IMG/VR virus record: IMGVR_UViG_2740892523_000006
Strand: one strand, 5' to 3'
From: a virus
Taxonomy: Duplodnaviria > Heunggongvirae > Uroviricota > Caudoviricetes
Length of the DNA: 55,003 nt
Shown piece by piece: positions 1 through 55,003 of the stretch. The notes below the pieces were generated by a model, which ran no database searches, was not told where the DNA came from, and worked only from the letters and a program-made list of their open reading frames with translations. Within the stretch, counting starts at the first letter, position 1, and every line of letters begins with the position of its first letter. A program made the translations under genes and the position numbers.

Positions 1-458
1 GACAGTACAAAAGAGGCACTCACCGCGCTCAGTTCGCTGCACTGCTCAATGCGCCAGCGGCTGATCACCTCCTGCTCCGGATCGGCGTCGCTGTTTCCGT
101 TGACGAAGTTCACCGCATCCAGAAAACGGGCGTAAACCTTACGCCGGACCACCGTTCCGCCGACCAGACTCTGCAGGTCTTCCGCCATCCCCGTGACCAT
201 GCCGTGCAGGTTAGAAACCGTCAGTGTCGGACGGGCAGAACTGCCCTTGCCGTTCAGTTCAAATCCCGTCCCCTGAATGGGGTATGCCTGATACTGCCGC
301 CCCTGCCAGGTAACCGGCTCACCTTTTTCGTTCTGCTCATTACAGAAAAAATAACGTTCACCACCGACCTCTGTCAGATCGATTTCCCAGAGCACCGCCT
401 GGGCTGACTGAGTGAGGCGTGTCGTCTCATGATGTGTTTCCTGTGGAATATCCTGCAT
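1..458 (-). CDS. L: Lambdoid minor tail protein L, N-terminal part (gene runs off window start)
   Basis: Manual translation from ATG at 458 gives MQDIPQETHH...VLWEIDLTEVGGERYFFCNEQNEKGEPVTWQGRQYQAYPIQG, matching recalled lambda gpL; directly downstream of M. Confidence 0.75.
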   Translation of the reverse strand, partial: MQDIPQETHHETTRLTQSAQAVLWEIDLTEVGGERYFFCNEQNEKGEPVTWQGRQYQAYPIQGTGFELNGKGSSARPTLTVSNLHGMVTGMAEDLQSLVGGTVVRRKVYARFLDAVNFVNGNSDADPEQEVISRWRIEQCSELSAVSASFVL

Positions 459-467
459 CAGAGCCTC

Positions 468-797
468 CTATGCCACGACCTGTTCAAAATCTGCCGTTAT
501 GGTTACCCACAGCGCCCCCACGCTTGCCGACCATTTACGACAAACCACCCTGATCGGTTTCCAGTCATAAGGTGGCGTCCACTGAAATGCACGGACGCCA
601 CCGTGCCGTTCCAGAAAGGCTTTTAAAGATGGGTGTTCACATTTACGAACACGTATCGTCACGCTGTAAGTCGACAACTGGTTATTCAGTCCCGCCGCAC
701 GACGCTGTTCATAACCATCGCCCAGCTTCACTGTCACCACTTTCGGCTCTGATACCACATTCATATCCGGGCGCACTTTCCAGTGAAACGTCTCCAT
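468..797 (-). CDS. M: Lambdoid minor tail protein M
   Basis: 109 aa, METFHWKV...AFQWTPPYDWKPI...ADFEQVV closely resembles recalled lambda gpM (109 aa); position between H and L. Confidence 0.85.
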   Translation of the reverse strand: METFHWKVRPDMNVVSEPKVVTVKLGDGYEQRRAAGLNNQLSTYSVTIRVRKCEHPSLKAFLERHGGVRAFQWTPPYDWKPIRVVCRKWSASVGALWVTITADFEQVVA

Positions 798-2161
798 TAC
801 CGATATGCTCCACTTAACCGACCACCATCACGGGCCTGCTGTTGCATAAAGTCCGCTGCCGCTTTTTTCCCGAGGTCATAAACCGCCTTCAGGGCAGCCG
901 GACCTATCTGCCCGTTCGTGCCATCGTTATTGATCTCGATGTTGTACTGCGGGGAAAACATCGCCATACCTGAACCCCCAATATCCGCCACAACCCCCAG
1001 CTTACCGTCAGCACCACGACGCAATGGCAGAATGGCTTCAGGTCCCGCTTCCCCCATCACACCCGCGCCTTTTGCAAAAGCAAAAAACGTCGGACGGTTA
1101 ACCACCGTGCCACTGTAACGACTCAAATCAGCAGACTGATAAATCCCCCCATTGGCATTCAGGGAAAGGCTGCTGAGATCAAATCCCAGTACACTGCCAA
1201 TCCCTTTTATCGATTTCATCATGGTTGCCTGCGCCAGGATTTTCGCCATATCTGACAGCACAGAAGAGGTGAAGGATTTGAAATTGAGTTTGCCGGTAGT
1301 GACAAAAGTTGCCAGGCCATTTCCCATGTTGCTGAAGGCTGACGAGAACACCTGTTCTGCTGTTTCTGCCGTATTATCTGCATCCACGGTAAAATCCTGA
1401 AATGCACGCAGGACTCCGTTTTTCCAGTTACCCTGTACAACTTCAAGCTGTTGCCAGTAACGGCGATTCTCATTCAGTTGTCGGTTCAGGCTCTCCGTCA
1501 GCGCCTGCTCGGCCTTTCTGTAGTCATCCGTGTTATATGTCCCTTTCTGCTCACTATCCCGCCTCAACTGCTCCAGCTGTTGCTGGTATTTCTGGCGAAG
1601 ACTCAGTTGTACCTGATATCGCTGTCGCTGCTGATCACCCATACCCACCGTGGCGATATCCAGGTCATGTTGCTGACGCTGAGCGCGCTCTTCTTCAGCC
1701 AGTTGACTGGTCAGCTGAATTGTTTTTTTCTTCAGCTCGTTGAGTGCCGTCTGTTTCTGAAGCTCCTGCTGTTTTACATCCAGCAGCGTCAGTGCCTGAA
1801 TCAGTTCATCTTTACGGGCCAGCACACTCTTTTCATCTGCCGTCAGTTTTTTCCCGTCCAGGTCGCTGATGCGCTGCTGCAGAGCCAGAAGCTGTTTACG
1901 CGCTTCTGTCATCCTTTCCGTGGCAATGCCTGCTGACTGTCTGGCAGCAGCAATCTGTCCTTCCACCTGTGCCTGTTGCTGACTGTACTGCAGCAATAAC
2001 CGGGTGGCCTCATCATTACGGGTTTCGCGTGTTTTTTTCTTACCGGATGCCAGGGCTTTCTCGTAACGTTCATTTTCACGTTGTATCGCCGCATCCCTGA
2101 CAGCCTGATCGGCGTACTGCATGGCATTAATACGCGCTATTTCACGCTGATTATAGCGCGG
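797..2161 (-). pseudogene. H: Lambdoid tail tape measure protein H, C-terminal fragment (gene interrupted by Mu-like prophage)
   Basis: ORF 797-2287; C-terminus INNDGTNGQIGPAALKAVYD matches recalled lambda gpH C-terminus; its first ~45 codons read through the Mu-like right-end repeats. Confidence 0.75.
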
Positions 2162-2240
2162 CGATTTTTTTGATACCGATTTGCATTTCATTTGATACCG
2201 CTGAAAAACGCCGATACGCAACTTATTTGATACTAAATCG
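2162..2240. repeat. Mu-like right-end terminal repeats (putative transposase binding sites)
   Basis: TTTGATACCG at 2169-2178 and 2191-2200, related TTTGATACTA at ~2226; closely spaced as for Mu R1-R3. Confidence 0.55.
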
Positions 2241-2279
2241 GCGCTTTTCTTTTGAGTTTTAGAATGAGTTTTTAAGCGC

Positions 2280-3017
2280 TCATTCACTCTCTTTCAAACC
2301 AGTTTTAACTGTTTGTGGTTTTGGGTAAGGCTGGACTTTGAATAGCTTTGTGTTGAGGCGTTTTCTGGCCCTCTTGTTCAGAAACCGGATGTAACGAAAC
2401 TGTCGGAACTTATGAACACTGGCTCTGTCAATATTAGCCCTCAGATGTTCACCTCGTTGTCCGCCTCGTTTAATGGCATTCCTGCAAATCTCGTGATACC
2501 ACTCGCCATCAAGTTCATAGAATATTGATTCATGGCTGCCTACATAATCAAAATTGCTTGCCTGATACACGACACCAAGACAGCCACAACGCTCATCTGC
2601 AAACGACTGAACCCACTGTACCTGCGGATAAAGCTGCCTGATTAGCTTGAGCGCGTAACTGATTGCCCTTGATTCGGAGTTTCTCGGCATACAGTCATGC
2701 AGCCATAGCCGGTTAAGCTCCATATATTCTCGGTTCTGCGTACCCGTTACGACGCGTGCACCACTGTTTGGGTTAAGGGCGTAACCCCATTGCATTACGC
2801 CAACAAGTTCCCGTTCTGAAAATATGCCCAGATGAAGGTAGGAGTTATTTACGAAACGGTGGCTGTAATGTTTATTGACGATGACCAGTCTGGCCAGCCA
2901 GCAACTTATTGTCTCAACCCGCAACTCACGGGAGCCATAACCAACGATATTGTCGTTATAGCGAATAAGTTCAGGCGTGCTGATGATTCGGGATGTGACT
3001 TGCTTTCTGTTCCCCAC
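2280..3017 (-). CDS. mom: Mom-like DNA modification protein
   Basis: 245-aa ORF immediately downstream of and overlapping a Com-like zinc-finger gene, ~120 bp from prophage right end, as in Mu; sequence identity to Mom not verified. Confidence 0.6.
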
Positions 3018-3216
3018 GACAGGATTTCCTTGTGTATGTGGGGTGCTCTGTGGCGCTCGGAGATGTGATTTGATTGAGGGTTTTACAGCGCGGACATTTT
3101 ACTTCCAGATAACTGAAACTGGCCCGTGCCAGTAGCTTATTGCAGTGTCGGCACCGTATGTTTCGATACATGACCGCATAACCTCCTGCTTTGTTGTTGA
3201 TGCCTTTCTCATGCAA
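2971..3216 (-). CDS. com: Com-like zinc-finger translational regulator of mom
   Basis: [10 protein letters not shown]...EVKCPRCKT...EHPT matches recalled Mu Com CxxC...CxxC pattern; TTG start at 3216 or ATG at 3171; overlaps mom start. Confidence 0.7.
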
Positions 3217-3218
3217 TC

Positions 3219-3235
3219 GATCGACAAAAACGATC
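3219..3235. promoter_or_regulatory. Paired GATC (Dam) sites upstream of com/mom
   Basis: GATC at 3219-3222 and 3232-3235 just upstream of com start; Mu mom promoter is controlled by Dam methylation of clustered GATC sites. Confidence 0.4.
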
Positions 3236-3582
3236 GATTCGATTTGTTTAATTGATACAACAAATAGATTGAAAAGTCATCAACAATGATTCAGGGAGGT
3301 GATTATTTACTTAAAGAAAACGAAGAGTTAGGTGGTGAAAACGATCATAAAATGATCATTTTATTGACTTTTTATACAGTGAAGGTAGGATCACGCGTAT
3401 ATGTAGTATGTTTCAAATCAACAGGATACTACATAAAAGTGAAACCCAGCATAGCTGGAACTATGCTGGGTCAATCTGTAAAAACTTGCATCAATGCTTT
3501 ACTTCGAGCTCGTGGCGTATCCTATGATATTCCCCGGTCTCCTGTAAAGCAGAGATGCATAAAAAGGAGATCTTTATCATGG

Positions 3583-3750
3583 ATGAAAGAGCCTGTTTGC
3601 CCTGCCTGTAAGACTCCCTTACAGCTCATCTATCGCCGTTCTCGATCTCAAAATGGCAAGACATACAAACCCAAAAATGCTTCCTGTTTCAGGATGCTGA
3701 TATGTCCTGCCTGTTCTCCCAGGAGGGAAAATACACAAAACGTGCATTAA
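3583..3750 (+). CDS. Possible small zinc-ribbon protein (CPxC...CPxC)
   Basis: AAGGAG at 3564-3569 ~13 nt before ATG 3583; MKEPVCPACKT...ICPACSP; lies inside a longer 154-aa ORF of doubtful coding quality. Confidence 0.25.
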   Translation: MKEPVCPACKTPLQLIYRRSRSQNGKTYKPKNASCFRMLICPACSPRRENTQNVH

Positions 3751-3788
3751 CAAACTCACCCGGCAGGGAAACCTGCCGGTCGGTATTG

Positions 3789-4034
3789 TTACATCATAGT
3801 ACCGTCAGTTCCGGGCTGAACCGGCTCTGGTTGCTCTACGGGTTGAGGATCATTTTCCGTGCTGTTTTCAGCCGGAGAACGGCCAACCATTCGGGCCAGC
3901 ACTTCATCAACATATGCGTCGATTTGTGCCTCAAAATCCTTGCGAACCTGCGCCTTCAGCACGCGGTTCACTTCTTCAGAATAAAGTGCCTGTTTGACAA
4001 GCTCTTCAGTAACCGTGCCTTTAATCTCTGGCAT
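3789..4034 (-). CDS. Hypothetical protein (81 aa), downstream of esterase gene
   Basis: ORF in same orientation as esterase; acidic Pro-rich C-terminus; no family recognised. Confidence 0.4.
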   Translation of the reverse strand: MPEIKGTVTEELVKQALYSEEVNRVLKAQVRKDFEAQIDAYVDEVLARMVGRSPAENSTENDPQPVEQPEPVQPGTDGTMM

Positions 4035-4069
4035 GAATATTCTCCTTTTGCAGGTATATTGCCCCGTTA

Positions 4070-4252
4070 TCAGAGCGGGGTCGGGTCGTTTGGGGATGAC
4101 GGTGCCTGTGCTGTTTTACTGAGTTTTTCAGCTGCCGCATCATCAATTTTACGGCGAATATAATTTCTGATGACCTTATAACCACCGCTCACCAGATATA
4201 ACGCACTGACCACAGCGCAGAAATAAAGCAGCATTGTATGAACGAATGTCAT
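4070..4252 (-). CDS. Hypothetical small membrane protein (60 aa)
   Basis: N-terminal hydrophobic stretch LLYFCAVVSALYLVSGG then charged tail; same strand as esterase. Confidence 0.4.
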   Translation of the reverse strand: MTFVHTMLLYFCAVVSALYLVSGGYKVIRNYIRRKIDDAAAEKLSKTAQAPSSPNDPTPL

Positions 4253-4364
4253 ATAACCTTACCTTTGATATTGACTACATAATTCGTTATCGGGTAAAAA
4301 CATCGAAGCGACTGATAACCACTCCTTCGGGAGTATTTTTATTTTCCTTTATGGGTTAGGTAGC

Positions 4365-4400
4365 TCCCGCCAGCCATATCATGACCGGCGGGATTTTTTT
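4365..4400 (+). terminator. Candidate intrinsic terminator facing plus strand, abutting esterase stop
   Basis: CCCGCC...GGCGGG stem followed by ATTTTTTTATT on plus strand (4366-4403). Confidence 0.35.
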
Positions 4401-6438
4401 ATTCTGTTACCGCTTTTTTCACTTCCACCACAATGCTGTCAATCAGCACCGGGTAAGTTGCATTTTTTGTGATATCCGTTACGCGGAGTTTGTCCACCGG
4501 GAAAGTTCCTACTGGTGACTGCGTCAGGGTAAACGCGGCACCATCCTGACCATCAATAACCGGAATAACCTGAAGGCTGTTATTTCCTGCAAAACGGAAG
4601 GCCAGCGTATGCCATTCATTATCAAATGCACCAAAGGTTCCCAGTTTCTGGTTATTTGTTGCCACTTTTGCATTGTGGTACATCACATTCAGGTCTTTTG
4701 CGTCTGTCTGGATGTAGAACGATGCCAGCAGATTATTCCCTGCATCCCCTGTCAGGGTGACACCCTGCGGCAGAGAGGAAACCGGCCAGTAAAGCCCCAT
4801 GACATACTGGTTTGCCACCAGGTCGCCAGGTACTTTAAAACGACAACTGATTAAACCACCATTTTTCAGCAGTTCAGCACCAGTACCGGCATCATGATCC
4901 AGATACCAAGATGATTTACCTGTTTCCTTGGTCAGTTTCATTGCCTTACCACCTGTGCCTCCTGCATCACTGATAATTTCAGCTTTACCGCCAGCCGGCT
5001 CCCAGCCCTGGGCTTTCAGATTTCCTTCTGACTCACTGACACGATAAGACAGCAGTGTTGTGGTTACTGCTTCAGTTTCTGAAGGTGACGGCACTGGTGC
5101 TTCAGTTTCAGAAGATGGAACATCGGCTTTTACTGTGGTTCGCCCCGCATGAGTCAGAACTGCCGTGGCCAGACGGTCGGAAATAATCCCACGACGTGCC
5201 CATGAACTGAAATGGCTGGCCCGGTCCGCAGATGTCCAGGTGGCGGCACTGTTACGCCACGTTGAGCCGTAATAACCAATGGATTCAATATCCGGGTCTT
5301 CTGCCGGATTGTTGGTGGGTACATTCGCGTCATTTTCATCTGTCATTAATGGAACGAAATGAATGTTTTTATCTGTTTTGTTTTTGTAGCCGCCATAGAT
5401 TGCCTGGTATGCCGGTTCATTTTTCTGTTTCCAGAAATACGTGGTATCGCCACAAATCCACGGAACGCCAGCAGCACTGCCACCGGTACACTGTTCCGCC
5501 TGTTCAGCCAGGTCTGCGCGGAATTTTTCCACCATCGCCAGAAACAGCGCGGAATGCTCCGTCGGCTTCGCATCAATATCAAACTCGCCCTGCATCCACA
5601 CCACAGCAAGCAGGCGGTTTTTCGGGTTCTTCGCCAGTGCCGCTTTTGTCCGGCTGATTAAGTCCTTATACAGCGGCTTATCCACACCCCAGCGGGCTGA
5701 GTCCTCTGAAGCACCCGTGCTGTCACTGTACGTGCCGTCAGCACCCGCCGTGAATGCAGAACCACCACGGCAGCAGGGAACCAGCAGAATCCCCGCATCT
5801 GCCGGAATAAACGGCAGCAGTTTTTTGGCAATGTGAAGCCCCTGACCCACGGTGCCATATTGCCCTTTAGCCACATCCGCTTTCGGGTGATTTTTTCCAC
5901 TCATATCCTGCACATCATGCAGACAGTGGTCGGCCAGAATGATGTCGTTATACTGACAGGCTTTACCTCCCGGCGTGACTGTACTGCGACGGGCTAACTG
6001 CATAATACGCGGTTCGGGGCGGTCATATGTCTCCGGCAGTGGCAGACCTTCACCGTAAGCCATACCGTTTGACTGACCAGCAAGAACCACCACGTAATAC
6101 CAGGAAGGGGAGCTGGAAGCAGTTTCATTTCCTGACGGACGGGTATGTGTTTCAGCATTATCCCAGTCTGACGGTTCAGCAGTACCGGCAACATCAGCAC
6201 TTAACGGAATGACCGCACCAATACCCGCTCCGGTAATTTCCACACTCGGATCACCGGATACTGGCCTTACCCACAGGCAATCCCGTGTATTAAAACTGAT
6301 GAGACAGTCAGCAAATGTCATTCCTCCTTTTGTTTCGGCCGGAGGAAAGGGAGCCTCAAGAAATGCCGCTGTACCACCGGAAACTTTAACAGTAAAGTTT
6401 CCGGGCATTGATGATAGTTGAACCCATTTGGACGTCAT
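4399..6438 (-). CDS. SASA/SGNH-family carbohydrate O-acetylesterase with C-terminal lectin-like domain (NanS-p-like cargo gene)
   Basis: 679 aa; VVVLAGQSNGMAYGEG matches the GQSN esterase motif; SETEAPVPSPSETEAV linker; beta-rich C-terminal ~230 aa; no signal peptide. Confidence 0.65.
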   Translation of the reverse strand: MTSKWVQLSSMPGNFTVKVSGGTAAFLEAPFPPAETKGGMTFADCLISFNTRDCLWVRPVSGDPSVEITGAGIGAVIPLSADVAGTAEPSDWDNAETHTRPSGNETASSSPSWYYVVVLAGQSNGMAYGEGLPLPETYDRPEPRIMQLARRSTVTPGGKACQYNDIILADHCLHDVQDMSGKNHPKADVAKGQYGTVGQGLHIAKKLLPFIPADAGILLVPCCRGGSAFTAGADGTYSDSTGASEDSARWGVDKPLYKDLISRTKAALAKNPKNRLLAVVWMQGEFDIDAKPTEHSALFLAMVEKFRADLAEQAEQCTGGSAAGVPWICGDTTYFWKQKNEPAYQAIYGGYKNKTDKNIHFVPLMTDENDANVPTNNPAEDPDIESIGYYGSTWRNSAATWTSADRASHFSSWARRGIISDRLATAVLTHAGRTTVKADVPSSETEAPVPSPSETEAVTTTLLSYRVSESEGNLKAQGWEPAGGKAEIISDAGGTGGKAMKLTKETGKSSWYLDHDAGTGAELLKNGGLISCRFKVPGDLVANQYVMGLYWPVSSLPQGVTLTGDAGNNLLASFYIQTDAKDLNVMYHNAKVATNNQKLGTFGAFDNEWHTLAFRFAGNNSLQVIPVIDGQDGAAFTLTQSPVGTFPVDKLRVTDITKNATYPVLIDSIVVEVKKAVTE

Positions 6439-6537
6439 AATAATCAGCCTGTTCCTGAATAAACTGAATTATCATATCCACAGACCGATAAACGCCATTT
6501 TGCGTTAATTCAGTAAAGGCCCAACAAAGGGAGCGTC

Positions 6538-7098
6538 TTATTTTTCCGAAACGCTCGCAGGATAATAACGATAAAGGGTTGAAAGGCCGATATCAAAAAT
6601 AAGTGCCACCTGTCTTCGACTGACACCCCCGGCCAGTAAACGCCCGACCTGCTCGTATTGTTCCTGCGTGAGACGACGGGGTCTGCCGCCGGTTCGTCCC
6701 CTTTCACGGGCAGCTGCAAGACCAGCCCGTGTCCGTTCGACAATTAATTCACGCTCCATTTCTGCCAGCGCACCCATTATGTGAAAAAAGAAGCGCCCCA
6801 TGGGGGTTGACGTATCAATGTTGTCAGTAAGACTACGAAAATTTATCCCCTGTTGCTGTAATTCATCTGTCAGCGCAACAAGGTGGCGCATACTGCGCCC
6901 CAGCCTGTCCAGTTTCCAGACCATCAGTGTGTCACCGGGTTTTAGTTTCTTCAGTGCCCGCTTCAGTCCCGGCCGCTGTGTCGTTTTACCACTCATTTTA
7001 TCTTCAAAAATCTGCTCACATCCTGCACATTCCAGCGCATTTCTTTGTAAACCTGTGTTCTGGTCATTTGTTGATACGCGTATATAGCCAATCAGCAT
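6538..7098 (-). CDS. gin: Gin/Pin-family serine DNA invertase
   Basis: 186 aa, MLIGYIRVSTNDQNTGLQ...GINFRSLTDNIDTST...C-terminal HTH; resolvase/invertase N-terminal serine signature; adjacent to invertible segment. Confidence 0.9.
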   Translation of the reverse strand: MLIGYIRVSTNDQNTGLQRNALECAGCEQIFEDKMSGKTTQRPGLKRALKKLKPGDTLMVWKLDRLGRSMRHLVALTDELQQQGINFRSLTDNIDTSTPMGRFFFHIMGALAEMERELIVERTRAGLAAARERGRTGGRPRRLTQEQYEQVGRLLAGGVSRRQVALIFDIGLSTLYRYYPASVSEK

Positions 7099-7154
7099 GT
7101 ATTTACCTTCCTTAAAAAGAGGTGGAAAGGCCTTTTAAAGCAGATATACGGCAT

Positions 7155-7185
7155 CCCTGAAACCTCGGTTTACGGGATACTGTAA
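7155..7185. repeat. gix-like inversion crossover site (gin-proximal)
   Basis: AACCTCGGTTTACGGGATAC at 7161-7180 is an inverted copy (18/20) of 8526-8545 and resembles recalled Mu gix core AAACCTCGGTTTAC. Confidence 0.7.
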
Positions 7186-7523
7186 ACAGGGCCGCGAATG
7201 CCCTGCCATCGAACGGAGCGGCTGTTGCAGCGAATAAACTCGCCACTCCAAGAAATATTAATGGTGTCCCATTTGACGGAACGCAGGATATAAATATTAC
7301 ATCGGGGATGACGCAGTCTGTGGCTGACTCACGTTATGTTCAAAGCATTCGAAGAGGTTCAAGGTCAACGATTGGAATGCAATATAATATTTTTGAGGTT
7401 CCTGACGGATGCGTACTTACAGGGCTTGATGTCGCTGGTGATGGTAATGCAACGGTAACCGCATATTATCGACCTGTTCAGTTTCTGATAGATGGTTCGT
7501 GGAAAACAGCTTCCAGCGCATAA
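7161..7523 (+). other. Silent alternative tail-fibre C-terminal cassette (Sv-prime), no own start codon
   Basis: Frame open from 7161; translation NLGLRDTVNRAANALPSNGAAVAANKLATPRNINGVPFDGT... parallels S residues 194-321; would be fused to S constant part after inversion. Confidence 0.65.
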
Positions 7524-7602
7524 AAGTGCAGTAGTTCAAAAAACAGATTATCTGAATAAATATATGATGATTTTGTCTTTTCAACAAAAACAAGGTGAAA
7601 TA

Positions 7603-8124
7603 ATGGAGCTTATTAACGTAAAACGATATTACCCGGAACACAAACCCTATGGTGAGGATGTTCAGTATTTCCAGAGTGAGGACGGAAGGGATTTTTATGA
7701 ATCTATCCCGCTTTTCACAAAGAAATACAAACTCTGTATTTCGCCTGTAACGGGTATTATCTGCTCTGTTGCTGAAGATGTCTCTGCTTTATATCCGGCA
7801 GGTTTTACTGTTGTTGAAGTGGACGAACTGCCGGAAGGTGTGAATATTGACGGTAACTGGCAGTTTTCTGATGGCCTGATATCAAAGGTGCCGGTAAACT
7901 GGAAGACGGTTGCTGAAAAGCGCCGCTCATCGCTGCTCCAGGAAGCCAACGAAACTGTGGATGACTGGAAAACGGAATTAAAACTGGACATGATTAGCGA
8001 TGAAAATAAATTACAGCTGACGCGCTGGATGGCGTATATCCGACAGCTTAAAGAAATGCACTTTAATGATATTGCCAGTGAGGGGCATTACCAGGCGATT
8101 CCCTGGCCGGAAAAACCGGAATAA
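7603..8124 (+). CDS. Tail fibre assembly protein (U-prime-like), inside invertible segment
   Basis: Starts MELINVKRYYPEHKP after AAGGTG; C-terminus QLTRWMAYIRQL...AIPWPEKPE typical of tail fibre assembly chaperones. Confidence 0.7.
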   Translation: MELINVKRYYPEHKPYGEDVQYFQSEDGRDFYESIPLFTKKYKLCISPVTGIICSVAEDVSALYPAGFTVVEVDELPEGVNIDGNWQFSDGLISKVPVNWKTVAEKRRSSLLQEANETVDDWKTELKLDMISDENKLQLTRWMAYIRQLKEMHFNDIASEGHYQAIPWPEKPE

Positions 8125-8158
8125 TTCAGAGGGTGCATTCAGCACCCTTTTCTGTGGT

Positions 8159-9070
8159 TTACACTGAACTTACCGTTCTCCAGGCATTATTAATATAAAT
8201 CTGAACCGGGCGATAATAGACCCCACCGATATTGTCCGCAGACCGGGAGCCGGTTTCCTGCACGTTAATTCCGGAAAGCATACAACCGGAAGGTGCGCTG
8301 TAATTCCATGACATTTCATTGCCTCCGGGTGAATGATAGCTCTGTGCTCCAAGCTGAACATTCTGTACATACCGGCCATCTGCGGTTGACTGCGTCATTC
8401 CTGACGTGATGTTGATATCCAGCGTTCCGTCAAAAGGAACACCATTAATATTTCTTGGGGTGGCGAGTCTGTTTGCTGCCACGGCGGTTCCACCCGATGG
8501 CAGGGCATCAGCAGCCTTATTTACCGTTTCCCGTAAACCGACGTTATCGATAAAAGCGCCTTTATCCGGAATGTCTGCGCCGTTCTGCTCCCTGCGCAGG
8601 TAACGGTTATCACCTTCGCTTTTGCTGTAAACATCCAGATTATTACGGGCGGTTCCCGCATTCTCCAGGTCGGCAAGGTTCTGATCCTTCGCCAGAGCAT
8701 TAACGTCACCGGGACCAAGACTGTTTTTTGTGGCAAGCGCCCCAAGACCAAGATAACCACGGGCAAGACGCTGGGCTTCCGCACCGGCATCAGCAATTTC
8801 TTTCAGGTTGTTTTTCCGGGAAAAGGCATTCGCAGCGATAATGGCTTTAATGGACAGCGTAAGCTGGTTTAACTGCGCCTTATCCGGCTGAATACTGGCT
8901 TCAGCCAGAATATTCAGCAGTTCGGCCTGGAGAATATTCAGCCAGTCCTGACCAATCCAGCTGATACCTTTTTGTCCGTCACCTTCGGTAAACCAGGTGG
9001 TGGTATTACTCTGCGCCGGTGCCAGCGCAGGCATATTCGCCACGCCGGAATTATTATCAACATGGAACAT
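8159..9070 (-). CDS. Tail fibre protein (Mu S-like; constant N-part plus invertible C-terminal part Sv)
   Basis: ATG at 9070 overlaps upstream stop (TAATG); C-terminal 127 aa lie within invertible segment and are homologous to Sv-prime cassette. Confidence 0.75.
   Translation of the reverse strand: MFHVDNNSGVANMPALAPAQSNTTTWFTEGDGQKGISWIGQDWLNILQAELLNILAEASIQPDKAQLNQLTLSIKAIIAANAFSRKNNLKEIADAGAEAQRLARGYLGLGALATKNSLGPGDVNALAKDQNLADLENAGTARNNLDVYSKSEGDNRYLRREQNGADIPDKGAFIDNVGLRETVNKAADALPSGGTAVAANRLATPRNINGVPFDGTLDINITSGMTQSTADGRYVQNVQLGAQSYHSPGGNEMSWNYSAPSGCMLSGINVQETGSRSADNIGGVYYRPVQIYINNAWRTVSSV
8522..8550. repeat. gix-like inversion crossover site inside tail fibre gene
   Basis: GTTTCCCGTAAACCGACGTT at 8526-8545, inverted repeat of 7161-7180; coincides with codons ~193-200 (DNVGLRET) where the two cassettes begin to align. 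Confidence 0.7.
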
Positions 9071-9630
9071 TAAATATTCTCCTCTTCGTGACTGTTTGCA
9101 TACACGTAAATAAACGTCTGCCATGCAGGCTTATAACGGTTCAGAATACATTCCAGCGCACCGCCTTCATAAATACGCAGCGGCGTGAGAATATCATCCA
9201 GCACATTCATATTCCGGTAGCCGGTTTCACTGTTAATCGTGACAATACTGACCCACTGTGAATCCGGTGATGGCTGAATATCTATTTCATAACCAAACTC
9301 TGCCGCAAACCGGATATAAAATTCACGGTTAAGAGAGGGTTTCATCCGGTATTTATTCCCGGCATAACGCTGACGCTCCTGAATGGTTGCGCCGGTCATA
9401 TCACATTCCGGTAACCCCAGATAACGCTCCCAGTCTTCCAGCAGCAGACGGGATGAATCAGGAAAACGTTCTGCCAGCATCTGGTTACCGGTCCAGGAAA
9501 CACGCTCCGTGGAATGACTGAGGCCCAGGCACAAAGCCGCAAGAACGGATGACGGCCGCTTATCCCATGCCAGCCCGTCAGGCAGCAACTGCAACAGGGC
9601 GCGCTGATGCGGGGTCAGGGTTACAGCCAT
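9070..9630 (-). CDS. Tail/baseplate protein (Mu gp48 position)
   Basis: 186 aa between baseplate J-like gene and tail fibre; assigned by synteny. Confidence 0.55.
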   Translation of the reverse strand: MAVTLTPHQRALLQLLPDGLAWDKRPSSVLAALCLGLSHSTERVSWTGNQMLAERFPDSSRLLLEDWERYLGLPECDMTGATIQERQRYAGNKYRMKPSLNREFYIRFAAEFGYEIDIQPSPDSQWVSIVTINSETGYRNMNVLDDILTPLRIYEGGALECILNRYKPAWQTFIYVYANSHEEENI

Positions 9631-10706
9631 GTGATTTCCCCCACGGTCAGCAACTCTGTATCTCCGGCCATCACGGACTTCAGCGGGCTGCGAACTTCAA
9701 AATCCTCCAGTCCTTTCACCCCTGCAACAGCCCGCCAGAATGATGAAGGCAATACAAGTCCACCCGGCCGCGATTCGTTATAAAGCAGGTCTGTTAATGC
9801 CTGTTTTACGGCAGCCTGATTTTCCGGCGTTTTGGGTACAATCCTGATCTCAAACGCCACCGGCTTATTGGTCAGCTTAAACACGCTGATTGTCGGCCCA
9901 AGTGGCTGACCAACGGGCTGGCCCGTCGCCGGATCATCATGACTGCGGATATAATCCGCCACCCGCTTCACATCACCTTCTCCGGGGAAAATGTCAGGGT
10001 TATTATCCTGAACAAAAGTCACACCAACACTACCCGCCTCAGGCCATTCAGGCTTACACCATGCCCGCGTCACGCCCGGTACTTCCCGTGCCCAGCGTTC
10101 AAAATCATACTGTGTTCCCCCTGATGGCGGGTTCTGTACCCGGAATACCAGCCTGGACAGCAACTCCGGCACCGTTTCCACATCCGCACCACCGGTGAGT
10201 CCCGTGCCGGTGACCGTGGCTGTCTGGTTGATGCCCGCCTGTGGCGTGATAAAGGACAGGCGGGTTCCGGTCGGGGTATTTCCAGCGCGCCCCGCACTTT
10301 CCGCCTCCACATTAACATTCAGTGTTCCGGCTTTTCCGGTCGCAGAGCCGGTGATGCGGTACACAACACCATCGCTTCGCTGAAGGAGTACGCCTTCCGT
10401 GATCCCTGCATCCGTGGTCAGCATCAGTTGTACCGGTCCGTCAGCGCGGGAAGCCGGTTTACGGATGACACCCCAGAATGCGCAGTGTTTCAGGAGTTCG
10501 GCTTCATCAGCTTCTGTCGGAATTATCTGCCGGGAGATCCAGGCCAGATGTTCATGCTCCTGTGCTGACAGACCCGCCAGTGCATACGCAATGGCATTCA
10601 GGGTGGTTTCATTCACGCCCGGCTGCGAACCGGGCAGGCGCTGGCTGATATCCTGTTGTGTCTGTGTGATCAGTTGCGCCAGTGGTAAGGGCTGATAAGG
10701 CATCAT
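9621..10706 (-). CDS. Baseplate J-like protein (Mu gp47 position)
   Basis: 361 aa; position and size in baseplate module; family not verified. Confidence 0.6.
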   Translation of the reverse strand: MMPYQPLPLAQLITQTQQDISQRLPGSQPGVNETTLNAIAYALAGLSAQEHEHLAWISRQIIPTEADEAELLKHCAFWGVIRKPASRADGPVQLMLTTDAGITEGVLLQRSDGVVYRITGSATGKAGTLNVNVEAESAGRAGNTPTGTRLSFITPQAGINQTATVTGTGLTGGADVETVPELLSRLVFRVQNPPSGGTQYDFERWAREVPGVTRAWCKPEWPEAGSVGVTFVQDNNPDIFPGEGDVKRVADYIRSHDDPATGQPVGQPLGPTISVFKLTNKPVAFEIRIVPKTPENQAAVKQALTDLLYNESRPGGLVLPSSFWRAVAGVKGLEDFEVRSPLKSVMAGDTELLTVGEITWL

Positions 10707-11140
10707 TCCCCCTTCATATCAGCATAAAAAATCATCGGATGTCTGCTTCCGTCCGGCAGGGTGATTTTCACGGAAAGCGAAAGGCGAGCATGCCCCACAC
10801 GCATGGCATGACATACCACGGATGTGGCAGCACCGCTTTTATGCAGCCACGCCAGCGCTTCATCAGCATAGGCCTGTGCACGGCTGACCACGGAGGACAG
10901 CGTCTTTTCACGGCTTAACAGCCAGAGACGGGAGCCAACGGGGCGCTCCCGGAAACTGTCTCCCCACCATCCCCGACGGTCACGGGTGCCGTCAGGGATT
11001 TCATCGGAATCCAGCGCCCGCCTGTCCGTAAACAGTGAAATAATGACCGCAGTCAGCAGGCTGTTATCCGTCAGAAGATCTGCGCCGTTCAGTTGCAGGG
11101 AACCGCAACCCTGATCCCAGACGACAGCAATATCAGCCAT
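10703..11140 (-). CDS. Baseplate protein (Mu gp46 position)
   Basis: ATG at 11140 (MADIAVVWDQGCGSLQL...) overlaps upstream stop; ORF track 5-prime extension is probably out-of-frame overlap. Confidence 0.55.
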   Translation of the reverse strand: MADIAVVWDQGCGSLQLNGADLLTDNSLLTAVIISLFTDRRALDSDEIPDGTRDRRGWWGDSFRERPVGSRLWLLSREKTLSSVVSRAQAYADEALAWLHKSGAATSVVCHAMRVGHARLSLSVKITLPDGSRHPMIFYADMKGE

Positions 11141-11747
11141 TCTCTGGTCCTCCCGTTTTGCTGCCTTCACCGTTATCGTGATGCACATGACCTGAATAGG
11201 TGATCCCGGCAATAACCGCTTCGGACATCGTGAACGTCCCCTGTGATCTTCCGGTGCCGTCAATGGACACATTGCCTTTGACATGCAGGTTCTTATCCAC
11301 TGTGACATTACCGGTAAAGTGAGCCTCCGGTGTATCCACCTGAACACCTTCATCGGCGTAAATCTCCAGCGTCTTACAGGTCACAATGATCCGGCCGTTC
11401 TTTGTCAGACGTATGCGGTGCCCCTCATGGTGATACACGCCGGTATCTCCGGCGGTAAGTCCGGTCGGGCGACTGCGGCGGTCTTCCACCACAAGCACCA
11501 CGGCCTGATCCCGTTGTCCGCCAGCACAGGCCAGAAAAACTTCCGCACCAGGCAGGGGGACGCTGATTTGCCCGTACTGCTGGGGGCGTTCAACGTCATC
11601 AAAGGTTTCACCATCCATACCGGTGATTTGCACATTCTGGATTTTCAGCGTGTCCGTTGTGCCGGTCAGTACACCACGCCCGAACAGCAGACGAACACCC
11701 CGCATCACGGGGGCCAGAAGGCGGCTGATGACTTCGTCATTCATCAT
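11133..11747 (-). CDS. Baseplate assembly/spike protein (Mu gp45 position)
   Basis: 204 aa in baseplate module; synteny. Confidence 0.55.
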   Translation of the reverse strand: MMNDEVISRLLAPVMRGVRLLFGRGVLTGTTDTLKIQNVQITGMDGETFDDVERPQQYGQISVPLPGAEVFLACAGGQRDQAVVLVVEDRRSRPTGLTAGDTGVYHHEGHRIRLTKNGRIIVTCKTLEIYADEGVQVDTPEAHFTGNVTVDKNLHVKGNVSIDGTGRSQGTFTMSEAVIAGITYSGHVHHDNGEGSKTGGPENG

Positions 11748-12861
11748 TGAATTTAATCCCCTGTTTTTTCATCTGTGCCCGCACGAAGGCGTCCACGTCA
11801 CCCGCATTTCCGCTTCCGCTGTTTCCCGGCTCTGCCGGAACAATAAAGCCGTCACGGGGTGCCAGAATCAGACGGGTGGTTTCGCCGTGATTTGCATCCA
11901 GCGAAAACTCCACCTGACAGACAAGAAGATCACGCTCTTCCACTCCGGTACGGGGAGCCGTGACAGCCGTCAGCAGGTTGATATCCCACAACTGGCCGTT
12001 CTCCCGAAACCAGTGCCGCACGGTGGCTGTCAGGCGCACAGAGCGGGCAACCGCCCGGCGCATTTCCCGGACAGCCCTCTGGCGTGCACCGTCTGCATCA
12101 ACAGCATGATCCGCCAGCACAATTTTCGGTCTGTAACGGTGGATGGCACTGTCTGTCACCGTACCAACTGGTGCGGCCAGCGTTCCGGCTGTCAGTGCAT
12201 CCCCGGCATGACCACCACCACGCCCGTGCCCCCGTACACGGTATTCACTGTGGCGCAGACGGTGATCCACGTTGTGATCCAAATCCAGCAGATTTTCGCC
12301 CAGCGTCAGCGTGTCACCACGCTGACTGCCGGCCTGAGTGAAAACCAGTTCACCGGCGGCATTACTGGTTACCAGGACGCCTCTGTGTCTCGCGGCCCGT
12401 GTCAGCGCATCTGCCACGGTTTCTGAATTTTCCAGTGTGAAGGTGGAAAAGGGCCGGGCTGCCGTTGCATCATTTACCTGCCAGCGCACCGTGACCCCGA
12501 ACGGAGCACACAAATCTGAAGCAATGTGCTCCAGCGTGCGGTTCCTCCACTGGCTGCCCGGATGAATGGCTGAACAGTCCACCAGGTCACCGGTTTTATC
12601 CCGTCCGCTGAGCGTGATCTGAAAACGCGTGGCGCTGATGCGCTGCCGGACCTGATCCAGCCAGCCAGTGATCACAGGCTGACCGTCAATGCGCAATTCC
12701 AGAGACTGACCGGCACGGACGGATGACGGAAGGCGTACACCGGGCATCATTACCCCCAGTTCAAAGGAGCCCGCCAGATGTTCAAGAGAGCGACGAACAC
12801 TCACCGTCAGCCAGCCGGAAAAAATCTCACCGCCCAGATACAGTTCAACCCTGCTGCTCAC
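11737..12861 (-). CDS. Baseplate hub/tail protein (Mu P/gp44 position)
   Basis: 374 aa downstream of DNA circularisation gene; synteny. Confidence 0.6.
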   Translation of the reverse strand: MSSRVELYLGGEIFSGWLTVSVRRSLEHLAGSFELGVMMPGVRLPSSVRAGQSLELRIDGQPVITGWLDQVRQRISATRFQITLSGRDKTGDLVDCSAIHPGSQWRNRTLEHIASDLCAPFGVTVRWQVNDATAARPFSTFTLENSETVADALTRAARHRGVLVTSNAAGELVFTQAGSQRGDTLTLGENLLDLDHNVDHRLRHSEYRVRGHGRGGGHAGDALTAGTLAAPVGTVTDSAIHRYRPKIVLADHAVDADGARQRAVREMRRAVARSVRLTATVRHWFRENGQLWDINLLTAVTAPRTGVEERDLLVCQVEFSLDANHGETTRLILAPRDGFIVPAEPGNSGSGNAGDVDAFVRAQMKKQGIKFNDE

Positions 12862-14215
12862 TAATCACCTCCACTGAATGGCCTCCGGGAATGAACAGCG
12901 GATCAATAATACCGTTACGGCGCACAAAACGTTGCCAGCCGGTACTGTTCCCGGTGGCACGGTACAGGGTCACCAGTGCAGGCTCGGTGGTACGTACAGT
13001 CACTACTGTTGCACCGGGTAGCTGAACTCCCCGTGTATTCAGATCCTCTGTCAGTGCCAGTCTGGCATCACGAAGCGTCAGCGCCGTGGCGGTATACCCC
13101 TGCCCGGACAGTGTCATCACCTGCCGTTCGAGCGCTTCGCTTAAGTCACGGTTAATGCGCTGAAGATCAACTGAACTTTCCAGCCAGACAGGCCAGGTAC
13201 GGTGGGCTGCGTCACTGTCCGGCAGGGTTTCCTGACTGAGAACCTGATCCAGCAGTTTTCCCACGGTCTGTGCCTGGGCCACCACGGCAGCACTCTGCAT
13301 TACCGCCCGTATCAGACGAATATTCTTTTGTGCTGCCGGTGTCAGACCGATGAGAGTCTGCGGATTATCCTGCTCATCCAGCACGTAACGCAGGGAAGAT
13401 AATGTCCTGTACAGTTGTGGCATTCCCTGAGAGACGGCGGATGTCGTCCGGCCGATACTGCCACCGGGCCGGGTATTCAGGCCTCCTGAAGACAGTGACG
13501 GCAGCGATGGCAGGGTGATCAGGGCACTGAAAAGCCCCGCAAAAGATGAGGCCATGCGGGAAGGTGCTGTCAGTAATGCCGTGGCATTCCCTTTCAGCGC
13601 CGTGAACGTGGCAGTAAAGGCACTGATATCCTGTACAATCCCCATGCCGGAAACGGCATTTTCCAGGGCGGACACCTTATCGCTGATGGTTTCGGTCATT
13701 GCCTGGACATCGTGCATTCCGTCAGAAATCACCGTCCAGCCCGCTTCCAGGGTTTCAAAAACCTTCCCGAGCGCGGTGGTACTCTTCTGCTCCAGAATGG
13801 CGGCCGTGTCCTGTGTGACAGCAGGTGCGGTATCATCACTTACCGGCGTGACATTAATGGTGAACTCAACCACGCCCTGTTCAGCAGCGTTATAACGACT
13901 TTCAAAGCTGTTTATCAGCACATTTAACGTGCCGTAATCCGGGTGAAGCAGCTCCCCGGCACCGGGAGCACGAAGGGCATCACGCAGACGATTTCGCTGT
14001 GTCTGAACATCATCCCCCATCACAAGTACACTGAACGTAAATTCAGCCAGTTTAGGTCCCAGATCGTCTGCACCACCGGTTTCCCGTAACGGATATTCCC
14101 GACGGACAATGTTTCGCCCGCCACGTTCGCGCTGCTCACGCCAGACGAGGAACGGCACACCACGGAACGCACCACGACCGTCACCAGAGGCCATAATTCC
14201 CTCCGTTCCAGACAT
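12845..14215 (-). CDS. DNA circularisation protein N-like (Mu gp43 position)
   Basis: 456 aa directly after tape measure; synteny. Confidence 0.6.
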   Translation of the reverse strand: MSGTEGIMASGDGRGAFRGVPFLVWREQRERGGRNIVRREYPLRETGGADDLGPKLAEFTFSVLVMGDDVQTQRNRLRDALRAPGAGELLHPDYGTLNVLINSFESRYNAAEQGVVEFTINVTPVSDDTAPAVTQDTAAILEQKSTTALGKVFETLEAGWTVISDGMHDVQAMTETISDKVSALENAVSGMGIVQDISAFTATFTALKGNATALLTAPSRMASSFAGLFSALITLPSLPSLSSGGLNTRPGGSIGRTTSAVSQGMPQLYRTLSSLRYVLDEQDNPQTLIGLTPAAQKNIRLIRAVMQSAAVVAQAQTVGKLLDQVLSQETLPDSDAAHRTWPVWLESSVDLQRINRDLSEALERQVMTLSGQGYTATALTLRDARLALTEDLNTRGVQLPGATVVTVRTTEPALVTLYRATGNSTGWQRFVRRNGIIDPLFIPGGHSVEVISEQQG

Positions 14216-16256
14216 TCACATCCAGTCCGTGACCGGACGTGTCATCAATATCAATACTGCGAGCCTGCCACCCTTCCGGGGCAACCAGCTCCACACGGGC
14301 AGAGGCTTTTTGTACCGCCTGTCCACTGCTTTCATCATCACTGCCCCGTAATTTCTGCCAGGCTTCAGTCAGCCATCCCCCCAGATAGTTACCGAGATAG
14401 CTGCCCACCGTAGAACCAATGGCAATCCCCACAGGTCCGGCTGCCGCCCCCAGCGCACCACCGGCAATACTGCCTGCAAGAGAGCCGACCGCTTCTCCCT
14501 TGTCTGTGGCACTGGCGCTGCCATCCAGCAGAACCGGGGCTGCCATCGCGCCAGCCCACAGGGCACCTCCACCCAGCCGGCCGGCCAGTCCACCGGCACT
14601 GCGGAAAAAGCCGGAGAAACGCCCCAGCCCCATGCGGCTACCGACAGACGAAAGTAACCCACCGGCGCGCCCCATCATGCGCCCCCAGAACCCTGCCCCA
14701 CCAGAAGAGGGAGACGGTGGCACTGGGGACGGTGGCAGGGGAGGCGTGACCGGTCTTCCGCGCCCCGGTCCGCGTTTCCTGCGGCCCCGCCCCTGACGTC
14801 CGCCTGAGGATGTATCGGTCGCGCCGGTGCCGGACAGTCCTCCTGTGGGCCAGTTTGTTACAAGTACTGGCTGAACGGCTGCCGGATTTACCCCGGTAAG
14901 AAAGTTTATAAAACGTTGCCCTCGTCCCTGAGATGTGCCTGGTGGTGTTCCGGCCGGAGGAGAGCGCCGGAAAGGTGAGGTCAGGAAGGCCGCCGCTGAT
15001 AATCCGTATCCCAGCAATGCAGCACCCGGACGTATAATCCCCGTTCCGACAGCCCGCGCCATTTTCAGGGCACGGGTGGCGAGATACATGTACAGCAGGT
15101 ATTTCGCGGCGGTCTGTGCCCCCTGACCAATGCGATCCAGCGCATCACCATAGCCCGCATCCCGCAGAGCCTGAAGCGTGTCGCGTACCTTTCTGATCGC
15201 CTGATAAAACCCTGTCACTGCATCACGGGCATACTCAAAGCCCTGGTTCATGGCTGATGCCGTGCTTTCCGCCAGGGAATGGTAACTGCCATCAGATTTG
15301 GCACTGTCAACCCATGAAAGAAATCCCCTGAGATTACCCTTCAGTTTTTCAAATGGCCCACTGTCCATCACATCCCGGGCAAACTGGTCCCAGACGTCAC
15401 CCATCATGGCCGTCAGGCCACTCCAGGAATTCATTGCGTCCTTTTGTGCTCCCCTGGCCTGTTCCGCCAGCGTCTGAAATAACAGGCGAATACTGTCCGG
15501 CCCAAGCAGCCCTTTTTCACCAAGTTTTCTGACCACTTTCTGGTCCACACCCAGACGATCAGCCAGCACGCGGTAGGCATTAATGCCGTAGGTGGCAAGA
15601 ATATTTGCATCCGCCGCCTGAATACTGCCTCTTGCATACATCTGTTTCAGTTGCAGGGATGCCCCCTGTGCATCGGACAGTGACCAGCCGCCCACGGCAC
15701 CCTGATCCTGAAGCATGGTGACAAAATTTCGGGCCTCCCTGTCACTCATACCAAAGCCCAGACTGGACGTATATTCCTGCATGACGCCAGCCAGCCCCCA
15801 GGTGGTTTCCTTCGCATTCTGTATTGCCCACCTGCGGACATCATCAGTTTTCGCCCGATCCCCTTTGTAAAGGGAGTTCAGGCGAATCATATAGGTTTCC
15901 ATCTCCGCTGCCGGGCGAATAAATCCCCGGTTAAAGCCATATACAGCAGCACCACCGGCCAGCATTCCGTAAAGATTGCTGATCCGCCCGATGGTGCCGG
16001 TAATACTGCCCTGAAGACGGTCAAAATCAGAAGTGACATGGCGGATACTGCCCCGCACCCCGGCCAGCGTGCGCTGCATCCTGCTTCCGAGTACATCTGT
16101 TTCCTGCCCGGCACGGCGGGCAGCATTTCCCAGGCCACCCAGCCCCGCCTGGCCGGAGCGTGAGAATGCCCCCAGCTCCTGTGACCACTGGCGGGATTTG
16201 GCTGAGATATTGCCGAGCAAATCAACTATCAGAGATGCTCTGAGATTTCGGGCCAT
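14181..16256 (-). CDS. Tail tape measure protein (Mu-like)
   Basis: 691 aa, Gly/Ala-rich hydrophobic C-terminal region and Pro/Arg-rich stretch; follows tube and chaperone genes. Confidence 0.75.
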   Translation of the reverse strand: MARNLRASLIVDLLGNISAKSRQWSQELGAFSRSGQAGLGGLGNAARRAGQETDVLGSRMQRTLAGVRGSIRHVTSDFDRLQGSITGTIGRISNLYGMLAGGAAVYGFNRGFIRPAAEMETYMIRLNSLYKGDRAKTDDVRRWAIQNAKETTWGLAGVMQEYTSSLGFGMSDREARNFVTMLQDQGAVGGWSLSDAQGASLQLKQMYARGSIQAADANILATYGINAYRVLADRLGVDQKVVRKLGEKGLLGPDSIRLLFQTLAEQARGAQKDAMNSWSGLTAMMGDVWDQFARDVMDSGPFEKLKGNLRGFLSWVDSAKSDGSYHSLAESTASAMNQGFEYARDAVTGFYQAIRKVRDTLQALRDAGYGDALDRIGQGAQTAAKYLLYMYLATRALKMARAVGTGIIRPGAALLGYGLSAAAFLTSPFRRSPPAGTPPGTSQGRGQRFINFLTGVNPAAVQPVLVTNWPTGGLSGTGATDTSSGGRQGRGRRKRGPGRGRPVTPPLPPSPVPPSPSSGGAGFWGRMMGRAGGLLSSVGSRMGLGRFSGFFRSAGGLAGRLGGGALWAGAMAAPVLLDGSASATDKGEAVGSLAGSIAGGALGAAAGPVGIAIGSTVGSYLGNYLGGWLTEAWQKLRGSDDESSGQAVQKASARVELVAPEGWQARSIDIDDTSGHGLDVNVWNGGNYGLW

Positions 16257-16258
16257 AC

Positions 16259-16441
16259 TTACTGCTTCGTTCTGATGATTTTTTCTGTCTGTCGGCAGTG
16301 CCGGTAAAGTTGCGACAGGGGGAGGTTAAGCGCCCATTCCGGACCGCTTTTTGTCACCATCCCCAGGATAATTGCCGCTTCTTCAATCTGATCCCGACAC
16401 TGCGCCTGATCGCCCCCGGTCAGCTGCCAGCTTTCCGGCAA
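16259..16441 (-). CDS. Small ORF overlapping end of tail chaperone gene (possible frameshift extension)
   Basis: 60-aa ORF in +1 frame relative to 16383-16877, overlap 59 nt, immediately upstream of tape measure. Confidence 0.35.
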   Translation of the reverse strand: MPESWQLTGGDQAQCRDQIEEAAIILGMVTKSGPEWALNLPLSQLYRHCRQTEKIIRTKQ

Positions 16442-16877
16442 GCGCGGTATCCAGCAGGCTGACCGCTGCCATCAGGCGGGAGAGATCGCGCTCGCTTAAC
16501 TGTCCAATCTGACGGGGTGACAACGGACCTTCAATGTCTCCCACTGCGGCAATCTGACGGCGCAGCAGTGCAACACCGCGTAACGACGGAGACGCTATCA
16601 GCATCGGGCCATTGTTTGTCTCCACCACGCGCTCGGCTTCTGCTTCTGCGTCAATACTGTCTTTCGCTGTCAGTTCCCGGAACGTGACACGATATTCACG
16701 GGTCTCACCAAACGGCAGACCATCAAGCAGATCCACATATCCCTTTGCCAGTTGCTCTGTCAGCCCGGCAGTGCGTGGATCAGCCCCCTCAAGTGCTTCC
16801 CGGATTGCCTCCATCACGGCTGCCTCGGAAACTGCCGTTTTTTTCTTACGTGTGGTCATTTTATTTTTCCTGATCAC
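16383..16877 (-). CDS. Tail assembly chaperone (Mu gp41 position)
   Basis: 164 aa between tube and tape measure; synteny. Confidence 0.55.
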   Translation of the reverse strand: MIRKNKMTTRKKKTAVSEAAVMEAIREALEGADPRTAGLTEQLAKGYVDLLDGLPFGETREYRVTFRELTAKDSIDAEAEAERVVETNNGPMLIASPSLRGVALLRRQIAAVGDIEGPLSPRQIGQLSERDLSRLMAAVSLLDTALAGKLAADRGRSGAVSGSD

Positions 16878-17239
16878 TGAACACGGGTACTGGAGGCGCT
16901 GGCGAACTTCACGGAGATCTCCCCGCCACCGTCAAGCGAGGCCGGTTCACTGCTCCAGGCCTTCGTCATCATGTGGACTTCGCCGGTATCCGCCACAAAC
17001 TCGATAGTGACCGCAGTCCAGTTGTTGATTTCATCGGCGGCTGGTGAACCTTCTCCGCCTGCCGGAAATTTGCAGTCCAGCGTCGCTTCACGTGGTTTCT
17101 GGCGGTAACCATAGACTTTCGCGCCTTTCACCACTTCACGTTCAAAACCAGACGGAGAAAATGTAGCTCCCTCAAGCGTCTCGTATTCCTGACCGTTCAC
17201 ACGGATAGTGGCCGTACCCTGATACTGTTTTCCGCTCAT
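16874..17239 (-). CDS. Tail tube protein (Mu M-like)
   Basis: 121 aa immediately after sheath gene. Confidence 0.7.
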   Translation of the reverse strand: MSGKQYQGTATIRVNGQEYETLEGATFSPSGFEREVVKGAKVYGYRQKPREATLDCKFPAGGEGSPAADEINNWTAVTIEFVADTGEVHMMTKAWSSEPASLDGGGEISVKFASASSTRVQ

Positions 17240-17247
17240 GCCTTACC

Positions 17248-18750
17248 TCACAAAATGAAACGGATCTGTGCTGCCAGGAAGCGGAACTGGTTAACCAGAT
17301 CCGGCGTGCATAACACGTCAAGACGGTTTCGATCTGACGCATTACGCTCCACAAGCAGATTCTTTTTAAAGGTGTCCAGATTTTCGACCAGCCCGAGTTC
17401 CACCCACTCTTCACCCAGCGAAATTAACTGAAGCTTCATGATCTCCGGCGTCACGATATTCTGACCGGCACGAACGGGCGTCCCGTCATCAGCCAGTTTA
17501 TGGCGCGGAAAACGTTGTGTGATAAAAGTACGCAGGGAATAACGCAGCCAGGAGAGGGTGTAGATGGTTTCCACATCCAGATAGCTGGGATCACTTTCGC
17601 CGTACACGTTCTGGCGATACATGGTCACCTGACGTTCGATCTGAACCACATCACCGGCAGCCACACTGACCGTGGCAATCCCTCCCCACAGCAGACTGTT
17701 ACGCTCTTCACGCGTCAGACGATCGGCCGGAGCCGGGGCCATGCGTGACGGAAGCGCCAGCGTCTGAAGCGGACGCGCAGGATCTGCTCCCAGAGAGGGT
17801 GCACAGGTGGCACAGACCGCCGCTGCCCAGAGGTAATCCGGTTCAGGGGCTTTGGGAATGGATGTGCAGGTCGCCAGAAAATCATTGCGTTTTGCCCCGA
17901 ATGCCTGCACCTCACCAAACGTGCCGGTATGTGCCAGCCACAGCACGCCGTCAGACATTTTGGCCGGTCCCCAGCGTTTCAGAAGCTCATCACTGATGAT
18001 TTTCAGGTTTGCATCATCCTTATAGGGCATGACGACATAGTTGTACTGGCGATCGCCCATACCCGCCACGCTTCGGGTGATATCCGGGTTAGCCGCTTTT
18101 TGTTTCGGATAGGCTATAGCGACCTGTATTCCTTCCGGGGTTGCTTCCCCGTCGTGATAGTTCAGGCGCACATCATGAACGGAGCATTCACCGGTAAAGC
18201 GGGCGGTGATCCCCAGAGACCCTTTCAGACCTGCGCCATTATCACCACTTCCTGCACCAGAGGAGGCCGTGAAGGGCGCGTCAGGATCGGCATTGATCAG
18301 CGCGGCCAGCTCGTCGGTCAGTTCTTTGCCTTTCTTACCTTTTGGTGCCGGGAGTGTATAACGCCGCCCCCCCACGCAGGCATAAACAATCCCGTCACGG
18401 GTGACCGTTCCGGTCAGATTCATGGCCGCAGCCGTTGCCTGTCCGGTGCCGTTCCCCTGAGCAATGGCATACAGTTCAGCATCAGGATTGATGGCGATAA
18501 ATTCCGCCACCATCAGGGCAATCATGGAGCCGCGCCCCCAGAGTTCTGTTGCCTGAGACGCACGGGTGATCCTGACCGGAACATCCAGAACACCGGCACC
18601 GTCCACGGCATTCTCTTTCATTCTCGCCTGACCAAACAGCAGCACACACTGACGCTGTGCCGGAGTGCCGGTGACAGCCATGGAGTTATTAAACTCAACC
18701 TCAATCAGCGGTATACGGCGGTCATTACCGATCCCGTCAAAATTAATCAT
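17248..18750 (-). CDS. Contractile tail sheath protein (Mu L-like)
   Basis: 500 aa, size and position as Mu L. Confidence 0.8.
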   Translation of the reverse strand: MINFDGIGNDRRIPLIEVEFNNSMAVTGTPAQRQCVLLFGQARMKENAVDGAGVLDVPVRITRASQATELWGRGSMIALMVAEFIAINPDAELYAIAQGNGTGQATAAAMNLTGTVTRDGIVYACVGGRRYTLPAPKGKKGKELTDELAALINADPDAPFTASSGAGSGDNGAGLKGSLGITARFTGECSVHDVRLNYHDGEATPEGIQVAIAYPKQKAANPDITRSVAGMGDRQYNYVVMPYKDDANLKIISDELLKRWGPAKMSDGVLWLAHTGTFGEVQAFGAKRNDFLATCTSIPKAPEPDYLWAAAVCATCAPSLGADPARPLQTLALPSRMAPAPADRLTREERNSLLWGGIATVSVAAGDVVQIERQVTMYRQNVYGESDPSYLDVETIYTLSWLRYSLRTFITQRFPRHKLADDGTPVRAGQNIVTPEIMKLQLISLGEEWVELGLVENLDTFKKNLLVERNASDRNRLDVLCTPDLVNQFRFLAAQIRFIL

Positions 18751-18992
18751 TGCGGTTTCTCCTTATCGGATGCCGGTTGGGCGACCGGTTTTTCTGTCGC
18801 AGTCGTTGCATCCGCAGATACAGCCGGAGCCTCTTCAGCGGCTTTTTCAGCCTGAATGACATCGCCGTCATCAAGACGCCGACACCAGAACGGCGTAAAG
18901 GGCTTTTCCTCCCCCTCCTGTGCCAGCGGGCGCATTGTGTCGGGATCACGAATCAGGCGTCCCGGCGCGGGTTTGATAAAGATGGTTTTCAT
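18747..18992 (-). CDS. Hypothetical structural protein (Mu gp38 position)
   Basis: 81 aa; synteny. Confidence 0.45.
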   Translation of the reverse strand: MKTIFIKPAPGRLIRDPDTMRPLAQEGEEKPFTPFWCRRLDDGDVIQAEKAAEEAPAVSADATTATEKPVAQPASDKEKPQ

Positions 18993-19553
18993 TTACAGTT
19001 CCTCCGGCGGTTCGACCGCCGTTGTCGTGTTCCCCGGCAAATCAATATGTGCCTCAAACGGCGGCGTACCGGGCGGCTCCACAAAGGTTTCGTAATGACG
19101 CAGGAAGTCGTCCAGCGAGCTGGTATCGGTCAGCGGTGCGATCATTTCCTCGCAGGAGAAATAAAGCGCATACATCACCGCACCACTGTCCGCCTGGGTT
19201 TCGGTGTAACCGTTGACCGCCTTTTCAAAGTAAAGCGGTGAGGTTTTTTCTGTTCTGAAGCCGTTAAGCACGGCAATCAGCCGGGCCACAATCTGATACA
19301 GTCCGGGACGGCTGGCCTCACGCCCGTTGAGCATGTCGCCGATGACGTAGAACACCCAGTGACTGACCAGGCGACCACGGGTACGGCCTTCACCGGCACC
19401 CAGCCAGGCAACGTAGATCGCCGGGGCGTTAATCAGCATGGTGCGCAGTACGCTGTCGCTCCAGTCGCCGGGATGCGTGTCAACAGACACCAGTTCATTC
19501 CCGAAATACTCACGGATACGGGCGATGTATGCCTGTTCGGTTTCCGTAATCAT
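18993..19553 (-). CDS. Hypothetical virion protein (Mu gp37 position)
   Basis: 186 aa; synteny. Confidence 0.5.
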   Translation of the reverse strand: MITETEQAYIARIREYFGNELVSVDTHPGDWSDSVLRTMLINAPAIYVAWLGAGEGRTRGRLVSHWVFYVIGDMLNGREASRPGLYQIVARLIAVLNGFRTEKTSPLYFEKAVNGYTETQADSGAVMYALYFSCEEMIAPLTDTSSLDDFLRHYETFVEPPGTPPFEAHIDLPGNTTTAVEPPEEL

Positions 19554-19969
19554 ATGAAGCCCTTCTGGTTGCGCCCGAATACCGCTGCATCAGACTGAAC
19601 CTGTGGTAAATCCCCGGATTCAGGGGCCGCACCGTTCGTATCCACACCGACCGGCACATTGCCGTTCATGACATCTTTCAGCCAGGCCAGCGCTTCACGG
19701 TAACGGTCACGCGCCTGATCGGAGGCTCGCTGATCGCACAGGTAATAAAAGGCAATCGCGCAACAGTGCTGAACAAGAACGGCCGGAATAACCTCCAGCG
19801 GCAACGTGTAACGGGCGGACAGATAGCTGTCGATAAGGGCTGACGCATCTGTCAGCGCCCGGTTCAGCTTGCGCGTGTCCGGCTCATCCGAACGGGGCAC
19901 AGCCAGTAACGGCCTGAGCAAATCCTCGCGGTAACGCGCCCGCATATCGGTTTCAGTGGCGTAATTCAT
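19550..19969 (-). CDS. Hypothetical head-tail protein (Mu gp36 position)
   Basis: 139 aa; synteny. Confidence 0.5.
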   Translation of the reverse strand: MNYATETDMRARYREDLLRPLLAVPRSDEPDTRKLNRALTDASALIDSYLSARYTLPLEVIPAVLVQHCCAIAFYYLCDQRASDQARDRYREALAWLKDVMNGNVPVGVDTNGAAPESGDLPQVQSDAAVFGRNQKGFI

Positions 19970-20358
19970 GCACGGGCCTGTTCCGCTTTGTTACCGGTCT
20001 TTTTCCGGGGAGCATCCTGTCCGGCTTCGGCTTCGGCTTCGGCTTCGGCTTCGGCTTCGGCTTCGGCTTCGGCTTCGGCTAAATCTGTACCGGCCACTGC
20101 ATGAACCACACCCGCCACGCTCCCCGCATCATCAGCAGACGTCTGTAGTATTCGCACAGTGAGGCATGGCTCCTCCTCCAGTCGGGCAAGCTGCTCCGGG
20201 GTGACCTCAACCTGCTGACGTCCACGCGTGAACAGGAACCCCGCACGACGAAACGCCGAACGACTGCAACGCACTTCTGCCAGCACCGTGACAGAATTGT
20301 CACCACTGACCTGAAGACCTGAATCATCTGTTGCTGCCACAGTGTGATGTTCATTCAT
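19966..20358 (-). CDS. Hypothetical head protein carrying an (EA)10 repeat (Mu gp35 position)
   Basis: 130 aa; ...TDLAEAEAEAEAEAEAEAEAEAGQD encoded by a perfect hexanucleotide repeat. Confidence 0.5.
   Translation of the reverse strand: MNEHHTVAATDDSGLQVSGDNSVTVLAEVRCSRSAFRRAGFLFTRGRQQVEVTPEQLARLEEEPCLTVRILQTSADDAGSVAGVVHAVAGTDLAEAEAEAEAEAEAEAEAEAGQDAPRKKTGNKAEQARA
20023..20080. repeat. Perfect tandem hexanucleotide repeat (GGCTTC) x ~9.7
   Basis: ggcttc repeated from 20023 to 20080 without interruption. Confidence 0.95.
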
Positions 20359-20401
20359 ATTTGCCCTCCGCAGGGGCCGGGCCGTAAGCCCGGCTCACCG
20401 T

Positions 20402-21349
20402 TTACAGATAATCCGCGACAACCAGCTCCAGCTTGCCCTTCATCTCGTTAGAGACGGTTGCGTTTCCGTCTGCGAACAGTTCACGCTCCAGCAGCTGCAC
20501 CGCCTGTTTTTCCAGCGAGGTGGGGACAACAATATGGGTGGGTTTAATGCCGAGTTTGCGGCCACCGTCAGCGGTAAATTCGCGCATGGCTGACCAGCCG
20601 TGCCACAGTGCATCCAGCGTCAGCGGTGACTGCATCATGTAGGCCATCTGCCAGAAGCCGTAGCCCACATTGCGACGGGCGGATGCACCAAACACAAATT
20701 CGTTATCGGTGAATGCGCGACCTTCATCGACTTTGGTCTGGGCAACCAGTTCAGCCTTACGGCGATCCTGATAAATCAGCGGTTTTACCGCGCGGGAGCA
20801 GTCAAGCAGATACCAGGCCGGACCGCTGTAATCAGCCTGTGCGCCGACAGAGCCGGTTTTTGCCACAAACATATTGCTGACCATCTGCGCATCCCCGGAG
20901 CCATCCACTTTGGGGTAAACCGGATGTTCGGTATCAAAGAAGTTCTGACCGTCATAGCAGGCCGCACTGATCCCGTCACGCAGGGCAGCAAAGACCAGCT
21001 CATCCGGTTGTACCGCCGCAGCGCGCCCCATCTCCTGGAACAACGGGGAATAAATACCGAGGTTGTCGTCTTCGAAGTCATCGCGGCTAATGGCGACAGT
21101 GCCTTCAAAAGTTTTGTTCACGATGGCATAGCCATAGGCTTTCATCTTCTCGATGACGCGGGAGCCGATCCACTCACGGAACTGCGGGAACTGCCCCAGC
21201 CAGCCGTAGGTGTTGGATTTCGATGTGGAGGGCACGGTCATCGCAATTTTTTTATACTGCGACGGGGCCATGGACATCCCGGCCTGAAAATCAGAACGGT
21301 AGCCCGTCATCAGGGCGGTGATCATCGCCGGTGTAATCGGGGTAGGCAT
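20402..21349 (-). CDS. Major head subunit (Mu T-like)
   Basis: 315 aa downstream of protease/scaffold gene; synteny. Confidence 0.7.
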   Translation of the reverse strand: MPTPITPAMITALMTGYRSDFQAGMSMAPSQYKKIAMTVPSTSKSNTYGWLGQFPQFREWIGSRVIEKMKAYGYAIVNKTFEGTVAISRDDFEDDNLGIYSPLFQEMGRAAAVQPDELVFAALRDGISAACYDGQNFFDTEHPVYPKVDGSGDAQMVSNMFVAKTGSVGAQADYSGPAWYLLDCSRAVKPLIYQDRRKAELVAQTKVDEGRAFTDNEFVFGASARRNVGYGFWQMAYMMQSPLTLDALWHGWSAMREFTADGGRKLGIKPTHIVVPTSLEKQAVQLLERELFADGNATVSNEMKGKLELVVADYL

Positions 21350-22473
21350 TATTGCATTTCCTCTTTCATTTTCAGGAACTCGGCTTCGGTTTTACCCAGC
21401 AGTTTGGCGGCCGCGATATCTTCAGCCGACAGCGCAGCGGTGGCAGTCTTTTTATCCGGCACGGTCACGGTGTCGGTCTGAAGAGAGGTCAGGGCCGCAA
21501 CCGGCTGGCGGGCGTCAAGCTGTGCAGAAAGTGCCGCAACGCCAATCTGCCCGCCCAGTTGTTCCAGATAGCCGCGTTCGCTTTTGAAGATGCGCCCTTC
21601 GGATTCAGCCTTGTCCAGCACCTGCTCCAGCGTGGTGCTGCCGTGCTGCGCCGACAGCGCAACGTATTCGGTACGCAGGGCGTTATACGTTTCAACGGGC
21701 ACGTATTTCGTCAGATCAATAATGCCGCCAGCCGGTGTGCCTTTTGCGGTTTCCAGCTCTGCCGACAGACTGGCGACCTGTGTTTTCAGGTTGTCGTGTG
21801 CATCCGCACGGGTTTTGATCCCGGTGAGGGCAGACAGCGCCGCCGTGCCCAGCTCCGGCGTAAATTCGTCACCGTCAGCCACGGTCAGACCGAGCGCCGT
21901 CAGCAACTGGCGTAATTGCTCATTCATGGAGGTATCCTTTAAAGGAGGGTTTAAGGCGTTATAAAGGTCATCCGCCGACAGCGCGGCGACAGGATTCATG
22001 CCGGTCAGACCGGGGTCACCGGTAATAGCCAGCATCCGAAGTTCGACAGGTTCGCCGGTGTTCTCGTCATAGCCAATCACCGGTGAAAACCAGGGGAATT
22101 CGTTATTACGCAGATGTTCAAGGGCCGGAGGGTTCCACTTCGGGCGCACCTCGAAGCCACGCTCTTCACTGAAGCGAAAATTCTCCGGTGAGGCCATCAC
22201 AAAACCGGCAGCCGGTGCCTGATGCCCCTTAATCAGGGTCTGGTGGTTGTAGTCAATTTTCACCGGCTGATTGAGCGCCACAACCCGGGATACCATGCGC
22301 TCAACGGTCGCACGGTTAATCAGCCAGCCCTCGGCCGGTTTTTCCGGGCGACCGTCACGGGCCTTTACCCGACCGGCTGGCATGATCTGACACCAGTCAC
22401 CGTCCCCGTCTGCGGACAGGCTGATGGCATTCAGAATGGCATAAGCAAGTTTGGGCGTGTTTTTCGTCTTCAT
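21349..22473 (-). CDS. Head protease/scaffold protein (Mu I-like)
   Basis: 374 aa; N-terminal part then Ala-rich coiled-coil C-terminus typical of scaffolds; synteny. Confidence 0.65.
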   Translation of the reverse strand: MKTKNTPKLAYAILNAISLSADGDGDWCQIMPAGRVKARDGRPEKPAEGWLINRATVERMVSRVVALNQPVKIDYNHQTLIKGHQAPAAGFVMASPENFRFSEERGFEVRPKWNPPALEHLRNNEFPWFSPVIGYDENTGEPVELRMLAITGDPGLTGMNPVAALSADDLYNALNPPLKDTSMNEQLRQLLTALGLTVADGDEFTPELGTAALSALTGIKTRADAHDNLKTQVASLSAELETAKGTPAGGIIDLTKYVPVETYNALRTEYVALSAQHGSTTLEQVLDKAESEGRIFKSERGYLEQLGGQIGVAALSAQLDARQPVAALTSLQTDTVTVPDKKTATAALSAEDIAAAKLLGKTEAEFLKMKEEMQ

Positions 22474-22649
22474 TCCGGCAGCATAAGCCGGGAATTTTCA
22501 GGGCGGGTTTTGCGGGATTTCAGGAAGTGCTTCCAGGGGAAAAATACAAAGGCGCTTCACGCAGATTTTAAAGCCCGTTAAATACAGGTTAGAAAATCAC
22601 GACACGCGCCTGAAGGGGGTAAGGTAATGCATTTGCATACCTTAAACAA

Positions 22650-23123
22650 TTAAGGCGTTTCTGTGGCCTTTTTAAAGCGTTTTCTGATTTCGTCCATGAT
22701 CTCCTGCTCTGCCACCTGATCAAAGCCCATATACGGGCGTGCGCCAATGGCCGCCGGTCCCGGTGGCATACCAGGCAGGCCACCCCACTGATGAATGGCC
22801 GCATAAGGCTCATTTGATCCAATCAGCGCCCAGGTATCGCCATAATCCGTGGTCAGGCGTCGGGCCAGATCGCCGTTCAGCGTCAGGATTTTGCCGGGCA
22901 TGTATCCCTTACGGGTACGCCACTTGCGGTAAGGATCTGACCAGTCATGCCAGCGTTCGCCGTCCGGCTCTTTTTCCTGTTCAAACGCCATTTCTGACGA
23001 TGACAGAAGACTCGCCGCCACACTGCGGGCCAGGTCTTTCCCTCCACCCACAAACTGAAGCCGGGCAAAGACCCGCTGGAGACGCGTAACGTCAACAACG
23101 ACAGCGGCATCAATGGATGACAT
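22650..23123 (-). CDS. Virion morphogenesis protein (Mu G-like)
   Basis: 157 aa between F-like and I-like genes. Confidence 0.55.
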   Translation of the reverse strand: MSSIDAAVVVDVTRLQRVFARLQFVGGGKDLARSVAASLLSSSEMAFEQEKEPDGERWHDWSDPYRKWRTRKGYMPGKILTLNGDLARRLTTDYGDTWALIGSNEPYAAIHQWGGLPGMPPGPAAIGARPYMGFDQVAEQEIMDEIRKRFKKATETP

Positions 23124-23244
23124 ATTGCCTCCGCATAAAGGATGAATATAAAATAAACAGGCGGTCAGTGTACGCTTAACTGGTAAAGTCGGTGCCTGCC
23201 TCCGGGTGGATCATGTATGCGGGTTCAACCCCCGCCACTGACCG

Positions 23245-24576
23245 TTAATCAATATCTCCTTCCAGTACCTCAAGCATTCCACCCCGGATATCCGATTTCA
23301 GCTTATCCATATTGATAACCCGGTAAGCATTCACAATCACATCCAGTTTATCCGGCTGACGCTTCAGGCTGTACGGCGCATTAACGGCAATCTGCACACT
23401 GCTATCCTTACTTTCCACGATATACATCAGATTGTTGTGGCGTTTGTCCCACAGCACCGCTTTTGGCTTTGCCAGCATTGCCGGTAATCGACCGAAATCC
23501 TCCGGCGTCAGGGCGATACCGTCATTCTGATGTTTCATGCTGTCCGCATGGAGCACATTTTTACCGCTCATCGCCAGCAGGCGGGCCGGTGGCGTTCCCG
23601 TCCGGCTTTCCACCGCCTGCGCAATGCTTTCGGTCATAAAGCCCAGCGTGCGGATATCGTTACCGCCTCGCCGGGTTTTCATGATGTTTTTTGCCCAGAT
23701 GCGGAACGCCAGCTGCCGCTCCGGGCTGTTGTTCATCTCCTGCACTACCATTTCCCGCAGCGCCGGGCTTTTCACCTCGATCAGTTTACGGATCAACGCC
23801 TGGTCTGTGCCGAACGCCGCCGAGCCGGGGTTATATGACCAGCCCACATCCGGTGTCATGGTTCTGGTGCCATCTGAATATGTGGTCACCGGCATTTCTC
23901 TGACTTCTCCGGTCTGCTTATCCACGCCAGCCTCAACATTGCGGGTGGAGAGATGATCCTGACCGGATGAAACAGACAGCCCCATCGCATCCAGACGGGC
24001 CTGAGACAATGGCCGGACACGGCAGCGACAGTTCCAGCCATTGGGCGGGTAGTGTGTATTCCAGAACGGATCGTCATAGCGGAATACCAGCCCGTTAAGG
24101 GCGGAATGTGCCGGGCGGGTGCGGCTGTCCATCACCGCCACATACTGCCAGAACGGATGCGTGTCCGTGTTGTTCATCATCTGCGTGTAACGCCCGGCAT
24201 TGTAAGCCACACGGGTGTTCACGTTGTAAATCAGCGCCAGACGGCGGGGACTGCCCAGCTGCACTTCTTCCGCGTTACCGGCACTGTCCACCACAATCTG
24301 TTTTCCCCACCATCCCAGCTTTTGCAGGCGGGGTGTCAGCGTGCGAATAAATGCTTTCTGTGAAATCCCCTCATCAACAGCACGCTGCACTTCCGCCTGT
24401 AGTGTGGTCAGTACGTCCAGGCGTGCCACTTTTGCCGCCGTGAATGAACGGGCATGAACATCCGCGTCTGTTTCGAACCAGTTCCAGCTGATATGCGCCC
24501 CTTTGGCGCGGAAGTATGCCACCGCCTCTTTTGAGGCAAGTGTGGCGGCATAACCTAAATCAATCCCTTGTGCCAT
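23245..24576 (-). CDS. Minor head protein (Mu F/gp30-like)
   Basis: 443 aa directly after portal; synteny. Confidence 0.65.
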   Translation of the reverse strand: MAQGIDLGYAATLASKEAVAYFRAKGAHISWNWFETDADVHARSFTAAKVARLDVLTTLQAEVQRAVDEGISQKAFIRTLTPRLQKLGWWGKQIVVDSAGNAEEVQLGSPRRLALIYNVNTRVAYNAGRYTQMMNNTDTHPFWQYVAVMDSRTRPAHSALNGLVFRYDDPFWNTHYPPNGWNCRCRVRPLSQARLDAMGLSVSSGQDHLSTRNVEAGVDKQTGEVREMPVTTYSDGTRTMTPDVGWSYNPGSAAFGTDQALIRKLIEVKSPALREMVVQEMNNSPERQLAFRIWAKNIMKTRRGGNDIRTLGFMTESIAQAVESRTGTPPARLLAMSGKNVLHADSMKHQNDGIALTPEDFGRLPAMLAKPKAVLWDKRHNNLMYIVESKDSSVQIAVNAPYSLKRQPDKLDVIVNAYRVINMDKLKSDIRGGMLEVLEGDID

Positions 24577-26158
24577 CCAGCATCCCCTTCATTTCCGCAG
24601 CAAACATGGCATCACTGAGCAGCGTCATCAGGCGGGAATCATCCATTTCACGGTAAAGGGCAGGCAGGTCTGCCAGTGCCTCCGCCAGCCCCCGCGTTCT
24701 GATGGCATCAATGACCGGCTCCAGTACCGGGTCGATGGCCTCCTGTAACCGACGGGCAGGCACCGCATCCCCCATGTCGTCCAGTTCATCTCGGGGGCTG
24801 CTCTTCGCTTCCGGCAGTCTGGCAGCCAGCGCCGTCTGCTCTGTCTTCTCCTGTTTTTCCGGTGGCATCTCTTTGTCTGTCTGAGCAGGTTCATTGCCAC
24901 TCTGACGGACACGGAAGATGGCTTCGCCGGGCGTGGGCTGCGGAATACCCGTCTGCTCACGTATCCAGGGATCAGAAATATCCATCCCCGTACTGAGCTG
25001 CATCACCGCACTGGTGATTTTGGTGATATCCCCCGGCTCTTTTGTCTGGAAACAGATACGCGGCAGGCGACGGATATCTATGGCGTGGGCGGTGTTCAGG
25101 GCATACAGCGGATACACCAGATCGCGGTTCAGCGTGGCGGCCAGCTGACGTAAATCAGAATCCCTGATTTCCCGGCGCACCTCGTTATGCACTTCACCCA
25201 GCGAGCGCGCGCCCTTGTCTCCGGCTTCCGTGGTCAGCGTGCCGCCGAGGATAGCTTTGGAGATGGAACGCTCCCCCCACGAAATCATGGTTTCAAACGG
25301 ATCGGCCTGACCGTTCGCTGCCGCCTGAAACTCCAGCGACATCCCGGCCGGGATGATCCCGCCTGTACGTCGCCCGATATCCATCACCGCCCGCATCAGG
25401 GCGCTTTTCTGCTCCGGCGTTGCCCCGGACGGGTATTTACCGACCTTCATCGGCAGGCCGTACACCTCCAGAAATTCAGCCAGATCGCGCACGGAATAGT
25501 TTTTGAAAATGAACGGCCAGATAAGCGTCCTGACAAGCCCCGTTGCGCCGCCGTAACCGGTGCGTGAACGTGACTGATGCACTATCCAGCCAAAGGGCTG
25601 AAACGCCACCCCGGCATGGCTGCCGTCACGCAGCCGCAGTTCGCTCAAATCATCCGGGTTAAGGCAGAAATGCCCGCTGTCACGCCAGCGGATGGCGCGG
25701 ATGATGTGCATTTTACCGAGCATCCCGTGCTCAATCTCCATGCAGGAATAGCCTTTCAGGATGGCATCGGTGGCATCAAACAGCATGGCATCAAACCAGT
25801 CGGCGGAATGCAGATATTCGTCGAGCATTTCCGCGTCCTTTTTCTCATTCGCGCTGGCGTTCGGTGGCGGCTCAATACTCCAGGGCACCCCCTGAATGGC
25901 AAGGCGTCGCTTGCCCAGCTCAGCAAAAAGGTGGGTATCCTTTTCTTCAATGTCAGCGGCAAGATCGGACTGGGCAATCAGATCGCCACGTTCAGCCCCG
26001 CGAAGGCACTGTGCCGCCCGGTTCGGGGTGATACCCGAGGCCGGATGTTCAATATAACGGCTGGCAATCTGCGGAATATCCAGCGCGGCACTCTGCATCT
26101 CCGGGTCAAAGGAGAAAGGTTTTCCGTCAAGATCAATTATGCGTCCCACTACCAGCAC
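24560..26158 (-). CDS. Portal protein (Mu gp29-like)
   Basis: 532 aa after large terminase; synteny. Confidence 0.7.
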   Translation of the reverse strand: MLVVGRIIDLDGKPFSFDPEMQSAALDIPQIASRYIEHPASGITPNRAAQCLRGAERGDLIAQSDLAADIEEKDTHLFAELGKRRLAIQGVPWSIEPPPNASANEKKDAEMLDEYLHSADWFDAMLFDATDAILKGYSCMEIEHGMLGKMHIIRAIRWRDSGHFCLNPDDLSELRLRDGSHAGVAFQPFGWIVHQSRSRTGYGGATGLVRTLIWPFIFKNYSVRDLAEFLEVYGLPMKVGKYPSGATPEQKSALMRAVMDIGRRTGGIIPAGMSLEFQAAANGQADPFETMISWGERSISKAILGGTLTTEAGDKGARSLGEVHNEVRREIRDSDLRQLAATLNRDLVYPLYALNTAHAIDIRRLPRICFQTKEPGDITKITSAVMQLSTGMDISDPWIREQTGIPQPTPGEAIFRVRQSGNEPAQTDKEMPPEKQEKTEQTALAARLPEAKSSPRDELDDMGDAVPARRLQEAIDPVLEPVIDAIRTRGLAEALADLPALYREMDDSRLMTLLSDAMFAAEMKGMLDGTRD

Positions 26159-27813
26159 CCCCGATCAAATTCATGATATGCCTCATCGTCATCACGATAA
26201 CCGCCCTCTATTGCCCGCGACCGCTCCGGCAGCGCCTGACAGGCTGATTCATCCAGGATGAAGCCCTCCATGTATGACGCCCGGTTTGCCATACAGAGCG
26301 CCACGGCAAAATCACCATGGCGGCGGGCGTTCACAGCCGTTGCGTTCTGGTCCTTCGTACGCCCCTTGTCGATTTGCGGGATACCGTTAACCACCTTCAC
26401 ATGGCGCAAATCATCAAGCGTGGTCTGATGGCGGGCGACGAGGATATTCTGATCTTCAAACTCGGCCTTCAGTTTTGGCATCCACTCGCCGTACCACTTC
26501 GGCGATAACATCACGCTGTCGATGATGTCCGGGCCAAAGGCCAGCAGCGCGGCTTCGGCCAGATAGCCGCCGTTACCGGTGGCGTCGAACGCTGCACCAA
26601 CCAGGGCCGGAACGCGGGTCAGGATGTACATCATCACCTGCTCCTGCTGGGCATATGGCAGGTTACGCAGCTCCACGCGAAACACCTCGCGTTTTGCCAG
26701 GGATTCAGTGATTTCCAGCAGCACAAAGCAGGAGAGGTCACCGGTGCGGGCAAAGTCTTCCCCGAAGCTGAAGCGGGAACGGGGATTTAACGCCTCTAAA
26801 AGCGGTTTTAAATGTTCTTCAGACCAGGTTAAAACCTCCGATTCACGCAGCCATGCGGCACGGCTGATGAAGTCGTCCGGGGCTTCAAACGTCAGAATCG
26901 GGATGTCGCGGATCATCGCCATTTCAATAAGCGCGTGAGGAATATAGGCACCGCCGGATTTTTTCGGGATACAGCCGTATTCCTCGTCGGCATCCTCACG
27001 GGTCGGGGCGTTTTTGTAGAGATCATCACGCCACTTCTGCTCGCTTTCCGGCGACCATTCGCGGCCGGTGACATAACAGATACGACGGTACAGCCCGTCC
27101 GCAATGGCATCATCCAGGGTAATGCGGTGGACGCTGTAATCCTTGCGCCCCTCGCGGGCTTCCTGAATGTACTGATTAAACAGATTATCGACGCCGTTAT
27201 GCGTGGAGATAATACGCACGCGCGCGCCCCACATGGTGAGCGCCATTGCCGCCTTGAGAAGCTCATCCAGTGACTCGTGGAACGCGGCTTCATCAATCAC
27301 CACATCCCCCTGAAGGCCGCGCAGGTTTGACGGACGGGAAGACAGTGCCTGAATTTTGAATCCACTGTTCGGAAAGCGGATCATGTAGGTCAGAATTTCT
27401 TCTTTTTTATCCCGATCCCAGAAGGTCTGCTCATACACATCAGCATCTGCCAGCTGGTTAAAGGCACGGGAGAACAGTGCGCAGGCAGAAATATATTCCA
27501 GCGCCATCTCCTGCTTTGACCCCACATAAAACACATTGCGGCCACCGCGCCGCTTCGGTTTTGCAGCGGTAATGACGTTACGCCCGGCTTCCGCCCAGGT
27601 AAGCCCGGTACGGCGGGATTTTTCCGCGATGCAGACCTCGCTTTCATCCTCAAACCAGCGGGCCTGATAATCCAGAAACACCGGCATATCACCGGGCAAA
27701 TCAAGGCTGTCCGGCACATCCACGCCCAGCAGGGCTTTTTCACCGGCCAGATCAATTTTGCGGGTGGAGACGGTATTCGTCAGTAAGGGTGAGAGTTCTT
27801 CGGCGTTATTCAT
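26149..27813 (-). CDS. Terminase large subunit (Mu gp28-like)
   Basis: 554 aa; size and position. Confidence 0.75.
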   Translation of the reverse strand: MNNAEELSPLLTNTVSTRKIDLAGEKALLGVDVPDSLDLPGDMPVFLDYQARWFEDESEVCIAEKSRRTGLTWAEAGRNVITAAKPKRRGGRNVFYVGSKQEMALEYISACALFSRAFNQLADADVYEQTFWDRDKKEEILTYMIRFPNSGFKIQALSSRPSNLRGLQGDVVIDEAAFHESLDELLKAAMALTMWGARVRIISTHNGVDNLFNQYIQEAREGRKDYSVHRITLDDAIADGLYRRICYVTGREWSPESEQKWRDDLYKNAPTREDADEEYGCIPKKSGGAYIPHALIEMAMIRDIPILTFEAPDDFISRAAWLRESEVLTWSEEHLKPLLEALNPRSRFSFGEDFARTGDLSCFVLLEITESLAKREVFRVELRNLPYAQQEQVMMYILTRVPALVGAAFDATGNGGYLAEAALLAFGPDIIDSVMLSPKWYGEWMPKLKAEFEDQNILVARHQTTLDDLRHVKVVNGIPQIDKGRTKDQNATAVNARRHGDFAVALCMANRASYMEGFILDESACQALPERSRAIEGGYRDDDEAYHEFDRGCW

Positions 27814-28394
27814 CAGGCTTTACCCAACAGAATCCCCTTAATACGGGACTCAAGCTGTTCACTCATCCCGTCCACGCCGCGCAGCTCGTCGGTGACCGCG
27901 TTTGCCATCTCTTCAGCAAATGCGGCCCGGATTTCTTTTTCACGCTTAATGCTGCGCTCGGCGGCACTTTCCGCACGCTGTGCTGACAGGAGGATGTCTT
28001 TGATGAGGCGCATATCCACGTCGCTGTCGCTGTTCAGAGATTCGGTCGCGGCACGCAGGCGGCGGTACATCAGGGCGCGGGACATTTCCAGAATCAGCGC
28101 TGTGGTTTCACCGGTTGGCTTGTCCCCCAGTTCGGCCATCATGGCTTTTGTCTGCTCGCGTAAATCACGCAGGTTACGGGCAATCAGCTCATTACGGGAG
28201 GCTTCCCGGCTGATGGCCGCCGGTGAAAGCTGCTGCTCTTCCGGCAGGCCCGCCTCACGGATCAGACGGTTGATTTCCTCGCGGATCTGGACCTGCGTCA
28301 GACGTTTTTCACGCAGCATTTCCAGCAGCGGCTTACGGATGCTGTCGGGGAGCAAATCCACCTTGCGTACACGACCACGCGTCGGCTTGTCCAT
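27813..28394 (-). CDS. Terminase small subunit-like protein (Mu gp27 position)
   Basis: 193 aa coiled-coil-rich protein immediately upstream of large terminase. Confidence 0.55.
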   Translation of the reverse strand: MDKPTRGRVRKVDLLPDSIRKPLLEMLREKRLTQVQIREEINRLIREAGLPEEQQLSPAAISREASRNELIARNLRDLREQTKAMMAELGDKPTGETTALILEMSRALMYRRLRAATESLNSDSDVDMRLIKDILLSAQRAESAAERSIKREKEIRAAFAEEMANAVTDELRGVDGMSEQLESRIKGILLGKA

Positions 28395-28396
28395 CG

Positions 28397-28687
28397 TTAC
28401 CCCCTTGCGCGTGGTTTCTTCACACCCGGAACGCAGGCCCGGCCTTCCGCCACATCCTGCCCCCGGCCGGTCAGCTCTGCGATGAAATAACCGTTAATCA
28501 GAACGCGTTTGCGCACCAGTCCCTGCTCGGCAAGCCAGGCAATGTGGGTGTGAACGGTGTCGCGGGACACGCGGTGGCCGTAATCATCCAGACAGTCCTG
28601 GAGCACGGATTCACCCAGTTCACCGTTGTAATCTGCCAGCGACCGCAGAATGACCAGACGCTGATCTTCAGTAATGAAATCACTCAT
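28397..28687 (-). CDS. Hypothetical winged-helix protein
   Basis: 96 aa; synteny only. Confidence 0.4.
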   Translation of the reverse strand: MSDFITEDQRLVILRSLADYNGELGESVLQDCLDDYGHRVSRDTVHTHIAWLAEQGLVRKRVLINGYFIAELTGRGQDVAEGRACVPGVKKPRARG

Positions 28688-28992
28688 TGCGTTTTTTTCC
28701 TTACAGCCTGCTCCAGCAGCAGTTCGTTCTGATAGGAGACAGAGCGGAGCGTGGCGTTCGTGGTTTTCAGTTCACCCCGCAGGGTCACGATTTCCACATT
28801 CAGACGGTTGACCTCGGCTTCTGTCGGCAGTGACGACAGGCGGGTTTCCACCTTCTCAACGCGGTCGGAGAGTTTTTCAAAGGCCTCGCGGGGGACAAAC
28901 GTTTTGCGCATCAGCGCCATGAATATCCCGCCAGCGGTTGCCGTCGCCGAAAGGATCGGCACAACATAATCTTTAACGATGCTGACCCACAT
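28684..28992 (-). CDS. Hypothetical membrane-anchored coiled-coil protein (lysis-region, releasin/holin-like candidate)
   Basis: 102 aa; N-terminal TM VVPILSATATAGGIFMAL then coiled coil. Confidence 0.4.
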   Translation of the reverse strand: MWVSIVKDYVVPILSATATAGGIFMALMRKTFVPREAFEKLSDRVEKVETRLSSLPTEAEVNRLNVEIVTLRGELKTTNATLRSVSYQNELLLEQAVRKKTQ

Positions 28993-29200
28993 GACGGGCC
29001 TCCATGATGTTCTGGCAGTTCACACAACGGATGGCATCCGGCACAGCAACAAGACGTGCGGCGGGGATCTCTCCGCCACAGTCCGCGCAGACACGTCTGC
29101 CCGGAGCATCCATTGCCCGGCGCTTACGTGTCAGCCGGTTACAAAGGGCGCGTTCTGATCCCCGCTCCATCACAGCCTGAGCACGATCTGAATCATCCAT
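28973..29200 (-). CDS. TraR/DksA-family C4 zinc-finger protein
   Basis: CADCGGEIPAARL...AIRCVNCQ four-Cys motif; start likely MDDSDRAQ at 29200. Confidence 0.55.
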   Translation of the reverse strand: MDDSDRAQAVMERGSERALCNRLTRKRRAMDAPGRRVCADCGGEIPAARLVAVPDAIRCVNCQNIMEARHVGQHR

Positions 29201-29210
29201 ACCTTTTTCC

Positions 29211-29582
29211 TTACTTCGTCTTTCCTGCCGGAACAGCAGGCGTTCCGGCCATATCAGTAAATTCATGTTGTCGCCGCGCCTCCAGACGACGAATACTGGC
29301 CTTGTCCACGTTGCAGTTCTTGATCACCGCCAGCAGTTGCAGGTTGTAAGTGACCGATGCCCCAAACGTGAACGGCTCCGGCGCAGGAGGGACCAGGCAG
29401 TCAGCCAGCCATTCAGCGGGGATCGGCACCGGCTTCACAGGCACGTATTTCACAGACGGCCCGGCGCACCCGATCAGCCACATCATCAGGAACAGGGGCA
29501 GAGGCCGCAGGCACTGCCGCCAGCGACCGGCGGACAACGCTCTGCTGCCCCTCGCTGTGCTGAATGTTCTGTTGTTTTTCAT
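29211..29582 (-). CDS. Outer-membrane spanin lipoprotein (Rz1-like), overlapping i-spanin
   Basis: MKNNRTF...LPLFLMMWLIGCAGP signal peptide with lipobox; Pro-rich mature part; overlaps 29413-29763 in another frame. Confidence 0.5.
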   Translation of the reverse strand: MKNNRTFSTARGSRALSAGRWRQCLRPLPLFLMMWLIGCAGPSVKYVPVKPVPIPAEWLADCLVPPAPEPFTFGASVTYNLQLLAVIKNCNVDKASIRRLEARRQHEFTDMAGTPAVPAGKTK

Positions 29583-29763
29583 TCGTGGCCGCCTCACTGA
29601 TTTGTGAAATGAGTTGCAGGGTGTGCTGCTGATTTGCCAGCACCTGACGCGCCTCATCCCGCTCACGCACAAGCACCTGATTATTGTCTTCAAGGCGCTG
29701 CGTCTTCTGGTGCATTCCCCATATAGCGGCAACCAGTACAGCGATAATCCCCAGCGCCGCCAT
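29413..29763 (-). CDS. Inner-membrane spanin (Rz-like); start uncertain
   Basis: N-terminal TM MAALGIIAVLVAAIWG then coiled coil; ORF track start at 29934 would overlap endolysin. Confidence 0.45.
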   Translation of the reverse strand: MAALGIIAVLVAAIWGMHQKTQRLEDNNQVLVRERDEARQVLANQQHTLQLISQISEAATNEKQQNIQHSEGQQSVVRRSLAAVPAASAPVPDDVADRVRRAVCEIRACEAGADPR

Positions 29764-29875
29764 GCACGCCCCGGCAATCAGGGCCGGTAAGGCATTATTC
29801 ACCGCAGCCACAGGACACCCCGTAACAGCAGTACCGCACACAGCAGCGCTATCATGAGCGGTCGCCAGAAGCGGT

Positions 29876-30376
29876 TCAGACTTTCGGCAAGTCGTAGCGA
29901 CATAACCATTCATCCGCCGAACGGCGGGCCTCAAGGCCGGGGAGTTTCACCCCCTTTGAATAAATCCAGCGGATATACTGCTTACAGGACGCGGGCATCT
30001 GCCCGGCATTGATCAGGCGCAGAAGCGTGGAGTTGCGAAAGTTCGTTTCACCGGCCCAGAAGATCCACGAAGCCAGCGCCACCGTCTGACCACGGGTAAG
30101 CGGCACCTGAACACGCCGATCAATGGCCGCAAAGGCCCATTTCATGTCCTTTTCCAGTAGTTCCAGGCATTCTTCATCTGTCAGGGTCATACCCGGTTTC
30201 ACATCCGGGCCGGTATGGCCGTAACAGATGGTGGGTGTACCGGTGGGATCGATATACGTGGAGTTTTCTTTCCCTTCCCAGTAACCGGTGTAATGCGTGG
30301 CAATCGTGAACGTCCCGGCACCGGCCAGAACAAGGGCAATCAGCTTTTTACGCAGTGGTGCGGGGAGTTTTGGCAT
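29876..30376 (-). CDS. SAR endolysin (lysozyme, Mu lys-like)
   Basis: 166 aa; N-terminal hydrophobic LIALVLAGAGTFTIA then lysozyme-like region sharing the TICYGHTG/CHGHTG and [18 protein letters not shown] motifs with the lambdoid endolysin at 53557. Confidence 0.8.
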   Translation of the reverse strand: MPKLPAPLRKKLIALVLAGAGTFTIATHYTGYWEGKENSTYIDPTGTPTICYGHTGPDVKPGMTLTDEECLELLEKDMKWAFAAIDRRVQVPLTRGQTVALASWIFWAGETNFRNSTLLRLINAGQMPASCKQYIRWIYSKGVKLPGLEARRSADEWLCRYDLPKV

Positions 30377-30447
30377 TGTTACGCTGTCTCATGATGTTCT
30401 CTGAGTCAGCGTAACGGTGAAGGAGAGGCGGCAGGCTTTGCGGAATA

Positions 30448-30873
30448 TCAGAAAAGTGGCGGTTGCGTTCTTACCAGATGCAGACGGCGCTGTTCGCGTA
30501 TGACGGTATAAATCTGGGTTTCTGACATCCGGTAATGGCGGCGAAGGGATTCAATTTTCTCGCCCCGGTCCCAGCGCGAAAATATCTCATTGTTTCGCAG
30601 CTCGGCAAAGAGAGATTCCCCGACCGGCAGGTAATAACCCCGTCCGCCCATATAGGCTGCCTGAGCCGCAGCCACCTTGCGTGCCAGTTTACCGGCCAGT
30701 ACCGGCTCAATCCCCTGACGCTGAAGTTCTGCGCCGGTGACTTCAACCAGTTCTGACAGGGTCCGCGGCCAGTTCTTTTTGAGAACATCATCAGGGATGT
30801 CATCAAGGCGGTCGATAAGGGCGTGCAGTTGCTCACTGTCACCACCAAACATGCTCATCTGAGTTTCTGCCAT
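30448..30873 (-). CDS. Mor/C-family transcriptional activator
   Basis: 141 aa, C-terminal HTH (RRHYRMSETQIYTVIREQRR); sits between gemA-like gene and lys. Confidence 0.65.
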   Translation of the reverse strand: MAETQMSMFGGDSEQLHALIDRLDDIPDDVLKKNWPRTLSELVEVTGAELQRQGIEPVLAGKLARKVAAAQAAYMGGRGYYLPVGESLFAELRNNEIFSRWDRGEKIESLRRHYRMSETQIYTVIREQRRLHLVRTQPPLF

Positions 30874-30942
30874 ATCAGCCTCCGGTTCTCGCGTTCCCGG
30901 TAAGTTTAAAATAAAAATCCCGCGTTGTGGCGGGATTTGGGG

Positions 30943-31452
30943 TTAACGGGGAAGTGATTTTTCATACTGCCTGCAAACGGCGTCATACCCCATCAGCGTG
31001 CGTTCGGGCATTCCCATCGCGGCCAGCATTTTGCGGCGGTGCCATCGCTTGAGACGCTCCAGCACATCTGAGGCCAGGGCGGGGTGTTGCTCCAGCCACT
31101 GCCAGTTTGCCACACCTTCGCCGCCGTTCTGCGCGGCCGTCTGCGATTTCACCCAGCGGTTAAGAGCGGTTTCCGCACCATCAGAGATAAAGCCCTGCCG
31201 GTGCATCACTTTCCAGATGGCGCGAATTTTGGCGGTCACCGTACCCGGTTTTAAGGCCCGGTTAACCGGTTTCTGACGCACTTTAAAACCGCGTTTTTTG
31301 AAAACATCCAGCACGCGGGATAACTCACCGGGTGACATATCCCGGCAGCTGGTTTTGCCGGTGGCTGCCAGTAGTACGAATGTGTAGGTCTCATCATCTA
31401 GGGCAAGCTCGCGCTTTGCCACATGAATAGCGGATATCAGTTTCCCTCTCAT
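30943..31452 (-). CDS. GemA-like regulatory protein
   Basis: 169 aa, MRGKLISAIHVAKRELALDDETY... recalled as typical GemA/DUF1018 start; position upstream of Mor/C. Confidence 0.6.
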   Translation of the reverse strand: MRGKLISAIHVAKRELALDDETYTFVLLAATGKTSCRDMSPGELSRVLDVFKKRGFKVRQKPVNRALKPGTVTAKIRAIWKVMHRQGFISDGAETALNRWVKSQTAAQNGGEGVANWQWLEQHPALASDVLERLKRWHRRKMLAAMGMPERTLMGYDAVCRQYEKSLPR

Positions 31453-31745
31453 GCTGTATCAACACTCCTGCTGATATGATAGATATTACTTTCCCGATCG
31501 AGCTGAACCCGATACTCCGGAGGAATCACAAAAATATTAAAACCATCATCAGTTTTTATTCTTGAGTAGTATTCCCCCTTATGATATCTGGCAAGTGCAT
31601 TAATCAGAGAAGTCGCCGCCAGCCCAATCAGGTATTTTTTATGAAAAATACTGATAACTTTCCGGCACAGCCATCGTGTAATGACGAATGCACCGAAAAA
31701 CGATGTGATATATAAACACCAGAACAACTGCGAACTACTGTCCAT
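31449..31745 (-). CDS. Hypothetical membrane protein (low-GC islet)
   Basis: 98 aa, N-terminal TM; AT-rich codon usage. Confidence 0.45.
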   Translation of the reverse strand: MDSSSQLFWCLYITSFFGAFVITRWLCRKVISIFHKKYLIGLAATSLINALARYHKGEYYSRIKTDDGFNIFVIPPEYRVQLDRESNIYHISRSVDTA

Positions 31746-31932
31746 TATCTTTCTCCTTATTCAGTCTTCTGCGACATTCGGCACAGTCATCAGGGCTTTC
31801 AAATGTATCCGGCTCGCGATTATGAGCCAGATATAACCACCGCCTACATATACTGATATTATCGCCAGTTTTAAAAAAATGATGCTTCTTAGCCATCAGA
31901 GGGCGCGCCCATCCAGCGGGTAGACTATTCAT
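31735..31932 (-). CDS. Hypothetical Cys-containing small protein (low-GC islet)
   Basis: 65 aa, C...CAEC spacing suggestive of zinc binding. Confidence 0.4.
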   Translation of the reverse strand: MNSLPAGWARPLMAKKHHFFKTGDNISICRRWLYLAHNREPDTFESPDDCAECRRRLNKEKDNGQ

Positions 31933-32299
31933 TTGCTTTATCCTCCATACTGGACAAAATCATCTGTATTAATGTCGGGCGTGGAGATATACGCATTTCA
32001 TTAAGCGTCTGAAGGGCAGCAACAGCTGCCTGTTTATCGGTGCCTTTGGCAATTTCCGCAAGAGAATGCACAATCCATAACGGACTTAACGCCACGACTG
32101 AATCCAGAATCATGTCATCCATAATAATTTCTGACACATCCCGCTTATCACATTCCTTATCCATAAAAGAAACGATTTTTTCCACATCTTCCGGTTTCAT
32201 GCCTCCGGCGATAAGAAATTTGCGATACTCATAAGACGATCTTAATTCAATACTCATATTCATCTCCTGTAACTCTGACAAGGACGTGATTTTTCTCAT
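31925..32299 (-). CDS. Hypothetical protein (low-GC islet)
   Basis: 124 aa; no family recognised. Confidence 0.45.
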   Translation of the reverse strand: MRKITSLSELQEMNMSIELRSSYEYRKFLIAGGMKPEDVEKIVSFMDKECDKRDVSEIIMDDMILDSVVALSPLWIVHSLAEIAKGTDKQAAVAALQTLNEMRISPRPTLIQMILSSMEDKANE

Positions 32300-32481
32300 T
32301 TATGTTTTCCAGTAATACGGATATATATGTCGATAAGAAGATTCATAATAAACAGGAAGAGCGACATCCTGATAAAGAACCAAATATCTGGCATCATGGA
32401 CAGGTTTCCTGTAATCGCAAATATAAAACCAACCCCCAACACCGGAACGAAAATTGCGAAAAATACAAGTCTCTTTATCAT
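32296..32481 (-). CDS. Hypothetical small two-TM membrane protein (low-GC islet)
   Basis: 61 aa, two hydrophobic helices. Confidence 0.4.
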   Translation of the reverse strand: MIKRLVFFAIFVPVLGVGFIFAITGNLSMMPDIWFFIRMSLFLFIMNLLIDIYIRITGKHK

Positions 32482-33029
32482 GGCGTTAACTCCCGTAATA
32501 CAGCGTCCTCGGCAGTCCGGCGATGGTGATAAATAAAATTCACCGTACTCTCGGATAATTCAAATTTCTCGCCTATTTCCCGGAAGGTAAGACGTCGTGG
32601 TGATTCAGCATCCCGTAATTCACGAATAAGATGAACATCATCGTCAGGTATACGGGTGAAGGGCAGCAATTCTCCGTATTTTTTCATGCTTACGCCAATA
32701 TATCGCGCCCGATTGTGGACAGAATCCCGGTCTCGCCCCAGATATTCTCCTATTTGCTTACCGGTCATCGTTCTGGCATTTTTTCGGATAAATTTATCTT
32801 CATCATGTTTAAATCTTGGACGTTTGCATTTGAGCAACTCCGGGTAAGTACCGCGTAATAAAACAATCCGGTTATGTACACCCCAGAAACTTCTTTTTAC
32901 CCTGACAGCAATATCCTTAACCGGGGTGGATGGATAAAGCGCAATCAGCAGCGCATCTTCTTCAGGTGTCCACGCACGGACATGAGCAGGTGCCTGACCT
33001 TTTCGCCCCATGGGTTGTAAAATCATCAT
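32478..33029 (-). CDS. Hypothetical DNA-binding protein with repeated HTH-like segments
   Basis: 183 aa; WTPEEDALLIALY (SANT-like), TGKQIGEYLGRDRDSVHNR and LTFREIGEKFELSESTV HTH-like stretches. Confidence 0.5.
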   Translation of the reverse strand: MMILQPMGRKGQAPAHVRAWTPEEDALLIALYPSTPVKDIAVRVKRSFWGVHNRIVLLRGTYPELLKCKRPRFKHDEDKFIRKNARTMTGKQIGEYLGRDRDSVHNRARYIGVSMKKYGELLPFTRIPDDDVHLIRELRDAESPRRLTFREIGEKFELSESTVNFIYHHRRTAEDAVLRELTP

Positions 33030-33032
33030 ACA

Positions 33033-33548
33033 TCACCCCCTGACTCGCTTTTCAGCAGCATAAAACTCATCAGACAGAATTTCGGTCATTTTCTGATTTG
33101 CGGGTTTTACGCCGCACTCAAGGTAAATCACATCGTCAACGCAGAACCACTTCACAGGGCCAAACATGATTGCCGAGAAATCAATACCCAGCCAGAACAA
33201 CAGTGCATCGGTTCTGGCATACGTGACGGGCGAATATTCACGCCACAGACTGTTAAGTTCGTCAGAGGCAACGCGCAGGGCTTTGGGAATACGTGATGTG
33301 CGCGGTGTGCAGCTCCAGCCATTCGACGCAGTCGGTTTTCGCCATAAGTCGCGATGAAAAGGATATTTGTCATCCATAAAGCGCAGCCCTTTAAAACAAA
33401 AGCCACTGATACCGGATACAAATACCGACCGGCACGCAACATTCAGCACGGCCTCAAGGCGTTTTGCCTCATCCTTAACTTTCTGGCAGTCCTGCTGATA
33501 TTTTTGCCACGCGGCCAGCGCGGAAGGGTTTGATGTTTTAAAGAACAT
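33033..33548 (-). CDS. Hypothetical early protein
   Basis: 171 aa; synteny only. Confidence 0.45.
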   Translation of the reverse strand: MFFKTSNPSALAAWQKYQQDCQKVKDEAKRLEAVLNVACRSVFVSGISGFCFKGLRFMDDKYPFHRDLWRKPTASNGWSCTPRTSRIPKALRVASDELNSLWREYSPVTYARTDALLFWLGIDFSAIMFGPVKWFCVDDVIYLECGVKPANQKMTEILSDEFYAAEKRVRG

Positions 33549-34081
33549 TACGCCACCTCCGCAGATATCCCAGCAGGCGCGGCCGTCCGGTCAACAATCA
33601 GGTAACGCAGAACGCGCGAGGTGATATTCCAGCCGCTTAAACCGCAGATAATGACACCCAGGCGTATGTCGATATACGCCATCACAAACTGGGGCACGCC
33701 TTCTTTCATGGCCTGCTCATCAACTTCAGCCACCACATAAACGGTTTCACAGGTCAGAACGCCCTGAGCAAATTCCCACGCCATTGACGGAATATCATGC
33801 CCCTCAATCCACGGCAGGGATTTTCTGAAGCTGCACCACTGAACATCATCAGCCGCACCTTCCTGGCTGCATTTGCGACGAACCGGCTGCACCGGGCGGG
33901 GACGCGGAATATCATAAAAACCGTTACATTCCGTCAGCACCCCGGCATCGACCGCATCACGCAGAAAATAAACCATCGAGGATGGCGGCATATTCATTTT
34001 TTCAGCCAGAATGCCGCAGGTCAGACGCCCGTAAATACTCAGCCAGTTTTTAACCCCTTCAAGCACTTTTGCATCAATCAT
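33548..34081 (-). CDS. Hypothetical early protein
   Basis: 177 aa; synteny only. Confidence 0.45.
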   Translation of the reverse strand: MIDAKVLEGVKNWLSIYGRLTCGILAEKMNMPPSSMVYFLRDAVDAGVLTECNGFYDIPRPRPVQPVRRKCSQEGAADDVQWCSFRKSLPWIEGHDIPSMAWEFAQGVLTCETVYVVAEVDEQAMKEGVPQFVMAYIDIRLGVIICGLSGWNITSRVLRYLIVDRTAAPAGISAEVA

Positions 34082-34084
34082 GAA

Positions 34085-34627
34085 TTATTCCTCCGTCAGC
34101 GCCACATATTCAGAATGTTTAATCTCCTGGCATTCTTCAGGAATACCCCCTTTTATTTCCCTGCCATAAGCGCCTACTTTAAACACCACGCACAGGGCAT
34201 CACGGGAGAGCGACGGGGTCCACCAGGAGTCCATGTTAAACATGGAGGGGATTCTCATTACCCCCAGCTTTTCACAGAGCCAGACAAGGAAATCAGGACG
34301 CTTTCTTAACTCGCGTTCAGCGGCTTCAATCATTGCGGCAATCGCCGGTCCTTCAGGGCATGACTCATCAGGTCTGGCAATAAAGCACGGTCCGTCCCCG
34401 ACAAAAGCCACATCATCGCGCTTACGCCAGCCCGCAGGCAGAGCACCAGAAAAATAAAACTCACTGATTACGTCCATGGCAAACGGCTTTAAGCGCAATC
34501 CGGCAGCGCCTGTATTTTTCAGTAATGCCCGAAGAATACTGTTGCGTAGCGGTAAAACAGTCTGTTGATATTTGGTGAAATATTTATTTGTCTGCACACG
34601 GTCTAATTTGAAATAAAAATATGCCAT
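34085..34627 (-). CDS. Hypothetical early protein
   Basis: 180 aa; synteny only. Confidence 0.45.
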   Translation of the reverse strand: MAYFYFKLDRVQTNKYFTKYQQTVLPLRNSILRALLKNTGAAGLRLKPFAMDVISEFYFSGALPAGWRKRDDVAFVGDGPCFIARPDESCPEGPAIAAMIEAAERELRKRPDFLVWLCEKLGVMRIPSMFNMDSWWTPSLSRDALCVVFKVGAYGREIKGGIPEECQEIKHSEYVALTEE

Positions 34628-34724
34628 ATATCCTGTTCCTTATTTTCAGTTTACAGGCGCAGGCAGTCCCCTGACGCGAGCGCCATAATTAAAACGAAGT
34701 GATATTTAATTGATTAATGCGGTG

Positions 34725-35255
34725 TTATTTATTCAGTCCAGCGTCCTGTTCAAAAGGCTCGACATAAAAACTTTCAGCGCCTTTATTCACCTTAATACCG
34801 GCAATCCCTTTCACCGCATCCGGCTCCGCCAGGACCGCTTCCTTGTTCACTTCCTCTTTCGTGCGGATAAAACGCTCAAGGCCCATACGGCGCAGCATTT
34901 CAATCACACCTTCCACATCACGACTGACGCTGCATGATGGATTCCCCAGTCGCCATGACACCGTTCCGGTGGTCAGATTGGCAGTTTTGGTTTTGCCGCC
35001 GTTCGTCAGCTCATCTCGGTTGGTTTTGCACCAGTCCTGAATCCCCTTAAAAAGCACTTTGATTTCTTTTTTAAGGTTTTCAATCTGCGGCGTATAACGG
35101 GCGGTGATTTCTGCCACTTCATCATTCATCGCCGTTTCCAGCCGCAGCGCCTCTCGCTGAATATCGCCCAGGGTGCGGATATCGCGGCTGACCTCTTCAC
35201 GGGTCTGCGGTGCCGCCTCTGCTGCGGCCTTTAATTTTGTAACGCGTTTTGCCAT
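34725..35255 (-). CDS. gam: Host-nuclease inhibitor Gam (Mu Gam-like)
   Basis: 176 aa; RLETAMNDEVAEIT...WCKTNRDELTNGGKTKTANLTTGTVSWR...FIRTKEEVNKEA matches recalled Mu Gam. Confidence 0.85.
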   Translation of the reverse strand: MAKRVTKLKAAAEAAPQTREEVSRDIRTLGDIQREALRLETAMNDEVAEITARYTPQIENLKKEIKVLFKGIQDWCKTNRDELTNGGKTKTANLTTGTVSWRLGNPSCSVSRDVEGVIEMLRRMGLERFIRTKEEVNKEAVLAEPDAVKGIAGIKVNKGAESFYVEPFEQDAGLNK

Positions 35256-35266
35256 TTTGTTTTTCC

Positions 35267-35560
35267 TTATTGCAGTGTGCCTGATGCTTTATGCACGCGG
35301 TGGCGTTTAATGATGGCATCCGCCCCAAAAGCCTGTACAGATGCCTGAAATTCCGCTGAGAGAAACTGAATAATTTCAGGACTGTGATACTGGAGAATAC
35401 TTGCATAAACGTCACAGAGTGACGTCGGCCTGTTATTCGTATCACGTTCTGTTTTTACATCCACACCAATCTTTTCATGCACTTCAACACAGTCATTGCC
35501 TGCCGGTTTTTCGTCATGCGAAACATGCTTAAATTCAAAAATAACGCGTACTTTGCTCAT
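35267..35560 (-). CDS. Hypothetical small protein, paralog of 35565-35837
   Basis: Starts MSKVRVIFEFKHV; neighbour starts MSKVVRIIFEYKEHV. Confidence 0.45.
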   Translation of the reverse strand: MSKVRVIFEFKHVSHDEKPAGNDCVEVHEKIGVDVKTERDTNNRPTSLCDVYASILQYHSPEIIQFLSAEFQASVQAFGADAIIKRHRVHKASGTLQ

Positions 35561-35564
35561 GGAA

Positions 35565-35837
35565 TTACCCCTGCTGATTAAATTCATTACCTTTAATAAC
35601 CCCGGAACGCATGCTCATATCTTTCATGAGCGCACTGGCTTTCATTGCCACAAGTTCAGCAAAGTCTCTGCTTTCCGCGAGCATAACCACCCCAAAAATC
35701 ATGGCGGGTCCATCACCCTTCTGCTTTATCCCGGTTGAACGTATGTCCAGACTTACCCCCATGCGCACTGTTCCATCAGCGTTTTTATGGATAACGTGCT
35801 CCTTGTATTCGAAAATAATGCGTACGACTTTACTCAT
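35565..35837 (-). CDS. Hypothetical small protein, paralog of 35267-35560
   Basis: 90 aa; shared N-terminal motif with downstream gene. Confidence 0.45.
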   Translation of the reverse strand: MSKVVRIIFEYKEHVIHKNADGTVRMGVSLDIRSTGIKQKGDGPAMIFGVVMLAESRDFAELVAMKASALMKDMSMRSGVIKGNEFNQQG

Positions 35838-36115
35838 CCTCTGGTCCTCGTTCTGTTTGGATAACTGACCCGGCGTCTGACCTCACGGCAGAACCGAATC
35901 ATGGCATTAAAGGCTTCTTCCTCCGTCACCGCTTCCGGTATCCCCGGAACCAGTAACTGCTCCTGTTCATCACGTCCATGACGCGCCATAACCTCAATCA
36001 CATGCCGTACCGTGGCAGGCTTTCCGGCAACTATCGGCAATGCACCTTCCGGCAGGACGTAACCAAACTCAATAAGACCACTCGACCACGCCCATGCAAT
36101 GAGATTTTTTTTCAC
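35834..36115 (-). CDS. Hypothetical early protein
   Basis: 93 aa; synteny. Confidence 0.4.
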   Translation of the reverse strand: MKKNLIAWAWSSGLIEFGYVLPEGALPIVAGKPATVRHVIEVMARHGRDEQEQLLVPGIPEAVTEEEAFNAMIRFCREVRRRVSYPNRTRTRG

Positions 36116-36116
36116 C

Positions 36117-36383
36117 TCACACCTCCCAGTAAACCGTGCAGCCGCTGATGCGGGTGGCCTTCACACGGCGGCGCAGGCCGTTGGTCTGTATGGTGATTTC
36201 AATTTCACCGGTTCCCTGCACGTTGCCTACCGGCGGCGTGGTTTTCAGTGCAAAACGTTGCGGATAGCGCTTACTGCGTTCCAGTACCGCACCGGCAAGT
36301 TCGGTCAGACGGCGCGCGCTGTTCAGGGAGTCGAATAAATTCATTTTGTTACCGCAGGATTGCATATTCATATAACACCTCAT
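36117..36383 (-). CDS. Hypothetical early protein (kil region)
   Basis: 88 aa; synteny. Confidence 0.4.
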   Translation of the reverse strand: MRCYMNMQSCGNKMNLFDSLNSARRLTELAGAVLERSKRYPQRFALKTTPPVGNVQGTGEIEITIQTNGLRRRVKATRISGCTVYWEV

Positions 36384-36611
36384 TTAGCTGACTTGTTTCG
36401 CACCAACAGAACGGCATATTCCGCTGTAAACGTCTGTCGCACCTTCTCGATCAAGTCCGGCAGATATCACCATTCGTGTGCGGTCATTAAATTCAAAAAG
36501 TAAATCGCCACATTCTTTATTTTCGGCCAGTGAAATCACCTTCACGTTATCGAAATTAACCAGGTAAAAGCGTCCGTAAATATCAGGAATATTAAATACC
36601 GCCATAATCAC
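36384..36611 (-). CDS. Hypothetical early protein (kil region)
   Basis: 75 aa directly after B. Confidence 0.4.
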   Translation of the reverse strand: MIMAVFNIPDIYGRFYLVNFDNVKVISLAENKECGDLLFEFNDRTRMVISAGLDREGATDVYSGICRSVGAKQVS

Positions 36612-37540
36612 ACCTGTGAGAGTAATTCAGGGTTGGTATAAACCTCTTTAAAGGCCGCATTAATATGTTTTTCTGTCAGCGCCGCGCCTTCACCGCTGGC
36701 GGTGAGCCACGCCTGGTTAAGCGTATGTGTCAGAACGCGTAACGCTCCCGGCTTTTCAGCGATAGCCTGCATGACGGCCAGCTCGGCCTCACCACTGATC
36801 CCCCACGCCCTGGCAATGGCCAGCACATCCGCCTTTTTGGCCTTGCGAAGTTGTTTTGTACGGGCAAGACGGCTGAACAGGCGCGATAAATCATCAAAGG
36901 TGCGGCGTCCACCTTTAAACAATCCGCGCGGGTTACCAATAAGCACCATCCCGATCCCCGTGGCGTCCTGAATTGCCCGGAGTTGCTCCAGACCGTCAAT
37001 ACCAAGATGATCCGCCTCATCCACAATAACCAGTCCACGCGTTCCCATCAGGCGACGGCGGATGGCGCGGGATAATGCCCCTTTGTTCGCGCGGGTGTAA
37101 TCAATCCCCAGCGCATCGGCCAGCTCCAGCAGACACTCCGTGACGCTGGAGTGCGCGGGTGACAGGGTGATCATCCAGGTGTTTGGTTGCTCCTGGCAGT
37201 AATTACGGGCAGTGGCCGTTTTACCCACACCCGGTACGCCCACAATAACGTTAATACAGCCCATCAGACGAACCGCCTGAAACAGTGCGCGCAGCTCCTG
37301 GACTGTCTGCGTTTCCACAAACTGCGGCGGTTCCGGCAGTGCGCTTTGTTTATTCCAGTTCTCATACCAGGAACGCAGGGAAGCAGCCACAGCAGCGTTA
37401 TCGCCTTTATATTTTCCCTTACGGAAAGCCGATAATGTGCCGTCGGAAATTCCCGCCTCTCTGGCGATGGCATACTGCGTCAGTACGCCGCCATCAATAA
37501 GTTCATCAATGGTCTTGATTACATCGTTAATATCAGTCAT
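36608..37540 (-). CDS. B: Transposition ATPase B (MuB-like AAA+)
   Basis: 310 aa; Walker A GVPGVGKT, DEADHLG, KKADVLAIARAWGISGE closely parallel recalled MuB. Confidence 0.9.
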   Translation of the reverse strand: MTDINDVIKTIDELIDGGVLTQYAIAREAGISDGTLSAFRKGKYKGDNAAVAASLRSWYENWNKQSALPEPPQFVETQTVQELRALFQAVRLMGCINVIVGVPGVGKTATARNYCQEQPNTWMITLSPAHSSVTECLLELADALGIDYTRANKGALSRAIRRRLMGTRGLVIVDEADHLGIDGLEQLRAIQDATGIGMVLIGNPRGLFKGGRRTFDDLSRLFSRLARTKQLRKAKKADVLAIARAWGISGEAELAVMQAIAEKPGALRVLTHTLNQAWLTASGEGAALTEKHINAAFKEVYTNPELLSQV

Positions 37541-37611
37541 ATTATTAACCTCTCATTTGATACCTTGTTTAATCAAATAACCTGAGTCGCCGCTCGGGTT
37601 ATTTTTTTATT

Positions 37612-39702
37612 TCAGGCCAGCGGGTCATTTTCTTTTAATTTCGCTTCCAGCAACTGCAATCCCCGCTGGAAATTACGCTCGTATTCTTCATCAGGTTCAT
37701 CGTCAGCGACCGGTTGCTGAACGGTCACCGTATTACCCACAGGGCGGTATATGTTTTCCAGCCAGGGCTCCTGCGGCTTGTGCTCCAGCACGTTGACAAC
37801 CTCATCCTCGGCATCACGGATTTTTTCCTCTGCGCGTTTACGCATGCCTTTAAGGCGTTGCTGCTGTTTGTAGTATTCCGCGCTAACCGGGAAGGCTTCG
37901 CGTTTATTACCGTCCCATACCGCCTCGCAAATCACGCTGCCATCCAGGCGACGTACGGTAATTCGTTCGGCATCATGAATGTCATAGCTGATAAGCACCT
38001 TACGACCATGCTCGTCACGCAGCTCGGGCGCGTAGTAAATATTATTCAGCCAGCGTATTTCACAGCGTCTTACAGGGCGTTCCACCATCGGCCGGAACAT
38101 ATCCCGCAGCTCAACATCGGACAGCCATTCAATTTCCGTGTCCTCTTCCGCCAGGCGTTTTTTTCTGAACTCCGCCGGGCTGTAATGCTTGCCGTTCGGC
38201 TTCACCGGTAATTCATCGTGCGGCCGGTTGTTGTACCACTCAACACCGTCACGAATGGCATCAATCAGTTCAGACCAGGACGGTAAATCACGCATCGCTG
38301 ACTGCTGCCGGGCGTTCAGCCGTTTGCCCTGTTGCAGGGCAGTAAATGCCGAGCGTAAATCGCGGTTGGTTTTGCGTAACGTCTCGCGATCTGCACCTTT
38401 CCCGAAATAGGTGCGGTATTTACGGGCTATGCGCATCGGTAATGTGCGGTTAAGCCGTTCGATAATGCCTCGTCCCTGCGGATTACCGGCAATCCCGGTC
38501 GGGTGATTAATCCCCAGTCGCGGCAGTATCCCCACAACCTCCTTATCCAGGATGTCGGCGGTTTCCCCGGAGCCGTTATCCGAGTAATACAGAAACGGTT
38601 TGCCGTGATGGCGAATGCCGTGCTGTATGGCACCGGCTACGGCGAAAACATTTTCAGCCAGGTCAAGGCTCCAGCCCACCACAAAGCGCGTGCCACCGTC
38701 GATAACAAAGGTCACTTCCGGTGCAAATGGCCGACCGTGAACCGGGTGTGCGCATTTCAGCTTCATGCCGTGACCGTCACCAATCCAGACATAATTCACC
38801 GGCATTCTGGACCAGTCGCGGCGCGTGAATCCCTCAAGCTGGCGGTATTCACTGCCGGTCACCCGGCCTTTTTGTTTCACCACTTCCGGCAGTTTCTTCA
38901 TTGCGCGGCGAATGGTGTCATAAGACGGCATGATATCGAGCATATAAGGCTCATCAGCGTGCCGGTGCTGCCATTCAGCGACAAAATCCTCGTAAGCCTC
39001 GGTCATTGGTCGGCCGTTTGACTGGCGATACTGCGCCAGAAATTCGGGCAGCCAGTTAATATCTTCGGCTTTTATTTCCTGGCGCTTACCCGGTGCCAGT
39101 AAAAGCAGGCGTTCAGCGGCGTTCTGCGCCTTGTTAAAGGCCGCAATCCAGCGTTTCAGCGTTATTTCACTCAACGCACGGCTGTTTCCCTTTTTGGCGT
39201 TCGCCGTCTCAACCATTGCCACAATGCGCTCGTCCAGTTGCGAACGTGCCAGGTTGTCAACGATAAACCGGATAGCTTTCGCACAGCTGAAACCGGGTTG
39301 TTGCGCGACTTTCATCACTTCGCTGACGATCGCGATTCGTGCATCAGCCACCTGGCGCTGGTTTTCAGTCAGGGCATTAAGGCGTTCAACCATCAGTTGT
39401 GGTGATCCGCGATATGCCTCCACCGCATCAACCACGGCAGGCGAGCGTCTGGCCTTTGTCACCACCGGAGCCGGTGATTCATCAGCTTTTTGCGTCATCA
39501 GTTGAAGGGCATAACGTTCACGCAATACTTGTTGCGCGCCAGAAGGCAAACAATCGATATTAAATTCGATTGCTTTTGTCCCCTTACGTTTGCGTAACAT
39601 GGCTGCATTTCCCGCAGCTGCTTTTGTGAGTCGATGGCGAATGTTATGTTCCATCATTGGTAAATCAGGAAGACCAACACATTCTTTTGCTGTTACCCAC
39701 AT
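37612..39702 (-). CDS. A: DDE transposase A (MuA-like)
   Basis: 696 aa; N-terminus MWVTAKECVGLPDLP...KGTKAIEFN resembles MuA; followed by B. Confidence 0.9.
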   Translation of the reverse strand: MWVTAKECVGLPDLPMMEHNIRHRLTKAAAGNAAMLRKRKGTKAIEFNIDCLPSGAQQVLRERYALQLMTQKADESPAPVVTKARRSPAVVDAVEAYRGSPQLMVERLNALTENQRQVADARIAIVSEVMKVAQQPGFSCAKAIRFIVDNLARSQLDERIVAMVETANAKKGNSRALSEITLKRWIAAFNKAQNAAERLLLLAPGKRQEIKAEDINWLPEFLAQYRQSNGRPMTEAYEDFVAEWQHRHADEPYMLDIMPSYDTIRRAMKKLPEVVKQKGRVTGSEYRQLEGFTRRDWSRMPVNYVWIGDGHGMKLKCAHPVHGRPFAPEVTFVIDGGTRFVVGWSLDLAENVFAVAGAIQHGIRHHGKPFLYYSDNGSGETADILDKEVVGILPRLGINHPTGIAGNPQGRGIIERLNRTLPMRIARKYRTYFGKGADRETLRKTNRDLRSAFTALQQGKRLNARQQSAMRDLPSWSELIDAIRDGVEWYNNRPHDELPVKPNGKHYSPAEFRKKRLAEEDTEIEWLSDVELRDMFRPMVERPVRRCEIRWLNNIYYAPELRDEHGRKVLISYDIHDAERITVRRLDGSVICEAVWDGNKREAFPVSAEYYKQQQRLKGMRKRAEEKIRDAEDEVVNVLEHKPQEPWLENIYRPVGNTVTVQQPVADDEPDEEYERNFQRGLQLLEAKLKENDPLA

Positions 39703-39712
39703 ACATCCCCCA

Positions 39713-39979
39713 TCAAGCCACTTCTCTGGCGTCCACCTGGTATCTGCTGGGCCAGATTACAGCAGGTTCAACCCCTATTTTTTCGGCGATGGCGGCTTCG
39801 TATTTACGGCACTGGCGGTAAAACACATTGCGCATTGATCCGCTTTTTAATCCTAACTCCCTTTCCAGTTCAGGGAGGTCTGTGCCTTTGTTTTCAAGGG
39901 CTGCATATACCGCTTTAGCAGACCAGTCACACCCCTCTCGAACAAACAAATTATTCGATGCTTGTCTGGATACCCTCAT
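39713..39979 (-). CDS. ner: Ner-like DNA-binding regulator
   Basis: 88 aa; C-terminal VIWPSRYQ shared with recalled Mu Ner; divergent from repressor gene. Confidence 0.8.
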   Translation of the reverse strand: MRVSRQASNNLFVREGCDWSAKAVYAALENKGTDLPELERELGLKSGSMRNVFYRQCRKYEAAIAEKIGVEPAVIWPSRYQVDAREVA

Positions 39980-40135
39980 TGTGTGATCCTCTCATGTTTA
40001 CCTGAACCGATAATCAAAACCGGTTATCGATTTAGGTAAATCATAATCGCAAAATAATTCGATATCAACGGTTTTTTGCGAGCACATCGAAATTAAATGC
40101 GATGTTGATAATTTCTTTGTTTTATAGGGGGTTAT
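39980..40135. promoter_or_regulatory. Divergent early promoter/operator region between ner and repressor
   Basis: AT-rich; palindrome CGATAATCAAAACCGGTTATCG and further TCGATA/ATCGAA motifs. Confidence 0.5.
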
Positions 40136-40747
40136 ATGGATAAGGCAGAAAAAACCGTATCCAGTGCGGAACGGTTTATTGATATGGAAGGAATAAACCG
40201 ATTTTCAGAACGCTTAGCTATGGCTATGGGAAACATGACAAACGTCGAACTGGCGACCCTTTGTGGACTATCTGAAGCCACAGTAAGAAATTACAGGAAG
40301 GGGAAAAACTTCCCTCCTTTGGATAAACTGGCCTTAATAGCTAAAGCCTGTAATTGTTCACTCGAATGGTTGGCCACAGGCAAGAACGAAGATGAATGCG
40401 GAAAAATCGAAAACAATTGCGATTCAGGTTCGGGTATTGATCAGGCGCTTAGCTCTCTAAGCCCCCAAGAGAAGCAATTAATCCTTACATTCATCAGGCG
40501 AGAAGGTACTAACAACCTTGTCAGGCTGGCAGCAATGAATACATCTACAATCAGCCAGGATGCGGTAGAAAGCATCATTGATGCCTTGCCATTACGTCCC
40601 GTACTAAAAAATGCAATAAAGATAGGAATGGCGGGAAGTGAAGAAACAGACAAAGAGATTTTGCGCGTTATTGAGAAGTACAACTCGAGCAATAACGCCA
40701 CCCAGGAATCAGGGGCAGTGACAGTAAAGAAAAATGTTGTTGGTTAA
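40136..40747 (+). CDS. Prophage repressor (HTH XRE-type), in Mu c position
   Basis: 203 aa; HTH NVELATLCGLSEATVRNYRKGKNFP; divergent from ner-A-B operon. Confidence 0.75.
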   Translation: MDKAEKTVSSAERFIDMEGINRFSERLAMAMGNMTNVELATLCGLSEATVRNYRKGKNFPPLDKLALIAKACNCSLEWLATGKNEDECGKIENNCDSGSGIDQALSSLSPQEKQLILTFIRREGTNNLVRLAAMNTSTISQDAVESIIDALPLRPVLKNAIKIGMAGSEETDKEILRVIEKYNSSNNATQESGAVTVKKNVVG

Positions 40748-40919
40748 GCGCCATCGCTATCATGAGGTGGTGCTGTAAATACATATAGAGATCATATGAC
40801 TCATCCCAAGATAATCACGCTATTGAATAGTAATTCATGATGATTATCATACTGATTATAGTTAGATCGATTATGTGAGCATTTTGGCAGTTTGAAGATG
40901 TTTTGAAGAAGATTTTAAG

Positions 40920-41093
40920 GGTAAATTAGCAGTATCAAATGTGTCGCCGTTTTTTGATCTTTTGACTATTTGTTGAGCAGTCGGTATCAAAAAGAGTTTT
41001 CCGTCCGAAGTATACATCACCTGTTTTATTTCAGCATCTTACAGGTGATTTCACCTCCTTTCACTAAAACCCTTGTCGGTATCAAATGATTCA
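40920..41093. repeat. Mu-like left-end terminal repeats (putative transposase binding sites)
   Basis: On minus strand TGAATCATTTGATACCGAC at terminus (41093 downward), TTTTTGATACCGA ~100 bp in, ATTTGATACTG ~150 bp in; spaced like Mu L1-L3. Confidence 0.55.
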
Positions 41094-42848
41094 CCTGGTT
41101 ACATGATGTCGTGCTGCTTCCGTTTCATTCATCCGGTTCAGTGCAGCATTTTCAGCATTACGGCGTTTCTGTTGCTCCTGATAATTCCGCTCTGCCTGCT
41201 CTTTTGCATCCTGCAAATCCTTCTGGCGTTTTTTCTCCTGAAGATCGTTAAGACGCTGCTGATCGTATTCAACCTGAGAAGATGATGCCGTCCAGGGGAG
41301 TCTTTTCGCCCGCGACACTTTCTCCTGTAAAGCGGCAATCTGTTCATCCAGCGAGTCTTCACGACCAATATTCATGGCCGCATCCCAGAAACGACTCCAC
41401 AAATCAGACAGATACTTCAGCGTACTGCCAAGCGCATTGAGGTTATTATCAATATCCGCAGTACGCCGACCGGTTTCCTCTGCCAGTGCAGACATGGCTA
41501 TCCGTGCAGCATCACTGGACCGCCCCTGCTCCCCAAGGACGCGTATCTGCTCAAGCTGAGTGGCAGTAAGAAAATGCAGCTCATTGTCCAGAGCCTTCGC
41601 GGCATTTACAGGATCATCCTTCAGCCGCTTAAACTGATTTATGGTATCGCTGACCGACTGGCCAACCGATCGCTCCATCTGTGCGGCAGCTCTCGCCACC
41701 ATACCGATATCGTTTCCACGAAATGCACCACTCCCCACCACCTGAGCCAGCGCACCGGCTGCAGCATGTTGCGTGATACCATTCCCGGAAATAGCACGAC
41801 TGAGCGTCCACAGCTGCCCGGCAGTGACTCCGGCATAATGCCCCGTCAGCGACAGCTGGCGGTTAAATTCTTCCCCCTCCTTCTGACCGTCATACCAGGC
41901 TTTACCCAGACCATAGACAGCCGCGGCAATACCGCCAATAACCGCTCCTGGCATCATGCCTTTCGGTGACATCAGTGTGTCTATCCACCCGGCACGGTTA
42001 GCCAGCGTTATTCCGGATCCCCTCAGCGCACCTAAATTGCCGCGGGCCAGTTCACCTATCAGAACGCCTATCTCCTGACGGGCTGCTGCACTTTTCAGAC
42101 CCAGCGAATGCGTGGCTTTTCCTGCCTGCTCCATTTTGCGGATATACACTTCTGCAGCACTGCTTACCCCCAGCTGGGCAGCCTTAGCACGAAGCAACTC
42201 AGAAGAAGAAAGATTCTGGCGGGTTGCCTGCTCTTTAAGCTGACGGATAAACGCCACTTTCTGTCGGGTAGCCTCTTCCTCAGCCTGTGTAAGAACACGG
42301 GTTTTCGCCGTAACCTCAGAAATCAGCGCCAGATAATCCTGCTGACCAATCCCGCCACTGTTTCTGGCCTGTCGGATCTGTTGCTGAATACGCTGTAATT
42401 CCTGCAGCCCCGCACCGGCCTGTTTCACACTGTCAATCTGACGATAAAACGCAGCAGCCGCTTTATCCTGAGCCTCCGCCAGAGCCATGGCCTGCGCCTG
42501 TTCCTCGCGCATTTTCTGGCTCAGTGCCTCCATACGCTGGCGGGTTTGCTCCACCTCGCGGGCCATGCGTTCATGAGCCTGTGCGCTCTTCTCCACCGTC
42601 TGCGCATGGACGGATGCGGCTGTTGCAGCCGAAGAAGCCGCCTGCATTGTCTGCCGGGCGGCCTGAGTCTGACGCTCCATAAAACGCTGCATACGGGCAG
42701 AAGACCGTTCTGCATCGCTGGCTGCACCATTCAGAAGGTTTTTGATACGGGGAATTTCATTTTTAAACTCTGCCGCATCAATCCCCAAATCAATGACCAG
42801 GTTGGCTATCTGGTCCATAACGCACACCTCCGGAAATACCTTCCCCAA
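41091..42848 (-). pseudogene. H: Lambdoid tape measure protein H, N-terminal fragment, truncated at Mu-like insertion
   Basis: 585 aa; N-terminus MDQIANLVIDLGIDAAEFK resembles recalled lambda gpH start; stop codon TGA 41091-41093 coincides with first bases of Mu-like end. Confidence 0.75.
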
Positions 42849-43119
42849 GATGCATCAGTTCTTCGTCCGTTCGCTCCGGTATCCCGTTCTCTTCCGGTAA
42901 AAGGCTGAAATCAGCCACCGCAGCATCACTGCTACCGGACACCATTCTCACGATCAATGCCTTCAGCGAGGCAAACTGCGCATCCATCCACACATCACTG
43001 AAGCTCTGCATCCGGAAATAATCGCCCCACTCACCAAGCTCAGTGGCCGACATTTCCGACAGCATCCGCCGCCAGTCTGCCCGCCGGAACTCCCGGGCAA
43101 GCCGCATGACAAACTGCAT
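42790..43119 (-). CDS. T: Tail assembly chaperone T-frame (expressed as G-T fusion by -1 frameshift)
   Basis: ORF in -1 frame relative to G, open across G stop; overlaps H start; lambda G/GT arrangement. Confidence 0.65.
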   Translation of the reverse strand: MQFVMRLAREFRRADWRRMLSEMSATELGEWGDYFRMQSFSDVWMDAQFASLKALIVRMVSGSSDAAVADFSLLPEENGIPERTDEELMHLGEGISGGVRYGPDSQPGH

Positions 43120-43127
43120 TTCCCGCG

Positions 43128-43517
43128 TCAGGACTTTTCCGGCGTCAGCACCTCATGCTCCAAATCCCCGGCATTCTCAATGGCTCCCATACCGCTCAGC
43201 GACAGAACCATCTCCGCCCCCGCTCCCAGGGCATCATACGACCATGTTGTAATAACGGATGCGCAAAGCGTCTCAACATCCTGAGACTGTTCCGCATTCC
43301 ACAGTGAGCGGGAAACCAGCCAAGCATTGATATCCATCCCCATCCGCAGAAAAGCAATCTGTCGTTCAGCCTCCGGCAGTTCTCCCTCTTCGGCATCAAA
43401 CTTTGCCGTTCGCTGCTGAACAAACGCCAGATATTCAATTCTCTGCAGCCCGGACAGCTCACTGAGCACCACGGACTGCTTTTCATAATTAAACGTGCCC
43501 TGTTTCAGAAACATCAT
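43128..43517 (-). CDS. G: Tail assembly chaperone G
   Basis: MMFLKQGTFNYEKQSVVLSELSGLQRIEYLA resembles recalled lambda gpG start. Confidence 0.75.
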   Translation of the reverse strand: MMFLKQGTFNYEKQSVVLSELSGLQRIEYLAFVQQRTAKFDAEEGELPEAERQIAFLRMGMDINAWLVSRSLWNAEQSQDVETLCASVITTWSYDALGAGAEMVLSLSGMGAIENAGDLEHEVLTPEKS

Positions 43518-43574
43518 GTTCTCCACCTGCAAAAAAGCCCCGGATAACCGGGGCAAATGATGAGTATCGTCCTG

Positions 43575-44318
43575 TTAACCTGCAGCGCTGACAGTCACCG
43601 CAGCCACAGCCACAAAATTCCCGTCAGCGGTCATGCCCACAATGCTGACGCTGCCCTGCTTCACGCCTTTCACCGTGGCCACAAGTCCGTTCAGGGTCAC
43701 AGTGGCTGTCTGTGGATCTGTCGAATGCACACTGATCGCTTTGTCACTGGCTCCGTCAGGTTTTACTGTAAAGGTCAGCGTGGTGGTTGCTCCCACATTG
43801 ACACTGGCGGATGCCGGTGCCACCGTCAGCCCGGTAACGCCCACAGTTTCAGTGCCCTCCTCTGCCAGATATGGACGCCCCACACCGCTGATTTTCACTG
43901 TGCGGGTCATCACGTCTTTTGAGGCAATGGTTTTACCCAGTGAGCTCAGCCAGCCGCGGAAAACATCAACAGTGCCGTTGGGATATTTGATACGAAACGC
44001 GCAGACTTCACCGGAGTCGAACAACTGAACCAGTTTTTTCTGCCCGCTGTCACCCGGACGCCAGGCCAGCGTCGCCGAAGTATCACCAACGGATTTCTGC
44101 CCCTGGGTTGTCGTTTTCCAGTCTGCATCTTCATCATCGAGATAAGTGTCATCTTCTGCATCAGCGGTCATTTCGCCAGGTTGCAGATCCTTCACCATCG
44201 CAAGACGCAGCCAGTCAGTGTCCGACAAAGGGTTCGCAAACGCATCGCCGTTGCCGGTATACATCCAGAACGTCGTCCCCGCACCTTTCGTCTTTGCCAG
44301 TGGATTTGGCGTGGTCAT
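43575..44318 (-). CDS. V: Major tail protein V
   Basis: From MTTPNPLAKTKGAGTTFWMY (246 aa, as lambda gpV); Ig-like C-terminal region. Confidence 0.85.
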   Translation of the reverse strand: MTTPNPLAKTKGAGTTFWMYTGNGDAFANPLSDTDWLRLAMVKDLQPGEMTADAEDDTYLDDEDADWKTTTQGQKSVGDTSATLAWRPGDSGQKKLVQLFDSGEVCAFRIKYPNGTVDVFRGWLSSLGKTIASKDVMTRTVKISGVGRPYLAEEGTETVGVTGLTVAPASASVNVGATTTLTFTVKPDGASDKAISVHSTDPQTATVTLNGLVATVKGVKQGSVSIVGMTADGNFVAVAAVTVSAAG

Positions 44319-44328
44319 TACCACCTCC

Positions 44329-44742
44329 TTAATTCGTGTACGTGATCTGGTACGTGATTTCCGCCATCGCCCAGGTGGCCATCTCATTATCACGTTGATA
44401 GTTAAAACCGAGTGGGATCAGGGTGTCGATGAGTCCGGAAAGTGCCGATACATCATTCAGGGCCGGGAAAATGGTGCTCTCCATCCACATATCCAGCTCT
44501 GAATCCGGTGCCTGTGCCCGGATGAAGACAGCAATATGCAGAACAGCCTGCCAGTCATCTTCATCCGTCATTTTTCCGGTGTACTGAGCATCACTCAGCC
44601 ACACCGCCACGGCAGGCAGTTCCTGCGCATCAACAAATGCCGGAAGCCCGTCAAAAAACGTGGCGCTGTCTCCACACTGTTCCCGAAGGCGTGCCAGTAC
44701 GACCTGGCGGATTTGTGTATGTCGGTTCATCGGGTCAGCCAT
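44329..44742 (-). CDS. U: Tail terminator protein U
   Basis: ATFFDGLPAFVD...AVAVWLSDAQYTG...PDSELDMWMES parallels recalled lambda gpU. Confidence 0.8.
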   Translation of the reverse strand: MADPMNRHTQIRQVVLARLREQCGDSATFFDGLPAFVDAQELPAVAVWLSDAQYTGKMTDEDDWQAVLHIAVFIRAQAPDSELDMWMESTIFPALNDVSALSGLIDTLIPLGFNYQRDNEMATWAMAEITYQITYTN

Positions 44743-45305
44743 AACCTCAGTTGTTGTTTCAGTGCATACCCCAGCTGTTTCGGCATTTCCGCAGCAATGA
44801 TGCGGTCGCGGGCATCTTCAAATGCCTGTGTCAGCGGTCCGGACAGCGGGATTTTCACCACATCAATGGGGTAACGATTTTTGCCATCAATACGCCGCAT
44901 CACATGCCAGCGACCATTCGCCAGTTGCTGAATAAACGCATCCCGGAAAAGATATTTACCCACCTTCAGCACACTGCCACGGTACTGCAGTTTTCCACCA
45001 CGCTGGGCCAGTCTGACCCGGGCTGTCCCCAGCTTAATGGCGGGCAGATTGCCCCGGTTAACGCGGATCCTGGCCGTCATTTTTCCTGACGGACTGGCTT
45101 TAAACACCCGGACACGCTGACGAACCAGTTTCAGGGGGATCCCTTTCACCTGGTTATCTCCCGCAACGGTATTCCCGGCAACCTGCCGGGTGGCAACCGA
45201 GCCCGCTTTCTGTGCCACACGGTTTATCGCCCATGCGCTGGCCTGTGGCACCATACGGGTATCAAGGCTGTTCAGATTGCGGATGGCATTCTCAAGCCCC
45301 TTCAT
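44727..45305 (-). CDS. Z: Tail completion protein Z
   Basis: 192 aa (same as lambda gpZ), position between FII-like and U. Confidence 0.7.
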   Translation of the reverse strand: MKGLENAIRNLNSLDTRMVPQASAWAINRVAQKAGSVATRQVAGNTVAGDNQVKGIPLKLVRQRVRVFKASPSGKMTARIRVNRGNLPAIKLGTARVRLAQRGGKLQYRGSVLKVGKYLFRDAFIQQLANGRWHVMRRIDGKNRYPIDVVKIPLSGPLTQAFEDARDRIIAAEMPKQLGYALKQQLRLWLTR

Positions 45306-45316
45306 CCCACACCTCT

Positions 45317-45592
45317 TTACTCAATAAAGATCATTGGCTTACCGTTAAAGCGTTCATGCCGTGTGACCGTCCATTGTTGTCCGTCATAAACAACGCGATC
45401 CCCGCGCCGTGGGCGGTATCCCGAAGAAAACACCACCAGAGAGACCGCAGGTCCGGACAGAGCATTCAGCTCTGCCAGTGTTTCTCCCGGGATCACAGTC
45501 ATATCGACATCATTAATCGAGGCTGTCTTTCCCATCTTTCTGACCGTGATAGCATCCATACGCGCTGCCAGCCGGGAAAAGGGATCAGACAT
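45317..45592 (-). CDS. Head-tail joining protein (FII-like)
   Basis: 91 aa; position upstream of Z; weak resemblance to lambda FII. Confidence 0.5.
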   Translation of the reverse strand: MSDPFSRLAARMDAITVRKMGKTASINDVDMTVIPGETLAELNALSGPAVSLVVFSSGYRPRRGDRVVYDGQQWTVTRHERFNGKPMIFIE

Positions 45593-45908
45593 TGAGTTTT
45601 ACCGGCACTTCTTCTGCACTGGTTCCGGCATCTGCCCAGACAACCCCGACCAGCGGATCAGAGCCGCTGTTAGTCAGCTGAACTTTTCCTGACTTCAGAT
45701 AAACCTTCTTACCCGTTTTCATGTCATCCGTTTTCAGCTTAGGCAGCATAAACACACCTTCGGTCATGCCGTCGCCTGTTTCACCCTGTGGAATATCGGT
45801 CAGCGCCACCGCAAAAACATCGCCCACCTGCACCAGATCTCCGCTGCTGATGGCTGCACTGGCAACAATCGCCACCGTTTTTCCTTCTTCTACAAAATTC
45901 TTTGCCAT
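45585..45908 (-). CDS. Putative head protein (decoration/packaging-like)
   Basis: ~107 aa from MAKNFVEEGK; between capsid and FII-like gene. Confidence 0.4.
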   Translation of the reverse strand: MAKNFVEEGKTVAIVASAAISSGDLVQVGDVFAVALTDIPQGETGDGMTEGVFMLPKLKTDDMKTGKKVYLKSGKVQLTNSGSDPLVGVVWADAGTSAEEVPVKLNV

Positions 45909-45994
45909 AACTGTCTCCGCACAGCCCCGTTCAGGGGCTGATTTCAGGTACAAAAAAAGCCCTTACGGGCCATCAGAGTTGTTGTCTGCGACGT

Positions 45995-47953
45995 TTACGC
46001 CGTACATTTCACCAGACCGCGGTGATCAACTGGCGCGACACCGGCGTCAATACGCACTTTCGTTGTCACGCCATCCACACTGAAGCCCTCCATCTGATCA
46101 ATATATGGCGTATCCACACCGTTGAGATAAGCCACTTCAATCGTATCGGAGCCTTTTGACGCAGCCAGGTAGAAGGTGGTCTGGCTGTTATCATCAAGAC
46201 GAGGCTCTGCAATAACGGTCGCAAAATCTTTCACCGGGTTAATAATACCGGCGTTAATGTCAGCCCCCTTGACACTTGAGGAGCGAATGACCTGGTTAGC
46301 AACAGACTCCATCGCCGTCGGTACCAGTACGAACGCAGGACGAATATTCAGATGACGCTCCCCCTCTTTCTGAACGCGCATCAACTGGCGGGCTTTATCC
46401 AGCGATGCCACGTCCATTGCAGCGCTCTCCAGTACGTTTGCATGTTTCGCTTTATCGAACAGACTTACATTATCTGTGGAGATTTTCGGGTTAGACGTCA
46501 GAATGGCATAAACCAGATCGGCAATAGTGGATTTCGCCGCACGGCCCAGTTTCATCGGGACATCGGTCAGCATATTCAGATCATCATTGATAATGGCCTG
46601 ACGGGTGATACTGAACAGCTCGCCATAGGTCGCCAGTGCAATAGTGGCCTGTTTATCTCCGGTGGTGACGTATTTATATTCCGCCCCTTCACGCACCTGA
46701 CGCAGAGCACTGAAGCCCCCCATACCCACACGATGGGCAATTTTAAAATCAGACAACTGACCTTTCCGCGTCCACTGTTCATAGGTTTCAGGGGCATCTT
46801 CCCAGCCCTGCAGAATGGCTTTGTTCGCAACATCCAGCAGAATATTACCGAAGTCAGACGTACTGTGTGTGAACGCCGCACCGACCATCTGCATCGGGTT
46901 ATAACTGGAAACCCCAATACCCCGTTCAGTCAGTGACATACGGGCATATTCACGCAGGGTCATCCCGTTGTAGACATTATCACGTTCGGTTTTTTCAAAT
47001 CCGGCACGCGCCATCAGCGCCTGGCGGATCCCATCCCCCACAAAATTACCGTTTCCGGCATAAATATGAGCCGGGGTATTTTTATTAGATGGCGTGGACT
47101 CGCGCCCCATCTCGTTCAACAGCTTTTCGCGGGCCTGCTCCAGCGAACATTCAGGATCGGCAAGACACTGAGCCTGCAGCGTCTGATAACGCCCGCCAAA
47201 CATGGCAAACAGATCATTAATACCGTTTACACGCGCTTTTTGCTCTGCCAGTACCTGCGCACGGATACTGTTTTCATCCACCACAGGTGCTGCTGCCTGC
47301 ACTGGCGTCCGGGAGGCTGCAGGTCCATCATCCTGTACGCGTGGAGCACTGTTGCGTGGCGGAGTAATCATGTTTCGAATGGATTCCGGCATCTTTTTAA
47401 ATTCCTCTGTACGTTTTGACTGAATACATGCCATTGCCTTAACGGCTGGCGTCACCTGATCAGCAAATCCATGTGCCAGACATTCGGCACCGGACATCCA
47501 GGTCTCATCCGCCAGCATGGCAGCAATTTCATCGGTGGTTTTCCCGGTTTTCTGTGCATAAGCGGGTAACAGAACCGCCTCAACTTTATCGAGCAGGTCG
47601 GCATAGGTGCGCATGTCCTCCGCATCACCGCCCGTAAAGCCAAATGGTTTATGAATCATCATGAAGGAGTTTTCCGGCATAATGACCGGTTTTCCCACCA
47701 TCGCAATGACCGACGCCATTGACGCCGCCACACCGTCGACATAAACGGTAATGGACGCACCATGTGTTTTCAGTGCATTAAAAATGGCGATGCCTTCAAA
47801 GACATCGCCACCCGGTGAATTGATATTGAGATTAATGTGGGTGATATCGCCCAGTGCATTCAGATCACTGATAAACTGCTTCGCTGTAACACCCCAGAAA
47901 CCAATCTCGTCATAAATATAAATATCCGCGTCACTCTGGTGACCAGCCTGCAT
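45995..47953 (-). CDS. Prohead protease (ClpP/S49-like) fused to major capsid protein
   Basis: Protease signature INSPGGDVFEGIAIFNAL...IAASMASVIAM in N-part, long C-terminal capsid-like region; likely start MQAGHQSDADIYIYDEIG at 47953. Confidence 0.7.
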   Translation of the reverse strand: MQAGHQSDADIYIYDEIGFWGVTAKQFISDLNALGDITHINLNINSPGGDVFEGIAIFNALKTHGASITVYVDGVAASMASVIAMVGKPVIMPENSFMMIHKPFGFTGGDAEDMRTYADLLDKVEAVLLPAYAQKTGKTTDEIAAMLADETWMSGAECLAHGFADQVTPAVKAMACIQSKRTEEFKKMPESIRNMITPPRNSAPRVQDDGPAASRTPVQAAAPVVDENSIRAQVLAEQKARVNGINDLFAMFGGRYQTLQAQCLADPECSLEQAREKLLNEMGRESTPSNKNTPAHIYAGNGNFVGDGIRQALMARAGFEKTERDNVYNGMTLREYARMSLTERGIGVSSYNPMQMVGAAFTHSTSDFGNILLDVANKAILQGWEDAPETYEQWTRKGQLSDFKIAHRVGMGGFSALRQVREGAEYKYVTTGDKQATIALATYGELFSITRQAIINDDLNMLTDVPMKLGRAAKSTIADLVYAILTSNPKISTDNVSLFDKAKHANVLESAAMDVASLDKARQLMRVQKEGERHLNIRPAFVLVPTAMESVANQVIRSSSVKGADINAGIINPVKDFATVIAEPRLDDNSQTTFYLAASKGSDTIEVAYLNGVDTPYIDQMEGFSVDGVTTKVRIDAGVAPVDHRGLVKCTA

Positions 47954-47966
47954 CCTGAACCAGGAA

Positions 47967-49476
47967 TTATTCTTCGGACTGGTCGTCGGTGTGCTGCGGC
48001 TCCTGTCGTTTCGTTGCGGCACTGCTGCCTCCTTTATCACTGGCCGGATCGGTATCAAATACCAGATCCAGCTTGCGGTTTTCATCAATTTCGGCCTTGC
48101 GCCGACGTTTGACATCATCCGGATTACGACCACCTGCACGTACCCAGTCTGATTCTGTCGCTGCTCCACCACGAATCTGAATTTTCCAGGCCTCAGCCTC
48201 CTTAACAGGGTCAATCCACGGCATCACCGGTCCGGAATACACCGCGGTATACAGTGAAGAACGGTCAAGATCGCGGGGTAGCCTGATAACACCGGATGCC
48301 ACAGCCTGTTTCAGCCAGGCACGATACATCGGGCGGGTGACGGCACCAATAAACCAGTCCTGCAGGATCAGGTAGCCATCAGTGGATTCAACCAGCTCCT
48401 GACGCTGGGCGCTGTAAGTGCCGTTATAGTTGCGCGCTGTACTGGAAAAAATTCAGACGACTGCCCGCCGCCACGGCACGCAACTGACCATTACGAAAAG
48501 TTTCAAGGTTAGGATTGGGGCGATCCGACTTCACCATTCCGATTTCTTCGCCGGGTTTCAGATCGTCGTAAATAATGCCTGGCTGAATGGTAAGCTCGCG
48601 TTCCTTATCCTTGCTGCCATTACCATCCGGTTCATAGCTCTGCCCATCGCCTTTCCGGATGTACATCCCCAGAGCAGCGGCGATCCTTGCTGCAGTCAGC
48701 TCAGAATCCTCATACTCTTTCAGGGCACTGAGGCGGATCAGCACACCGGACAACAAAGACGTCCCGCGCATCTGGTGCAGACGGCGAACAAATTTAAGAT
48801 GCAGCATTCGCTCTGCATCCACTTCTTTGGTTTCCATCTGCCGTCCGGATACGGGACGGCTTTTATACACCAGATATTTTTCGGGACGCCCCCAGTCATC
48901 AACAAACACGCCCTGATTCAGCCTGTTGCTCTCATCACTGGTCATGGGAATAAAGTCTGGCTCGAGCGCCTCCAGCCAGAAATGAACACCGGCAGAAGGC
49001 GTCAGGCTGTTTATGCGCCCGGAAACCATCTGGGCAAACACCTCACCATCGCGCAGCCAGGTACGCAGCATCAGACGTTCCAGCATCGGACGGGTAAACT
49101 GCCCGGTGACTTCCGGACTGACAGACCATTCACTCCATCGGGTGCGTATCTCCGCTGCCAGATCACGGGCAATGGCCCCATTGCGTAATACCGGATGTGG
49201 CTCGACAATAATCCCGTTTTTCCCCACCACCCGTTCTTCCAGCTTGTCAAATACACCAATAACCAGATCGTGGTTGTTATCAAGGTAACGGGCCTGCTCA
49301 CGTAACGACACGGCCCCGTACTGGCTTAACTGGTCGGCAGTTCGGTTTTCCCGCCGGGCTTTGTGTGTCCGCGTCGTTTTTACGGCCTCATAAGCCTGGA
49401 TCACCGCACGGGAACGCAGCCTTGCCGCTTTCCATCCTGGTGAAAAAACGCCAATCACATCATCAAGAATTGCCAT
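47967..49476 (-). pseudogene. Portal protein, apparently frameshifted at a T6 run (~48446-48451)
   Basis: 374-aa ORF from ATG 49476 ends at 48424; a second frame stays open from 48452 to 47967 (120-aa ORF plus upstream extension); combined ~500 aa. Confidence 0.5.
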
Positions 49477-49694
49477 CAGAACCTCGCCAGCCGGTACCCG
49501 GGATGCCCCCGTCGTCGTGTAATCAGAGCCGCAAGGCGGCGCTCCCACTCCTGCCGTCCCTGCCGGATCTCAGATAAGTTTTCCATGGTCATCTGCTGAC
49601 CATTAAAGGTGACGGATTTTCCGTCCAGCACCGCCATTTCAGCTTCCGTATAACGCTGAATCATGGCTTCGATATCATTCTGGTTCATAACCAT
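49476..49694 (-). CDS. W: Head-tail joining protein W-like
   Basis: 72 aa, ...ITRRRGHPGYRL resembles lambda gpW C-terminus; between terminase and portal. Confidence 0.6.
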   Translation of the reverse strand: MVMNQNDIEAMIQRYTEAEMAVLDGKSVTFNGQQMTMENLSEIRQGRQEWERRLAALITRRRGHPGYRLARF

Positions 49695-51787
49695 CCTCCG
49701 GAAGTCAGCCAGGGGTTAACATCGTCAGTTACTGTTTTCTTCCGTTTTTGTTTTTTAACAGGCGTGGATACCGGTTCCGGTGAGGGTGACGGTTCGGTAC
49801 TGTCCGGGACACTCTCCAGCCAGGTTTCCCGGCTCGCCCACCCCGGTGCATCCGGCCAGCGGATCTTTTCGTATCCATGCAGAATGACCAGAGCCTCGGC
49901 ATACACCATCAGGTCAAAAGCTTCGTTGGCACCGCGACCCGGCTTACTCCATTTCCCGTCACTACTCCGCTCTTCATACGTCAGTTCGTCGTAAAACCAG
50001 CTCCCCAGCCAGTCAGGGAAATGCACATAGCCGGGACCTGGAGAGTCACGCCATAACGCGTTATTCACCCGGTCTTTCAGTGCATCCGTCTGAAGAAGCC
50101 AGAGCGGCACATCACCTGCGGCCTGCGCCCGTCGGCCCGTTCGTCCGGTGTTATCAGGGAATGTACGGGTGATCAGTTTTGCGCGCCGGATGCTGTCGCC
50201 CTTAAACAGGTAAATACGTTTACCAAGGCCATCACGACGGCAACGACGCCAGAATTTATAGGCATTATCAGTGACCCCGTCTTCACCGCCGGAGTCCACC
50301 GCCATTGCCATCAGTCGCATTTGTTGAGAAGGATCGGAGGCCAGCGGCCAGCTTTTATGAAAAACATCCGTCAGCAGGACATCCCAGTCTTCCGGATAGC
50401 TGGCCGGATCAATTCGCTGGCTCTCACCGTCGCTGTCACCGCGCAATGACTGCGTGATGTTGTAACGATCAATAATCCAGCGTTCGCCACGGCTGCCATA
50501 GCCCGTTACCTGAACCACAAAACGGCGATGACGTCCCGCCTGCACATCCACTGTCGCCACAAGGAAATTAACGCCATCCGGCACACTGCTGGAAGGAACT
50601 GGCTCTGCCCGCTGCTCAAGCAGTTCACTTTTTCGTTGCTCCATGCTGGCGCGGGGAAGATAAGGTAATCCCCAGTCGGTATTGATAACCGTCTTGAGTG
50701 TTTCTTCACTTCCGGTTGTCTCGTATTCCTGTTCTGCAGTAAGCAGTTTGTAAACGAGTTGCGAGAGTGTCTGGTAAGCAGCTGCCGGACCCTCCATCCA
50801 GAATGACGCAATACGTGAGCGTCGGGGATCACCATAACGACTACCATCCGCATTGATGGATTCACCATCCCGCAACCAGACCCCACGTCCGTTCAGCTCA
50901 CGTTTTTGTTCAGGCATAATCCGTCCTGAACAGGAAGGACACTGAATATAAGCCGCCTCACTTGCCAGCACGGGATCGGCAATATCACGGAAACCAGCAA
51001 CCACATCGCCGCAGGGCTGAAAATACTCACCACAGTGTGGACAGGGCCAGTACCAGCGACGGCGATCGCCACGGTTATAGAGCGACAGTATCCCCGTGGT
51101 TGGTGGAGCCTCATGCGGTGAAGTCCGTCGCCATTTCACATCCTTCACATCCCTGCCGGGGGAACTCTCCACCAGCGTCATACCACTGGACATAAATGTG
51201 GTGGTACGTTTTGAGGCAAGAGAGAAGGCATCCCCCTCGCCATCAATATCTTCCGGAAAACGGTCATAATCCGTCAGCGCCACGCATTTATAATCTGATG
51301 AGGACATGATATTGACTGACGGCCAGCCGATTTTCAGGTAGTTGCCAGCAAGGAATGTTCTGTCATAAACGTTGTTGTCATTTTTGTTCGGACTCAGGCG
51401 ACTGACCACTTCCGGGCTGACGCGAAACGTTCTGGCGAGTCGTTTTTTGGAGTGTTCGCGGGCTTTTTCCTCCGTCATCTGAATGATCAGCATATCCGCA
51501 GGATCGCAAATCACGTTGTAAATCACCCAGCCGTCAATCAGGCCGATAGTCTTGCCGGTTCGTGCCGGGCCAACAAATATCACTGCGTCGTATTCACGCG
51601 AGGCCAGGCAGTTCATCGGCTCAATAACATACGGTGCCACCAGCGGATCCCACGGGACTGAGTTCCCGGCCCCCATGGGCACCCGCATATACTGAGCAAC
51701 GGCATCAGCAACCCGCATTCGTCTCGGTGCGCGAAGGATATAACCTGAATCGGTTCGTGCTGCCTTTGCGGTTTCCTGATTCAGCAT
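49685..51787 (-). CDS. A: Terminase large subunit (lambda gpA family)
   Basis: 700 aa; Walker A FVGPARTGKT; Cys cluster WPCPHCGEY...CPSCSG; follows Nu1-like gene. Confidence 0.85.
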   Translation of the reverse strand: MLNQETAKAARTDSGYILRAPRRMRVADAVAQYMRVPMGAGNSVPWDPLVAPYVIEPMNCLASREYDAVIFVGPARTGKTIGLIDGWVIYNVICDPADMLIIQMTEEKAREHSKKRLARTFRVSPEVVSRLSPNKNDNNVYDRTFLAGNYLKIGWPSVNIMSSSDYKCVALTDYDRFPEDIDGEGDAFSLASKRTTTFMSSGMTLVESSPGRDVKDVKWRRTSPHEAPPTTGILSLYNRGDRRRWYWPCPHCGEYFQPCGDVVAGFRDIADPVLASEAAYIQCPSCSGRIMPEQKRELNGRGVWLRDGESINADGSRYGDPRRSRIASFWMEGPAAAYQTLSQLVYKLLTAEQEYETTGSEETLKTVINTDWGLPYLPRASMEQRKSELLEQRAEPVPSSSVPDGVNFLVATVDVQAGRHRRFVVQVTGYGSRGERWIIDRYNITQSLRGDSDGESQRIDPASYPEDWDVLLTDVFHKSWPLASDPSQQMRLMAMAVDSGGEDGVTDNAYKFWRRCRRDGLGKRIYLFKGDSIRRAKLITRTFPDNTGRTGRRAQAAGDVPLWLLQTDALKDRVNNALWRDSPGPGYVHFPDWLGSWFYDELTYEERSSDGKWSKPGRGANEAFDLMVYAEALVILHGYEKIRWPDAPGWASRETWLESVPDSTEPSPSPEPVSTPVKKQKRKKTVTDDVNPWLTSGGWL

Positions 51788-52278
51788 TACTCCTCCTGCT
51801 GTAATTCCTCCTCATCATCCGCACCTGCTTCGGTCACCCGCAGGGCTATCTGATCGCGCAGATCATCAATAATGGACTGAACACGGCTCACAGCGGCAGG
51901 CTGCAGACCACAGTCACGTTCCAGAATATCCGGTAATGTCTCCAGCACCTGCACGACCGCTTTTGCCCAGATGGCAAACTCCCGTCTGACATCACTGGCC
52001 GGAATGAGTTGTGCCGTTTCCTGTTCGAACTTAAGACGCTCACGTTCAGACTGATACCAGGCTTTGCGTTCATGTGGATCCATTTCGCCCTCAGCAACCG
52101 GCGGTGGTAACCCCATAAATTCAGTCAGAATATCGGTCAACCGGTATAGCTTGAGTTTGTCATGTCCACCAGCGGGACGAATGTTTTTCAGTCTTGCCAC
52201 GACAGTCTGGCGGTGCAGACCAGATAAAGCCGCCAGTTGATTAATATTCAGCACCAGGTTTTTCAACTCATGATCCAT
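51787..52278 (-). CDS. Terminase small subunit (Nu1-like)
   Basis: 163 aa; N-terminal HTH LNINQLAALSGLHRQTV; ~190 bp downstream of cos-like site. Confidence 0.7.
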   Translation of the reverse strand: MDHELKNLVLNINQLAALSGLHRQTVVARLKNIRPAGGHDKLKLYRLTDILTEFMGLPPPVAEGEMDPHERKAWYQSERERLKFEQETAQLIPASDVRREFAIWAKAVVQVLETLPDILERDCGLQPAAVSRVQSIIDDLRDQIALRVTEAGADDEEELQQEE

Positions 52279-52439
52279 ATTTCCTCCGGAGAGCTTTAAA
52301 CATGCATCGTGCGAACAACTTTAAGAAAACGCGTTCGATGTCGAACAAAAAACACTCAATTCGACATACAAAAAACAAATAACCATTAATAATCAATAAG
52401 ATGCAAAGATGATGGTGGCCGATAAAAATGCAAAAACTA

Positions 52440-52470
52440 GCCTTTTTCCGCGACGCTCCCGCCCCGTGGC
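52440..52470. other. Candidate cohesive-end site (cosN-like)
   Basis: Minus strand reads CACGGGGCGGGAGCGTCGCGG, resembling recalled lambda ACGGGGCGGCGACCTCGCGGG. Confidence 0.45.
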
Positions 52471-52893
52471 AGGCCACCCCACCGGGAGGAGCCGTCAGCC
52501 TGAAAGCCATGACGAACGTCTGATACAGCCCTTGCATGAATGGCATCGGGATAATCCAGAAAGGAATAGCATCGACCCACAAGAATCTGTGTGAGTGTCC
52601 TGTTTCTTCCACCCCCGCACAGGACTGGCGAGCATGAGGGACAAACCCGCGAATCATTAGCGCGGTAAAAACCCGGTGTGCATCGTTTTTGATTATTCCC
52701 GCACACTCGCGCAGAAGGAGTTCCCCGTCGGGCTACGGTCATGGTTAATGCGGGAATACAGCGACGATACAGCGCATGATGTGTCAGGCTTGAATACCTT
52801 TATCCGTTAAAAGGGATATCAGTTAAGTTATCCCGTGTAGGGTATAAGCCATTATCAAAGCCACTCTGTAGGGAGTGGCTTTTGTAATGGCAA

Positions 52894-52918
52894 TAAAAAA
52901 GCCCCGCGAATGCGAGGC
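52894..52918 (-). terminator. Candidate intrinsic terminator downstream of Rz
   Basis: Minus-strand RNA CCUCGC AUUC GCGGGG followed by CUUUUUUAUU. Confidence 0.4.
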
Positions 52919-53092
52919 TAAATCCAGGTATTTTTAATGACTGGCTCTTATCTCAACGCAGCCCCTTACCGCGCGCCAGATGCTCAATATCAAGCATCAG
53001 CAATGAGATGTTTAACCATGATTCACTCCAGAAGTGAGCACCACCCTGTCTACAGAGCCAGATGTGAAGGATGATGAGTAAAATTATCGCTA

Positions 53093-53572
53093 TCATCGAA
53101 GGCATTGCGTCCTGATGTATTCCTGAAGCGTTCTCAGTGCTGTTTGGTCGCGGATAATTCCGTCCCGGATACCGAGAACGTTTCGTCCAGCAACTGGAGA
53201 GAGTTCGACGGTGGCATCATTGCCCATGCCGGAGGCGCTGGAGGTTTCGTCTGAGGATGGCACAGGGCATTTTCCTTTGACGAACACCCGACCACCATTA
53301 TCAAGCTTGCGCCGAAGAGCATCATTTTTAGCTTTCGCATCAGCTAACTCCTTCGTGTATTTAGCATCGAGTGCATCAGCAGCACGCTGGCGCTGCTGCA
53401 TGTCAGTAATGGTGGCGGTCGCCTGCTTCAGCTCACTGACTTTTTTATCACGCTGTTCTTTATAGGCGATGGCGTTATCACGGTAATGATTAACCGCCCA
53501 TGACTGGCAGACGATGATGCAGATAACCAGAGCGGAGATAATCGCGGTTACTCTGCTCATTGTTGCCCCCAC
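53093..53572 (-). CDS. Rz: Inner-membrane spanin Rz
   Basis: [29 protein letters not shown] near-identical to recalled lambda Rz N-terminus. Confidence 0.85.
53134..53340 (-). CDS. Rz1: Outer-membrane spanin lipoprotein Rz1 (embedded in Rz)
   Basis: [21 protein letters not shown] lipobox, PPAPPAW proline stretch as in lambda Rz1; nested in Rz in another frame. Confidence 0.8.
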
Positions 53573-54054
53573 AAACAGACTTCACGCTCAATCTCGCGGC
53601 GAGTCATCAGCCCTTTCCATTGCTTACCGCCAGCGTATGTCCAGCGCCGTAGCTGATCACATGCGCCTTTGATATCACCCTGGTTTATTTTGCGAAGAAG
53701 CGTCGATGTTCTGAAATTACCAGCGCCCACGTTGTAAACGAACGAGTAAAGAGCGCCGCGCGTTGTTTCCGGTATATCGACTTTGATGTACGGGTTAATT
53801 TGTCTGGCGACCGTGGCAAGGTCTTTATTCAGGAGGGCTTTGCATTCTGCTTCGGTATACGTTTTACCGGGAATGATGTCTTTTCCGGTGTGTCCGTGAC
53901 ATACAGTCCATACGCCAACGATATCTTCGTATGGTATGTAGCTGACACCTTCCAGGCCATCGTCACCACTCGGACCAGTGATGAGCACAGACGCTATGGC
54001 AGCAGCCCCACCACCAATAGCAGCAGCAACAGCCTTGCGTAATGATGGCGACAT
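53557..54054 (-). CDS. SAR endolysin (phage 21 R-like lysozyme)
   Basis: 165 aa; N-terminal SAR segment [18 protein letters not shown] then lysozyme domain; closely resembles recalled R21. Confidence 0.85.
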
Positions 54055-54260
54055 TATTCACCTCTCGCAGCCTTACGCTTATCTTCTTTAATCTTGAAAT
54101 AAAGGTTTGTCAGATACGTCAGCAAGCCAAACACCAAGCTACCCAATACGCCTATTGCCACCCACTGGGATGGGGAGACTTTGTCCAGCAACTGCAGTAG
54201 CCAGTATCCCGTCCCCACCGCTGACGTGGTGTATGACACACCTGTTGTTATTTTTTCCAT
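54054..54260 (-). CDS. Pinholin (phage 21 S-like)
   Basis: From [12 protein letters not shown]... 68 aa, two TM helices, resembles recalled S21/EssD; ORF track start at 54314 is probably an upstream extension. Confidence 0.75.
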
Positions 54261-54890
54261 CTGGTACATACCCCGTCTCCCGTTATCCGGAAGCTGACAA
54301 CAATAAAAAGCCACCAGTTAATTCCTGATGGCCCTGATGCATAAACGTCATAATACCTGACTGTTATGATTGACAATAATGATAATGTTTATATAGAAAG
54401 GTTCCCGATGTGTGTTACATATCATTTCTCCACGGGGAATATCCCCACGCCAGCGCAGACTCTTTTACCCGTTCTCTTCTGCGCTGGCTCTTTTTTATTA
54501 TGCTGCTGCATTTACCTCTGGCACCATGCTTTCTATCTCAACACAATACGTGGTACTTCTTGTAACCAATATCATAACGATTAATCGACATAGAATTTCT
54601 CCCGTGTACAGGAACAGAGTTAAAAAGCCGGAACCGGAATCAAATCACAGGATGACCATCTGCCAGTGGCAGGTCATAAAAAAAAGGCCGCGCCATGCGC
54701 AGCCAGAACTCACAAGGAAAATGATAGAAGGAAATAACATTAGTGATGTACGCATGGCGCCTCCCGCTAAGTTCTGCAATGATCAAACAGAACTCGCTAC
54801 GTGCCCTTAAAACTCGATCATTTAGCCCCTCCAAGGAGGATTCACCATGCGGTTGATTTTTTAATAAACAGTAAACAAAAAAGTCAAGAA

Positions 54891-55003
54891 TTATTCATTC
54901 TGTTCTTTCATCATCGGCCACAGCAATACCACAATGCCGCAGACCAGAGCGCCATCAGTCAGTACCAACATTATCCTGCTGGTGAAATCCATCATCACCA
55001 TCA
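54891..55003 (-). CDS. C-terminal end of a small hypothetical membrane protein (gene begins beyond window end)
   Basis: Minus strand translates ...MMDFTSRIMLVLTDGALVCGIVVLLWPMMKEQNE then stop at 54891-54893. Confidence 0.3.
   Translation of the reverse strand, partial: MVMMDFTSRIMLVLTDGALVCGIVVLLWPMMKEQNE

Follow-up and report, generated by a model that had tools for sequence, protein, structure and literature searches.

A variable, AT-rich early-operon slot for small genes in an Sp18-like Mu prophage of Escherichia coli

The DNA analyzed here is a 55,003 nucleotide stretch of viral sequence (the window), and the element it carries is an Sp18-like Mu prophage of Shiga-toxin-producing E. coli (STEC). 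Its minus strand contains, at 31449–32481, an islet of four small ORFs, here called o61, o110, o65, and o98 in the direction of reading, which an earlier note had located to exactly these coordinates and had interpreted as a horizontally acquired cassette. We think it somewhat likelier true than false that the early operon contains a hotspot for accessory genes, of which the islet is the most AT-rich part, and that the islet genes encode small modulators that bind host components. It is a typical block of uncharacterized phage genes and not a new kind of system.

The islet lies in a Mu-like early region, as had been recognized before, since the gene order is gam, gp11 homolog, gp12 homolog, HTH gene, islet, gemA, mor (the gp11 and gp12 homologs are 67% and 54% identical, respectively, and gemA is 43% identical to Mu GemA), and the four genes are oriented like the early genes. 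The upstream anchor of this slot is a 183 aa HTH/Myb-like DNA-binding protein (D5-like regulator; 32478–33029, minus strand) with weak Pfam HTH matches, a match to phrog_323 (E 6e-59), and 30% identity to Mu gp9/E8; it is itself variable, with 72% identity between prophage variants. The conserved downstream anchor is gemA (gp16 family; 30943–31452, minus strand; Pfam GemA, E 9.5e-30), which is followed at 30915–30938 by a minus-strand hairpin with a 9-bp stem that includes five GC pairs and a T-rich tail. Reading downstream from the islet along the coding strand, this is the first site that resembles a terminator. In the chain from the HTH gene through o61, o110, o65, and o98 to gemA, four of the five junctions overlap: by 4 nt (ATGA) at the HTH gene/o61 and o98/gemA junctions, by 8 nt at o110/o65, and by 11 nt at o65/o98. 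The previously noted tight packing thus holds except between o61 and o110, where a gap of 38 nt is left by the o110 start that we favor (below). A Shine-Dalgarno site precedes each of the four genes. On the minus strand, crude consensus scans found nothing resembling a promoter or a terminator within 31449–32481 and no sigma-70-like site between 30300 and 35400, a result that is still compatible with expression in a lysogen. A scan of 29000–42000 against Rfam found no RNA family, and a search for a target-site duplication of the prophage found none.

The islet had been described as AT-richer than the surrounding prophage, and comparison with the flanks, which the earlier note had proposed, makes it a strong compositional outlier. 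Its GC content is 0.405, against a prophage mean of 0.548 (SD 0.045, 1033-bp windows); only 0.2% of such windows are as GC-poor, and the sole comparable trough is the repressor/left-end region at 39832–41210. Singly, the islet genes have a GC of 0.355–0.449 and a GC3 of 0.40–0.43, while gemA, mor, and the lysozyme gene have values of 0.55–0.56 and 0.56–0.63. The edge is sharp at gemA, exactly where GC rises to 0.56, and gradual upstream, where the HTH gene is also GC-poor (0.46). The islet stands out in the same way against GemA loci of other species: the GC of the 1 kb upstream of gemA minus that of gemA is −0.158 here and −0.016 ± 0.032 (minimum −0.088) at 69 such loci.

Gene content between the anchors is highly variable. 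Five closely related E. coli prophages all have the gp12 homolog and the HTH gene upstream and gemA downstream, and they carry five different gene sets of three to seven genes between the HTH gene and gemA. One variant has a homolog of Mu gp14 in the slot, and others have reverse-strand genes there, including one with a weak DUF2513 match below the Pfam cutoff. Among 5426 complete E. coli genomes the prophage block occurs in 233, of which 215 (92%) have o110 and o65; o61 occurs in 109 (∼47% of the prophage carriers) and the o98 allele found here, allele A, in 65. At 92%, the frequency of o110 and o65 in this lineage is equally compatible with a function in an arms race and with a lineage-specific phage function. 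We considered the single-cassette idea and rejected it on account of this unequal distribution, which indicates genes exchanged one at a time. Together with the ATGA overlaps that tie the islet to its conserved flanking genes and the presence of o110 and o65 in 215 of the 233 prophages, it argues against a single recent insertion and for a mosaic hotspot of long standing. Nor are these conserved core genes of Mu-like phages, a point on which the earlier reading is supported. Mu has no homolog of any of the four proteins, SfMu has only that of o110 (between its Mu13-like and Mu14-like genes), and none of 80 GemA loci of other species carries any of the four in tblastn and profile searches. The genes are real and under purifying selection (dN/dS 0.05–0.5 for all four). 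They also appear dispensable, since o65 is frameshifted (a pseudogene) in the otherwise similar prophage of strain CI5, and in JE86-ST05 o110 is truncated and o65/o98 are replaced.

The first islet gene, o61 (32296–32481, minus strand; 61 aa; GC 0.355; dN/dS 0.15–0.48), encodes a small protein with two strong hydrophobic segments (Kyte-Doolittle 19-residue means of 2.79 and 1.91) and basic residues at both ends (K3/R4 and R55..K59/K61), and by the positive-inside rule it is predicted to form a two-helix membrane hairpin with both termini in the cytoplasm (N-in/C-in). It matches phrog_19804 weakly (E 1.3e-5), and the identical protein is listed in 6700 blocks of a public assembly collection. 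Two predicted transmembrane helices in an N-in/C-in arrangement would fit a class II holin or pinholin, and we rejected that assignment on position: this gene belongs to the early operon and lies outside the late lysis cassette, the lysozyme/spanin cluster (29211–30376) being ∼1.9 kb and six genes further downstream.

The last islet gene, o98 (31449–31745, minus strand; 98 aa), is an orphan of E. coli Mu-like prophages; it matches phrog_17269 (E 9e-66), and its homologs among 5.8 billion proteins are from E. coli only. A hydrophobic segment at about residues 7–23 is followed by basic residues and then by a domain of ∼65 aa, so the protein is probably membrane-anchored. The hydrophobicity of this segment is borderline, with Kyte-Doolittle 19-residue means of 1.43 here and 1.82 in the other allele; of the “two membrane proteins” of the earlier note, o61 is the one with two strong segments. 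The two alleles have 28 of 33 residues in common at the N-terminus and only 22 of 65 at the C-terminus, with a dS of ∼2 and a dN/dS of 0.17–0.19 between them, and by these measures o98 exists as two ancient, deeply diverged alleles.

For the third ORF of the islet, previously given as 124 aa (31925–32299), the most likely start is at 32257, which makes it a protein of 110 aa (o110; 31925–32257, minus strand); the sizes given for the other three stand. This start has an AGGAG 6 nt upstream of its ATG, RefSeq and other gene callers choose it, it coincides with the beginning of both the PHROG profile and the SfMu homolog, and the 14-codon extension is closed in variants without o61. The match to phrog_1988 (E 5e-44) accordingly begins at residue 15 of the 124 aa form. 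o110 is acidic, has a dN/dS of 0.07–0.25, is found only in Mu-like phages of enterobacteria, and is 37% identical to SfMu gp14 and to proteins of Yersinia Mu-like phages. It is predicted to be an all-helical soluble protein: an AlphaFold2 model from a shallow alignment has six helices at a pLDDT of 52, too poor for a fold search. In a PDB sequence search residues 62–108 match designed helical-repeat proteins (E 1.5e-8), a match that may reflect composition, and one NCBI relative is labeled “HEAT repeat domain-containing”; no HEAT or helical-repeat family is matched in Pfam.

The gene between o110 and o98, o65 (31735–31932, minus strand; 65 aa), belongs to a large, unnamed family of at least 807 sequence clusters from phages of Enterobacteriaceae and Pseudomonas, both temperate and lytic. 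Its motif is GW..P....K.H[YF]F......S.CG[RK]W ... D[DN]CxxC[RK][RK]. “Cys-rich” overstates the case for a protein with three cysteines, yet these residues are what the family keeps: over 148 distant homologs sharing no more than 50% identity, H18 is present in 147, and C29, C50, and C53 are each present in 145. This His-Cys-Cys-Cys set is probably a zinc site, and the C-terminal helix is basic. Searches of Pfam, NCBIfam, PDB, and viral folds matched no described zinc-finger family or fold, the PDB sequence search giving a marginal RING match only, and a look-up of the family's clusters returned no names. Longer family members offered one weak DUF551 fusion and nothing else usable as a guide from domain fusion; a 621 aa match was set aside as low-complexity, with scattered matches and no stretch over threshold. 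A longer PHROG profile had suggested an o65–o98 fusion, which we rejected since all the enterobacterial homologs found (56–72 aa) stand alone. The homolog in a Salmonella Mu-like prophage, which again overlaps the start of gemA, has no o98 beside it. In Pseudomonas, homologs in Pbunavirus phages are sited among small early genes, and others occur in enterobacterial phages that are unrelated and lack Mu regulation, where they lie in early operons; this distribution argues that o65 is of use in lytic growth. The Pbunavirus phages are strictly lytic.

Each of the four proteins matches a PHROG, and none of these matches gives a function. The profile and structure searches proposed in the earlier note otherwise agree with its statement that no recognized family is matched: Pfam and NCBIfam gave no usable match for the four proteins or for alternative occupants of the slot, PADLOC gave none for any of the four at E ≤ 1 (and none at E ≤ 0.01 for nine alternative slot occupants from the E. 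coli variants, SfMu, and Mu), and the structure searches with o65 yielded no match. Our literature search found no paper on the four genes, and the Sp18 papers hold no gene-level data for the islet.

On the reading we favor, the early promoter would drive the islet upon infection or induction, with no expression in a repressed lysogen, and the islet genes would be dispensable for transposition and morphogenesis. None of its proteins appears long or conserved enough to be enzymatic, and each would most likely bind a component of the host or of a rival phage. For o61 and o98 the site of action may be the inner membrane and the targets envelope, entry, or division functions, and their action could include the exclusion of superinfecting phages during lytic growth; o110 would be a helical protein-binding module, and o65 a small zinc-stabilized domain that serves lytic phages as well as temperate ones. 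For the soluble domain of o98, the existence of two old alleles suggests two alternative target specificities, exchanged by recombination. A bolder version, which we regard as doubtful, would make the o65 proteins a zinc-domain family of early phage proteins whose general role is to inhibit a conserved host factor or a component of immunity, and o61 and o98 a new specificity-bearing device for exclusion or receptor masking in Mu-type lytic growth.

The explanation that the islet shields the lysogen by superinfection exclusion or abortive infection, with o61 and o98 made by the prophage to stop other phages from entering or developing, takes up the earlier note, which had named exclusion, abortive infection, and anti-defense as the functions usual in such a region. 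It draws on the two small, putatively membrane-located proteins, on their site in a variable AT-rich hotspot, on the two old o98 alleles, which are what would be expected of a specificity determinant, and on the reverse-strand genes of other slot variants, which resemble independently expressed morons. Yet the islet is on the same strand as the repressed early operon and is translationally coupled to it, and the lack of a PADLOC match, the lack of a promoter-like site on its strand, and the relatives of o65 in lytic Pbunavirus, which count against a role in the lysogen for that gene at least, together lean against a lysogen-expressed function; we consider this explanation quite improbable. Exclusion early in lytic growth is counted here under the host-binding reading and not under this one. 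Alternatively, the genes might tune the development of the phage itself in a lineage-specific manner, at the level of early-to-middle transcription, replication, or immunity, with o65 as a nucleic-acid-binding zinc finger. The semi-essential region of Mu does have the poorly mapped arm, cim, sot, and lig phenotypes, and such a role would suit the strong purifying selection and the presence of o110 and o65 in 215 of 233 prophages, the position of the islet directly upstream of gemA and translationally coupled to it, the overlap with gemA in the Salmonella prophage as well, and the basic helix and conserved putative zinc motif of o65. It accords poorly with the absence of all four genes from Mu and from 80 other GemA-bearing elements, with the o65 relatives in unrelated phages without Mu regulation, and with the o65 pseudogene in one otherwise similar prophage, and we rate it as unlikely.

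Short length, low GC, the lack of any curated-family match, and the occasional frameshifted or truncated copy might also suggest decaying or spurious ORFs in AT-rich filler DNA. This view is contradicted by the data and is extremely improbable, as dN/dS is well below 1 for all four genes, each has its Shine-Dalgarno site, the identical o61 protein recurs in those 6700 assembly-collection blocks, o65 has distant homologs with conserved residues, and o110 has 37% identical homologs in SfMu and Yersinia phages.

The prophage is common in STEC, and any phenotype of the islet, for example in host range, inter-phage competition, or a change of the envelope, would concern a large number of clinical and bovine isolates. 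Between its fixed anchors the slot also offers a compact, natural collection of alternative small genes that lends itself to swap experiments. The most transferable result concerns the o65 family, which is short, widespread, strongly conserved, probably metal-binding, and outside Pfam; a function for it would annotate hundreds of phage genomes.

Gp85 (ORF85) of Pseudomonas phage 14-1 shares with o65 the GW..P, K.HFF, S.C..W, and CxxC motifs and 45% identity over 55 residues; like o65, it is an uncharacterized stand-alone protein (∼69 aa) encoded in a run of small genes, and it differs in its host, its lytic lifestyle, and its GC of 0.59. A toxicity-screen paper on 38 Pbunavirus ORFans makes no mention of it. 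Gp14 of the Shigella phage SfMu (102 aa) is 37% identical to o110 over 92 residues, is close to it in length, and occupies the same slot upstream of gemA; it is likewise uncharacterized, but its neighbors are the Mu13-like and Mu14-like genes and not o61, o65, and o98. For o61 and o98 we can offer an analogy only, in T4 Imm, a small multi-helix membrane protein, and Sp (∼97 aa, with an N-terminal anchor), which are near them in size and architecture. Imm and Sp are membrane proteins made early in lytic growth that exclude superinfecting phages; o61 and o98 showed no sequence similarity to anything in the phage collection outside Mu-like elements.

At the level of the locus, accessory regions have been defined as variable, GC-deviant stretches between conserved anchors (Silas et al., 10.1101/2023.04.06.535777). 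This definition is positional and says nothing on mechanism, and none of the four islet proteins is in the supplementary files of that study; the islet has anchors conserved among close relatives, variable gene content (five sets in five variants), and GC deviation (0.405 vs. 0.548 ± 0.045), and its genes are small like those of such regions. The Mu early-region gene E6/Mup07 (“gnarl2”) has a counter-defense phenotype (10.1101/2023.04.06.535777). The semi-essential early region of Mu, in which this gene lies together with kil, gam, gp13–gp15, and gemA, has the same operon position and orientation as the islet, and homologs of Mu Gam, gp11, gp12, GemA, and Mor flank the islet here. In the equivalent slot Mu has three small genes, one of them for a Cys-rich 60 aa protein, and unlike the islet this slot is only mildly GC-poor (0.455–0.48); the Mu gp14 family is an alternative occupant of the slot in another E. 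coli variant.

The islet (31449-32481, minus strand) lies in the early operon of a Mu-like prophage that the window carries in minus-strand orientation, in which late genes, a lysis cassette and the B and A transposition genes are recognizable, together with mom (2280-3017), a gin-type invertase gene (6538-7098), mor (30448-30873), gemA (30943-31452), gam (34725-35255) and, on the plus strand, a c-type repressor gene (40136-40747). The islet region is 100% identical to chromosomes of E. coli O157:H7 and other STEC, where its four ORFs are annotated "hypothetical protein," and the prophage appears similar to Sp18, which PMC2669165 describes as the Mu-like prophage of O157 Sakai. Tape-measure gene pieces on the minus strand flank it on both sides (797-2287 and 41091-42848; Tape_meas_lam_C/TMP_4 on one side, TMP_2 on the other), which suggests that its transposition target was a tape-measure gene belonging to another prophage; the insertion site of this prophage in strain NE 1092-2 is ycjP. 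Its left end, at 41103, reads TGTAACCAGG, and a search for a 5-bp target duplication found none. Near the right end, GC is low across about 2000-4500, two unassigned ORFs occupy the plus strand at 3286-4163, and between the invertase gene and mom (4399-6438, minus strand) lies a gene for a 679-aa protein that has both DUF6645 and a SASA sialate-O-acetylesterase domain; this stretch looks like a cargo insertion. A tRNA-like element (23164-23243, plus strand) is flanked by the virion-morphogenesis and minor-head genes and runs opposite to the phage late genes; it scores 30.9 bits with Rfam tRNA (gathering score 29) and is labeled "tRNA-OTHER" in RefSeq, and ARAGORN reported zero tRNAs across the whole window.

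The positions claimed for the four ORFs are exactly confirmed: o61 (32296-32481), o110 (31925-32299 as claimed), o65 (31735-31932) and o98 (31449-31745). So are the stop/start overlaps, which are ATGA at the HTH gene (32478-33029)/o61 and o98/gemA junctions, 8 nt between o110 and o65, and 11 nt between o65 and o98. The third ORF is where the earlier note put it, but its length of 124 aa (start at 32299) is better read as 110 aa from 32257: an AGGAG site precedes that start, RefSeq and other gene callers use it, alignments to PHROG and SfMu agree with it, and variants that lack o61 have lost the 14-codon extension. A Shine-Dalgarno sequence precedes each ORF. Our scan of the islet strand found no promoter-like or terminator-like site inside the islet, and the first terminator-like hairpin downstream on the coding strand comes after gemA. 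This strong hairpin with a T-run (30915-30938, minus strand) lies in a 70-bp gap between gemA and mor, genes that overlap in Mu, and expression of mor in this prophage may therefore not follow the Mu pattern.

The islet is indeed the AT-rich outlier that had been noticed by eye. Its GC is 0.405 vs 0.548 (sd 0.045) for equal-length windows of the prophage, only 0.2% of which are as GC-poor, and GC3 is 0.40-0.43 in its genes vs 0.56-0.63 in gemA, mor and the lysozyme gene. The GC step is abrupt at the gemA start and gradual on the upstream side, where the HTH gene has 0.46. At 69 GemA loci from other species, the GC of the 1 kb upstream of gemA minus that of gemA is -0.016 +/- 0.032 (extreme -0.088) vs -0.158 here, so AT-richness is not general to this position; in Mu, GC is only slightly reduced in the equivalent genes. 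Equal AT-richness recurs at just one other place in the window, 39832-41210, which spans the c-type repressor gene and the prophage left end.

The four ORFs are real genes. Pairwise Nei-Gojobori dN/dS among six E. coli copies is 0.05-0.12 for o65, 0.07-0.25 for o110 and 0.15-0.48 for o61, and 0.17-0.19 between two o98 alleles, and all four proteins match PHROG families, each of unknown function. They seem dispensable, as occasional broken or replaced copies argue: o65 is frameshifted in the otherwise similar prophage of strain CI5 (1487-1683 of that locus, L022), and in JE86-ST05 o110 is truncated and o65/o98 are replaced. A 56-aa frameshift variant of o65 (protein entry P0030) also occurs in public assemblies.

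Compared with Mu, the gene order is gam, an extra 180-aa gene, homologs of gp11 (67%) and gp12 (54%), a variable stretch, gemA (43%) and mor. In Mu the variable stretch holds gp13 (60-aa, Cys-rich), gp14 and a 55-aa ORF, none of them related to the islet proteins. In closely related E. coli prophages the slot between the HTH gene and gemA, which here holds o61, o110, o65 and o98, holds 103-aa and 116-aa genes, o110, o65 and o98 in TW14588; o61, 75-aa, 103-aa and 116-aa genes, o110, o65 and a second o98 allele in OkiPb01678; 109-aa and 116-aa genes, truncated o110 and a reverse-strand gene in JE86-ST05; and a 110-aa gene, a Mu gp14 homolog and a reverse-strand 79-aa gene in 600029. In SfMu, an o110 homolog sits between the Mu13-like and Mu14-like genes, and a gene on the reverse strand is also present. 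Among 5426 complete E. coli genomes, the mor-to-gp11 block is present in 233, o110 with o65 in 215, o61 in 109 and the C-terminal half of the window's o98 allele in 65; in this lineage, o110 and o65 are thus close to fixed, and variability is seen for o61 and the o98 allele. No homolog of any islet protein was found at 80 GemA loci from other species. The accessory, non-core character proposed in the earlier note is borne out by this absence and by the variable slot, but a single acquired cassette is wrong, since slot contents differ between closely related prophages and the census counts are unequal; together these observations make the islet a mosaic hotspot rather than a unit. The 180-aa gene (34085-34627, minus strand), between gam and the gp11 homolog, lacks both a counterpart in Mu and a Pfam match; it is 39% identical to SfMu gp11 (labeled DUF5420) and is missing from the JE86-ST05 and 600029 loci, so the early region varies at this second point as well.

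The o61 protein, known from these prophages only, combines basic termini with two strongly hydrophobic segments, and is predicted to form an N-in/C-in hairpin. In o98, with homologs found in E. coli only, a borderline N-terminal hydrophobic segment comes first, then basic residues, then a domain of ~65 aa. Its two alleles share 28/33 N-terminal residues and 22/65 of the remainder, and dS between them is about 2 (saturated) though adjoining genes are identical; the alleles are therefore old and were moved by recombination with a breakpoint within the gene. The o110 protein is acidic and helical; in a 5.8-billion-protein search every relative with a source name comes from E. coli, and homologs at 37% identity are found in SfMu and Yersinia Mu-like phages. 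Its AF2 model is unreliable, and its C-terminal stretch resembles designed helical repeats.

The most informative of the four is o65. A profile of its enterobacterial homologs matches 807 clusters (50% identity, E<=1e-3), most of them stand-alone and 60-80 aa long. H18, C29, C50 and C53 are each kept in at least 145 of 148 representatives, alongside conserved G7, W8, P11, K16, F20, S27 and W32, which indicates a putative structural metal site. No PDB entry is a significant neighbor of the AF2 model (pLDDT 78), and the model's BFVD matches are uncharacterized phage proteins only. This unnamed His-Cys-Cys-Cys family is a by-product of moderate interest. In a Mu-like prophage of Salmonella, an o65 homolog immediately precedes gemA, and the early operons of a Klebsiella phage and a Citrobacter element each carry one. 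By tblastn, o65 matches 316 phage records, 289 of them from Pseudomonas phages; among the matches listed, these are all Pbunavirus, with genomes of about 62-67 kb, and in phage 14-1 the homolog is gp85, in a run of small genes.

The islet genes share orientation and translational coupling with the early operon, and would be expressed from the early promoter upon infection or induction; they are probably not needed for the core Mu programme. Pbunavirus phages are lytic, and the presence of o65 in them points to a role in lytic growth. Exclusion or abortive infection expressed in the lysogen would be a less likely role and finds no positive support. Better candidates for expression from a repressed prophage than the islet genes are the opposite-strand slot genes of the variants, directly upstream of gemA. 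These are the weak DUF2513 match of JE86-ST05, which is under the Pfam cutoff (2862-3272 of locus L007), the 79-aa gene of 600029 (2639-2878 of L008) and SfMu gp16 (3188-3454 of L009), each on the minus strand of its own locus. A serious rival is that o110 and o65 act in the phage's own regulation, as their near-fixation and coupling to gemA would suggest. On the best reading, each islet product is a small protein that binds some component of the host or of a rival phage; two of these proteins would work at the membrane and the other two in the cytoplasm.

The islet observation is correct, well beyond chance. In size, variability, composition and the absence of enzyme signatures its genes fit phage accessory genes, which have been defined by positional criteria of this type and include one from the Mu early region with a counter-defence phenotype (10.1101/2023.04.06.535777). 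The islet is a phage accessory-gene hotspot, an already known kind of region.

Follow-up and report, generated by a model that had tools for sequence, protein, structure and literature searches.

The DNA analysed here, a stretch of 55,003 nucleotides (the window), is the CP-933K (EDL933)/Sp3 (Sakai) prophage of Escherichia coli O157:H7. Its 1701-bp portal region is 100% identical to EDL933 and to about 30 other O157:H7 genomes among the matches listed (TW14359, EC4115 and Xuzhou21 among them), and identity to EDL933 is likewise 100% over the whole 13.9-kb late region of the window. In EDL933 the match falls within a prophage that lies next to ybhC and has nleB2, nleC and nleH1-1 as cargo. The features of the head-gene region and of the insertion that interrupts the tail genes are as follows.

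49685–51787, minus strand: terminase large subunit, 700 aa, intact.
49476–49688, minus strand: small gpW-like head–tail adaptor gene, upstream of the portal gene, its stop overlapping the portal ATG (from the annotation of the identical EDL933 stretch, mEp460 and cdtI, and the list of open reading frames).
48424–49476, minus strand: 5′ fragment of the portal pseudogene, 350 codons plus TAA, with its ATG at 49476 and TAA at 48426–48424 (translation).
48446–48452, minus strand: the lesion, A + T6 as against G + T5 in all intact relatives, a net gain of 1 nt.
47967–48452, minus strand, +1 frame: 3′ fragment of the portal pseudogene, 161 codons, ending at TAA 47969–47967.
45995–48022, minus strand: ClpP-like prohead protease/major capsid fusion, intact in the window, with an alternative start at ATG 47953.
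41104–42818 and 797–2151, minus strand: the two halves of the tape-measure gene, flanking the Mu-like prophage.
2152–41103, strand not given: Mu-like prophage of 38,952 bp, interrupting the lambdoid prophage's tape-measure gene.

The split gene lies where a portal gene should be, the order TerL, gpW-like gene, portal, protease/MCP being the same in mEp460 and cdtI. It had been proposed from the sequence that the second portal frame overlaps the start of the protease–capsid gene as a portal C-terminus would, and this is true of the PGAP start at 48022, which lies 56 nt inside the portal gene, but not of the ATG used in phage records (47953), which comes 14 nt after the portal stop. PGAP and the phage records are inconsistent with each other in where they start the protease/capsid gene. 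A tRNA scan of the window found none.

Both portal frames, from ATG 49476 to 48424 and from 48452 to 47967, are present as originally predicted. On translation the first consists of native residues 1–341 followed by an out-of-frame tail, N-F-F-Q-Y-S-A-Q-L. In the +1 frame there is a TGA at 48455–48453, after which the frame is open from 48452 to TAA 47969–47967, and its head has no start codon. The two open frames share 29 nt, and the coding-strand TTTTTT lies inside the shared stretch. The alignment to intact portals and the one-base repair that had been suggested as checks both gave the result expected of a single broken gene: in BLASTP against intact 502-aa portals the 5′ fragment matches residues 1–343 and the 3′ fragment residues 343–502 (in the intact portal of O55:H7 CB9615 these are 100% identical to the 3′ fragment), and deletion of one T in silico gives a 1509-nt ORF encoding 502 aa. 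The product of 374 aa that was first attributed to the upstream piece fits a start at GTG 49548, whereas translation from ATG 49476 yields 350 aa; intact homologues begin at the equivalent of ATG 49476, unlike the upstream GTG model. It is nevertheless the longer form that PGAP annotates (EDL933_RS04325, 48424–49548, WP_010904538.1, 374 aa), together with a 3′ piece reduced to 48302–47967 (EDL933_RS33080, WP_127446149.1, 111 aa), and in RefSeq/PGAP both are labelled as ordinary ‘phage portal protein’ CDSs with no pseudogene call. The contrary possibility, a full-length product of 374 aa followed by a distinct conserved gene, is contradicted by the finding that the second ORF is the C-terminal third of the portal. 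As the fragments tile the intact portal and the second ORF by itself matches no Pfam family, the two pieces are one split gene, and WP_010904538.1 and WP_127446149.1 would best be handled as one pseudogene.

Intact relatives of this gene are plentiful. Sixteen phage records are 98.3–99.2% identical over the whole query of about 1.7 kb, mEp460, cdtI, PhiR47_1, Ayreon and phi458 among them, and in every phage or genome match at 98–99% identity the matching span is 1700 bp, against 1701 bp for the query. Among about 1,700 E. coli genomes with the uninterrupted gene, those sampled down the ranking likewise had the 1700-bp span and a single annotated portal CDS. In mEp460, cdtI, PhiR47_1, 99-3311 and O55:H7 CB9615 there is in each case one portal gene of 1509 nt and 502 aa. 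DNA alignments across the lesion, which took in mEp460, cdtI, PhiR47_1, E. coli 99-3311, O55:H7 CB9615 and VT1-Sakai, show one gap and one adjacent substitution at 48451–48452 relative to the intact relatives, which read CTGAG-TTTTTCC where the window reads CTGAATTTTTTCC. It takes two edits to reach the window's sequence, G>A at 48452 and the gain of a T within 48446–48451, or else a single G>AT delins; no lone insertion converts the ancestral sequence into that of the window. These alignments indicate that the lesion is a compound of G>A and +T and no clean homopolymer slip. Because all intact relatives have G + T5 the ancestral run is taken to be T5, and the original placing of the frame switch at a run of six T (plus-strand A6 at 48446–48451) was thus right as to location, but the run was itself made by the mutation and no existing T6 was expanded. 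The T6 would have been uninformative by itself, since A/T runs of at least six are common (62 in the window), and it is the alignment to intact genes that locates the lesion.

As to how the change arose, the ancestral ...CTG AGT TTT TCC... (L-S-F-S) would have become ...CTG AAT TTT TTC C..., the simplest route being either a G>A substitution and then replication slippage from T5 to T6, with the order of these steps inferred, or a single G>AT event. A search of 5,426 complete E. coli genomes for the in-frame one-step form with A + T5, CTGAATTTTTCC, yielded not a single exact hit. Neither an intermediate nor a revertant allele thus came to light there, and the T tract shows no sign of phase variability. 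Nowhere else in the window does the derived 11- to 15-mer recur as a potential donor, even with one mismatch allowed, and a quasi-palindrome check gave essentially unchanged predicted local hairpin energies (−24.0 versus −24.1 kcal/mol). Gene conversion from the portal gene of a paralogous O157 prophage was considered and rejected: the VT1-Sakai paralogue, which is 76% identical, reads CTGAGTTTTTCC, and so keeps the ancestral G + T5 form.

A homopolymer is where a single-base indel is the typical platform error, and the original prediction had allowed for a sequencing error, with the real gene intact. The exact 61-mer across the lesion was, however, found in 287 complete E. coli genomes, the work of many laboratories and platforms (sampled carriers with a label are O157:H7), and an identical allele in so many genomes rules this reading out. 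The change is in addition a substitution plus an insertion and not a pure change of length, and an independent assessment of the Sakai genome by Asadulghani et al. (2009; PMC2669165) classed the Sp3 portal as defective. An error of sequencing or assembly is in our view virtually inconceivable. More than 1,000 genomes carry a related portal without the exact frameshift 61-mer, and among the phage and E. coli genome matches the same split was not found outside the O157:H7 clone.

The orthologous intact copy is that of O55:H7 CB9615, which over the shared 13.9-kb late region is 99.914% identical to the window (11 mismatches) and in which the sole gap is the portal lesion; within the portal gene itself the two differ at three positions, of which two are the lesion. 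As CB9615 is intact and the allele is present in O157:H7, the event can be dated to the O157:H7 branch after the split from CB9615. On this comparison of sequences the frameshift is recent, having followed divergence from the O55:H7 CB9615 lineage, and the recency of the event would account for a 3′ fragment that is so far unchanged. The 100% identity of this fragment would be expected under selection, but equally so after a short time (11 substitutions in 13.9 kb). The A + T6 allele, being missing from O55:H7 CB9615, is a clean lineage marker.

The effect of the lesion on the protein was judged from the Pfam family and from phage lambda gpB. The restored 502-aa protein matches Pfam PF05136 (Phage_portal_2) with E = 7e-81 over profile positions 3–354 of 354. 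The 5′ fragment alone matches with E = 8e-74 and breaks off at position 324 of 354; the 3′ fragment alone has no Pfam match. In a phmmer search against the PDB, query residues 305–440 align to lambda gpB 332–474, ungapped around the break, so that portal residue 342 falls opposite gpB residue ~369, where the stem meets the wing, immediately ahead of the tunnel loop, and the second ORF is homologous to gpB residues 370–474. The domains of gpB are the wing (24–249 and 368–452), stem (250–279 and 343–367), clip (280–342) and crown (453–511), and its Gln379 touches DNA (PMC10721106). No single uninterrupted frame runs through wing, stem, clip and crown in the window, as the frame breaks after residue 341. 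Translation would leave the portal frame after Leu341 and stop nine codons on. By this alignment the 350-aa product is predicted to retain the clip, the two helices of the stem and the first segment of the wing, whose second segment would be missing along with the tunnel loop and the crown; because these are removed, we infer loss of portal function. The 350-aa product is not expected to build a working dodecameric DNA channel, and the 161 codons of the 3′ fragment would be dead sequence. The portal of the window is a pseudogene of the PF05136 family and no working member of it.

The slippage-prone sequence that had been put forward as a third option would matter if a full-length portal were still made, either through +1 slippage of tRNA-Phe on UUU_U or through omission by RNA polymerase of one U of U6, leaving the gene leaky. 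Recoding would have to be in the +1 direction, and in AAU UUU UUC C the P-site tRNA-Phe may re-pair to an overlapping UUU and give the near-native N-F-S-S-T...; A/T runs are moreover known slippage sites (PMC1088944). Against this, the two-frame layout is not conserved: the 16 phages, the 1,000-plus genomes and the O55:H7 orthologue are single-frame, which makes the layout newly arisen damage and no signal kept by selection. Inspection of the sequence revealed no in-frame stop or rare codon for the A-site and no Shine–Dalgarno-like element just upstream. In most bacterial genomes, selection against slippage shows at about 9 nt (PMC1088944), a length that T6/U6 does not reach, while the heptamer U_UUU_UUC would favour −1, a shift to the third frame, in which a stop soon follows. 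Programmed −1 frameshifting on U_UUU_UUC was itself rejected: it takes a +1 shift to reach the downstream ORF, and the −1 frame soon runs into a stop codon. A full-length product would in any case be useless to an element that is unable to excise, replicate or package (PMC2669165). There is thus nothing in favour of slippage as a functional mechanism, the homologues being single-frame with T5, and we consider recoding very unlikely.

It might also be supposed that the fragments are functional as they stand, either as a two-piece portal or with the N-terminal piece acting as a decoy that hinders assembly of related phages or sibling prophages. The allele is uniformly kept across the 287 genomes, the intact Q antiterminator and late genes around it mean that a fragment could be expressed, and O157 prophages are known to interact (PMC2669165). 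However, the recent clonal origin of O157:H7 accounts for the retention, and no phage or genome outside the clone has such a split. The 3′ piece is without a start at the break, and the first candidates (48329 and 48302) skip 40–50 conserved residues; no sign of selection is seen among the few substitutions relative to O55:H7 CB9615. Any function for the separate fragments therefore appears extremely improbable. The broader proposition that the split gene is not inert, because low-level +1 slippage on U6 yields some full-length portal or because a crown-less 350-aa subunit is dominant-negative, we regard as highly improbable. If true, a non-inert split portal would affect assembly in phages of the mEp460/cdtI type or in the sibling prophages that make up the O157 ‘defective prophage pool’.

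What remains is decay, and the portal gene is one of several damaged parts of this element. The annotation of EDL933 CP-933K gives int as frameshifted; its bet is a truncated form that has lost the N-terminus, and the cI, O and P region is absent; the Q antiterminator and the late genes around the portal are intact. Asadulghani et al. (2009; PMC2669165) recorded for Sp3 that the repressor and antirepressor are absent, integration is defective, replication is absent and recombination is defective (their Table 1) and that there is no circularisation, replication or packaging (their Table 2). The int and bet lesions of EDL933, together with an antiterminator remnant, lie outside the window, at 4722–5788, 8879–9550 and 11201–11272 of the EDL933 CP-933K locus. 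An lpxR lipid A deacylase gene lies amid the nin and Q genes of the same prophage.

The source strain of the window has a further lesion. The flanks 1–2151 and 41104–55003 are contiguous in EDL933, and between them is the Mu-like prophage, in which mom lies at the end marked by 2152 and the Mu transposase close to 41103. Both junctions (2151/2152 and 41103/41104) carry a copy of the duplicated TGAT, and TTTGATACCG motifs lie 17 nt from each terminus. Mu-like prophages that are ~99% identical occur at other sites in other O157:H7 genomes, but the junction of this one with the tape-measure gene was found in 0 of 5,426 complete E. coli genomes. In the source strain the insertion inactivates the host prophage a second time, independently of the portal frameshift.

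The split portal is, then, very probably due to a genuine, fixed frameshift that has inactivated the lambda-family portal gene in the cryptic prophage CP-933K/Sp3. It has the marks of a frameshift pseudogene: a net gain of 1 nt at 48451–48452, fragments that tile the intact protein and further lesions in the same element. Of the three origins first offered for it, decay in a defective prophage is the one borne out, by intact relatives in one frame and by the other lesions of the element. The defect as such is already known and is ordinary gene decay: the Sp3 portal is given as ‘D’ (defective) in Table 1 of Asadulghani et al. (2009; PMC2669165), the main text of which does not spell out the nucleotide change. 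A literature search for ‘CP-933K’ with ‘portal’ gave no match. The frameshift confirms one of several lesions that make Sp3/CP-933K cryptic and by itself matters little to an element that would be retained for its T3SS effector cargo, nleB2, nleC and nleH1-1.

Among known systems, CP-933K/Sp3 is the same element with the same allele, neighbouring genes and nle effector cargo as the window; it differs in that the prophage of the window also holds the 39-kb Mu-like prophage in its tape-measure gene. Lambda gpB (PDB 8K38) belongs to the same Pfam family as the portal of the window and its C-terminal part can be aligned, but it is a distant relative only (E about 1e-4 by phmmer) and is a single intact chain of 533 aa. 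The phages mEp460, cdtI, PhiR47_1, Ayreon and phi458, whose portals are of the lambda family (PF05136), have the gene order of the window, but where they have one ORF of 1509 nt and G + T5 the window has two ORFs and A + T6. The orthologous prophage of O55:H7 CB9615 (NC_013941.1, 984627–1024686) has the same cargo as the window and an intact portal, whereas a stop codon interrupts its own protease/capsid fusion and both bet and ral have frameshifts; it still has cI, cII, O and P, of which the EDL933 copy is without cI, O and P. As the lesions of the two prophages differ, the CB9615 and O157:H7 copies have decayed independently.
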